In this document: piece by piece, positions 1 to 64,000 of the stretch
Layout: each line of letters begins with the position of its first letter
Position numbering within the stretch: position 1 is the stretch's first letter
Assembly: GCF_001186125.1 (NCBI RefSeq)
Contig: NW_014040153.1
Location: 1-64,000 of the forward strand
DNA from: Sphaeroforma arctica JP610
Taxonomy: Eukaryota
Direction: 5' to 3'
DNA length: 64,000 nt
Made by a program: the position numbers and the translations under genes
The notes under the pieces: generated by a model
The model's database searches: none
Seen by the model: only the letters and a program-made list of their open reading frames with translations
What the model was told of the DNA's origin: nothing

Positions 1-1
1 A

Positions 2-36
<35 letters not shown>

Positions 37-420
37 ATCATATAATGCATTTAAATGTATTTATTATACATGAATATATATACATCTCTTACATACATAT
101 ATATATATATATATATATTCATATATACAACATTTATACATATATCTATTCATATATACTCTTACAGATACATTCATAAATGCATGCATACATTAAGTAC
201 ATTCATTCATACGTATCTGCATACATACAAGTATTTTAAGTGCATTGAATCATACGTAGCTGCATATATACAGGCATTTATATGTACACTCTGCCATCCT
301 TACCCGCATGCATACATGCATTCACAAGTACATTTATTCATACGTATCTGCGTGCATCCAGGCATTCAGAAGTATATTCTTCCATATGTATCTGTATACA
401 CATATATATAGTACTATCAT
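1..420. repeat. (TA)n/(TG)n microsatellites and degenerate TACA-rich low-complexity tract
   Basis: Visible dinucleotide runs; the ORFs here are Y/I/H-rich artefacts. Confidence 0.85.
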
Positions 421-1006
421 GTATGTTACACAGTAAGTGGGTTAGACACATATTATATAGATGATGTCTCTGAATAAACAAACGGAAGAAAGGAATAAAT
501 ACATACAGTAACCTATACTGCAATCAATGACTGTGACACAAGCGAAGTGGTAGTTTGAAAAACATTAACAGCCACAGGGACAGTGAAAGTTACAGTCGCT
601 TCAGATTCAATGCGACATACCTGCAATGAGATGCCCATCAGGAAGATGTACACACAACACTGACGGTAAGCTCAGGATTCCGGAATCGACCTGCACCGTC
701 TAGGAGGGTTTCAAGCAGAAGCAGGTACGACTGGAATTGCACGATAGGAAGCGAAATCGGTGTCACCCCCTTCCCGGGGGGATGTTGCTGATATAACAAG
801 TGTACAATGAAGGAGAAGTACTTTTGGCTTAAAGCGTGTTTATACACACGTAATGAAAGGATTGTAAGTAAAGAGTTTTCAATGCAACAGGTAATTTATT
901 CTCAGTTTCCTAACGATTCTCATATTATATCCGATCCTATGGTATAACTTGCATGACAAGTGGCATATGTCCTAGTCAAACGACCTAAACCTCTCTTCTG
1001 CTGCAC

Positions 1007-2074
1007 TTACTGGCAGAAAGCGTACTCAGCAATGATACCAGTGACCAAGTATGGGTCCATGTTGGAAGCGGGTCGGCGATCCTCGAAGTAACCCTTGCCT
1101 TCAATATCACACTGACGGGGGATACGGATGGAAGATCCACGGTGGGCTACACCGTATGAGAACGAATCCATAGAGGCAGTCTCGTGAGCTCCAGTGAGAC
1201 GACGCTCGTTACCCTTACCGTAAACAGCAATGCACTTCTCGTGCACAGCCTCAAGCTTGGGCATGGCGGCCAAGATAGCCTTCATACCGCCCTCGGCACG
1301 CATCTCCTTGGTGGAGCAGTTGGTGTGGCAACCAGCACCATTCCAGTCTCCGGGGATGGGCTTGGGGTCGAATGAGCAGATGACATTGAAGTCCTCACAC
1401 ACACGGTGCATGATGAATCGCGACATCACAAGGTCATCTCCGGCCTCGATACCGTCACAGATACCTACCTGGTACTCCCACTGGCCAGGCATAACCTCGG
1501 CGTTGGAGCCACAAATCTTGACACCAGCGTACAGACAGGCACGGTAGTGAGCCTCGACGATGTCACGTCCCCATACCTTTCCGGTACCTACACCACAGTA
1601 GTAAGGTCCCTGGGGTCCGGGGTAACCACCCTTGGGCCAGCCAAGTGGGGTAATACCGTCGCTCTCGAAGAGGGTGTATTCTTGCTCGATACCGAACTGA
1701 GGCTCCGAGTCCTTGCACTTCTCCAAGATAGCCGCAGCGTGGTTACGGTTGTTGGTGGGGTGGGGAGTGCCATCGGGCATGATGGTCTCTGTGAGTACGA
1801 TGATGTTATCTCCACGACGGAAGGGATCCTTGTAGATAGCAACAGGCTTCATGAGTACATCAGAGTCCTCACCCTCAGCCTGGCCTGTGGATGAACCATC
1901 GTAGTTCCAGATGGGAAGCTCATCGGCAGACTTGGGTAGTTTCTTAAGAGTGCGCGTCTTGCAACGAACCATTTCCCCAGTGCCGTCGATCCAGACGTAC
2001 ATAGCTTGCACGCCCTTATCAGCCACATCGAGGGACAGGTAGTGATGCGTGGTAGCCTTGTATTGAGTCGTCAT
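1007..2074 (-). CDS. GLN1: Glutamine synthetase type II (eukaryotic), single exon, 355 aa
   Basis: Uninterrupted ORF with GSII motifs [75 protein letters not shown]. Confidence 0.97.
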
Positions 2075-5000
2075 GATGATAATTGGCTATACAAACTGGG
2101 TAATGATTATTGTGTTGAGAATATCATGCCTTAAATATATGTGTATACGTACAAAATATTCACAATCGACGACGTATTTGACCTCTGGCTACGAGGTATT
2201 GTCGGACAACAAACCCAGATTTTATTTTATTCCTTTGTTTTCATCTGAACGCGAGAGAGAATCACTGAGCGTCCGTGACAGGCTGAATGACAGTCACAGT
2301 GACAGTCCTTTTACGGCCGCCAATATCAGTCGGGCTTGGTCTCAACCAATCGAAAAGCTGATCACGAACGCTGTCAATTGTCAACCCACAAAAGGACACC
2401 TTTTTCGGCTTCTCTTTTGTATGTGGAGTTCCAGGGAGTTCAAAAAGAATAACTCCTTTCCCCCAGTGAATTCAGTCCCAGAAATATTTCATATAAAAAA
2501 ATCGAGAGGCGGTCTTTTTGAGGGTAGAAACATCGCTACAAAAATGAGGAATAAAAACATGTCCGAAACGCATCATACAGAAAATAACCCCGTTGCGAAC
2601 TATACCATGTAACAACTCCGATTGTATCTTGTACCTGGTATATACCAAAAAGTACTGCACACCAATACAAATCCGAATATGCGACGTATTTTATATGGAG
2701 CAATATTGTTTTATATCAAATCATATGTTTGGATTATTGAATTTTATACTTTTCTTTTGTTGAACAATGAAAACTGCGGTCTTCTCTGGAAATAGGTTTT
2801 AGGTCCAGATTCCAGAATGTCCAGAGTCTCAAAGAGAGACTCCACCCCTGTCCACCTGTCCACCAGAATTGAGAACATCCAGAACAGGCCAATATCATAT
2901 TGTCAATAAATACCAACGAGTGAGTTTGTCAGAACAAGAAGAGAGAAGAGACTTTTTCTATAAATAGGGTCTCCGAGTTTCCGACTCTCCTGAGTCTCCT
3001 CCAGTCCTCCACTCTGGCACTCTCCGACTCCGCTCTCTCTCGGTAAATATTAGAAAATTTGTCAAAATAGTGTGTAAATAAATACAAACAAATAGTACCT
3101 CAGTAAGGCGATACTTCCTGTATAGAATTTTTGGTTCAATGATTTTTTTTTCAATACCCAAAAAGAAGGCTATGAAATTTTACTTTATTTATATCTCCCC
3201 CGGGCCCCATGGGCCAGAGGCCAGAGAACCCAAATGCCCCAGAACAGAGCGGCCAGCAGTGAGCAGGCACTGAGGCAGTTACCCCGCTGTTTGTTTTTCT
3301 TTTCTTTTTTTTAAACGATGCAGGCCCTCGCTGCATAGCCTTCTAAATAATCATCAATGGCTGTAGAAGGGCGAAGGCGGATGATATTTTTTTTAACTTC
3401 CTCTACTATTTTATATGGTAAAACAAAATACAGTCGACTATGTACATACTGGAGTGGCGAGTGGAGAGTGGAAAAAACATCGAGTTCACAGTTCAGACTT
3501 TAGACTTCTTCAATGAGTTCAAGACTTCAAGTCATCAATGTTGTAAATATTTTGTCTTTTTTATGTCTGCTCTCGCAGTCATCAGGCCTCTGTCTGCGTC
3601 AAACGATGCGCTTGTCTAAATATGGACCGGGCCCTACTCGAGTGCCCCTGAGTCTTAACTTTTGGGGTCCCACTGAGGTCCTAAATCGAAATGCCCTAAA
3701 GCCTATTTTAAGCCCCCACTTTTAACCCTGATAACCTGACCTTCTTTAGGAACTGAGTTTTTATTTTATGAGTTTTAAAAACCCCAAAAATAATACTGTT
3801 TTTTTCTTAAACAAAACAGAATACAGTGTGTCGAAAACCCTAAAAACGGGTGACGTGGTCACTCTTGTGTGACTGGTCCGTGCGTCCGATACCTGACGTG
3901 GAACGTTTACTCTTGATTTGAGATTTCCTCCAATGATGACATGACCTCTCCGGGTATTATAATTAAAAAATTGGGATATCTGATATTTCATGCATCTGAT
4001 TTTCAACAATTGTCGCATATTATTGATGGTGATAGTATGACAAACTGCTTCTAATTTTAGGACGACAGATGAAAATATTGATTTAAAATAGCTTTTTTTT
4101 TGGAAATTCTGGAGTCGTTTTAAAAGCATGAGCTGCGGAGCAAATACTTGCCATATTTAGATTGAAATATTACGTGATCCCTGCTGATTCAATTGACATA
4201 GCAACCGATCAGCATCACGCTGCACTGCTGCAGTCAACACAAGGCGGGCCGGTGCAGCTGTTTCTCTCCGGCGTTTTTTTTTAAACAAAATTAAAAGAAT
4301 AAATTCACGATTCTCGGAATCTCAGTAAAAAAATTCAGTTGTCACTTGTCACTGCTGTTGAATCTGGTGTGAAGTATTTATTTGTATGTGTCATAGCCTT
4401 CCAAAATGTGGACTGACACTTGACAGGGCTGACATCACAGGCTTGAGACTTTTTATTTATATTTTTCAAAAAGTCAGTTGAGTCACTTGAAAGTTGAAAC
4501 TTGAGACTTGGAGACTTTTGAAGCCTTGAGGCTTGAGCCCTTGATGCTTTGAAATGCCAGTATGCCACACTCTGCTGGAGAGTGGCCCGAGTGGGGTGAC
4601 TGGGGTGAGATTAAGTGGCGTCTGCCAGTCGCCAGAGTGCAGCTCGGACACAGTGACAATGCCACAGTGCGTCAGTGCCAGCCTTCCAGGGACCCAGGGT
4701 ACATACCAGTAAATAACCAGGCTGCTATGTAGTCTCCAGCTGGGCGGAGCTGGCTAGTTTCGGGATTCCTCTATACTATTGCAAAAAAAACGGGAAGATG
4801 CTCTAACTATTTTGATTGATTACAATGGCAGATAATAACAGCTCCTCGAGTGTGAATACTCTTGATGTTTGTTCACTTTATCATACTATAGAATAATGTG
4901 CTTCAAAATACAATAATCGTCAAGTTCTGCATCGTATTGATCATTTTAAATGTTGTTGTCAGTGGCGTTCCTATTCCTATACTCCATGCAAGCAAATGCA

Positions 5001-5139
5001 CTGCTCTTCGGTTTTACTAACCTTGTAAACATTACAGTGGTCAATCCTCCGTTTATTTGTTTTTTTAAGTAAACAAGTCATTTGAGAGTCGATTGATATG
5101 ACTTCATATCACTCCTCATTGTATGATTACAATATCTAT

Positions 5140-5804
5140 TTTATATATCTCTAGGTATATGTATATATATATATCTCTCTCTCTCTCTAAGTATATATAT
5201 ATATANNNNNNNNNNNNNNNNNNNNNNNNNNNNNNNNNNNNNNNNNNNNNNNNNNNNNNNNNNNNNNNNNNNNNNNNNNNNNNNNNNNNNNNNNNNNNNN
5301 NNNNNNNNNNNNNNNNNNNNNNNNNNNNNNNNNNNNNNNNNNNNNNNNNNNNNNNNNNNNNNNNNNNNNNNNNNNNNNNNNNNNNNNNNNNNNNNNNNNN
5401 NNNNNNNNNNNNNNNNNNNNNNNNNNNNNNNNNNNNNNNNNNNNNNNNNNNNNNNNNNNNNNNNNNNNNNNNNNNNNNNNNNNNNNNNNNNNNNNNNNNN
5501 NNNNNNNNNNNNNNNNNNNNNNNNNNNNNNNNNNNNNNNNNNNNNNNNNNNNNNNNNNNNNNNNNNNNNNNNNNNNNNNNNNNNNNNNNNNNNNNNNNNN
5601 NNNNNNTGTGTGTGTGTGTGTGTGTGTGTTGTGTGTGTGTGCGTGTACACAAACATATATGGGTGGGTTTGTGTGTATACATGTTTATGTATTCGGTTTA
5701 ATTAACATATAATATATACGTAAGTATAATGCATGCATGTGTATACGTATACAAAAATATACGATTTGCATACATACACATCTTACATAGTTTCTAAATA
5801 ATTA

Positions 5805-5843
<39 letters not shown>

Positions 5844-6234
5844 CATACATGTGTTTACGCAAACTATGTATTCACACGGATATCTTTATGGATGCATATC
5901 TACAATATATATTACGTCTAACTGCAATCACTTATACGCATCCCTACACATCTACCCTCCATATTATCATGTGCATATATTTTGCTTTTATAGCTATTGT
6001 GTGTTTAAGCGTGTGCATCTTTTAATTCAAATATGGGAATGAATATACATTACAAGCCGTCGACATATATTTGTATAAACTATCTATATTTATTCAGTAT
6101 AATTAATATATATTATATACATATATGCATAATTTCGCATATGTATACGTATATGAATCTATAGGATTTTCATATATATACGAATATCTTTTTATGTACA
6201 TATTCACGTATGTATATATATATGTATTCAGTAA

Positions 6235-6277
<43 letters not shown>

Positions 6278-7350
6278 TCGTACATACCTATATATAATGC
6301 ATACATGGGTGTACTTGAATGTAACTACACGGTTTGCATACACACGCAAATATCTTTATGGATACATTTCTGCAATATACAATACGTCTACCGCTTCATC
6401 TGTATGAATTTATTTGTTTCCATATTTCGTATTTTTTCTCTTATACTTGCATATTATCATGTGCATGTACCATGCATTTATAACTATTGTGGGTTTGTAC
6501 ACACGCATCTTTTAATTAGTGTGGGAATGCATATATTTATATTACAAGCCATCGGATATATAAACAGTTGCATATATGATGTAACATATGCGTTCAGTAT
6601 ATTTCATATATAAAATTATACAATTTTCGTATACACACGAATATGTTTCTAGATACATATTTACATGTATATGTGTATTTATATATATATATATATGTAC
6701 TCAGTATGATAGATGTATGTATGTATGTATATTGCATACATGTGTACGTAAATAAAACTACGATTTGCGTATACACACGAATATCTTTATGAATACATCT
6801 ACCACTTTATCTGTATTATATGCATATTCGTATTTCTTTCTACAAGCACTTATACACATTACTATGAATATTGTGCATTTATCACTTATGTGTAAACGCG
6901 CCTGTGCATCTTTTAATTCATATGTTGGGATGCAAATATACATTTCAAGCCATCGATATACATATATTCCTATATACTTATACAATTTTTTGTTTGTATA
7001 GGAATATGTATATATGTGTTTATACACATTTATACAATTTTAAATGTTCATCAATTTTTATATACACGTATTTTTGTTATATAAATAACAGCATGTTCTA
7101 TTCATATTTAAAATCGCATATTTACTTGTTTGTTTAGTTTGTGTGTTTATATCTCTTTGGATAAATATATGTCTTGCACGTTTGTGGTTGTTGTGTGTAG
7201 GACTGTGTATATACATATATATATATATATAATTATAATTATCAATGTCCATAAATTTGTATATATATGTCTTGCACAATTGTACACATACTTGTATGTT
7301 ATATACATATTTATAACCGTATAATCACTTGCATGTACAGTGTTCATGTG
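5140..7350. repeat. AT-rich degenerate satellite/low-complexity region with (TA)n and (TG)n, plus recurring several-hundred-bp units
   Basis: Recurring TACGATTTGC(A/G)TACACAC..ATATCTTTATG blocks near 5760, 6325 and 6760; spans an N gap. Confidence 0.7.
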
Positions 7351-8605
7351 CTATAATCTTTTTTGTAAATTTATTATTCGTACACGTTTGTTGTTTAGAT
7401 ATTGACTGGTTCTTGACTGGCACTAGTATCCCCCGTAACATTATTGTAAGAGCAACACAGAGTGTGTATTTTTATGTCATCGTAGCCCATTTGAAGGTCA
7501 ATTGCTTAATGCCGGGTTAATATTTAGTAAAGCTTCCGGCTTCTAGCTTATCCTTTATATTATCATTATCTGGACCTTGACAATTATGTAATAAATAATA
7601 GACATTTTAAATGCAATAATTGCAACCTATTGATATGTACTACATATAAATAGATCATCTTGGTGAAATGTATTTAAATAAACTGCTGTGTCTTCATCTC
7701 TAATAAAGGCGAACTCGTCCTCTGCATGCTGTAACAGTGTATGTTGTTCAGGTGCCATGCATTTTTTTGAAATTTCCTTTCGCATCACCTCTTGGGGAGT
7801 CGATCGCCATGATCACCAGTCGTGACTCGTAAGTGAGTGTTCGCTCTATTGAGGGGTAAGGATATTTTAACTATCTCTGGTAAAGATGTCACTTCGAAAT
7901 GATGTAGCTTCTGTAAGTTATGTTCCTCTATGCAGAAACCGTAGAGCATTGTGTATTGTACGGCTTATAATGGCCATAATCGGGGTTGAACCTACAGAGC
8001 GTGCGTGCATTTTTCTGAAAACAAATGTACATAGTACTGTCTGTACAGTGTACAGTCTGTACGACACTACGACTACGACTCTACAGTCTAGAGTGAGTCT
8101 ACGTAGGACGTATGTACTGTACAAATAATATTTACTTATCAGATTGAGATGGCGCGTGCCGGCGTGGAGCGAATCCGTGGTCGTATCCAATCAAAATCAA
8201 AGGTTTCCCGTTGCACGTTCAACCCCGGTTAAAAAGTAAATTAAATAATATCATATTCTATTTTCGTGAGTGCGACCATATGTATTTTTTGCAAGAGTGC
8301 GTAGAGCTGTAGGAGTGAAGGCTACCTCTCTAAGAGTAGTAGACACCGGGCAAACAGTTACTCACTCGCCACCAGTATAGTGTTCTATTGAGATAGAGAC
8401 AGTTAAATAGCTTAGGTGAGTTGTAGACACTCGCTACTAGAGTAAAAGAGAGAGAGACTGTGAGTATACTCAATATAGTGTTCTGTTTAAATTGAGATAG
8501 CTTTTATTGTAACTAGCGTAGTGCACATATAAATACTTGTATGTCAACTTGTACTACCTGACTAGAACACGAATTTCCTATTCATATTACCCATAATTAC
8601 ACAAT

Positions 8606-9087
8606 ATGCCAGCTTTTGATACGAGCGAAAGTCACTGTCAAATTATCGACGCCGCCGATGTAGCGGCCAAGTTTGTGTAAGTACGCGTGGACACACTGAC
8701 TCGTATAGAACGTCTATTTCTCGTTTTTGCAAGTGGCTGGTCATGCTTTTGTATCTGTATATCAGGTTTATGGTTTGTATTTCTCTGATGTATATAACTA
8801 TACGTGCCAATATTGGACCTAGGCATACAAGCTGTGTGGGTAATGCATCGTAACGCGATTTAGAATCTATACTGATAGCAGGTACATATGCCGAGATTCG
8901 CTGCAGTTTTAAGTATACAATTAGTCGCTGTTTCGAATACCAGTAGTCATGATGCTAGTTTTGTATCGCTTGTACACATTCTTGATCGCATCCGATTCGA
9001 CAGATTCATATGTAATATAATATATATATATATCTATATTTATATATATATTTATATTTATATATATATATATATATATATATTTAT

Positions 9088-9120
<33 letters not shown>

Positions 9121-9125
9121 GTATG

Positions 9126-9160
<35 letters not shown>

Positions 9161-12100
9161 NNNNNNNNNNNNNNNNNNNNAAATATATGTATATGTATAT
9201 ATGTGTGTGTGTACGTGTTTGTGTATGTGTGTGTGTACGTGTTTGTGTATGTGTGTGTGTACGTGTTTGTGTATGTGTGTGTGTACGTGTATGTGTATGT
9301 ATGTATGTACGCACTATATATAGATATGAAGTATGCGTATATATATGTGTGTGTGTGCCGATCAGCCAGTACATCTAAACACTTGCAGCAGATGACTACC
9401 CTGTAACACTCCATCTATCGCGTGCCTTATGATGGAACAGAAAGAGGATACAGAGCGAGGTGCTGCGCAGAGGCGCTGACAACAACCCCGTGCTCAGAGG
9501 TATCTTGGCCAATGATGACTTTGCGGCGAAGAAGTATGCCGACTGGACTGCCAAGACGTGCGAGAAGACTGGTATGGATGTGAATGCATACTGTATAAAG
9601 CAACCCACCAGCAAGTGAGTGCGACGAAAGACACGCTGAGTGTATTGTAAATGCATGTGTTTTCTTGTACATCCTGTGCTTTTTTGTGTATGTCACTCCG
9701 TCTCGGAAGGAATGTGTGTTAAAGGTGTCAAAAAACCTCACTGTGGAGGAGTGCGCAACGAGAAACCATCAGTTTAATAGCAACCGTTGTGTCTGCGTCA
9801 TATAAAGTCCCGATTGGGCATCGACTGGTGGTGGTATAGATCGTGGACCTCGTACAAGCAGCAATCTCGAACTGGTTGCGGACTGACCACTCACTCACTA
9901 CCTTTGTCAATAGTATCGTACCTACACGTGGTCACGTGCTGCCGTCCTCTAGCCCCGCAGCAACAAGCTACCTGGGCCACACACAATGCATTCACGAGTC
10001 TCACAACGGCATCCGGTCGACGCTTCAGTGTCGTCTGTCTGTTTCGTTAACCCTATGCTCGTACATGCTCGCATACATCGCTGTTATAACAGGCATCAAA
10101 TTCGAGTTGGTTGAGGTGGATAGCATGTCAGCTGAAGAAGCCGTGGACGCGGCCAACAACGATCCATCGGTCGACGGCATCATGGTTTACTATCCCGTCT
10201 TCGGGGATGCACAGGTGTGTAGAGTCATGTAAACGTTTGATGATGACTATACTCGTGTGTACGGGCAAAACGTTTGATGTTCAAACTCGTACATACTTGC
10301 AATACGTTTGATGCTCTATCTCGTACGTACTTGCGGATCTCAAGTATCTGTTTGATGTTCTTACCCTACCCGTACCAGCTTGCAGAGTCATGTATGTGTT
10401 AGATGTTCTTACGCGCACATACTTGGTGTGTGGAATACTATGCATGCACGTGAATACCAGTTTAGCCCTATATAAGGATTGCTGCGTCCGTATCTCAAGT
10501 ATTGTGCGACCAATAGTTCGTATACACTCCTATCCTTATAATCGGAAGATGTCGAGTCTCTTCGGCACTTCCTCTGGAGAAGTGTTCAAAGTCATGTCCA
10601 AACGCCCTCTATGTAATACTTCTCTCATACTCACACCTATAAGTCCAATGCAGGATGAATATCTCCGCAATGCCGTAAGTATCAGGAAGGATGTTGAAGC
10701 ACTGTGCCACACCTACCGCTACAACATGTACCACAACATCCGGTCCATCCAACTCCCCGGCGGTGGCGCCAGTAAGTCACTGCTGCCCTGTACCCCGGGT
10801 GCGATTGTAAAGGTGTGTGCTTTTACCTGGTAGAATGTAGTTTCTATAGCATTTCCTCTACAGTTGTATGGTAAAATGTAGTTTCTATAGTATTTCCTCT
10901 ATATTTGTATGGTAGAATGTAGTTTCTATAGCATTTCCTCTATATTTGTATGGTAGAATGTAGTTTCTATAGTATTTCCNNNNNNNNNNNNNNNNNNNNN
11001 NNNNNNNNNNNNNNNNNNNNNNNNNNNNNNNNNNNNNNNNNNNNNNNNNNNNNNNNNNNNNNNNNNNNNNNNNNNNNNNNNNNNNNNNNNNNNNNNNNNN
11101 NNNNNNNNNNNNNNNNNNNNNNNNNNNNNNNNNNNNNNNNNNNNNNNNNNNNNNNNNNNNNNNNNNNNNNNNNNNNNNNNNNNNNNNNNNNNNNNNNNNN
11201 NNNNNNNNNNNNNNNNNNNNNNNNNNNNNNNNNNNNNNNNNNNNNNNNNNNNNNNNNNNNNNNNNNNNNNNNNNNNNNNNNNNNNNNNNNNNNNNNNNNN
11301 NNNNNNNNNNNNNNNNNNNNNNNNNNNNNNNNNNNNNNNNNNNNNNNNNNNNNNNNNNNNNNNNNNNNNNNNNNNNNNNNNNNNNNNNNNNNNNNNNNNN
11401 NNNNNNNNNNNNNNNNNNNNNNNNNNNNNNNNNNNNNNNNNNNNNNNNNNNNNNNNNNNNNNNNNNNNNNNNNNNNNNNNNNNNNNNNNNNNNNNNNNNN
11501 NNNNNNNNNNNNNNNNNNNNNNNNNNNNNNNNNNNNNNNNNNNNNNNNNNNNNNNNNNNNNNNNNNNNNNNNNNNNNNNNNNNNNNNNNNNNNNNNNNNN
11601 NNNNNNNNNNNNNNNNNNNNNNNNNNNNNNNNNNNNNNNNNNNNNNNNNNNNNNNNNNNNNNNNNNNNNNNNNNNNNNNNNNNNNNNNNNNNNNNNNNNN
11701 NNNNNNNNNNNNNNNNNNNNNNNNNNNNNNNNNNNNNNNNNNNNNNNNNNNNNNNNNNNNNNNNNNNNNNNNNNNNNNNNNNNNNNNNNNNNNNNNNNNN
11801 NNNNNNNNNNNNNNNNNNNNNNNNNNNNNNNNNNNNNNNNNNNNNNNNNNNNNNAAATGTAGTATTTAGAGCATTTCCTCTATATTTGTATGGTAAAATG
11901 TAGTTTCTATAGTATTTCCTCTATATTTAATGTAGTTTCTATAGTATTTCCTCTATATTTAATGTAGTTTCTATAGTATTTCCTCTATATCTGTATGGTA
12001 AAATGTAGTTTCTATAGCATTTCCTCTATATTTGTATGGTAGAAGGTAGTTTCTATAGCATTTCCTCTATATTTATATGGTAAAATGTAGTTTCTAGTTT

Positions 12101-15083
12101 TTCCTCTATATTTAATGTAGTTTCTATAGCATTTTCTTTATATTTGTATGGTAGAATGTAGTTTCTATAGCATTTTCTCTATATTTGTATGGTAAAATGT
12201 AGTTTCTATAGTATTTCCTCTATATTTGTATAGTGTTTAGTACATACCGTGAGATTATGATGTAATACGCGAGATACCCTGCTGAACCCGATTGTGCAGA
12301 ATTACCGTCTGTATTAATGTTTACGTTTATTATGCGGTTGTGGGTTGGTATTCGCTCTGGTTGGCCGTTCTGTGCGAACCTTATTTACAACTGCAAACGC
12401 AGAGAAAACTCTCAGTAAATTGTACGTTCGCATGCTACTGCTATATCCCAGACAAGAAATATCTCTCAGTACCTCTGGGCAAATATCACGTCCGCATGTC
12501 ACTGGTATCATAAACCAGTACCGATGGCTGGGGTTCTGTGTGTTGATTTTTTGTATGTCTGCATGTCACTGGTATCATAAACCAATACCGATGGCTGGAT
12601 TCTGTGTATTGATTTTGTATCTGCTCTATTGTAGGGTGTCCCAAATGGTGTGCTGTGATGTAGTGAATTCGTTCCTACTGTGCTGCGCAGAATCGCGCAG
12701 AATGATCATCTCCTTGTGTACGGAATATATTCTCAGCGCAGCGATTAATCCTAGTTTAAACAATTAGTCCTAATCTAAACAGTACCTTCGTTCGCACAGA
12801 TTCTGGAGTACGTGGGTGTATACAATCACAACCTTGCCGAAGGCAATCGAATGTACGGCAAGACCATCGCCGTGGTAAACCGCAGGTAGGTTCTGATATC
12901 CAGCGGTGCTGTTCGCTAGGATTAAAGTATGTACTATAAATTGGGTAGATGGTTTATCAACATCATGAGCCCCGTAGGTTCAACAGTTTATATATATATA
13001 TGTGTGTGTGTGTGTGTGATAAAATCGGTAGATTGTTTATCAACATCATGAAGCTCGAAGGGTTCAGCGGTTATGTGTCAGCCCATACAAATCCAGTACA
13101 GGGCTCTATCGGAATGCGACTTTTTGTTTTATTTATTTTTTATTTATATTTGATGGTGGTGTAATCAATCCCTGTGATAGTACTCTGACTAATATGTATC
13201 AATGAAACGCTTCGCCGTTGAGGATCCGATCTATGCACACATACATAATACTATGCGTACGCACACAACGAAACAGAACTCAGAAAGCGGCGACGTAAGA
13301 AGCCTACTATGATATTGGATCCAGACTTACATATATCTTACTATTAGTTGAAACATTCTTGTCAGATATACGGCCGATCATTCTGTGTATTCCCCGGTCG
13401 ATACGTGTCTATGTGCCCATTAGAAGACACTACACGCACTACCGCGACAGAGCGTTGTATGAAGGCTGTATGTCCAACCCTGACTGCTCTATTCGCGAAC
13501 GTGTGCTTGCGGTGCGTATCAGTGCTGGCATTTGGCAAGACATGTGTGCGCTCGTGATCACGGGCCTCTATCAAGCATACACATGGCTGCACCTGAGTAT
13601 GTGCACATACGTATTCACTCATTGTACGTTACATACACACCACAGCGAGGTTGTGGGACGACCCCTGGCCGCACTCTGTGCGAATGACGGCGCGAAGGTA
13701 TATTCCATCGATGTAGATGATATCCTGGTGTTCTCGCGCGGCAACGGAATCAAATTGCACAAGCACGAGATAGCCACGACCGATATATCTAAGTCCGCGG
13801 CTCTTGGCAATGCCGACGTGGTCATCTCTGGAGTGCCCGTCAAGGGTTTTAAGGTATGATACGCAATGTTTGTGTCGAGAATGCAACCCCCGTCTCAGTT
13901 GTGTATATATGTACAAAGACAAGAAGAAAGACTCCTCACAAACGTGTACGCTTGCATATCTTGTTGAGTATGCGGACAGATATTGCGAGAGTCTGTGCGT
14001 GTATTCAATTGGAGTACGGTAGCTCAATGCGAACCTCAAGGCAACCCCTGTTTGACCGTCGTTGGTTACAATCTGCGGTTGTTACCTACAGCTGTTGGCG
14101 GGCTATTGTTATTGTTCTGTGTACTGTTAGGGTGTGTTGTCTTGGGTCTCCACTGTTCTACTCGTGTATTAGTGTCACAGCTGTTAGGAAATATATTGAC
14201 TTAAAAGTTCGCTATTCGCAGCCTCGATAGGTTGTGTGTTGGCATAAGAAATGTGACTATAACAGCTGTATACATATTCATTCATGAGTGTCCCGGATTA
14301 TTGTGTAATATATGTGTAGATGCTACTTTTCTGATCCCGGAACAGTAGGTATACGTGCATCTGTAGCCAGATACGAATGCGATTGTGCATGCATATGTAT
14401 TTATTTTCTTAGTTGGATGCGTTTGTAAATATCCAGTGTATGTAAATACTAGTATACATTCACAGACATGTGTCTAAAGTAAGACGGACGGCTAAACTGT
14501 GTGCGTGTCAAACTCAAAATTCATGTTTATATATATATTTGCAGGCTCTTGTATACAGTTAAGTACAGTTTTGGATTGGAGTAGGCGTCGATGTTCGAAT
14601 GAATGCGTATAGCTGTTCCGCTCGTTACCGTACAAGAGTTCGGTGACATGTTGTACACCACGCGTCACGTCTTAATGGCACTGGGCTCTGTATCTCCGGA
14701 CCGTGTGCGTAGCATGCATTGTTTCTCGACTGTGTGCGGATACCTTAAACTCGTGTGATCACACCGATATCCCTGCGTCTTATGTTGTAGATTCTATTCA
14801 CGTGGTCCTTCCGAACAACGATTGGTGCCGCTGTATACCAAACGTTTGTTGACGCATCCTCTCCTTTGTGCTGTATTCACTTCCTCAGATCGACACCGCG
14901 GATCTTAAGGATGGCTGTATAGCAATTAACTTTGCCACGTACCAGAACTTCTCACCTGATATTGTGGAAAAGGCGTCGATTTTTGTGAAGAGTGTGGGCA
15001 AGGTGACGGTTGCTATGCTACAACGGAATGTAATGCGCGTCAGTCGGTCCACGGACATGTGCGGCAGTGCGGACATTCTTTAA
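8606..15083 (+). CDS. MTD1: NAD-dependent methylenetetrahydrofolate dehydrogenase (yeast MTD1-like). Exons approx. 8606-8676, 9441-9571, 10093-10214, 10654-10812, 12800-12885, 13646-13853, 14889-15083
   Basis: GT-AG exons join in frame and give GILANDDFAAKKYADWTAKT, VDGIMVYYPVFG, KDVEALCHTYRYNMYHN, LLPCTPGAIVKILEYVGVYN, VVNRSEVVGRPLAALCANDGAKVYSID, SVGKVTVAMLQRN. The 3' end is uncertain because of a possible extra donor GTCAGT near 15039. Confidence 0.88.
10828..12232. repeat. Intronic minisatellite, ~39-bp unit TGTATGGTA(A/G)AATGTAGTTTCTATAG(C/T)ATTTCCTCTATATT, spanning an N gap
   Basis: Tandem units visible on both sides of the gap, in MTD1 intron 4. Confidence 0.9.
12494..12625. repeat. 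~66-bp imperfect tandem duplication in an intron
   Basis: GCATGTCACTGGTATCATAAACCA.TACCGATGGCTGG... occurs twice. Confidence 0.8.
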
Positions 15084-15673
15084 TTCCTTGTGGAGCCGAT
15101 GATGTTTCGCTTACACTCTGGAGGACGTTATAACTCCATTAGAAAGTATTGGTAAATAGTAATTTATAACTCCACTTGAAAGTATTGGTAAATGAATTGT
15201 CTCCATGTTTCATTCTGAAGGCTACGTCGATTGTCAGTAGTTCTACCTCTTGCCGACGTTTTTGACCCAGTGAGACGCCACCCAACTTAGCAGTTGAAGT
15301 CGAGGATACGAACATCTTGTTGTTAATGGTGCAAAACAACTCGGTTCCCTAATCTTTATTTTTTCGAAGGCAAATTTGTCGCTTAGTTTTCAGATGTAAG
15401 CGTGGATCTTATACATCTCATTTTATTGTTGGTCAATCGGTGAATTATAAATACTACTCATGCCCAATTGCCCACAATTCTTTTTCTCCATGTCTAGACC
15501 GACTCACACAAGTGTACAAAATATTGAGACGGCTACGCACAAACGCAATTGTTTTAATTTTCGTGCGCCGTGCGGAAACAATTCTGGCTCGCATATTTGT
15601 TTAAAAAGTGTTTAGTGACATTCCCGCTAATACTAAACCACCTCGCTTAGCCAAACTCTCGAGGTAGAAACAG

Positions 15674-15775
15674 AAACCCGTGCACAAGGGGGACTGATGT
15701 TAGATCCACCTGGCGTCCTCAAACCCGTGCACAAGGGGGACTGATGTTAGATCCACCTGGCGTCCTCAAACCCGT
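15674..15775. repeat. Perfect 47-bp tandem duplication
   Basis: AAACCCGTGCACAAGGGGGACTGATGTTAGATCCACCTGGCGTCCTC at 15674 and 15721. Confidence 0.9.
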
Positions 15776-16164
15776 TGCCTTACTAGTGTATCCCCGGCCT
15801 GAACAGCAGTGTTTCATTATAGAGACAGTAATTATTGCTCACTGTGCTCTGAAGGAAAACATAAAATTCGGTAACTGTCATGCGGCATATACAATGCCTT
15901 GCAGAGTATCACACAAGCATCTGAAATGCTTAAAGTCGCTTAAAGAACAGTCAAGCTTCTGAAATGCTTGAAAACAGTTTATGACTGTGTCGGTACGCTT
16001 ACACCTTCGTGAGAGAACGTACGAATGGGCACGTACACAGCAACTGACGCCTAGAAATTTGGTGACATCTGTGCAGTTACTTAGTGTACATAATCCCACA
16101 TTCATACTTTCGTCAATATATGGATAAAACATACACTCCACGAAATAGAATAATTTATTTCTTA

Positions 16165-16680
16165 AGCCCGGAACGTATAATGTGTCTTGCAATCTTGTAT
16201 TCTGTGGACGAGTCCAAATTCCCATCAGCTACACCTCCACACCAATGACTTTCGGATTCTGAGCTCGGTATAAATCGGATTCTGCTACGATTGTCCTTCG
16301 GGAGTATACATGAACATAGATATCTGATGAAATACTAATTTCCAGACCGTGCATACAGAAAAAGGCAGGATTGGCCTATCGAAGTTTAATCTTGTTCTGT
16401 ATGACGTGAATGCGATTCTCATTTTAGCTTTACTCAGCAGACTATGCCACGAAATGTAATGTGTCGGAACGCTTGAGTAGTACCAAGTTGCCCTAGTGCA
16501 CCAGATGTATTTAGCAATAATGTTGTGATAGCCATCACGCATCACGCGTGCTACAGGCGTGAATACAAGTCAAGAGTTTGTCTGCAACGTGATAATCCGT
16601 AAACTATGTCTATAGTAATCAGCAATAACATACACGATGCTATATATTCGGCAATATCTGACTTGCGAAGCAGGGCAAAG
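16165..16680 (+). repeat. Dispersed repeat copy A, a decayed and probably once-coding sequence
   Basis: Aligns by eye with the reverse complement of ~23440-24000. Confidence 0.75.
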
Positions 16681-19600
16681 ATGACACAAGTTCACGGCAT
16701 CATTGTTGCACCTTGCAGAAAAAATCAAACTATTTTTAGTTTGGCCATTTGAAGCCCGTTATTTAAAAAAGATTTGAGTTTTATTCGTGTCACTAGTAAT
16801 TGTTTGATGTATAATAAATTGTGGAAAATTGATAAATCCTCGTAGACTCGGTCTATAAATCATAGTGCGTTGAGAATAGTGGCAGCTTGAACCCCTATTA
16901 TTACCAGATACGAACTAGTAGCCAAAATTCATGATGTAGAATACACAACGTATCCAGACGTTGCTGTTATTTACACTTTACTCGGGACGTTGTTGTTTTT
17001 TCATGTCATTTTTAGATGACCAACTTTTCGGTACAATGTACCTGGCGATTTTTAGTAGTTGTTGCGTGTGCGTTTGCAGTACAGTCTTCACGGGGAAATC
17101 TGTAGAACATTTTGGATTGTTACCATCAACATCGGTCATCGCGATAGGTGCTGCTGTTTCTCTGGGAACAGATGACCATTGTGGTGTCGTTTTTGATTTC
17201 TCCATAGTAGGAGAATTTCTCGACCACTCGTATTTCTTGACTTCAAATTCATACACCGACAAAGATCGTTGGGGTTGTGCGGTGTCATCGAGAACCCGCC
17301 ATTTGTTTGATGATGATATCTGTAGTATACAAGGCGATGAAGACCTTTCATATTTTAAACTTACGCGGCACAGACCGGTGTCCTGCGACTTCTGAAGAGT
17401 TTCTCCCACCAACTCATTTTTATACTTTGGTAGTTGACCTGTTTGCCCTCTACACTGGTGGTCTGGCGAATCAAGCACCATAATTTGTGAAACATAAGTC
17501 ATTGTTGTTTCTGATTTATGAACATGTGACATAATGTGACCACCTGAATCAGGATTATATTCATTAAATAAGTTTTAAGTTTTGTTTTGTTTTTTCTTCC
17601 TTGTATAGTAGTATTATAGTAGCTAACTTTCCATTATACAGTAGTACATTAGAAACTAACGCGAAACCTCGAGGAATGGGAACTCCACTGTGCCAGGCAA
17701 CAACAAAATGAGCGTTTCCCGCAAGGAAGAATTGTATAGCTAATAGAGAGAAAAAAATGTGCATGGATAGAAATTGGAATTTGTTAGTTCAAATCTGAAA
17801 GTCACCCAATTTTTTATCACAGCTCTATATAGACTCTGAGTAAAAATATCCTTTGTAAAATCCAGGAAGACCAGTTGTTACCACATCGCCACATGCGTGA
17901 CATGGCACAGGTGTGGGCACAGACTGTCATATTGTCATTCGTGTGCTAAGGTTCAAATTTGAAATTTCAAAACAGAATACAAACATCCGTCTGTAAAGTA
18001 ACGACCAAAGACCACAGGCCACTGACCAATAGCCACCGACTATTTCTTGACAACATTACATTTTCACTTTATTTTTATTTTAAAAACAAAACACATATTT
18101 ATTTATTTACTTTTTTTACAAAACTAATGAAAAAAAATAGAAAAGAAGGCTAGGACAGCCCTCACTGCCTCATCAGGCTCAGTGACTCACTTTTAGTGCT
18201 CTAAACAGTAAACACTGTAAACTGTAAACCCTCGGTCAACATATTTGATATGAGCGAGCTATGCAGAGTTAAAGTTAAATATCAGAGTAGTACGCAAAAT
18301 ATTAAGTTGTGGGCGCTATATGATTGGCCAATCTATGCTTTTGTTTTTTATCGCCCCCGTCAAAATTGTATTAAACCCTAAATAAATATAATAGTACATA
18401 CCACTCTACAGTCTACACTCTACATACAGTCTACAATTCTGCATACACTCATACAGTATACACTGAGTACACTCTAAATACAGTCTACTCACTAAATATT
18501 GATACACTGTAGAGTGTAAACTGTTAAAAGTTGACTAAAGTGTTGTGGATGTACTGTGCAAAGTGTAAACTGTAAACTGTAAAACTAAACTGACTGTACA
18601 GAGTAGAGTCACTGTTGTGTAGAGTGACTATAGAGTGTAGACACTGTAGACAGCACTAACGAATAGAAAAGTGAAAATGTGTCCTTGCTCAACCTCTGTC
18701 AAACAATCAGAGCCAGACGAGAGACACAGGACTTTGTCTATACGACACCCGTCACTATAAAATTATCAACGCCCGAGCCTGTGTCCAAAGCCGCATCCGG
18801 TCCATTCGCAAATGTAGGGTCGAATTTGGGCCCCAAGTACCGAACTATAAAGCGTGTACACCGCAAATTATATTTTACCGATACAACACCTATCACCTGA
18901 AATAGAATACAACGCCTCAGACTAGAGAGAGCCAATGTTCTGTTAACCCTGTGAGCGTGAATTCGTGGATCCATACTCCTGAATATTATGAAAAAATATC
19001 GCTTCACAGCCTTTTTCTAAAATATGCAAGAGAAGGCTATGTATGATCGTGCACTGGAATTTTGTTAGTCCCGTTCTGTTTGTAAATTTCAGGTCCCAGG
19101 GATTTTGTCCTGTTCTGTGATTTCATTAACCGGCAATTTGTTTTTTAGAACATAAAATCAAAACAATTTCACTCGATTCATATACGTAGGAATATTAGGG
19201 CTCGGGCGTTAATACTTCTATAGTAATGGGTGCCGTGTAGACAAAGTCCTGCTGCCTGCTGGCCTATTTTTTATATTTTTATTTTTTGAAAAGCCCGCAA
19301 ATTGCATTAGCAGGTGTCAAGAGTTGCCAGCACTCTACTCTCTACTACTCCCAACTATATTCATGAGTAATAGCTACTAGACTGCTAGAGTGAATACTTC
19401 CTTTGCTCTGTTTTGGGTGTTTTGACTGATTTCAGTAAATACTCTCCTTACATACATAACGTGTTCCGTTACATAGTCACTCGCAGCAGTCGGTAGACTA
19501 AACGGTAAACAGCTGGCACTTGGCACTTGGCCAGTTGACACTGTGACTCGGCAGCAAACTTCAATTCGTACTTCACTTTTGGTGAAAACGTAGTACGTTC

Positions 19601-19986
19601 TACGTTAACGCTCAGTTTCGAAACCGTTTTCCCATTTTAAAACCCAATTTTGTTTGGATTTACCTTGTATGGCCCAATTAATAGCTGTTATGTTTAGACA
19701 GTAGAAAATCTGTCCAACTATAAACAGCTCAACAAATATTTTGGTGAAATATAGTTGGCGAATTATGCCAAAAATAAGGGCGGGCACAAACCGACCCTAT
19801 AACGTATGAAAACATAGTACGTTTTACTTATCGCATCAATTTGAAAGCGTGTTTACGTATTACGAATTGAAGTCTGCTCAGCAGTCGGCACTGTCGGGAG
19901 TCGGGAGTCGGGAATCGGACTCGGGAGTGTTGGCAGTCGAGACTCGACAATACTGACAGGTGTCGGCATGCCTCGATGGGGTTACC

Positions 19987-20036
<50 letters not shown>

Positions 20037-20836
20037 ATGTATTATTTTTTTAAACAATATTTACATTTTACGTGAGGCCTGGCGGTGGGCAGGCTGTCTA
20101 AACTCCAAGTCTAAACTCTAATGTTTATGCAACTTGTGCCGCCTNNNNNNNNNNNNNNNNNNNNNNNNNNNNNNNNNNNNNNNNNNNNNNNNNNNNNNNN
20201 NNNNNNNNNNNCCCCCCCCCCCCCCCCCCCGCGCCACTGCTGACGGCAGGCCTTGCCACTGTTGGTGTTGATGCCAGACTGCCATCCAATAAAGAATAAA
20301 CGCACTTTGATATTTTAGTTGTTGAGCAAAAGCATACATCGGAGTAATAGAACTATCTTTCTTTTTTCGTATTCAAAATTACTAAAATTTAATCGTTTGT
20401 TTTAAAAACATAGCCTTCTAAACTATACTTTTTTTTTAAACTAAAAACAAAAAAGATATATCTTTTAATAACTGCGCTCACACTCACAGGCCACAGTCTG
20501 AACTCTCACCCAGACTTCTAATAGAAATACGTAAACACGCTGCTCGAATTTTCTCTACACCAATGGGTGGAAGCTAATTCTAAAATTTCAACAAAAAGCA
20601 AAAATAAAATCCCGAGGGCATCGTAGTATCGTACCCCTTATTTACGTTCGGATCGGATTTTAACGGGATTCGAAGAAAAAAAATCTACATCAACTCACTT
20701 TTGCGGTTTTTTAAATGCGCAAGTTTTTTACTGGAATCTAGGAAATATGTTTAACTTCACAGGCTTTGCCATTTTAAAGAAATAGTCCGAAAATTCATCT
20801 TAGGACACAGCTAAAAGACAGATTCGCCCAAAAAAA

Positions 20837-20942
20837 AATCCGAACATAAATCCGAACACTTTAAAAAATCCGAACATATATCCGAACGCTTTAAAAAATC
20901 CGAACATAAATCCGAACCCGTTTAAAAAAATGACAGCCCTTA
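20837..20942. mobile_element. Possible end of a non-autonomous DNA transposon: six ATCCGAAC subterminal repeats followed by an AGGGCTGTC-type terminus
   Basis: Repeat array followed by TGACAGCCCTTA; no matching other end or TSD identified. Confidence 0.35.
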
Positions 20943-21555
20943 AATCCAAAACCCTTTTTATAAAAAATCTTGTTCGTTGATTTCGAAACCCTGAGGCCTG
21001 AGGTGAGTAAGACCATAGCGGCATAGTCTTTGTTTCAATTTAGAAGGCTATGGTATTCAGTTATACAAAAATAAGATTTCAGATTTAGAAGAAACTAAAT
21101 ATTGGAAATAGGATCTAAAATTCCTCCGCCTCAAGTTTTAAATTCCAACTTGTATTGTTTTTTTCCTTGTCGATTTCGTGATTTTCGTCACGTTTCGTGT
21201 ATCGGGCTCAGGCGCTCAGCCCACCCGAGTTACCACTCACCACTGTCACCAGTCACCAGGAAGCACAACGCCCCACAACCATTAGTTATCACATACTATT
21301 TTACTATGTCATTATCCAAAGCTGATGACAGTGATAATTTTGGCTTTTCTAAAGAAAATTCAGGGTATTTACAATGAAGTGTACAGCGTCATACATCGTA
21401 AAAAAAATCACTGCTGTACTTTAATATCAGCCTTCTGACGCCCCAATTATATCAAAGACACCGCACGACTACTACGATTCCCAAACATGCTAGTGCAACT
21501 ATCCAAGCTATCCGAATCTAGACACAAAGGGATAATTCTTACCATCGTGTACTCG

Positions 21556-21587
<32 letters not shown>

Positions 21588-23439
21588 GGAAGCTTCGTCA
21601 AAATCTTACAATCAGTAACATTACTGCTATTACAATGTGGGACCTTCACATCTTATTGAAGAACAATACTCTTCCTGTTCTTATCATATCGCTAAGCCAA
21701 TCGACATTGCCGAAGCATTCACATACGTGCACAACCTATCAGAATTTGGTCCCACCGTTGTTGTAAACTATAGGTAGACGCAAAGGGGGGGTATTGAGGT
21801 ACACTGAGTACACTCATATCACATTCAAACCCAAACAAGGTTTTCATGTCCAAACTTTGTTTTACACAAATCCGTGACAATCGAATTGGCTTGAATATTA
21901 CCAAAAACTATTCTCACTCTCCGCACAAAACATATTATAACTTATATTACTTTGCTATATTCATTTTTTCAGTTCTTCTCGTGGTCAAAATGACAAAATA
22001 GTATTTTAAAGAACGTCAGTACCTGGAAGTCGGATATTTAGTAGTGAGATGACTAGAGCGGTGTCCTTAGTGAGTTCCATTGTAGCTTTACATTGGGTAG
22101 ATATGGAGTGAATCCATGAAATTGGCATCGAGTTGGCTTTGAATTGGCTTCAAAATTGAATTGTTTTGTCAGTCATCAGTTTTGTCGCTACCCTGGTTTC
22201 TCATATTGACTACAGCAGCGTAGCTTTGTGTTGGCTTGGCATGTCCTCATAGGCCATGCCTCGTGGTGCCTTTTTGTTCGCGATAATTATTTCACAGTTG
22301 GTCAGTACTCAGTGGTCATAAAATTTTACATATGTATTCATACTTTTATGATGTTTACACATCGTGGAAGTTAAAACCCCCCTTTATAGATCAATGAAAA
22401 AGCTTCACGTCTTTACCTATTGTAGCACACACAAAATCGACTTTCCAAGACTCCAAATCTCTATTGAGAGATGTATAGGGCATAGCCGCAAGGCTCATAC
22501 TACAATATGTAGTCCTGACCAATATCCATTACCTACAGACTTTTTATTAAAGAAATTGCTTAATTTTCAGAAGGCTATGAAAAATTATTGTATCTATGTT
22601 CAGTACATTTTGACTGTATTTATGTATTCAGTATTGTGTACATATTTGATTTTGTCTTCATTACGTCATGGTATTACAGTATATTATTATTTTTTAAATA
22701 CGTTCCAAGCTCAACGCTATGTACTAAATAAATATTCACATAAATGTAACGGAATCTTTTCTGCACGTTTTGTTATTTGTTTTTATAAAAAAAAGGCCCC
22801 GGCTGAAAATCGGACACAATAGGTGGGATGCCCAACTTCCCAATTCCCATACGGCCACACATCATGTGTCAACTGTCAACTGTCAAGGTGCCATAAAGCG
22901 CATAACAAGAAAGAGGAGGACCCTTTTTAAAAGAAGGCATAGCATCAGATTCAGAGATTTCAGACTTTCGGAATCGCCCGGGGAGTATGTACTGTGTTAG
23001 TCGAGAGTTGAGAGCCGAGACTATAAAAGAGTAAAGGCTTGAGAGCTACATACATCACGTGTCGACTGTCAAGTGTCAAGTGTTCACCAATAACCATAAA
23101 GCATACAACCAGAAAAGAGGAGGACTCTTTTTTAAGACCCCCAGAATGTTGGGTTTGGCAGTGGGGTATTAATTGTAGACATAGCAGCGGCGTATGCGAG
23201 ACGGAGAATGCACGCCGAATGTTTAGTTATATACATAAATAGTCTACTACTCTCTCTCTTTGTAGAGAAGCTTTATATAATAGTTGTATTTTCTTACAAA
23301 AAGAACAAAATATAAACAAAATAAACGGATACAAATCTAAAACAAAACATATGTATGTACATCAGATCGGTCAGACTCGGTGAGTCAGTCCCCAGTCCCC
23401 ACTCCTCACTGGGCCGACAATGACCGACGATTTGCTTTT

Positions 23440-24000
23440 CTTCAGCTTCGCAAGGCGTATATTGCCGAATACTTCGCATCGTTCAAATTATTGCTGGTTA
23501 CAATAGATATGGTTTGCGGATTATATGACGCCAGGTTGCAAATATACTTTTGGCTTGCATTTATGTCTGTAGCACGCGAGTTGTGTGGTGGCTATCACTT
23601 CATTGTGCATCTCGGCAGCTTAAATCCTTATTCAATACATTTGGTGTATTTGGGAAGCTACAAAAGGGATCCGACACATTACGATTTAAGGCATAGCATC
23701 TTTAATGAGAATCGCATTCACGACATATAGAAACAGTAATTTCGATTGGCTAATCTTGGCTTTTTCTGTACGTTCTTACTTCAGCTCAAGATGGATTCAT
23801 GACAATAGCACGCACGATCTCGAAAATAGTATTTCATCAGATATGTATGTTCATGCATTCTCCCGAAGAACAATCCTAGCAGAATCCGAGGTATACAGAG
23901 CTCAGATCCGAAAATCATTGGTGTAGAGTTGCAGCGGATGGGGCTTTAGACTCGCCCACATAATTCAAGATTGCAAGACATATATTATACGTTCCGGGCT
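23440..24000 (-). repeat. Dispersed repeat copy B, inverted relative to copy A
   Basis: For example, ATTGCAAGACATATATTATACGTTCCGGG near 23970 is the near reverse complement of CCCGGAACGTATAATGTGTCTTGCAAT at 16167. Confidence 0.75.
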
Positions 24001-25942
24001 CTAAACAAGCATAAGTCGAGTAGAAATGTATGTGAAGCACGTGGTTCGAACATACAGAGCATATTGTCAACAATTCTTTCGAGTTTGACAAGCACACCAT
24101 TCAACCATCCGTCTAACCTAAAAGCCTGCCTGCCAGCTCCTCCTTATTTATTCGCTTATCCGCAGCATGTGTCCCAAATAAAGAAGTACGAATATTCAGT
24201 ACGCTTGTATCCAGTTGTTGTATTTGATATAACACTAAGTTCTGCCATTGACATCTATAAAAAAAATAAAGGAGATAGAAGGCTATGCTTCTGTGGGCAT
24301 TTTCTTATTTCTGAATACATAAATCAACAAAGTGTTGTTTTTTAAATACCGGGATAAAGGGAGGTTAGAGCGTTGTGTATATACTAGAAGACTGGAATTG
24401 CTGAAAAGACTATGAAGACTCTTTGAGTCGTATCCCAGTATGGTAGCTTACTCTGTGTGTGCGTGTGTGTGTGTCTCTCTCTCTCTCTCGCTACTACTAT
24501 ATACTAGTCGACATTGTAAGGGTACGTGTGTGACAGATACTGATAGTGTAAGAAGGAAAGTCACTGCAAAGTGAAACACTGAAAACGATCGGTGACACCC
24601 TAACAGGTCCCAATTAGCTCGTCATTATCGATTATCAACAAAAGATAACAATAAAAAACACGCACAGGCCACAGCACCACAGCACTAATATATAGTGAAT
24701 ACTACTTAATTAAAAGCTCAAAAAATGAACAAAGAGTATACTGTACAAAGCTATATCACGCAAAAGAACAGAAATTACTTCTATTATATATTACACAAAG
24801 AATATAAGATACTTTTATTATATAGTATAAGAGTCGACCTGACTTTTGAAAGGCTGACAATCCCAAAGGCCGCAACTTGAAGCCAGTGTTCTGGTGCTAA
24901 TATATTTCCAAATATGTAGCGTGTGCGTGGATTCCGCTTACAGGTAAGAACCAAATGGCGAACGAAAGTGAATAAGTAACATGCTGATGCCATAAACTCT
25001 TAAAGTAACAACACAATGTGAACTAGTTGTTTAGACCCAAAAAAGAAGGCAGGTGAAAGGCCTTGGGCCCAGTAAAAATCGTAGGCAACGAACGAGCATT
25101 TATTTATTCTTATATATTGTTTTATACTTTATAACCTGTGTTTTCAAGCTGTGACTTTAAGCTGTGACTAGATAACTGTTTATGTAAATATTTGTACAGC
25201 GTGAGTGCAAAGGCATCCTCAATTCCACATCCAAATGAGGACCGAAGAATGATTTAAAATTACATGTTAAAAAAAATTAGCGCCTCAAAGTGGCAAAAAA
25301 TGTACACTGTCTGACTGATCTTAAAACACGAAATGTGGTTAAAAAAAAACAGGTCCTACCTCGGCGATAAACGCCTGCTGCGATCGATCATGTCTTGTAT
25401 GTCTTTTTAAAAATACTGATGTTCTAAATTATTTTCAGTATAATAGAACGCTCATCATTTATATCGGTAATTTAATCATCGCCCAGGCCGATGTTTAATT
25501 TCAACTTATATTTTACTCATCGTTATTCTTGTCTAAATTGATGCAGCAAGCCATTTAAATTGATACAGGAAGCCATTCGCTTCAATGATTTATTATCATT
25601 TGTGATTGTGAGGGTAGACAACTTGTCTATCGCCTAAACATCTCACATCTAGAGTTTTATGCTTTAAATGCTGCACAGGAAGTGGAGAACACACCAGCGA
25701 AATTCTGGTGCTACTATCAAACCTAATTAAATGTGACTAAAAATAATAGTGAATCCAGTATTATCTTCTATCAGCTCGGTGCTTCTACAAATATTCACGT
25801 ATATCATCCAAATGTGAACTATAACTTGCGTTTTGACACGACCTAGTCATTCCTGCGTGCGCCAAACGTCTTCTTGTAACTATGACTGTGGCCGTCATGG
25901 GAGTATTGCAAGGGGTTCACCCTCATAACACAGCGGGACCAT

Positions 25943-28900
25943 TTACCTGCCGATTAGGGGAGGTGATTGAGCAACCTCTTGCTTACGCGGGATAACACCT
26001 CCGGGTAAGGGGAGCGTGGTCCAGCCCGTCAAGTCCAAATCGATCTGTCGAGCGGCTTGGCGTCCCTCACTGATAGCCCACACAATGAGTGATTGACCGC
26101 GTCGACAATCGCCGGCAGCATATAACTTGTCGACGGATGTTGAGTATCGACCAGCGGGTGTCTTAATATTGGATCTGCAATCGGATTTTAAATGTTTAGT
26201 TCATATTTTGGAAAACGGGTATATATTAACGAGCAGAAATCATCAAACCCGATATGCAGCAAATACATAACCGAAAGAGCAATACGAGCACACACCGGAC
26301 AATAATACATACCGGGCATCAACGTCAGTGCCAAGTGCATCCTTCAGCGTAGCCTCAGGTCCCAAGAAACCCATCGCGATAAACACTAGATCGCACTCGT
26401 ACGTTTCAAGGGAATCCGGTACCTCAGCCATCTTCCACGCACCCTTGTCGTCCTTAGTCCACTCCACCTTTACGGTGGTCACACCCTTGAGGTTACCCTC
26501 TCCATCACCCACAAACTCCTTGGCCATGATGTTGAACACACGGGGATCACGTGCAAACTTGGTTTCCACCTCAGAGTGCCCGTAGTCCACTCGGAAGATT
26601 CGGGGCCACGTAGGCCACGGGTTCTCGTCGGCACGCGAGGGTGGGGGTGGGGGTAGGATCTCGAAGTTGGTCACTCCAGTGGCACCCATACGTACACTCG
26701 TACCGATGCAATCATTGCCAGTGTCACCTCCACCGATGACCACTACCTTCTTTCCCTTCGCACTAATGGTCCAGTCCAGATCAGTCTTGGTTGAGTTCTG
26801 TGGTGGTTTTTAAAAAAAATGAGGTAAAATCCAGAGAGGGATGGCCAGGTGTTAAATTATGGACTATGATGGAGGACACTGTAGTATCTCTTATATCGGG
26901 CTCCGAAGCAGAAATGAATTTTCTTTTTACAGCTGAAAACTGAGCACAAAACATACCAGATCATCAATACCAGATCATCAAATCGTAAAACTAAAACCGT
27001 AAACCATGCGTGGTATATACACTACAATAAGACTCGATAGGCTCCCAAAAACAACAGCTATATCTATTCGCACTCACGCTCAGACAGGAGGTCAAGGTGA
27101 AGACTCAACACATACATATATACTCGACAAACTTCGAATATCCGACACACACCCAAAACGTGACACAGACATACCTCGTCCATGAGTTTCTTGGTGGTTG
27201 GCGTCAGGAAGTCCATGGCAAAATGAACACCGTTCAGTTCGCGTCCCGGGATGGGCAGATCTCGGGGCCACGTGGCACCCACAGTCAGCAACATGGCGTC
27301 TGAAGACGTCAACAGCTCCTTCGCGTCCACGTTCTTACCGATCTCGCAGTTAGTCTTGAAGGTGATGCCCTCAGCGGCCAGCAGGTCCACACGTCTCTGC
27401 ACGGTCGCCTTCTCCAGCTTCATGTTGGGAATACCATACTGCAGCAGACCACCGACCCGGTCCTGTCTCTCGTACACGGTGACGGTGTGTCCCATCTTGT
27501 TCAGACAATCGGCCGCAGCCATACCAGCGGGACCTCCACCCACAATAGTCACCTTACGCCCAGTGCGCACCTTGGGGATCTGAGGCTTGATCCATCCCAT
27601 CTCGAAACCTCGGTCGATAATGGCACACTCAATACTCTTGATGGCTACGGCGGGCTCGTTGATGCCAAGCACACACGCGCCTGTCAGTCAGGGGGGAAGT
27701 AGATAAAATCATGAGATGAGATGAGACAATGGTACATCCATACATTTCTGATTAACGCAATGAATACGCTGTACCACCAATTCGTCCCACCATTACACGT
27801 AAGTACCAACGGACAGACCAGCTGTGCGTATCAGTACACTTGAAATTGCTAACCAGCAAAAACACACCGTTAGTCGCTACACGCGACATACACGCGATAA
27901 TTACGTACCTTCACAAGGGGCGGGACAGACCCGTCCAGTGAACTCCGGGAAGTTGTTGGTGAGCAGAAGACGCTCTAGCGCCTCCTCCCATCGGTTCTTG
28001 TACACAAGATCGTTCCATTGGGGAATGACATTGCCCAGGGGACATCCAGTATCTGACTGACAGAATGGTACACCGCAGTCCATGCAGCGAGCACCCTGGA
28101 TGTTCAACTCGTTCTCCTTGAGACCCACACGGATCTCTTTGAAGTCCTTGATACGCTTATCGGGTGCACGGTAGCCGTCGGGTTTGCGCTTGTACTTCTG
28201 GAAACCACGCAGCTTGTCGAGCTTAGCCAGTCTGTGAATGTTGGGTGCAAGTGAGACGCCAGATGTTAGGAAGAGACGAGTGCAAGCTTTGTCATAAAAT
28301 TTGATGATATACTCATACTAACATAAAACCACCGGGAATCTTCAACAACGGTACTTTTCGATAGACACTGGCCAAACGGCCAAGCCGTATTCAAAACACA
28401 TACGCTTGTACAAAGCTGAACAACAAGACATACCGTGCGCGCTTCTTGTCCTCGCTCTCATTGTCGACAATGAAGTCCTCGATATCTTCAGTGCCAGCGT
28501 CCTTGATCTCCTCCACCTTCTTTAGTGTCTCCACATCAGCTACAGCGGTGGCCTCGGCCGCAGACTTAGCAGCAGCTAGAGCCGCCTTGTAGTCGTGGGG
28601 GAACACCTTGACGAATTTGGCGGGGCTGTTGGCCCAATCGTCCAACAGACGCTGGGCGACTGTTCGCGTATGCGTATGAGTGACAAATAAGTGGAAAGTT
28701 AGTGGATATCATTTTTGCTCGCTTTAAGTATGTAAACTCGAGACTTATTCCGAACCCCTTTTGCGTTAGTAAGGATAAAGCACTGGGGGGGTACCATGCA
28801 CTGACTGAATTGAAAAGCCACAAACGAGAACACTACAAACATGCCATACCATCACTGCCGGTGTACTTAAGGTGCTTCTGCAGTACTCCCTGTAGGAATT

Positions 28901-31900
28901 CCAGGTCTTCTGGTAGTTCAACCGCGTCGAGCGAAACCAGCTCGCTGTTGACCATAGTACCGAACTGCTTGTTCTCATCAAGCACATACGCAATACCTCC
29001 AGACATACCGGCGGCGAAGTTGCGCCCGGTCTTACCCAGGACAACGGCGTATCCACCAGTCATGTACTCACAACCGTGGTCTCCAACACCCTCACACACA
29101 GCGGTGGCTCCACTGTTACGCACACAGAAGCGCTCGGCCAGGATACCTCTGAAGTATGCCTCTCCACCTGTGGCACCGTACAAGCACACGTTACCCGAAA
29201 TGATGTTGTTCTCGGGTACGAATTCCGAGTGGTAGGGTCCAGGGCGCACAATAATACGTCCACCCATCATACCCTTACCGACGTAATCGTTCGTGTCACC
29301 AGTCACCTTAATCGTGATACCTGGGGCCAGGAATGCACCCAGGGACTGTCCGGCACTTCCGTTGAGGTTCAGCGTAATGGTGTCGTCGGGCAATCCTCCC
29401 TTTCCGTTCGACTTCATCACCTCGTGTGACAAGGTGGTGGTAAACGCTCGGTCCAAGTTGGTGATGTCCAGGTCATGGCTCATGGGGGTCTGGTTCTTGA
29501 GCGCGTCTTGGAAGCGTACGATAAGGTCGTTATCCTTGCGCTCGGCAAGTTCGTGGGCCTGGGCTTGTACGTTGTACGTGGCCGTGTTGGGTCGCAACTC
29601 GGTGGCACGCTTGAGCACAGGTGTCAGGTCAACGGTCTTGGCCTAAAACACGAAGAACATGGTATGATTAAGTATCGAATACAATTTTCTATTCTAATTC
29701 GATATATGGAAGAACCTTCAAAAACGGCAGATTATTGCTATACAGTATATTTTTTATCGCACTCCCAGATTCGCGCACCGTACAAACTTGATAAACAACC
29801 CCTCCTACATAGGAAAATATACATACAAAACTAGCCCAGGCAGGAAAAGGGGGCACAGTGGGTGAATATAGCCTACCTTGGGTCCGTGGGCGTGATTGTC
29901 CATCTTCAGCTTGTCCGTGCGACCAACCATCTCCTCGATAGTTCTGAGACCCAGAGACGCCATAATCTCGCGACAGTGCTCAGCCACCATGAAGAAGTAG
30001 TTGACCACGTGCTCGGGTGTTCCGGTGAACTTCTTGCGAAGCTCGGGATCCTGAGTGGCGATACCTACCGGGCACGTGTTCAGGTGGCACTTACGCATCA
30101 TAGTGCATCCCATAACGATGAGGGGCACTGTGCAGTGAACAGGAAAGGGAGGCAAGGCTGTGATTAGAGACTAGCACAGGCATACCATACTACCATTGCG
30201 GCCTACTATCTACCATAGTCAATATTGAGATTAAATCCGAGCGTGGAGTGCCCAAAAACACAAATGAGTTGTTTCCAACAAACACCACCACACTACACAC
30301 CTGTGGCAAATCCGAACTCTTCCGCACCCAACAACGCCGCAATGGCGACATCACGTCCGTGTCTGATTTGTCCATCGGCTTGTACCACAACCCGACCGCG
30401 CAGATCATTCTGAACCAAAGTCTGATGAGTCTCCGATAGTCCCAACTCCCAGGGTAGACCGGCGTACTTGATACCAGTCCATGAACTGGCTCCAGTACCA
30501 CCGTCGTGACCGGAAATCAGGATGTGATCGGCGTAACCCTTGGCCACACCGGCGGCAACGACTCCAACTCCAACCTCAGACACCTATTAGTTTGTGTATG
30601 TGTGTACCAGATGAGTTGAATGCAAGCATTGCGTATAAAAAGTATCACTTTCCGAGTTTTCGAGTAGTCCAATGATTCTAATTGACTATGAGTAATACCG
30701 AAAATCAGCCAGTAGAAAGCACAATGACACCCGAGTACCTACCAGTTTGACACTGACACGAGCGGAGGGGTTCGCGCACTTCAGATCATAGATCAACTGC
30801 TTCAAATCCTCAATGGAGTAGATATCGTGATGCGGTGGGGGTGAGATCAGACCCACGCCTGGTGTCGAGTTACGACAGTCGGCAATCGACTGGGAAACCT
30901 TGAAGCCGGGCAGCTCACCTCCCTCTCCGGGCTTGGCACCCTGGGCCATCTTGATCTGAATCTCATCGGCATTGGATAGGTACCACGCGGATACACCGAA
31001 GCGACCACTGGCGACCTGGAGAGGCGAGAACAGAGCAGAGATTGGGATTAGTTGTGAGTGTGGGTCCGTTGTTGTCTTTGAATAATACTGATAACTGCTG
31101 TGACAACTCTGTAGCTGATAGTACTATTACGATATCTCTGTATACGCCTATGTAATGAGAGGTGACATTGAAACATGGTCGCAAAGAACAAGGACAAAGT
31201 GTTGATGCACAGGCCACATCGGCACATCGACAACCGACCTCACAAGATGCTACTCAGAGTTAGTGCGGACGAACACGAGTCGCAGACCTTCAGCAGACTC
31301 ACTACGACCACAGCGTGTAGCTAACCCCAATCCATACATTAATATACCTGCTTGATAGCGCTACGCATGCTGTCACCATTCTCAGCCTTGGAATCGAAAC
31401 GCGAGGCCTCCTCACCTCCCTCTCCGGTGTTGGACTTTCCGCCAATGCGGTTCAGTGCCACAGCAAGCGTGGAGTGAGCCTCCAACGAGATGGAACCGTA
31501 CGACATGGCTCCGGTGCAGAAACGCTTGACAATATCCTCGGCAGGGATAACCTCTTCGATTGGGATCTTCTCCTCTTCCGTGATGTTGAACTCCAGCAGA
31601 CCACGAAGCATACAGTTCTTGATCTGCTTGTCACTCTCGCGCACGTACTTCTCGTACGACTGCTTGTTGTTGCGGCGTGCGGCATCCTGGACACTTGCCA
31701 CCACGTTGGGGTGGTTCATGTGGTCCTCACCACCTACGAATGTAAACAAAAACCATATATAAGTATCAGATAAGACGCATGTCCTGGTAAGATACGTGCA
31801 TGTAATATGAAACATGTTTCGCACACCCCACTTTTGAGCCAGATGCAGTAGTATAATAGATCATCATAACATGGCAAAATACTATACATGTCCGATCTAT

Positions 31901-34900
31901 CTCAGATAAGCTGCGTCTTACAACGACCACTACATGCACATACCGTCTCTCCAGTGGTAGTCTCCAGGGTTTTCGATCAGACGGCTCTCGACGATGTCAT
32001 CACGCTCCAAGGGGAACGCAATATCGTGGCGTGAGAAGGCCTCCTCTGCCAACAGAGTGAATCCAACACCCTTGATACGCGACGCACAGTTGGTGAAGCA
32101 GCGATCAATCACCTCCTCGGCGATACCCACAGCCTCGAAGATCTGCGCTCCCTTGTACGACATGAGCGTGGAGATACCCATCTTGGCCATGACCTTGCGC
32201 ATACCTATCCGGGTCAAACATGTGCATGGATCTATGAGCCTATCCGAGTTAAAATTATATGCATGATTATGAGCCTATCCGAGTTAAAATTATATGCATG
32301 ATTATGAGCCTATCCGAATTAAGATTATATGCATGATTATGAGCCTATCCGAATTAAGATTATATGCATGATTATTACGAGTATATGCACCCACGCGACA
32401 TACATGCACAACCATTGGTAACACAGGATGTACAATGAAGTCGAGTATGCATGCACGTGTATGTGTGGATGCACGGGTGCGTTTAATGAGAGGCAACAAA
32501 CCGTAGTTGACAGCAGCCTGGTAGTTCTTCGCAACAGTGTCGTCATCATATTTGGCATCTAGGAGACCCTCGTTTCTGAGGGCCGCCATGGTGTCGAATA
32601 CCAAATAAGGGCAGACAGCGTCCACTCCAAAACCGAGCAGCAGACAGATCTGGTGCACGACGTTCACCTCTCCTGATTCCAGGATGATGGCTACGTTCAA
32701 GCGCTTCTTCTCGCGGACCAGGTACTATTCATGCATAGTAGATTAGCACACTATAAAGTAAGTACACGTGAGGCGGTCGCGCGTAACTCCGACCGTGAGA
32801 TTGGCGTGTCCTGACGATCAGACAAAATCAAACAAAACGCAACAAATTGTATACACTTAAACATCGAAAACTCGGACACACCTGATGCACCGCTCCAACG
32901 GCCAGAGCGGATGGGATGGGCACACGCTCGCGTCCAACCTTGCGATCGGTGAGCACAATGACTTTGTTGCCGTCATTGATAGCATCAACGGCTTCGTCAG
33001 AGATGCGCTCCAGAGCATCCATCATGCCCTCAGCACCGGTGCTGTTAGCGTGAGATTGGTGATAGACGATCAGTTGGATGTATAATATATTTTTATTAAG
33101 TCGGTTTTGCTGGGAATATGACTGGTGAACTATACGGATAGGTACGCGGATGTGTACTGAATGCACTGTATATACTGCAATAGCCGCAAAGAGCTTCATC
33201 ACAAATTAATTGGCATACATTGATAGATTGAATTTGCGACCTCGTTCCAACAGTATTGTTTGCCGCTTAAAAAGAAAACACATGCGAAACGCGGGTCAGT
33301 CTGAACAAAAAAGACAAAGACTATACAAATGGGCCCATTCCCTCATGAGGAACAAATAAATCCCAAGCACATTGATTTATTATCACTAGAACAGCTACCT
33401 GAATAAAAAAGACGTATGCGTTACAACGAAACACTTCAAACACACCTGCGAGCAAAGGTGGTGTCTATCTCAGCCACCTTCCACTGAGATTTCTCCTTGT
33501 GGAGACTGCGAATGCACGCGATCTCTTTAAGCGAAAGCACGGGGTTGTCGATGGTCAACCGTTGGCACTGCTCAGCGGCTTCATCCAATACATTGAACTC
33601 AGGGCCAATCACCTGCACGAGCGTGTGAAGTATTCCGAAATGAGTTTAATAGGAAAGTCCAGATACAATCCGAGACAAATGTGTACTTCGTTGCCAGCTA
33701 AAATTGCCATAAAATACCAAACTTACAAAGTATCTACAACGAGATATAATCAGTGACTTTCAATGGGTCCATACATACCTGACGCAGAGACATGATGATG
33801 GATTCACGGAAGGGATCAATAGGGGGGTTGGTTACTTGAGCAAACAATTGCTTGAAGTACTCGTGTATCAGGCGCGGCTTCTTACTGAGCACAGCCAAGG
33901 GAGCATCGTTACCCATAGATCCCAGAGCCTCCTTCCTAAGCTCAATCATGGGCTGTTAATTGATTATCGGAAGAAACAACCGAAATACGCAATTAATATG
34001 GGTTCATGAACGTTGGTGCGTATATATCCCGCGAATACACTCTAAGCCAACCGAAAATGTAAGTAACGAGAACAGCTAACGTCGGACATTCACAGTAAAC
34101 ATGCAGGGCACACACCTTGACCAGCATGTTGATGTGCTCCAGAGTCCACCCGAAAGCAGGCAACCGGCGGTCGAACAACACGCCCTTCTGAGCCTGTACT
34201 TCGTGCGGCTTGCTGGAGAGCAATGCCATCTCTGTGATGTTCACCGAGTTCGTGTCCAACCAGTTCTGGTAGTCGTGCTTGTTACTCACTTCGGCCTTAA
34301 GCTGGCTATCATCGACAAGAGTGTGCTCGAGTGTGTCGACGAGAAGCATCTTTCCAGGTTGTAGACGTCCCTTGCTCTTGATCTGTTGGACAACGTTTCA
34401 ATAGGATAAAGGCAGATATTGTCAGTTTTCATATATAACATCTCTAGGCAACGAGGTATACGGAAGGAATCGCTGTATAATCCACGACATCGTACGTAGT
34501 TTAATATTCAATGCACTACTATATCACTCGCCAAGTAATTGGAGGACTCAAGATAAAACAATGCAAATCTTGACATATGACTCCAGGATTACATACATAT
34601 AATCCTAGCCTCTTAACATCAACAGTTTAAACGTGAAACACACAGATGTTTACAAAGCCCCAACTTACCGCTCCAAGAGGCACGTCCAGTACACCGACTT
34701 CACTGGCCATAATCATTCGATTGTCGTCGGTGATGTAGTAACGAGCTGGGCGCAGACCGTTACGATCCAAAGTGGCACCAATATACCTACCATCGGTGAA
34801 TGTGAATAGAGCGGGTCCATCCCAAGCCTCCATAACGAAGGAGCTGTTGGTAACAAAATGGCGGGACAATTTTAGTCGGATGCATTTCGCTAGAATTCTC

Positions 34901-37262
34901 TGTATCTATGGAATACATTTACTATCAACAACCATCTAAAACTAACTAAGTTGATTCAAGCGCACAAAACAGTAAGTACACTTGAAACATACTATGTACG
35001 CTACATCTGTACATATATTAACATGCCTAATTTATAATATACATGCATACGCACAAACACGCATGTATATTAAACATACCAGTACTCGTAGAAAGCGCGC
35101 TTCTTCGGTGTCATGTTGACATCGTTCTGCCACGCCTCGGGCACCATCATCATCATAACCTCGGGAAGCGTACGCTTACCGTCCATAACCATAAACTCCA
35201 ATACATTATCAAATGCAGCAGAATCGGAACCAGCGGTCTCGATGATTGGGTACAGACTCTCGGTAAGGTCACCAAACTGCTCGGACTTCAGCATACCCTC
35301 TCGAGCACGCATCCAGTTCTTGTTTCCTCTGAGTGTGTTGATTTCGCCATTGTGACCTAGGAGACGGAAAGGCTGTGCCCTTGACCAACTGGGGAAGGTG
35401 TTGGTGGAGAAACGCGAGTGTACTAGCGCCATGTGCGACTTGAACTCCGGATTTGAAAGATCCTTGAAGTAAGGTCCAACCTATTAAGTGTAAGTGTTAT
35501 TTTTTACTTGTTAGCTCACCAATAAAAAGACTTGGTTAAATCGTTGCCTATGTCAACATAAAAAGAGCATGGTGCTCGTCGTGCGTTCGGACGGACGCAC
35601 ATTACACAATAGTTGAATCGAACTGAATACAAGGACCGCATCAGTGCAATACCAAGGCATATACATGAAGTGCAATCTACATACCTGATATGCCGACAAT
35701 TGACCCTTGTAAATTAGGGTTCCAGTGCTTAGAGAACAGATGTAGAAACTTTTCTCTGCCTTGGGAAGACTCTTCTCCAGACGCTTACGAAGCGTGTATG
35801 CAAGACGGTCTAGATCCAGCCCCTTCAGGGATGAATCCTTTGATTTGATATAAACCTGATAAAAAGGTAAAATGTTTGAAAAGATATAACCTAAACCTCC
35901 AGAAGATGACCTACCTCTTTCAACAACTGAAATTATGGTCGCTTATTTAACTAAACTTGCTGATAAAATACAAGTGTAATAGCTTGGCGAAACCGCAAGT
36001 CTCGGGTATTCTACCCGCATCGTAACTTCCCTGAGAAAAAGAATGAAAACTAGTTCTAAACCCTTTCTAACCTACGTGATGCTCAAGCACCTAAAACAAC
36101 AGAAATCAGCGAAAGATATTGACCTATTTACAAAATTGGACTATACAACTCGCGTATCGAACTAGTATGGCCACCTTACTTATCAAAATATACACACCTG
36201 CTCGATGGAGGGTTCAGTGGCCAGTGCAGAGGGACCCACTTGTGAGTTGTCCACCTCAATCACACGCCAGCCCAATACCTCTAGACCCAGCTTTACAGCT
36301 GTAGAGGTGAAAACGGACCTACATTCCTCCTTAAGCGCCTCGGATTTCTGTAGAGGTAGTATACGATACAAAGGTCAGTCAAAAGCTTGCAAAGAAGTGT
36401 ACCAGCACATGTGTTGAAAGGATACTAGTTTTAGTAACCAATAAATTGTTGGCAGTTTGAAGTCAAATCTAAGCAGCAAAGCAAGCGCCCGGTGGCAAGC
36501 CAAATACAACAAGCGAACCAACCGCAAAATCGAACGTCATGTACAACAAGCGTAGCACACCCTAGAATTCTCAGTCTATTTTAAAGCGTTTAACCAGACG
36601 TTAAAATGTTAATTGCGATCACAAGCCGTTAAATTGTTAGGTCTGTTTAACCTGCGATCATTGGCATTCTACTGTCTATTTCTTGCAGTTTGAATTTTTA
36701 ACAGCAATCACTAGACGCTAAGGATGCTAGTTTATTTAACCTGCGATATCTAGCACGGAATTGCTTACGTTAACAACATAAAACCTTGAATTATATCCAG
36801 AGACTGAATGATGGACTAGCTATATTGCACAGGCATGGCGAAGCCATGAGAATCATATAGCATTGCGGCAATACTTACCTTACTGAAGAAGATGTTTCCA
36901 GCAGCATAGTATCCAGGAGCAGGCAGTGTGATGCCCGATTTGGTGACCATGTGCGTCAAAAACTCATGAGGCATACCAGTAAGGATACCAGCTCCATCTC
37001 CAGTGTTTTCTTCGCAGCCACATGCACCTCTGTGGAACATGCGTGCAAGAATAACTAGCGCATCCTGCACATTCGCGTGTGTTGCCTTGCCGTCTATGTT
37101 GGTTACAAAACCTACACCACAGCCATCCTTCTCGTTGTCCGGGTTGTAAAGACCATCCTTTTTGGGATATGCCTCAAAACCGTTCTCGTGCTCTACTCCA
37201 CAGCAGTGAGTGTACTGCTTGGGTTCGACATTTGCATTGATTCTGTTAGCGTTAGGTGCCAT
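25943..37262 (-). CDS. GLT1: NADH-dependent glutamate synthase (GOGAT), fused large and small subunit, ~21 exons
   Basis: Exons with canonical GT-AG encode EKDGCGVGF (Ntn Cys), [94 protein letters not shown] repeats, [43 protein letters not shown] at 37262, TAA at 25943-25945. Confidence 0.95.
32233..32375. repeat. 35-bp tandem repeat x4 in a GLT1 intron
   Basis: TATGAGCCTATCCGA(G/A)TTAA(A/G)ATTATATGCATGAT at 32233, 32268, 32303, 32338. Confidence 0.9.
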
Positions 37263-37700
37263 AGTAAAAGATTTGTAAGAGAAGGTCACTGCCAACGTCC
37301 AACAAAGTAAATTGATATGTTTATCTGAACAGAAGTTTATATATCACTTCCTGACGATAGATTTAAAATTGCAACGTGTTCAGCTCGTAAGTGGCAAAAC
37401 TCGTTTTGTATTATAGGTAAATACTTTAGCTTCGTAAGAGGTAGAGTGGCAGGATTTTAGTGCCGCTGTAAACATTTATTATGAACATTTTCGGACAGAG
37501 AGTAAAAAAATACTCCATGACTTTATGGACGCGCTGTCATACGTCTGACTCTCTCGATACTCTCGGGTCCTGAGTCCTGAAGACCTGAGCCCTGAATCCT
37601 GATCCTGGTCCTGAGACTAGACTTCTCATAAATACCAGCAGTAGAGAACGAGACGTACTAATATAGATAGATAGAGAGAGCCTGTGGCGAGTGTGGAGTA

Positions 37701-37768
37701 TGGACTGTGGACTGTGGACTGTGGACTGTGGACTGTGGACTGTGGACTGTGGACTGTGGACTGTGGAC
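37701..37768. repeat. (GTGGACT)n heptamer array upstream of GLT1
   Basis: About 9-10 units visible. Confidence 0.9.
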
Positions 37769-40700
37769 CTGGACTGGGGGTATGGGCCCTGGAGGGCGGA
37801 GAACTGGAGGAATTATCATTTTTGGCTTTTTTTTTACTTTCATGATCTTTGATGACAATCAGGTAAATATATGTGATGACACTTTTGGTAGAAAAGCGCA
37901 TGATGTCCACAGTCCAATATCCAAAATAACTCCTCTTTTCTTTAAAAAAAAATACTCTCCTAGAGAGAAAGAGAATTTGAGAAATAAACTAATAAAGACA
38001 CAGGCCATAGAGGGGCAAACACCACCCTGTGCGACACTAAATAAACAGCTGGGATCCAGTGTAATGCGCTGTTGACTATATAGTATGTACACCGTAGAGT
38101 GTATTTATTTCTAATTACATACAGTGGAGTGAATAATAGTGACTACAGTCAGCCCGAAATGTTACAGTCACACTGTCTCAGCGACTCTCAGGCACTCAGC
38201 CCTGCTCAGCCTTACAGTTATTTACAGCCTCACAGTCTCAGTTGTTGGTTTGAATTTAGCGGTCTTTTAGTCGTTTATTTTTTTTTGAAAATATAGGAAT
38301 AGGCTATACACCTATTTTGAGACACGTTTTAAAAAAATATAAAATTTATTATTTCTAAAGAATTGTGTCAAAAAATATTATCACATGTAATTTCCCAACG
38401 CGTGTTGGGCATGAATGTCAAACAACAATTTCTAAACTAGTAAACGACAGGGATATTTAAAAATACTAGATAACTTAAATACCAAATGCTACCTTGTATT
38501 ATCCCATTCTATATATTAAGATTAATATGATACACAACTTTCTGGTCTTTTATTCTCTATCTGATCTCTTATTTTATCATTCTAACAGGCCGCATAGGCC
38601 TGGTATTTCAAATGTTTCAAATAAAATAATTTAATATACTACAGAGTTACAGACAATATACCACATGTCATCATCAAAATCATATAAAATTGCAGAAAAC
38701 GTGATATAGAATTAAATTTCATTCGTCAATGACAATATTTCTATTCTACGAATCTATTGGACAGAAAATCAACTATTTTTTCTATCACATGCTAATTGAG
38801 AAAAGTGTATTCAGCCAATCCATATTGAGAAATAGTGACTCAGCAACAAATCTTATATGTCATCACATGCTTTGTTCCACTTTTGGTTTAACGTGGTGTC
38901 ATGGACTCGGTGGGTGAGGTGAGAGCAGGAGACAGCAGGTATACGCCTCCACGGTAAATACAAATCGTGCCCATGACTGTTTTTCAAAAAGCAATTTATT
39001 GCTCAATATATATATTAAAAAATTATCGATGAAATTCATTTTTGCCAACGATGAAATGAAGAATAATAGTTTGCACCAATAACTATTAGCAAAAAAAATA
39101 TATCAAAACCACGGCGTGTGTAGCAACGACCGCTCGACGCACATTTTTTTCAAATGTCTAATATCATCTTTTTTTAAACCTAATAAATACATCGCCTTCA
39201 AACTTCAAAGGCTTCAATTGGACCATAAAACCAAATTGGAAACCCCCCTCCCCCAACCAAGCAGACCCACGTCCCACACTCTCAGACCAGAGGGAGACAC
39301 AAAACGATTTCCTCTCTACTATTGTACTAGCATTTTTATTTTTTTTAAGTTAGTATATCAAAGCCTACAAAACACAGAAGCCAGGCATCCTTTCTATTTT
39401 TATATTCTGGCCATACATTTTTGGGAGACACATGAATTTCGTCAAGGTTATTTTAGAAGGCTATGAATGAATTATAAAACTATTGCCTTGGAATCTTGGA
39501 TATCCTTTTTTTTTTTTAAATAGAAGTCTGCATATATGAGAAAAAAATTTAAATAGATGAAAACAGATGGAAAAAAATATTTGTTTTTTTTTAATATCTG
39601 AAAACGGCTTTCAAATCTAACTATTTGTTATAAAAAAACTCAGATTCAGTTAACAGATATCTTTTTTAGAAAACAAAAGTCTAAATAGAAAATACTACCT
39701 GAAGTCCAAATGTCCCCCCAGAGTTCAGAATTTCGGACGAGCACAATTTCGGACTAAATAGTCCGGACAATATCTTTTTCTTTACCTCTAACGAGCTATT
39801 TTAGCTTGTCCAAAAATATCTGACCATGACCCTCTGGAAGCCTGTCCCGGGCTCACGGGTGATTTCAAATTGATTTTCTACTCCCCTTGGGAATGGGGCT
39901 TGGATGAAAAGATGTGTAACCACACTTCTTGCAAGGCGCTCTCACCTTCTTTTCACCTTTCGGTTCGGTAGAAGTAGAGCCAGTACCCCCTCCAGTAGTA
40001 GTGCGAGGTTTCTTAGTACTACGCGCAGTCTGAGTTTTTTGGGTTATTTTTAAACTCAAAATGAAAACCCAGCGAGACTTCCAGAGGTTCATGATCCTAA
40101 AGGACTTGTCCGTTCTCCCTTAATTCTACTTTTTCTAATGATGGTCATGTTCACATGAATGACGCTACTTACTATTTGGGGAGGGGGGGGTAGGAACTTG
40201 GATACCGGAAAAATTGGGCGTATTTAGCTAAAAAATCAAGAGGTATTCACGTTACAGTCAAACCTCCGTTTTTCTCTACCTCTTCTATTGTTCACCTCCT
40301 TTTTTGTCCAATTTTTATATACTGGGACTCGAAATTTGTTTGCAGAATTGCAGTATGTACCAGAATACTGATGTGTAAATTCACGTATGGCTTGCCACAC
40401 TCTCAAAGAAGTGATATAGCATATATTTATATGATAACCTATAAATGAAGTACAATATGTAATGTGTATAAATAACAATAGCGGCAATACTTGCCTGTTA
40501 GGTACGAAAATTCAGTGCATGCGTTATGTGGTGTTGGTTTGGGTGCGGGATACAGTAGTTCATGAGACACCACCGAAGTGGGCTCTCAGAGATATTTTCT
40601 ACCAAGTTGTAATTGTTTATGGCCAACAACTGAGTCAACGCATGCATCATCAATGGAAACACGAATTAAAGTAAAGTCGATGCTTGAACGCTTTATAAAA

Positions 40701-42358
40701 AGAAGCATTTAAAATATGCGTATGTACGTTACTGTACCAGGATATGTACTTTTAGAGAGCTATATGACCCTCAGGCACCAAACCCTATTTTTGTGTACCT
40801 CAATTTTGTCCAAATTTAGGCCTGAAATGGATCCTGGACAAAATAAAGAAGGTATTTTTAGTAACTTTTCTACACGTGCGTCTGTATTTAGAATATTTGT
40901 CCTGAGGCTACTATGGGTGAGTGTGAAGCATTATATCTTAATGATCATCCCTCGATTCATTATGAATATAAACATGCATCACAACAGGATTTCCTGATGT
41001 ATGCCATGTGTGGATGAAGCTTGTAAGTAGGATAGCAAATAGAGTAATAGATGATGAGCTTGTAGGCATTGATCTATCAGTTTATAACAATCGATTCGGG
41101 GGTAAATACAAAAGGTCCAGAGGTAAAAACACCAGACAGTATTAGCCGATAATGATGTCTCTGTGACAGTGGAAAACTGTAATGTACGTGTTACATGGCG
41201 AAGACAACGAGAGTTGAGATTTGCTGAGCAGATGTGGATGTGAAAATAGCCCGGGTGCTCAAATATATGCGACAGACTTCAAGCAGAGGGCATTCTCATG
41301 ACTTGCCGTAGCTCCAGAATTTGCTGACAGTTTCCGACGAACTTTCGAAAGAAAAAAGCGTGAATATAGCTGATACATAGCCAACATTATGTGTGCAAAT
41401 AATTTACTTTTCAAACCCTTGTCAGCCAACTACATGTATTTGTCTATGCCCTTAAATGGGGTAGATAGCACGCGACAGTTTATACATTTTTTATGACGCC
41501 GGGGACTTCTATAGATAGTTATAAAGCATACACGTGGCCAATTATTTTTGTTTCATAAACTGGAATAAATCTAAACCGAATTAGAGAGTGATAGGAGCAA
41601 AACTATATAGACAGTCTCAGAGTAAAAGCCCCTTTATTTTACAGCCTGGCTAGACTGACTTTACAATTATTTCAACTATAGGACTTATAATTTTAATCTA
41701 CAAAATACTGATATGGCATACTTCGATTTAAGGTTTACAAATAAAGTGGTCTTTCACTTGATTCTGATATTCACACCTGTCCATTTGCCGCCAAAATCAG
41801 ATTCCTCATTTTGAGCTATATATAATTTATGATTACCAATGGACCAACGAACCTGTACCACTATGATACCCAAGAGACAAAACAGATGTGAGAGAAAGAT
41901 TTTGCATCCAAGAAGGATCCGTTGATTGTAAATATGGTATAAAGACGTCAAATTAGGGATTGCTGACTGTTTATTCTTAACTATTTCTAAAGTGTACCCA
42001 AGCATTTCATTAATTCGTCATTGCACCCGACTAAATTTTCTATTCATTGCATCAGGGGCTATTCTCGTATAACTTTCAATATGTATGCATTTTGGGCGCT
42101 GTGAACCCTATATTAGCACAGTCGTGTGTTGATAGTCCGGCACCACGGCGATACTTCATATACGCTTTTCTTCTGAGCCCACTCGTAGCGCTTGATCAGG
42201 CTAATTTTGAAAATTTTTGCATTTGTGATACACTTGAGATGCAAATTGTTTAATATTTGAGTGTGCAACCCCCATGTCTTTTGCAATCTTGCTCGGTCAT
42301 CGCGTTATCCATGTGCTTAAGATCTTAACAGTTTTCGAACAGCTGCCTCGGTTGATTC

Positions 42359-42525
42359 TGTTATGACTCATTTACTAAAAACCCTATAAGACCACAATAT
42401 ATTACGGTTCATATTTTAGCCGAATAATTGTAATAATATCTTAAAAGGGCACATGGTAATTACTATACTGTATAGCCAATATGTAATAATAAAGTTACTT
42501 CGTTAAGCAAATATTTATTGCAACA
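42359..42525 (+). repeat. Copia 5' LTR (TGTT...CAACA), followed by PBS-like GACTATGGGCCCA (42526-42538)
   Basis: Homologous to 55548-55730 and to the reverse complement of 58507-58689. The PBS resembles the GGTTATGGGCCC type of copia elements. Confidence 0.8.
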
Positions 42526-42615
42526 GACTATGGGCCCATATCGAATATATATTATCTTATACCCTATATACATACCTTAATTTTACACCCCTGATCCTTT
42601 GATCACACTTCCTCT

Positions 42616-42740
42616 CTCTGATCTCACCACCTCTGATCTCACCACCTCTGATCTCACCACCTCTGATCTCACCACCTCTGATCTCACCACCTCTGATCTC
42701 ACCACCTCTGATCTCACCACCTCTGATCTCACCACCTTTG
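42616..42740 (+). repeat. 15-bp tandem array CTCTGATCTCACCAC (~8 units) in the copia 5' leader
   Basis: Directly visible; about 4 units in copy 2 at 58277-58350. Confidence 0.9.
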
Positions 42741-42791
42741 ATCCTCTGATATCACCATATCTGCTCCTCCAATTCCTTCTCACACATCACC

Positions 42792-45656
42792 ATGAGTCAA
42801 CTTCCGCCCACGGGCCAAACCCCTATCACTACCTTTTCGTCTTTTGAGGGCGCCCAACGTTTCGAACGTGACTTCTTCTCAACACTCCAGCCATACACCA
42901 ATATCTCCCACGCCAATCATCACATCCAGCTTACCCGCACCATTCTATCTGCTGTTCTTGACACCAACGACAACCCTCACGTCAACAACACCGCCATATA
43001 CTTAGGTACACACGCTGCATTCTCTGAACTCGATGCCATATCCGCTATCACTGACCTCAACAACTCTCACAGGGCCAACACTGATGCACAATCCGACCTC
43101 GCCCGTATTCGACGTGACCGCGCCAACTTATCCACTAATCTCGACACCATCCGCAATGCATCTGCCAAACATTCTGACTCCATTGCTGCTCTCAACGCCG
43201 ATATTGCACGCCTTCGTCACGAGCGCCATACAATCCTCACCGAATGTAACACTGCTAATACTGCCCGCGATTTAGCTCGAGCTGACCACGACCAACACAC
43301 CATCGAACCCAACTCTCTAGCTAATGACCTCGATCACATCCGCAACGAACGAGGCACGCTCATCACTGAGCGCGATCAGCTTGTCACCGAACTTGATTGC
43401 ATTTGCTCCGAACGAGCTACCCTCATCACTGAACGCACTCAGGCGCAATCTAATTACAATGACATCGTCCTCGAACGTGATAACGTTCATCGAGATCTTA
43501 CCCGCATACAAGACATCAATACCAACACAACCACCGAACACACCACATTGCAAAACGACCTCGCCCGTATCCGTCATGAACGTGACACATACTTCGAGGA
43601 ATGTAAAAATGCCCAATTCAAACTCATTCAAGCACAGGAACAATCCACTACATCCCCTGACACTCACCTTGAAGCTACCCACGCCGCACTCCGTAGAACT
43701 CCCGCCCTTGCTTATTGCGCACTGACCGCAACGCACAACGTGCCAACCTCATCCAACAACAACACGAACATGCACGACTTCTACAGGAGGCCCTCACCGA
43801 AAACGAAGACCTCACCACTGCCGCCACACAGCTTCATGACAAACTCGCCACCCTTTAAGCGGAAATTGCTGCCTCTGATCCCCATAGCCTCCGTCAACAG
43901 CTACAAGTAGCCCAAAGAAAGATTCTTAAGCTTGAACAATGCTCCCCATCTACCCGCTTGTCAACCCCGCCCCAAAATCGCTCAGACTCTCCTCTCCTTG
44001 GCACTCCCCGCCACGACTCCCATCAAATATCCAACATCCGTGACGTTCGCATCAGCACCGGCATACCCCTCAAGTATTTCAGTAGTCATCCATTTCACCA
44101 ACTGGCATCGTCAACTCAAACATATCCTTAAGAAACACAACGTCCTTCACATTCTGCGCCCTGCCTCCACTGCCGACTCATCCGAAACGACCGTTGGCAC
44201 CAACTTACTTCGACCGAGACCCCCACGCATTCTATCGCCGCCTTTGTGACGACTTCAACTCCATCACCATCGGCCACATATGGGAACTCCTCGTTCAACT
44301 CATCACCCTCCCCAAGCAACCCTCCCTAAATGACAGCATTACCAAAGTCAACCTCCTTTGGGATCAGCTCAAAGGCCACCATGCTGACACAGCCGAACTT
44401 TCTAATGTGTACAGCCTACTGCAGTCTCTTCCTGGCGGATTCGACATCATCGCCCAGAACAGTGTGGGTACAACTGATCACATATACACCCTTGACACCA
44501 TTATTACTAAAATACGCAATTACTCCACCAATAGCAAATCCATTTTAAGTACCAGCAGCATCTATGGCGTCGCCAGTGTCTCCTACCACACCCCTGCCCC
44601 TACCCCTACCTAACGTCCCCAACGTGTCCCACTCGGTAAAGACCCCTCCAGCAACTGCTTAGCTTGCCAGAAGCCTGGCCATGGCGCCTATGACTGTCCT
44701 TCCACCAACTGTCGCCGCTGCTTGGACTCCTCCCACACCGGTTCCCAATATACTCTCCCAGGTCCCCTCAAGTGCAACTACTGCCGCAATTACACTGCCA
44801 CCGCATGTCGCCGTTCGTGAAGCCACGGAATTTCTCACGCAGCCACATCTCCACCACCAGTCCCCCACCCACCCGACCCCATCATCGAACCGGTGCGCTA
44901 CCATGTGAACACCTTTATACTCCGTGCCGAACCCAACCACCAACCTGTCAACGCCACTGCTCTTATCGAATCCGGCGCCGACATTTCAATCGTCACCTTC
45001 GCTGACGCACTTCTCCACGTCGAACATTGTCAATTCGTCATTGAGCTCGCGGGCGGCTCCTTCGTCACCGCGCCTGCCCGTGGCACCATCAATGGCCTCG
45101 GCCCTGCCCTCGTCCTCCCCGACGCCAGCCAGCCTACCCTCTCTGTACGCAATATGCAACGCAACGGTTACACTTTCTCCTTTCCCAAAATCCCTACTCC
45201 CGACAGCCTCGCCCAATGCCTTATCACACACGATGGTACCACCGTCAAAGTCCTTGATGAATCTGCCGGGCGCTACAACCTGAATGCTTTCCAGGCTGAC
45301 AGTCTCCACATCCATCATGCCCGCTTTGGCCACCGATCCATCCGCACAACTAAAGCCATCGCCCATACCCACAACATCCCCATCCCTCCGCCGCTGACAT
45401 ACTACGACGACTACCAACTTCACCTCGCACTGTTTGACAAACACGTCGCACAGGTCTTCAGCCCCGTTGACATCGACATGTTCGCTACTAAGTACAACCA
45501 CCAAGTCCCTACCTACTGCATCCTTGACCACACAGACAAAGCCACTTCCCTTCACGACGCATACACACAGCACTGGCGCCAGTCCACCAAGCGCCTCTAT
45601 GGCAACCTTCCTTGGAAAGACTTCCCACACGGTAACGCCAAGTTCGAACGCGACCA
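42792..45656 (+). pseudogene. Copia gag (long coiled coil, CCHC knuckles) - aspartic protease - integrase N-terminal HH - DNA amino-methyltransferase domain; frameshifted
   Basis: CLACQKPGHGAYDC near 44656; ALIESGADISIV protease site; IHHARFGHRS at ~45310-45340; DIDMFATKYN...DAYTQHW...LYGNLPW at 45406-45656. Confidence 0.8.
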
Positions 45657-46383
45657 CGTAATACCCGGGCCTCCACATTAGACTCTATGTTATAAAAGTA
45701 CTCTTAAGCAGTACGAGGAACTTAAGTTTCCTAAATGGTTTTTAATGGTTTTATTAATTAATACCTTTTCCATTTTACATATCAAATATTTGGACGAGGC
45801 CATTAAAAGGCTCCAGTAAAATACCAAACATAAGAGTTGGTTTAGTTCTATTAATAGAACTATATTTACTTTCCAACTTTATTTATATCTGAATACTTCG
45901 GTAGCGAGATGCCTTAACCGAATATAGGTTTCTAGGGACTATTAACGTTACCTAGTTGATCCTCCGATCAGCCAACCAGATGTGCCAGTCTGATGAAGGC
46001 TAAGTCGGTAATTTCTGATAAGTGGCAAGTTATTGGTTAAGACAATAACTAAGGACATCAAGAGTATTTTTCTTTTCTTCTAAAGCTAGGATTTTATGAG
46101 TCTCTCGGATTCGCCCCAATGAAACATACCATAGTTTCTAATAGAGCGACAACGAAAAACTAAATAAAATCCCTTCGGCGAAAACAGTACTGAGAGGATT
46201 ATATATAGGCAATGTCTCAGCCTCACAATCCCTCAGAGTATTGCTGTTTTCACGAGGCATACCTAACTTTACTAAAAGTCTTATTTCGTTTATTTACTTT
46301 GATATTTTCACGATACTTAGAATTTACCTACGTGTTTATTTACTCTAAGGCGTTAATATCGCCGTAATAGACCGAATCTTACA
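45657..46383 (+). repeat. G1 5' LTR
   Basis: Aligns along its length with 53058-53813; TATATATA at 46200. Confidence 0.9.
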
Positions 46384-46481
46384 CATTTTAAAGTTAGCAA
46401 AGGTATTAATTACTTAGACTACTTAAGCGTTAAGGTAGATTAACTACCACACAAAAAATCTAGTAGTCATAAGTTAAGATT

Positions 46482-49400
46482 ATGACCAAGAAAGACAATA
46501 CTCCTTTTAAAAAGCGTAGAGCTGAAAAGAAGAAGATGGAGAGAGAAGCCGCTAGCGCTGCCGCAGAAGCAACCGCTGCCGCTGCTAAGAAGTGATACAA
46601 GGGACACGTCTCAAGACGCCCCAACCCATTCGTCTGACAAAATTCAGAAAGAAAAGTTCACAATTGTAAGGGAGTCCCCAATTATAAGGGACAAGGACAA
46701 ATCTCAGAAGGAACCTATAATGGAACCAGAGGAAGAGGCAAGCTCAAGTGGCAACCCCGAATCTACGTCTAAGACTACTAAGCTAACGCGCATAAGTAAG
46801 TTAGATACTGAAAACACTGATCTTAAGAATAAGTTAGCTACCCTTAAGAAAGACTTGACTGTTGAACATGTAGATCGATTGTAAACATCAGGAAAACATA
46901 CACAGGACTTACCGCCACTTTTACCCAATTGGGATGACAAACGTCGGAAACCAGTTAAGACTGGGTATGTTATCCAAACGCATGAATCACCCAAGATTAT
47001 AATACCAACCACTATCCGAGGAACAGCGCACCGAAAGGCCTCGACTATGGCCTTTACAAGGGGTAATAAACACCCCCGTAGACGTGTTAACGAAGTTGAA
47101 TTTAATCGCTTCGATCGCACAGCACTACATCAACTCGCAGCGGATTTTCGCTCTGACGAGGTGACCGAACTTAACAAATCGGTCGACGATTATACCATTA
47201 AAATGGAAATCGCCCACGATGCGCATCATGCTGAGGATGTATCATATTTTGCTAATATGATAGCGATTAAGCAAACGCGCATCGATCAGCTACTTCAGGC
47301 CCAACGTGGACAAGACTACAAGGATAACCAGAAGTACAAAGGACAGATCAGTCGACTTAAGTAGAACTGGGATGCCAACAGTAAGCAAGTCGAGTTTATA
47401 AACAGCCATGACCTCGACACGCTAACCCGTACGCTTAATGCGTTTACGGTCATGCTGGAGACGAATGATATCGCTCTCCAGCAAAGGATATCTGCTTTAA
47501 TGCAGACGTTTGACCCTACAGGTACAAGTTATTTGATCCTGCAGCGACACCAACATGAGCTAGACACTTGTCGTGACTGGCCAGCTGTATGTTGGTTGGC
47601 TACATCCTTGTTAAGTAAGGACATGCGTAACCCAGGACTGAGTTCAATTTTAACTGAACCAGTTGAGAACACGCCCATTCAGAGATATATTCTGAAGCTA
47701 GATGCTGACCTGAAACGTCCAGATATAACAAAGGACAAGGCACGGTGATGGTACGAGTCCCTGGTTATGCACGTGTTCTGTAAAAACATAGGAAATAACG
47801 ACCGTGAGAGCCTGTACACCGAGTTGCGACGTAAACACGCGACTGAGGCTCGAGACAAGGGACATGAAACAAAGTTTCATCTATCCCGACTTACGTGGGA
47901 ACAGTTTTATGATACTGTATCCACCCTTTTCCCCGCACACCGAGTAGCATCGAAGGGAAAAGTGGCTGTTAAGAAGCCGCGGGAGCACACCGATCACGGA
48001 TACGTATCCAGGTAGACCTCTAACGAGAGACCCCAACATACACGTGCTCGCGACTCCACTCTATCCACGCGACCCAATAAACGGGCACGCGCGGAGGCGA
48101 GGGACAAGGAACCTCCATTTAAAGAGATTAAGAAATGTGCCGATGCACAGTGTGGGTATGACATGTACCAAATAACCCCTAACGGATATTGGAATGGTAG
48201 ACATGCATCCATCTGTACACACTTTCTTATTAAGTGCGACAAGTGTGAGAAGACAAATGGCTATCACACTAAGTCTTGTGACAAAGAGCCCAACATTAAG
48301 GTGGAGTGAAGGTACTACCAGGTACAATCGTTACACAGATAATACAACGACTCTTTAGATGAGCATGTAATAATCCCTGTATACTGCAATGGAAATAAAA
48401 TCCTTGCGTTGATTGATCCTGGTTCAGAAATTTCATGTATATCCGATCGCTTTGCATTAATGAAAGATATCGAAAGGAGAACACAAACAACTCACCTCAT
48501 TTTAGTTGATGATAAAACTTCTAAGTGTGATACCATGGCCACATATGTTAAAATTTCCCTGGCCGATGATAGGATCATCACTACCCAAGCTGTAATAGTT
48601 AAGATGTCACAGAAGTACGACAATATAGTCGGAATGAGCGATTTACTCACTCTAGGTATAACCGTAGCTGGTCTACCAAATAACATAGATCCATTAAAGG
48701 ATCAGTCAGACAATAACTGTCTGAATTCATATAAGCCCCCGTCATACACAGTCAAGGCATTAACACCTGACTTTGCGAACAAAATCATGGATCTGATTCT
48801 AGTAAATAAGAAGATAAAGATCACAGATTGAGCAAAATTACGTTTTAACGACGGGTATGTCAGCCTTGACTTAACCAAGGTGGACTTTACACAGTTAAAG
48901 TGTCCCTCAAGGAACTATGTATCCTGGAGACACGAGGCTGTGGTAATAGAACAAGTTGAGAAATGGCTAGCAGATGGAGTTTTTGGCACTGCTAGCCGTA
49001 GACCAACATAACTCTGACGGATCGTTTAAGAAAGTCAGGGTATATTTAAATATGAGTCCAATAAAAATTATATTGCCGACTCATAGCTTTCACTTACCTC
49101 GTATTATCGAGCTACTGCGAAGGGTGGAAGGTGCTACAGTATTTACAACTATAGACCTTACACAAGGAAACCATCAAATGCAGGTATATGAACCACATCG
49201 TAAATACTTTAGTTTTACGTGGAAAGGTGAACAATACAGGTTCAGAGGTACACCTTTCGGGTTACACTCTTTACCAGCATTCTTCCAACAAGTAATGGAA
49301 GAAATGTTTGCAGACTTGCCTAACTTGCAAGTTTACATAGATGACATAGTCATCTTTTCCAAAACTAATGGTGAACACGCCGCATTAGTCAGACGAGTCC

Positions 49401-52400
49401 TTTAGAGACTCAACGAGCAAAACTTCAAGATTAACGAGAAGAAATATCACTTCGCTATGAGCGAAATACAGCTCTTAGGCTACCGATTATCTGGGGAAGG
49501 TATTAAAATCGACCCCGGTAAGGTAGCACACCTGTTATATTGGCGAACACCAACTACATGAAGAGATGTTAACAGCATGTGTGGGTTTGTAAACTTCTTT
49601 TCAGATGAAGCACCACACTTAGCTGACTACCTTAAACCTTTTGGACACTTAAGATGTCATAAAGGCAAACTAGGATACTTGTGGACTAAAGAGTGTGATG
49701 ACGCATTTAAAGCCCTCAAACACGCAGTCCAGCAAGCACCTGTTGTACAAGGACCAGTCGATGGCGTGCCGTTTGAAATAGCAACGGACGCCTCCGACTT
49801 AGCCTTAGGAGAGGAGTATTATATCAGGTTATAGATAACAAACCCAGATATATACAATTCTTTGGTCGAGCAATGAATGCTTCACAGTTGAATTACCCAA
49901 CAGTTAAACAAGAGCTATTAGCCACAGTGGCAGCTCTAACACACTTCCGATATTACTTATACAGAACAGCATTTACGCTGATGTGTGATCAGAAATCTCT
50001 TCAATATATGAAAGAGATGAACCCCGACTCACAATTACTAAGTCGCTGGCATGATACAATATCAAAGTTTCATTTTGATATAAAACATCTGCCAGGAATA
50101 CATAACCATTTACCGGATATGTTATCACGCTTCGTACCGGACTCTAATAAATCCGTACGTGAGTCACTCGCCACTGACTAGAAATATAATCCCAGGTGGT
50201 TTAAACTGGCTCAAAAGATATTTGGGCCACATACCATAGATATGTTTGCTGCACATCATAATGCACAACTATCCAATTACAGGACTTTAAATCATCCTTT
50301 GGGAGACACCTTTCAAATAGACCTCTCCAAACATAATGTGTGGGCTAATCCACAATGGCAGTTAATTGCCCAGCTATTAAATTATATTCATATACCTAAA
50401 GCTACTATCACGTTGTGTTGCCCATTATGGAGTAAAGATCCATGGCTTAATAAATTGATNNNNNNNNNNNNNNNNNNNNNNNNNNNNNNNNNNNNNNNNN
50501 NNNNNNNNNNNNNNNNNNNNNNNNNNNNNNNNNNNNNNNNNNNNNNNNNNNNNNNNNNNNNNNNNNNNNNNNNNNNNNNNNNNNNNNNNNNNNNNNNNNN
50601 NNNNNNNNNNNNNNNNNNNNNNNNNNNNNNNNNNNNNNNNNNNNNNNNNNNNNNNNNNNNNNNNNNNNNNNNNNNNNNNNNNNNNNNNNNNNNNNNNNNN
50701 NNNNNNNNNNNNNNNNNNNNNNNNNNNNNNNNNNNNNNNNNNNNNNNNNNNNNNNNNNNNNNNNNNNNNNNNNNNNNNNNNNNNNNNNNNNNNNNNNNNN
50801 NNNNNNNNNNNNNNNNNNNNNNNNNNNNNNNNNNNNNNNNNATACTATAATATGTCGTATAGGTCCCATTGGAACAACCAAATGGACCCCTTCTGAGACC
50901 TTCCTTAACAAGGTCAAAGAATCTGATATTCCACTCTCTACCCAATTGAACGCTAAGCAGTTCAAAAGCAATACAGCACTTGAAGTCTGCGCACAAAAAA
51001 ATACAATCTACTAATGACACTACTGATAAGAAGCGTCAGTCTCTAGCTAGGACTCTGATTAATAACATACAGTCCAAGCCCGAGGTCTTTCAAACTCTAT
51101 TTCTAAAGGGATTAATGAAAGACAATCCTGAAGCGTATACACGTATAATGCGACTACTTAATAAGTCAGGTGTATCTAACGCACATGAGCGCACTTATGA
51201 CACTCATGCGAAAGCAGGACATGAGTCTGGAAACACTACAGACTTGGAGACCACGCAAGTAGATTCTCAACACCCTACCTTTATTCTGGAGGAGCAGAAT
51301 GATGAAAACATTCTTGCTTGGCTGACGCAAAACCATAAGCTGAAGCACCAGAACGTAGTAGACGCACTTAAAGATGCGAAGCGAAATGGGATCGCGCACC
51401 CTATGCTGACAACTTTAGTTGACAGAGTATATCAGTCATGTACAGACTGTGATCTCAATCAGATCAAGCGCTATGGGTTCGCACCGCTTAAGAGTGTGAC
51501 TGAAGATGTTCAATGGCGCAGGGTCATCATTGATCTGACTGACCTGCCCACGTCCGAACACGCAGACGACCTTTACGTATGCCACTTCTTTGATGTGGCG
51601 TCACGGTTTATTTTGCTCTATCCATTAAAGGATAAGAATACGCAGACCGTGGCAGAATTATGTTGCCAAGTCTTTGCTGACCACGGGTGGCCAGGTATTA
51701 TGTTCACTGATAACGGTAGTGAGTTCTGCGATGACGTAATGGAAACGCTAGTACTCGTATCAGGCATATGCAATAAGAGAGGTGTGCCATATAAGTTGCA
51801 AACGCAAGGCGCGAATGAAACGCGCCATAGAAGATTTAAGTACATCTTGCGTACTGCATTGACGGATGATGCAGATGATTGGCCGTACTACCTTAAGTGG
51901 GTACAAACACAGATGAACGAATGTGCTGATCCGGTTACAGGAACTACAACCACTCACTATTTTCGTGGCACATATAGTGAGTTACAATTACCCTTTAACA
52001 AGGACGAACCTGATCACCATGAGTTACCATGGTTAGAGAAGGTACAACGTACTTATAACGTTGTATATCCTTGCTTGCGAGAAATACGCAATATAGCCTT
52101 ATTGAAAAGGCAAAAGCGTTGGAACACTACCAAGAAGATAGCAGAGTATCAGGTCGGTGACAGAGTTAACATCCGTCAACGTAATCCCGATGCTACTGTA
52201 TTATCATCTAAATGGATAGGTCCATATATAATCTCTGTAGCAGACACTAAAAGTGGAATGTACGAGGTAAATAACCCCGATGGTTCTAGTGCGCTTCATA
52301 TAGGCACAAGTCGTATTCCGACTACAGAGATTATACTCGCAAGAAGACATGACTCTAATGCCCCTCTTGATCGTTCTTAATTTAAAGACATTATATGGAG

Positions 52401-52712
52401 AACGGATAAGGGAGGCTATACATACTATCGTACACGCTTTATAGACGGTACAATAGCTGAGTTAACTTCAGATGCGTTCGATAATCAAGACTATTTAAAA
52501 GCCTTTAATCGAAGAGATTATACTCGCAAGAAGACATGACTCTAATGCCCCTCTTGATCGTTCGGAATTTAAAGACAGTATATGGAGAACGGATAAGGGA
52601 GGCTATACATACTATCGTACACGCTTTATAGACGGTACAATAGCTGAGTTGACTTCAGATGCTTTCGATAATCAAGACTGTTTAAAAGCCTTTAATCGAA
52701 AATGGCCTGCAT
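46482..52712 (+). pseudogene. G1 gag-pol with stops and frameshifts
   Basis: Cys/His knuckle CDKCEKTNGYHTKSC; protease ALIDPGSEIS; RT IDLTQGNHQ, PFGL, YIDDIVIFS; RNase H TDASDLALG, ELLA, DQKSL, NHLPDMLSR; MTase from 50176; integrase H..H/CTDC, IIDL, FTDNGSEF, GANE. Confidence 0.88.
52326..52699 (+). repeat. 187-bp tandem duplication of the integrase C-terminal region
   Basis: AGAGATTATACTCGCAAGAAGACATG... at 52326 and 52513. Confidence 0.9.
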
Positions 52713-53057
52713 AAGTCACAAGCTGAAAAAGATAGCATGTTTCCATCGTCTGAAGGAACGGAAGTTAAAACGTATCCGCCTACAGCATTTATCCCGAGCT
52801 TTAATGCTCATCCTTCATATGTGTTTAAGACACTGAAGCGTAAGAAACGTCCAGTCGACCACCACGGACCTACTGGACCAAAGCCCAAAACTCACAGGGT
52901 AACCGAGAACGTTTAACTTCTCCGCCTGAGAAACATTAATTATATGTTATGCTACTTAAATGTTTCGACCCGTCTTTTTCCTTTCTCGCTTTTTGACCCA
53001 TAATCAGCTTGAGTGAGCAACTTGCTTCTCACGGGTCTCAAAGCTGGGTGAGGGCTG

Positions 53058-53813
53058 TGTAATAAGCCGGGCCTCCACATTAGACTCTATGTTATAAACG
53101 TACTCTTAAGCAGTACGTAAATTATAAACGTACTCTTAATAGTACGAGGAACTCAAGTTTCCTAACTGTACTCTTAATAGTACGAGGAACTTAAGTTTCC
53201 TAAAATGGTTTTTAATGGTTTAATTAATTAATACCTTTTCCATTTTATATATCAGATATTTGGACGAGGCCATTAAAAGGCCCCAGCAAAATACCAAACA
53301 TAAGAGTTGGTCTAGTTCTATTAATAGAACCATATTTACTTTCCATCTTTATTTATATCTGAATACTTCGGTAGCGAGATGGCTCAACCGAATATAGGTT
53401 TCTAGGGACTATGTTACCTAGTTGATCCTCCGATCAGCCAACTAGATGTGCCAGTCTGATGAAGGCTAAGTCGGTAATTCTTGATAAGTGGCAAGTCAAT
53501 AACTAAGGACATCAAGAGTATTTTTTCTTCTTCTAAAGAAAACCCCAATGAAACATACCATAGTTTCTAATAGAGCGACAACGAAACACTAAATAAAAAC
53601 CCTTCGGCGGAAACAGTACTGAGAGAAATATATATAGGCAATATCTCAGCCTCATAATCCCTCATAGTATTGCTGTTTTCACGAGGCATACCTAACTTTA
53701 CTAAAAGTCTCGTTTCGTTTATTTGCTTTGATATTTTTTACGATACTTTGAACTTACCTACTCGTTTATTTACTCTATGGCGTTAATATCTCCTTAATAG
53801 ACCGAATCTTACA
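53058..53813 (+). repeat. G1 3' LTR, with small internal duplications near its 5' end
   Basis: TGTAATA...CTTACA; homologous to the 5' LTR. Confidence 0.9.
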
Positions 53814-54700
53814 AAGACTCCAGCCGACGTTGAACGCTTCAAAGCACAACTTCTTTCGGAATTCGACTGCTCTGTCCTCGGCAAACCCACCTGGCTTCCC
53901 GGCTGTCGCATTATCACTAACGTTGATTCTACTAGCATCGTCCGAACCTCATACATTAATGAGGCCCTCGAGCACTTAGATATCCCCACCGCTCATCCAG
54001 TCAACACCCCCCTTCCGACTCCTTTTACTACCCATACCGCGAACTCGTCGGCACCCTTCACTACCTCTTTATCCTAGCGCGCATCGATATCACCATCGCC
54101 GTCAACAATCTCTCACGTTTCATTTTCAACCCTATCGAAGACCACTGGCTCGCTGCCTGTCGCGTCCTCCGCTATCTCCGAACCAGACCCACGCTTGGCC
54201 TCGAGTACAGCAAAACACCCCAACCGCTCTCCACTGACGCCTACGCTGATTCCGACTATGCCAGCTGCTTCACTACCCGTCGTTCCACCACCGGTTACGT
54301 CATTCGCGTATGTAGCACACAAGTGATTTGGAAAGTAAACGCCAAAAACTGTCAGCACTAGCACTGCTGAAGCCGAATACTTTACTGCCAGTGAAGCCGC
54401 TAAACACATACAGTGGCGCCGCAACTTCTTAACTGAACTTGGCTTTACCCCCGATGCCCCCACTGATATCCATAGCGATAACCAATCCGCCGTACATGTC
54501 ATCCCCAACTCGGGCACTCCTAAGCAGCTGAAGCACGTCGTGTGTTCGCGTTCACCATATTCGTGACCTCCAGGACCAAGGTGTCACCGCCACCAAATAC
54601 GTTAACTCTGCCGATAACATCGCAGACACCTTGACTAAGAGCCTTCCTCGACCCACCCACTCTAAACATACATCTAACACACTCACCGCCATCCCCGACC
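53814..54700 (+). pseudogene. Copia RT C-terminus and RNase H remnant
   Basis: DVERFKAQLLSEFDCSVLGKPTW, YRELVGTLHYL, YADSDYA..RRSTTGYV, STAEAEY, DNQSA, NIADTLTKSL. Confidence 0.85.
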
Positions 54701-55547
54701 CTGATCAACCGTCTCTTGTTGCAACACTAGCACATTCGTTCAATAACAACCATACACACATTACCAACACAACATCGTCCATACCTTCAGGAGAGCTCCG
54801 CCCGATCGATGCTCACCGCCATCCGCCCTCTGCTTTGATCCATCCTCCACCCTCCTGTCTATATCTTCACTACTACCCATCTAGACACCAGCCCTACTTA
54901 CTCTAGACCCACTATCGTACCTATATACATACGCACATAACGTGCACAACACCCTACTTACTCTAGACCCACTATCCGTAACATCGCTACCCTATACTAC
55001 ACCCACGTACCTATACACATACGCACACAACGTGCACAACACCCGACTGGTGACCACCGCCAAGACTCCTCCCCCTTCTACCCTCTGATTTGATCCATCC
55101 TCCTCCCTCCTGGCTATATCTTCACTACTATCCATCTAGACACCCGTCCTACTTACTCTAGACCCACTATGCGTAACATCGCTACCCTATACTACACCCA
55201 CGTACCTATACCCAGACGCACACAACGTGCACAACACCCGACTGGTGACTACCACCAATACTCCTCCCCCTTCTACTTTGTCCTCTCAGTTCACGCTCGC
55301 CCCCAACGCCTGCGGCCCCAGGCGCCATCACGAAACTTCTAATATTTATCCGATTCGCTGCCACCACTTAATGAAGCCCCAGTCCATTGCCCCACCACCC
55401 TTTTTTGTTTTCATTTAACAAATATTCCAGCCTCAATGCAGTCTGAGGAGAGCAAGTCTATATGTTGCTACCAGTACCCTAGTAGAGTATCCAACACATA
55501 TGCAATTATGTATACACACTGTCCTTTCGCTTCCAAATTCAGGAGAG

Positions 55548-55730
55548 TGTTGAGACGAATTTATACGACTCAAATCCTAAAACCCCAATAAGCCCAAAGT
55601 ATATTACGGTTCATATTCTGGCCGAATAATTGTAATAATATCTTCAAAGAGCACATGATAATTATTATACTATATACCCAATATGTAATATGATAATGAA
55701 GTTACTCCGTTAAGCAAATGTATATTTCAA
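55548..55730 (+). repeat. Copia 3' LTR preceded by the purine tract AGGAGAG
   Basis: Starts TGTTGAGACGAATTTAT, identical to the start of the copy 2 LTR; homologous to the 5' LTR. Confidence 0.82.
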
Positions 55731-56095
55731 GTAGCCTGATCTCAGTTCCATAATCAGTAGTTCTGCCTGAACCTATCTTGTAAAATGCCTTTGCTAGTGA
55801 CGAGCTCCTCATTGATTCTACGGGTTCAGGTCGTACCTCAGAAACGAATATTGCCGGTATTATTGTTGCCCGGGTCTCGGGTCTCTTCGGAGACCGTGGT
55901 GTCAAGAGTGGAATCTTAAATTTATCCACATTGTTTTAGAAGTTTTTGATGATGTTCACTTTGTTGTAATCTGTACCTATTCGACATATTATAGTATGTC
56001 GCCAGGGCACCATTTGAACTGTTCAGGTACAGATTGGCTCGTAACGAACCATTAGCAAAGTATCTAAAATAAATATTTACAGTCTATGACTTTCT

Positions 56096-56776
56096 CTGAC
56101 AAAATTGTTTCAATTTTCAATTTAAGAGCCTTCGGTTTTGTGATGATTTATTAAAGGGTTAAGAAGAGGGGGATCGTCTCGAGTATTAATTGTTGTCAAA
56201 AGATATCCTTTTCAAACTGGTCATTAGTTTTAATGTCTACATCGTAGCTCGCGTGGTCGGCATTACTTCTTTGTAGAAACATACCAGAATAGTGGATCAT
56301 AAATTCATTTTCTGGTTCTATCATTTTGTTGAACACCCGCGACATAACCGTGTTAACACAACGTCTCCAGATTATTGACAAGCTGTGGGTTTTCACGACC
56401 ACCACTCTATTTAATACCAGGTTTTAGGGGTTTAGGGTTTAGGGTTTAGGTACCTGACAAAATCGTTTAATTTTCAATTTAAGAGCTTTCAGCTTTGTAG
56501 TAATTTATCAAAGTGTTAAGAGAGGGATTGTCTCCGAGTATTAATTGTTGTCAAAGGATACCTTTTTCAGACTGGTCATAATAGTTTCAATTTCTAGCTC
56601 GTAGCTAGCGTGGTCGGTATTGCTTCTTTGTAGACACATACCAGAATAGTATATCATAAATTAATTTTCTGGTTCTATCGTTCTGTTGAACACCCGCGAC
56701 ATAACCGCGTGAACACAACGTCTCTAGATTATTGACGAGCTTTGGGTTTTCACGATCACCACACTATTTCATACCA
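56096..56776. repeat. Diverged ~323-bp direct duplication (56096-56419 and 56454-56776) separated by (TTTAGGG)n
   Basis: Both units start CTGACAAAAT and end ATACCA; the spacer is GGTTTTAGGGGTTTAGGGTTTAGGGTTTAGG. Confidence 0.85.
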
Positions 56777-57416
56777 TATGACAGAGCACCATCATCGGAA
56801 AGTCGTTTAAGTATCCTTTGTAGTGTACCATCTTAGACAGGTAAACGTGTCTTGTTCACTGGTCGCAAAAATATGAGATATTTGCAGTTGCTGTGCTCCT
56901 CCCTAATTTCCGGTATCACCCGTAAGCAATCTTGATCCGAATCGTCTTACTGCCATATGCATGATAATTTCTGAGACGCATTTCCATTAGACATTGTCTT
57001 ACACACGTTCGAAAAAATCTCTGGGCAAGCCTAATAGATTCCACTTGCCTCGGCTGCTCTCTCACATATTTCGCCTGTATCCGTTCATCCTTCCCGTTCA
57101 GCTCCTCAGCCATTCTTCCTTGGAAAGGCAACTTGGCACTTTTTGCTAATGGGGGACTGTCTCGATGCATTTCAATGCAATAATATTCAACATCACTCGC
57201 TGATTCCATCAGATCAGCCTCGAAACATAGTCCTATATTAGGCCCATGGTCGTCATCATAATCGCCGGCTGGTTTGCTTTCGCTGTCCAGATCATCTCCA
57301 GCTTCGGCTTTGATTTTTACCTTCTGATGTTGGCGATATCTCATCATCATTTCATCCACTTTATTTTGGAGTTGCTCTACATATTCTCAAAGGTGTCACC
57401 TTTGTATACGCTGGGT

Positions 57417-58689
57417 GCTTGAATGAGTTCAATGCGGGTCTCTTCACATTCCTCGAAGTATGTGTCACGTTCACGACGGATGCGGGCGAGGCTGTTTTGT
57501 AATGTGGTGTGTTCGGTGGTTGTGGTGGTATTGATGTCTTGTGTACGTGTAAGATTACGAGGAAGATTGTCACGTTCGAGGGCGATGTCATTGTAATTAG
57601 ATTGCGCCTGATTGCGTTCAGTGACGAGGGTAACTCGTTCGGAGTGAATGTGATCAAGTTCAGTGACAAGCTGGTCGCGTTCAGTGATGAGTGTGCCGCG
57701 TTCGTTGTGGATGCGATCGAGGTCATTAGCTAGAGAGTTGGGTTCGATGGTGTGTTGGTCGTGGTCAGCTCGAGCTAAATCGCGGGCAGTATTAGCGGTG
57801 TTACATTCGGTGAGGATTGTGTGGCGCTCGTGACGAAGGCGTACAATATCGGCGTTGAGAGCAGCAATGGAGTCAGAATGTTTGGCAGATGCATTGCGGA
57901 TGGTGTCGAGATCAGTAGATAAGTTGGCGCGGTCACGTCGAATACGGGCTTGTTGCGATCAGTGATAGCGGAAATGGCATCGAGTTCGGAGAATGCAGAG
58001 TGTGCACCTAAGTATATGGCGGTGTTGTTGATGTTAGGGTTGTCGTTGGTGTCAAGAATAGCAGATATAATGGTGCGGGTAAGCTGGATGTGATGATTGG
58101 CGTGGGAGATATTGGTGTATGGCTGGAGTGTTGAGAAGAAGTCACGTTCGAAACGTTGGGCGCCCTCAAAAGACGAAAAGGTAGTGATAGGGGTTTGGCC
58201 CGTGGGCGGAAGTTGACTCATGGTGATGTGTGAGAAGGAATTGGAGGAGCAGATATGGTGATATCAGAGGATCAAAGGTGGTGAGATCAGAGGTGGTGAG
58301 ATCAGAGGTGGTGAGATCAGAGGTGATGAGATCAGAGGTGGTGAGATCAGAGAGAAGGGGGGAATCAAAGGATCAGGGGTGGAAATCTAAGCGATGTACA
58401 TAGGGTATATAATAAAATATATTCGATATATCAGCTTATTCTGATAAACTGTAAAAACTGCAATAAAACTAAAAGAAACCTAAGTTCGTGTATTCCGACC
58501 ACAACCTGTTGGAACATGTATTTGCCTAACGAAGCAACTTTATTATCACTTCACATATTGGCTATATAGTATAACAATTACCATGTGCCTTTTTAAGATA
58601 TCATTACAACTACTCAGTCAAAATATAACCCGTAATTTATTTTGGGCTTGTAAAGTTTTGAGGGTGAGTCTTATAAATTCGTCTCAACA
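57417..58689 (-). mobile_element. Ty1/copia copy 2, truncated: 5' LTR (58507-58689), leader with 15-bp array, and the 5' part of gag
   Basis: Gag start MSQLPPTGQTPITTFSSFEGAQRFERDFF is identical to copy 1; LTR reads TGTTG...CAACA. Confidence 0.88.
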
Positions 58690-59212
58690 GTTGGGTGATC
58701 GGCCTTAATTTTACCTATTTCGTTATCTGACTGTGAAGTCGTTCGACTGAGCAAAGCGTAAACCGCATTCTCTGTGTCAATCGCATGCGACACCTTCATT
58801 TGTTGAACGTTTCGCAGGACGCTATTGATTAGCCTGCTATGTCGTTTTTGGCCCGCAGCAACTTGACGTCCGCCTAACTCCGTGCCCGAGTCTGGAGTGT
58901 CAATTCCGTACTTACCCGTCGTAGCACTAGTTTCACCTTCCACCTTCTCCAGGGAGCTTTTCAGCATCTTAAGACACATAAATGATTCGCCTCTATACGC
59001 TCTTGTAACGGTGTAGCCTTTGCCCTCTTTGGCACAGTCAATGTCGTAGTTGCAAATTCTTTTGCCTTCATAGTAAATGAAAGTACCTTTCATACTTCCT
59101 TCGTACAAGGGAAGGCTTTGTTCCTTTTTTTAAATTAACCCTGTAGATATCATTTTGGTCATGTGCTTTACCCTAATCAGTTGTATCCATATTGGATAAA
59201 CCAGGTTCAAAA

Positions 59213-61776
59213 TGTTGTCTCTAACAAAACCCTAATATTAAATAAACCGTAATATTAATTAAAAACTCTACTCGGGAACTTCCTGACTATAACACCCCCC
59301 CCCCCCCCAAGCTGAAGCGCTATAAGTGTACCCAATTCGAGAAATTGAAGGAATGTCCTGAAAAGGTGGTGTGCTAGCATTTAACCACAGAATCCCAGAG
59401 AGCTAAGGAATCGTTTATTTGTTCACCACACGGGCAGGTGACTAGAAGCAAGTAAAAGAAAATATGTATCTATAACGTATATAATAAGTTATATCTGGTC
59501 ACGACGGCGTTTACGTACGCGTGTCGGTGTGTCCGTCGAATGCCCAAGCAGTTTCTCATGTCGACACCCCCTCAAGCCAGCGTATAATGTATTCGAGTTT
59601 ACCCGTGTCGTCATTCGTCCTGTGTTTGATAACATGACGGAATGCGGAGCCCCCTTCTTGTCAGAGATGCCCATATCTATGTGTATGGTCATAGCTCTCA
59701 CCGTTACAGCTCGTAACACCATATGGACCAATAACGGTGGCCGTCTCTCTGGTTTCACCATCACTACTTCGTCTGTATCGAAGTGCACCAGACCATGGGG
59801 GTGAAGACGATCGAATGTCTTCATTAGCTTGTATACGGCTTGGTAATCTTGTGCAACGTGGGTGGAGTTGTGTACTGTAACTGAGGTCAAGTCGTTGAGC
59901 CCAAATGTCATTGGTAACCAGTTATTGCTCAGGTACATCGTCGGTTCAATCAGCAAACGGAACATGTCGGCGGCCGAAATATACGCTAAACGGAGCGCTC
60001 TTATGTCGTCGTGAGATACGTAGATTCTGGTGAGTATCGTAAAGAGTAGGCGTTTGTCCCAGGCCTGGAGTATCGCCTCGCAGTAGAAACGTATCGACCG
60101 TGTTATCTATTTGTACCGACGTTCAGTAGCGCCGAGAACTTGGGTTCGATAAAGTGGTGAGGCTTTATAAAGTATCCCAACCACTTTGACAAGTGGGGCC
60201 ACCAGTTGGTGAATGCTAGTCCTATATCCGTTTGCAGTCTGTGTAAGAAGCCATGTTCGCCAGATATCGCCTGTAACGTGCGAGCGGTCGTCTCCATGGA
60301 CATATCAGGTGTAGCACGTAAAACTGAGTACCCCGATGCAACGACTAACTCATGCAGAACAAATTTATCCTGTTGGATAGATGTTACCGGCATCGAAATG
60401 CAGTCGACCTGGAGATGTGATCCCAGAGGTACTGGGCGTCGAAGCTGATCACAGGATGAAACCTCTCGTCCGAAGAGTATTGTCCCAAGCGCTGCCAGCA
60501 TTGTCCTTTGATTTATGTAGCCAACTCAAATGCCCCGGGCCAGACATGTCCGTTCTATTGCAACTGTTGGCCTGTGTCCTATTCATGGTGTGCTTGTGTG
60601 AGCTGTGTTCGGCGCTGGTGTTCCGCTGGTGTTCCGTTAATAAAGGCCGGTTGTGCAACGTCGCTTGCTATCGCCACCGAAATCTCTCGTACGGCGTCCA
60701 TATATTGTTGGTATGGCATGCGACGAGGCTCTGCATATTCCAGACGTTGAGTAAAACTCTCCGTCAATCGGAAGACCGATGATGGTCCTACGTGTGCGAC
60801 TACTGTATGGCCCCATTGAATCTTGCCGCAAGGCTATTTTGCATATTTCAAGAAAGTGTGCGGGCTACGAGGCACCAACACTAGCTCTGCTTGTAGTATC
60901 GAAACCACGGTGCTCTTGAGGTCCACGGTAGGCACACCGTCGTAGTATTCCCGTCTGATATAATTTTCCGGAGCGTACGGTGTATCAATTTCCACGGTCG
61001 TTTATTCAACCGTCCACTAGGGCCCATTCATTATCAAACGCTTCTCTGTGAATGTTTTTTGGTCCAGAAGTGGACAAGCTGTGTATTATGTGGCGCTGCG
61101 AATACGTCTATATTATTATGGCCAAATATCCATTGTGCCTGTTCGAAGTGGCTTAGAAATAATTTTTAGCAACCTGCATAAAGGATTGCCGGTATATCTG
61201 TTTCAGCGGTGTTCATGTATCCGACTGAGCATGTCAGGTAGGGCGTTCTTCTCACCAAGAATATGTGAAATAGTGAAATTGAATGGCGCGATGATGTGAT
61301 GCCAATGCTGCATCATAGGGTTGAGCTTGAGCCGGCTGTTCATGTATACTAATGCCTTGTGATTGGTAAACATTATAAACCGCTGGCCGTGAAGGTATTC
61401 CCGGGAGTGTGTCCACCCATAGACTATTGCTAGAAGTTCCTTCATTGGTGTTGCGTAGTACCGGATTGAGCATCTTACTGAAGAACATGAGGTAGTGCTT
61501 CTTGCCTTCGACCCATTGGAATAATGCACCGTCTACCTCGTAATCTCTGGCGTCCGTTTCCAGGTTGAGTGGCATATCATCCACCGGAAAGTGGAGTGTT
61601 ACGGTATTGACGATAGCGTCTTCATTGCATTTCATGCGTCTGATCAACGCTGGACGCCGTGGGGAAAGCGGACGTTTGTTGGCATGCCGTTCGGCATCAA
61701 ACCTGCATCGTGAATCATCCAGGCACGGATGGAGCATGAATTCAAAGTGTGGATGGCCTAGATAGCCTAAAGACAT
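59213..61776 (-). mobile_element. Ty3/gypsy-type fragment G3: RT end - RNase H - MTase - integrase - PPT - putative short 3' LTR (59213-59294)
   Basis: LGYLGH; LETDARDY, KELLAIV, TNHKAL, NALPDMLSR; frameshifted IDVFAAPHN...PWKLIHRTLRKI; HLQVDCI...LQTD integrase core; G14 tract then TGTTA...CAACA. Confidence 0.8.
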
Positions 61777-64000
61777 GGGCGTGGGTCACAACAGTGTTAG
61801 GAAGCACTGGTCGAGCATGAAAAATCTCATCGTGGCGTGTGTGAAGCACAACGCTAAATTGAACATCAAGAAGTGTTGCTTTGGGATCTCAGATCGGCCG
61901 GTCATCGCGTTGGGGCGAGTGGTGGATGAGAACGGGTCGTACATTAGTGAGGATCGGATGGAATCCATCATGCGCATGCCGCCGCCCACGGATAAGGATC
62001 TCTTGGCCTAGTGGTATCACACGATTGGTTATTGGAGCCAATACATCCCTGACTACTCTAGGATCATGTCCCCTATCTCGAATCGGAAGAAAGAAGTACC
62101 CTTTATGTGGGATCGGACGCAGCAGGCAGTCTACGATCGGATTCGGGAGGAGGTGGCCAAGGAAGGGGTGTTGGTCGAGCCAGGATTCGAAGACAAACTG
62201 GAGATGTATTGCGATGCCTGTGACTCGGTAGGAGTAAGTGGGAGGTTGTTTGCTCGGCGCAAGGGTAAGCTATGCCGTGTGGGGTTCTGGTCTTCGAAGT
62301 TCAGCCCGGCGCAGTTGGGCTACCACATTACGGACAAGGAGGCTATAGCCATCGTGTATTGTCTTCATAAGTCCTGGAGGATTGTCAAGCGTTCGCGCCA
62401 CCCGCTGACGGTGTTCACGGGCCATGAGCCGTTGGTGCGTATGCTAGCGCAAGACCCCACGTCGTATGAGTCCACGGTTAGATATAGATATATGGCTAGA
62501 TACGCGCAGGTGCTGCGTGATTTCGACACTATCCTAAAGCATGTGCCGGGAGAATTGAATCCAGTGGCGGATGTGCAATCTCGGCTGGTATACCAAATTG
62601 ACCCAATCATGCGAGCGAGGCGTCTACCGGCGAAGGATAGAGCGCGTTGGGCTGAGCAAGCGGTGGTGAAGCCGGAGACAGAATCTTATGCAGTGAACAG
62701 GGCGCTCTTTGACAAGACCGGGGACAAGTTTGGTCCGTTTGACGCTGAAAGGTTCGCGCATCCAACGAATTATCGATGAAGCCGTACTACCAGCCTACCT
62801 TGGCTGGGGGTGTGTTTGCGTCGAGGACGTGGATGGGTCCACGTTAGTACTTTAACCCCAGGTGGTCAGACTTGGGCAAGGTTGTCACCAGGATTCGCAG
62901 GGACAAGGCTACGGTGACGATGGTCTGTCCGTATGCACCGGAGGCACGGTGGTTTATGGAAATGGTACCTCTGCTGTCAGCAGATCCTATGGTGATATAT
63001 CTCAAGTAGGGGATCTTCCTCCGACACGGGAATGAGCAGATGGATGCGTCAGGTTTTATTTCGCTGGTCTGCCATATGAGACATTACCGGGACCACAAGC
63101 TGCGTGGAGACTTCTGGGAGGAGTTGGAAGCTAAGCGGCCAGCTTGGGAGAAGCTGGCTGCTGCGGCAGTACTACGTGCGGAAGACGTAGTGTCCTGTAT
63201 GACACAGAGTGGTGTCGTAGGGGCGGTAGCGCATCCAAGTGGGAAATCGGTGCGTAGAGGAATGCCAGCGGAGGAGGCTGGTATTGAAACAACCCCATGT
63301 TAGTGCAGTGAATGCACTAATGTTTACCACTCAGTCTTTGCGGGCGGCTAAGGGTGTTCTGAATAAGTATCTGAAGCATGCGGAAGTATGGCTGGGAGGG
63401 GCATCTGCTAACCCTAGTGAGGGATCGCTGGGTGCGATGGCAGAAACTTGGCTGGAGTCAGCTGAGGTGAGCACGAGTGAGGGGTCGCTCGGTGCTATAT
63501 ACACTCGGAGTATGAGTGATAAGTCGCCGGTGCTTACGCGGCGTGCGCGCAAGGCAGCGGTGGTTGCGAACAGCCACCCGGTCTTGGAGGAAATGGACAT
63601 TGATAAATCACAGGGTGATACATCAGTGGAGGACCATCCGCGAGAGTGTGAGGAAGCACTCACCAAACAGCAGTTAGTCCAGTTAGAGCAGAATCCGGCG
63701 GATGGTGTGCCACTGGATGACGCGGAAGAGCCACCAGTGGATAAGCTGGGTGACAAGCTGTTGCGACAACGCTTGCGAAGCTTGAAGCGTTCTGTGTTTG
63801 GTGTGGAAGTGGGGGGGGTGATGTCTTCGAGCGTATCGTTAGGTACATGCCAGTGCCAAGAGGCTGGATGATCTGGTGCGCAGGCTATGGGGTTGGGCTG
63901 GCATGAAAAAGATGTATGATCATGTCCGGAAGAGCTGCAATGCGTGCCAGGCGTTCGCTGAGGAACTAGGCTTGGCGAAAGGCTTGCTGCTGCTGCCAGT
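61770..64000 (+). mobile_element. Ty3/gypsy-type fragment G2: RT C-terminal half - RNase H - MTase - spacer - integrase Zn finger; runs off the window
   Basis: KLNIKKCCFG; YCDACD, DKEAIAIV, TGHEPL, NPVADVQSR; FGPFDAERFAHPTN, YFNPRW, VCPYAPEARWF; DHVRKSCNACQ near 63920-63950. Confidence 0.8.

What the first reader, a model, noticed from the sequence alone, without database searches (positions are those of the whole stretch)
45406..63080. Four different integrase-type LTR retrotransposons (1 copia, 3 gypsy) each encode a Dam/DIRS-like DNA amino-methyltransferase inside pol
Seen in sequence: four divergent but collinear ~100-130 aa segments ('/' = frameshift, '*' = stop). Copia: YQLHLALFDK..FSPVDIDMFATKYN..DAYTQHW..LYGNLPW. 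G1: D*KYNPRWF..IFGPHTIDMFAAHHN..DTF..WANPQW..ATITLCCPLWSKDPW. G2: YAVNRALF..FGPFDAERFAHPTN/..TW..YFNPRW..KATVTMVCPYAPEARWF. G3: *KL..HF..IFGHNNIDVFAAPHN../EAFDNEW..*IN/PW..TTTVCLPWTSRAPWF. Established: this SAM-binding DxFA..N plus NPP[Y/F/W] motif IV pattern is that of the N6-adenine-type MT domain that follows RNase H in DIRS (tyrosine recombinase) retroelements; canonical copia and gypsy pol lacks it. Inference: LTR elements of both superfamilies in this genome acquired a 6mA (or 4mC) writer, perhaps to methylate their own cDNA, imitate a host 'active/self' mark or escape silencing. I am not aware of this architecture being described, but I cannot confirm novelty.
Basis: partly seen in the sequence, partly recalled or inferred. 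Interest (0 to 1): 0.93.

Follow-up and report, generated by a model that had tools for sequence, protein, structure and literature searches.

The report
Copia retrotransposon carrying Dam-like methyltransferase domain
Four broken jumping genes here each carry a domain related to adenine DNA methyltransferases; three are gypsy elements of a kind that a 2026 preprint describes, but the fourth is a copia element, a class that preprint's text does not mention, and the domain likely helps new copies gain the host's 'active' adenine mark.

Summary
All four segments are real DIRS-type Dam-like domains, far above chance. The host is likely Sphaeroforma, an ichthyosporean.

The three gypsy elements (RNase H–Dam–integrase) match the 'DAM-LTRs' of bioRxiv 10.64898/2026.05.21.726589, which covers S. 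arctica. This scan also noted gypsy-Dam elements in other genomes.

The copia case is the new part. The domain sits in one open frame behind the copia protease and GAG-pre-integrase motif. It shares the copia's codon bias, and contigs bridge the junction in 4 of 4 runs laid. Three diverged S. arctica relatives keep the GAG-pre–Dam junction, one followed by an integrase core, and a fourth is a whole domain. The preprint's main text never mentions copia (supplements unseen), and no paper or scan note I searched describes a copia Dam.

Likely role: marking the element's own cDNA with 6mA, which the host then maintains. Activity is unshown: the motif is non-canonical, the preprint's E. coli assay was negative, and my fold model was too poor to test.

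The parts
42359..42525 (+). Copia 5' LTR (TG...CA, about 165 bp), followed at 42526-42538 by a primer-binding-site-like stretch
   Evidence: 140 of 162 positions identical to 55564-55730. The resemblance to a copia primer site is recalled, not tested (one search found no paper).
42750..44817 (+). Copia gag, broken: long coiled-coil N-part, copia-type gag core, CCHC knuckle
   Evidence: Retrotran_gag_2 E=0.08 (44086-44610), zf-CCHC E=0.021, coiled-coil families for 42750-43907; all under the gathering score
44902..45399 (+). Copia protease (catalytic Asp replaced by Glu) and GAG-pre-integrase His motif, in one open frame with the Dam domain
   Evidence: ORF 44821-45681; 55/89 and 39/63 identical to P0002; relatives P0002 and P0004 hit gag_pre-integrs weakly, E=0.064 and 0.16
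45400..45657 (+). Copia Dam-like domain, N-terminal half up to just past motif IV, cut by the G1 insertion
   Evidence: 32.6-44.9 bits against Dam profiles; hhalign 97.6%, E=4.5e-12 between copia-clade and DIRS/G1 alignments; third-position C 0.59 as in the copia protease, 0.57
45657..46383 (+). G1 (gypsy) 5' LTR
   Evidence: 650 of 686 ungapped positions identical to the 3' LTR; no target-site duplication
48343..50178 (+). G1 protease, RT and RNase H
   Evidence: Asp_protease_2 E=1e-5; RVT_1 E=5.5e-17, RT_RNaseH E=2e-20
50176..50459 (+). G1 Dam-like domain, directly behind RNase H; end lost in an N gap
   Evidence: Pfam Dam E=1.7e-4; PHROG 111 DNA methyltransferase E=0.05; 48.5 bits
50950..52380 (+). 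G1 spacer and integrase
   Evidence: rve E=3.6e-8
53058..53813 (+). G1 3' LTR
53815..54690 (+). Copia RT C-terminal end and RNase H, frameshifted; integrase core and most of RT are missing between 45657 and 53815
   Evidence: RVT_2 E=0.0015, profile positions 180-242 of 244; same C-rich composition as the 5' part; RNase H motifs read (labels recalled)
55548..55732 (+). Copia 3' LTR, preceded by a short purine tract (55541-55547)
59500..60860 (-). G3 (gypsy) spacer, integrase remains and a chromodomain-like tail
   Evidence: read; Chromo E=0.046 for 59514-59660, no rve hit for the piece scanned
60881..61171 (-). G3 Dam-like domain, two frameshifts and stops
   Evidence: Pfam Dam E=0.032; 19.6 bits
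61203..61780 (-). G3 RT end and RNase H
   Evidence: RT_RNaseH E=2e-12
61802..62680 (+). G2 (gypsy) RT end and RNase H
   Evidence: RT_RNaseH_2 E=4.7e-16
62681..63060 (+). G2 Dam-like domain, one frameshift and stops; a long spacer and the start of integrase follow up to the window end
   Evidence: 28.1 bits; 73% identical over 154 columns to S. arctica SARC_09610 (P0001)

Best explanation
These are four decayed LTR retrotransposon copies, three gypsy and one copia, likely from the ichthyosporean Sphaeroforma, each with a DIRS-type Dam-like domain built into pol that likely methylates adenines on the element's own reverse transcript so that new insertions would be kept in the host's active 6mA state. 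Shown: in the gypsy elements the domain lies between RNase H and integrase, as in the published DAM-LTRs. Shown: in the copia it lies directly behind the GAG-pre-integrase His motif and, in relative P0004, ahead of the integrase core; it is a family trait kept across subfamilies only 36-60% identical. Inferred: this is a separate capture, because copia and gypsy place integrase and RNase H in opposite order and the domain sits in a different slot. Inferred: the domain is made and packaged with Pol, and in the copia probably stays on the mature integrase and so travels with the cDNA. Inferred, following the preprint's model: it binds SAM through the DxF motif, methylates adenine N6 on cDNA or the RNA:DNA hybrid, and host AMT1 maintains the mark after integration. 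The window's copies are dead. G1 sits in the copia without a target-site duplication, most simply because recombination between two G1 LTRs removed the rest of the Dam domain, the integrase core and most of RT.
For: Homology. Native to the copia: same frame; each Dam segment fits its own element's dinucleotide model best, 4 of 4 except G3, where G1's model is 1.7 bits ahead; contigs with 0 differences bridge the junction at 45400 in 4 of 4 runs laid, and a second copy with 47 differences over 346 bases spans it in 3 of 4 runs (these runs may include the source sample). Family trait: 4 of 7 hits among 1.84 billion representatives are S. arctica proteins of this clade. P0002 has protease, GAG-pre and Dam; P0003 GAG-pre and Dam; P0004 protease end, GAG-pre, Dam and rve (E=0.0011); P0005 a whole Dam without context. 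P0004's stretch after motif IV fits the Dam C-half of P0005 in a shifted frame at 37 of 56 positions (0 of 2000 shuffles reach it, max 25), so that locus held a whole domain ahead of integrase. Constraint: against P0004 the Dam half is 32/69 identical, protease 11/34, linker plus GAG-pre 15/58. Role: the preprint reports more 6mA and expression on DAM-LTR insertions in S. arctica and A. whisleri, and DAM-LTRs mostly in AMT1 species, 9 of 13.
Against: No catalysis is shown. Motif IV departs from Asn-Pro-Pro in all four window copies and in relatives P0001, P0002 and P0005, so the change is family-wide. The preprint's expression of DIRS and DAM-LTR domains in dam-minus E. coli gave no 6mA. Iyer et al. 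call DIRS1 MTase domains likely inactive. The preprint's 6mA data are a correlation and concern DAM-LTR families of unstated make-up, not this copia. No intact copia with Dam, integrase and RT in one piece was seen: the order is pieced together from this window (RT tail beyond the G1 insertion) and one gene model whose DNA I could not read. The window's copia segment has no Pfam Dam hit of its own. The tree does not resolve the donor.
Confidence: 0.45

Rival explanations
1. Same anatomy, but the domain is catalytically dead or nearly so and is kept as a nucleic-acid or SAM-binding module, for example to bind the template RNA or cDNA, to read or shield adenines, or to steer integration to 6mA-marked active chromatin.
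For: Family-wide departures from Asn-Pro-Pro; negative E. coli assay; Iyer et al.'s reading of DIRS1 domains; a reader or targeting role would also give the reported 6mA enrichment. Scan notes report motif-less versions in chytrid and Rozella gypsy elements (unchecked).
Against: The DxF motif, the motif-IV Asn and the aromatic three places on are kept in the copia clade wherever the sequence reaches that far in frame. Asn-Leu/Ile-Pro-aromatic motifs occur in active rRNA adenine methyltransferases of the KsgA/Erm kind (recalled, not tested).
Confidence: 0.3
2. The domain is active but on RNA, like its relative PCIF1/CAPAM: it puts m6A or cap m6Am on the element's genomic RNA to aid its stability, translation or packaging.
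For: Hit P0008 matches PCIF1_WW at E=5.2e-6; Iyer et al. place DIRS1 MTases with PCIF1; no DNA methylation in the E. coli assay.
Against: The preprint's tree places the eukaryotic clade with prokaryotic DNA Dams and finds DNA 6mA on insertions; the best Pfam family for G1 and the copia relatives is Dam.
Confidence: 0.15
3. The copia Dam is not part of a copia family: it is a scrap of a nested gypsy or DIRS element, or an assembly join, that happens to be in frame.
For: The window is a nest of broken elements; the segment ends at a G1 LTR; the copia's integrase is missing here; there is no target-site duplication around G1.
Against: Codon bias is that of the copia, third-position C 0.59 against 0.13 in G1's Dam; contigs bridge the junction and a second copy has it; three diverged S. 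arctica proteins have the same junction; the segment is 45-57% identical to P0002-P0005 but aligns with G1-G3 only over 31-41 residues.
Confidence: 0.05

Closest known systems
DAM-LTR retrotransposons, 'Ichthyosporean DAM-LTR lineage' (Fernandez-Moreno et al., bioRxiv 10.64898/2026.05.21.726589; whole main text read, supplements not seen)
   Same: DIRS-type Dam domain inside pol of an integrase-type LTR element; Ty3/gypsy organisation for G1-G3; same likely host (S. arctica is one of their three ichthyosporeans); same proposed role.
   Different: The text assigns DAM-LTRs to Ty3/Gypsy-like elements by an RVT_1 tree and has 0 occurrences of copia, Ty1, RVT2 or PF07727. Here one carrier is a copia, with the domain behind GAG-pre-integrase. 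Motif IV here is not the Asn-Pro-Pro they report. They say the ichthyosporean lineage lacks chromodomains; G3 has a weak chromo-like tail (E=0.046).
MT domain of DIRS1-like tyrosine-recombinase retrotransposons (PMC3266345 and PMC4738411, passages read)
   Same: Same domain family; in G1-G3 the same position right after RNase H.
   Different: These elements have direct LTRs and a DDE integrase (rve in G1 and P0004), and no tyrosine recombinase was seen; in the copia the domain is upstream of RT, not behind RNase H.
Retrotransposon-borne cytosine methyltransferases: SymbioLINE-Dnmt, SymbioDIRS-Dnmt3, KnitGypsy-Dnmt3 (PMC5890265, passages read)
   Same: A DNA methyltransferase domain recruited into a retrotransposon polyprotein more than once.
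   Different: C5-cytosine enzymes of an unrelated family. That paper says Symbiodinium copia lack a DNMT; PMC12344493 mentions DNMT3 in 'LTR Copia' in one sentence, again a cytosine enzyme.

Membership tests
DAM-LTR (preprint), for G1-G3 | Dam-family domain of the eukaryotic retrotransposon (DIRS-type) kind | tested here: met
   48.5, 28.1 and 19.6 bits to a DIRS-like profile, null at most 7.0. Pfam Dam E=1.7e-4 and 0.032 miss the preprint's 1e-5 cut-off in these broken copies.
DAM-LTR (preprint), for G1-G3 | Ty3/gypsy RT (RVT_1) and gypsy order protease-RT-RNase H-integrase | tested here: met
   G1: protease, RVT_1, RT_RNaseH, Dam, rve in that order. G2 and G3: RNase H then Dam then integrase remains; RT core absent, so met only in part.
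DAM-LTR (preprint), for G1-G3 | Asn-Pro-Pro catalytic triplet | tested here: not met
   G1 and G2 have Gln and Arg at the second Pro (Lys in P0001); G3 is frameshifted there. The preprint says 'almost all' sampled domains have the triplet.
DAM-LTR (preprint), ichthyosporean lineage | No chromodomain | tested here: inconclusive
   G3 tail Chromo E=0.046, under the gathering score; no hit for G1's two tail pieces
DAM-LTR (preprint), ichthyosporean lineage | Falls in that clade of the Dam tree | not testable with these tools
   The preprint's sequences are in supplements that were closed; my 10-row tree has no well-supported branch
DAM-LTR (preprint) | Raised 6mA and expression on insertions | not testable with these tools
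   No modification calls available; no run on record as RNA among the holders
DAM-LTR (preprint), for the copia element | Ty3/gypsy-type RT and order | tested here: not met
   Protease is followed by GAG-pre-integrase and Dam with no RT between; the RT tail matches RVT_2
Ty1/copia (Pseudoviridae) | Order gag-protease-GAG-pre-integrase-integrase-RT-RNase H | tested here: met
   Window: gag, protease, GAG-pre, Dam, [G1], RT end, RNase H between one LTR pair. P0004: protease end, GAG-pre, Dam, rve. Pieced from two loci; no single intact copy seen.
Ty1/copia (Pseudoviridae) | RVT_2-type RT, copia-type gag and GAG-pre-integrase | tested here: met
   RVT_2 E=0.0015, Retrotran_gag_2 E=0.08, gag_pre-integrs E=0.064 and 0.16 in P0002 and P0004: each weak and under the gathering score, all three copia-type, and no gypsy family hit
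Ty1/copia (Pseudoviridae) | Direct LTRs with primer site, purine tract and target-site duplication | tested here: inconclusive
   LTR pair 86% identical with a purine tract and a primer-site-like stretch; no duplication evident by eye
Ty1/copia (Pseudoviridae) | RT tree placement | not tested
   Only the last 63 profile positions of RT remain and no reference set was on hand
DIRS1-like elements | Tyrosine recombinase with inverted or split repeats instead of DDE integrase and direct LTRs | tested here: not met
   Direct LTRs on G1 and the copia; rve in G1 and P0004; no recombinase family among the frames scanned
N6-adenine methyltransferase (active enzyme) | Rossmann-type methyltransferase fold | tested here: inconclusive
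   Model of P0005 had mean pLDDT 42; no Foldseek match at E<=0.001; best Z 4.5, with none at 5 or more
N6-adenine methyltransferase (active enzyme) | Methyl transfer to adenine N6 | not testable with these tools
   Needs an assay; the preprint's assay on other members was negative

The most novel reading that the evidence does not exclude
A Ty1/copia lineage has captured an adenine methyltransferase on its own and built it into the N-terminal part of integrase, so that an active 6mA writer rides on the pre-integration complex and marks cDNA or target site at insertion. With the three gypsy families, both integrase-type LTR superfamilies of one 5mC-free genome would have converged on writing the host's active mark, and copia carriers would be a class that RVT_1-based screens pass over.
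Probability: 0.33. Interest if true: 0.78.

Novelty: new variant of a known kind. Interest (0 to 1): 0.55.

Why it matters
The gypsy part repeats a 2026 preprint. The copia part widens it: the Dam module has entered a second LTR superfamily, in a different slot of pol, in the same likely host where 6mA and expression data already exist. That makes the open question of what the DIRS-type MT domain does more testable. In one genome, copia with and without Dam and gypsy with and without Dam can be compared on existing Nanopore data, which separates a domain effect from a lineage effect. The position behind GAG-pre-integrase also suggests that the domain acts on the cDNA-integrase complex rather than with RT. 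Finally, some of the preprint's 46% 'orphan' Dam sequences may be copia-borne: their screen used RVT_1 and E<=1e-5, and the copia-clade gene models scored only E=1e-3 to 0.2 here.

Tried and rejected
Void through my slip: window:45401-... is off-frame for the copia segment, so (protein 2), and alignment A1 say nothing about it. In one search an 11-residue middle piece of G3 was off-frame; the tree was rebuilt.

No whole genome is held, so no genome-wide count of copies was made.

Word-indexed homolog search with the copia protease-GAG-pre-Dam frame, proteins of 441-2000 aa: 0 of 1523 candidates. With alignment A2: 1 of 1610.

Related loci: none in viral contigs or in metagenomes with the copia alignment. 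One DIRS-like fragment, L001, was found with P0007. So no copia-Dam outside S. arctica was found, which is weak evidence of absence.

ESM Atlas, right frame: nearest clusters were small phage hypothetical proteins (0.95), no Dam family; uninformative.

Solved structures by sequence: 0 hits for G1's Dam; 24 Chk1 kinase rows for profile A3 at E>=0.003, judged chance on one amphipathic helix. Phage genomes: one hit, E=0.9.

Structure: pLDDT 42. The fold lists hold several adenine methyltransferases (CAPAM Z 4.4, rmsd 5.9, 137 aligned; METTL16 4.3; RlmJ 4.2; E. coli Dam 3.9) tied with acetyltransferases (top Z 4.5), so I give them no weight.

Tree of 10 Dam rows: no starred branch; copia rows together at 65/61; neither 'three gypsy one clade' (p-AU 0.22) nor 'copia plus P0007' (0.18) rejected. 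P0003 (short), P0001 (C-half only) and P0006 (low-complexity repeat, dropped as a false hit) were left out.

No RNA holder listed. A closer look at reads past the G1 insertion point could not be had, so what follows the Dam half in uninterrupted copies of this very subfamily is unseen; one 309-base contig of run X16 goes on for about 160 bases past 45656.

Literature: searches listed no paper on an adenine methyltransferase in copia; most rows were seen as listings only. Subscription papers, Repbase/GyDB entries and the preprint's supplements were not searchable.

Full report
Observation. The four segments are in the sequence at the stated places. A profile of three DIRS-like Dam domains (P0007, P0008, P0009) run over all six frames of the window returned exactly these four loci: G1 48.5, copia 44.9, G2 28.1 and G3 19.6 bits. 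The best hit elsewhere was 2.9 bits and the best of 20 block-shuffled windows 7.0. Because P0007 and P0008 were found with the copia query, I built a second profile from G1, G2, G3 and P0009 only; it gave the copia segment 32.6 bits against at most 4.3 in 1000 shuffles. P0007 itself passes Pfam's Dam threshold (E=8.1e-7). Pfam alone sees G1 (E=1.7e-4) and G3 (E=0.032) but not G2 or the copia segment.

Host. All five named protein hits are Sphaeroforma arctica JP610 gene models, one 73% identical to G2. The host is therefore likely this ichthyosporean or a close relative. I did not test host genes for this.

Gypsy elements. G1 is near complete: LTRs at 45657-46383 and 53058-53813 (95% identical), protease, RVT_1, RNase H, Dam, then rve. 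G2 and G3 are 5'-truncated, with RNase H, Dam, a spacer and integrase remains. RNase H identity among the three is 26-41%, so they are three families. This is the architecture of the DAM-LTRs in bioRxiv 10.64898/2026.05.21.726589 (whole main text read). That paper claims the first report of Dam domains in non-DIRS LTR elements, defines five lineages including one in S. arctica, Abeoforma and Pirum, finds more 6mA and expression on their insertions, and saw no activity in E. coli. The gypsy part of the finding is therefore known. Notes from this scan report the same in other genomes (unchecked).

Copia element. An LTR pair at 42359-42525 and 55548-55732 (140 of 162 identical) encloses gag (Retrotran_gag_2 E=0.08; CCHC knuckle), one open frame with protease, GAG-pre-integrase His motif and the Dam N-half, then G1, then the RT end (RVT_2 E=0.0015) and RNase H. 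G1 has no target-site duplication and about the length of an integrase core plus most of RT is missing, which recombination between two G1 LTRs would explain (inference). Each copia-type family hit is weak, but all agree and no gypsy family hits these frames.

Is the Dam native to the copia? Four lines say yes. (1) Composition: third-position C is 0.59 in the segment, 0.57 in the copia protease and 0.13 in G1's Dam; a dinucleotide model of the copia fits it best. (2) Contigs with no differences bridge the junction at 45400 in 4 of 4 runs laid, and a second copy with 47 differences over 346 bases spans it in 3 of 4 (these runs may include the source sample). (3) phmmer against 1.84 billion representatives gave 7 hits: four S. 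arctica proteins of this clade, two DIRS-like proteins, and one low-complexity false hit that I dropped. P0002 (60% identical) has protease, GAG-pre and Dam; P0003 has GAG-pre and Dam; P0004 (36%) has the protease end, GAG-pre, Dam and an rve core (E=0.0011); P0005 is a whole Dam without context. The stretch of P0004 after motif IV fits P0005's C-half in a shifted frame at 37 of 56 positions, and 0 of 2000 shuffles reach that, so that locus held a whole domain ahead of integrase. (4) Against P0004 the Dam half is better kept (32/69) than protease (11/34) or linker plus GAG-pre (15/58); against P0002 all three are alike at 57-62%. What is missing is a single intact copy: the full order is pieced from this window and one gene model whose DNA I could not read.

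Origin. Copia and gypsy carry the domain in different slots, which argues for separate captures (inference). The copia segment is 45-57% identical to its four relatives, 42% over 73 residues to DIRS-like P0007 (selected by this query), and aligns with G1-G3 only over 31-41 residues. The 10-row tree resolves nothing: no starred branch, and neither alternative was rejected. The donor is open.

How it works. Most likely (0.45) the domain is made and packaged with Pol, binds SAM, and methylates adenines on cDNA or the RNA:DNA hybrid; host AMT1 then maintains the mark, and the new copy sits in permissive chromatin. The anatomy is shown; every chemical step is inferred, mostly from the preprint's correlation. 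The copia's slot behind GAG-pre suggests that the domain stays on integrase and travels with the cDNA. Against this: motif IV departs from Asn-Pro-Pro across whole families, the E. coli assay was negative, and Iyer et al. consider DIRS1 domains likely inactive (PMC4738411, two passages). A dead binding or targeting module (0.3) and an RNA methyltransferase like PCIF1 (0.15; P0008 hits PCIF1_WW) remain open. My structure model was too poor to help (pLDDT 42, best Z 4.5). Escape from 5mC silencing is unlikely, as S. arctica is reported to lack 5mC (PMC12344493, passage).

Novelty. The preprint's main text has no occurrence of copia, Ty1, RVT2, RVT-2, PF07727 or Pseudoviridae, and it classed elements by RVT_1. 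Eight paper searches listed no adenine methyltransferase in copia; I read passages of PMC5890265, PMC3266345, PMC12344493, PMC11673190 and PMC4738411 and only listings of the rest. The scan's notes hold copia elements with cytosine-methyltransferase-like domains between protease and integrase, but none with a Dam (unchecked). Verdict: a new variant of a known kind. Interest 0.55, down from 0.93 because three of the four elements and the proposed function are already in a preprint, and held there because a copia carrier in a host with 6mA data gives a natural control for an open question.

Noticed in passing
window 59514-59660 (-) and 52326-52699 (+): G3 ends in a chromodomain-like stretch (Chromo E=0.046). 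G1's integrase tail has a 187-bp tandem duplication that looks chromo-like by eye but has no Pfam hit. The preprint says ichthyosporean DAM-LTRs lack chromodomains.
   Followed up: partly
window 45390-45410 and P0002/P0003: No CxxC pair lies between the GAG-pre His motif and the Dam start; P0002 and P0003 have one Cys at the junction. The domain may have been inserted inside the integrase HHCC finger.
   Followed up: no
window 45657-46000: Summed contig depth over the G1 LTR is about a thousand times that over the copia's unique part in all four runs. It is no copy number, but G1's family looks very abundant.
   Followed up: no
window 57415-58673 (-): A second, truncated and inverted copy of the same copia's 5' end (LTR, 15-bp repeats, gag N-part), 79-97% alike.
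   Followed up: partly
window 42586-42765 and 42750-43910 (+): The copia leader holds nine 15-bp tandem repeats, and gag begins with a 386-codon frame rich in predicted coiled coil, unusually long for a copia gag (recalled).
   Followed up: no
window 63100-63870 (+), 50950-51330 (+), 60580-60860 (-): All three gypsy elements have a spacer of about 100-250 codons with no Pfam hit between Dam and the integrase zinc finger.
   Followed up: no
window 56424-56449: A short run of TTTAGGG telomere-like units between two 357-bp-spaced direct repeats.
   Followed up: no
window 1007-2086 (-) and 28833-29642 (-): Host genes: glutamine synthetase (Gln-synt_N and _C) and a glutamate synthase GXGXG domain.
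   Followed up: no
L001 1-1514: A metagenome fragment with overlapping RNase H-like, MT and recombinase-like frames, read by eye as a DIRS1-like element; used only as a reference row.
   Followed up: partly
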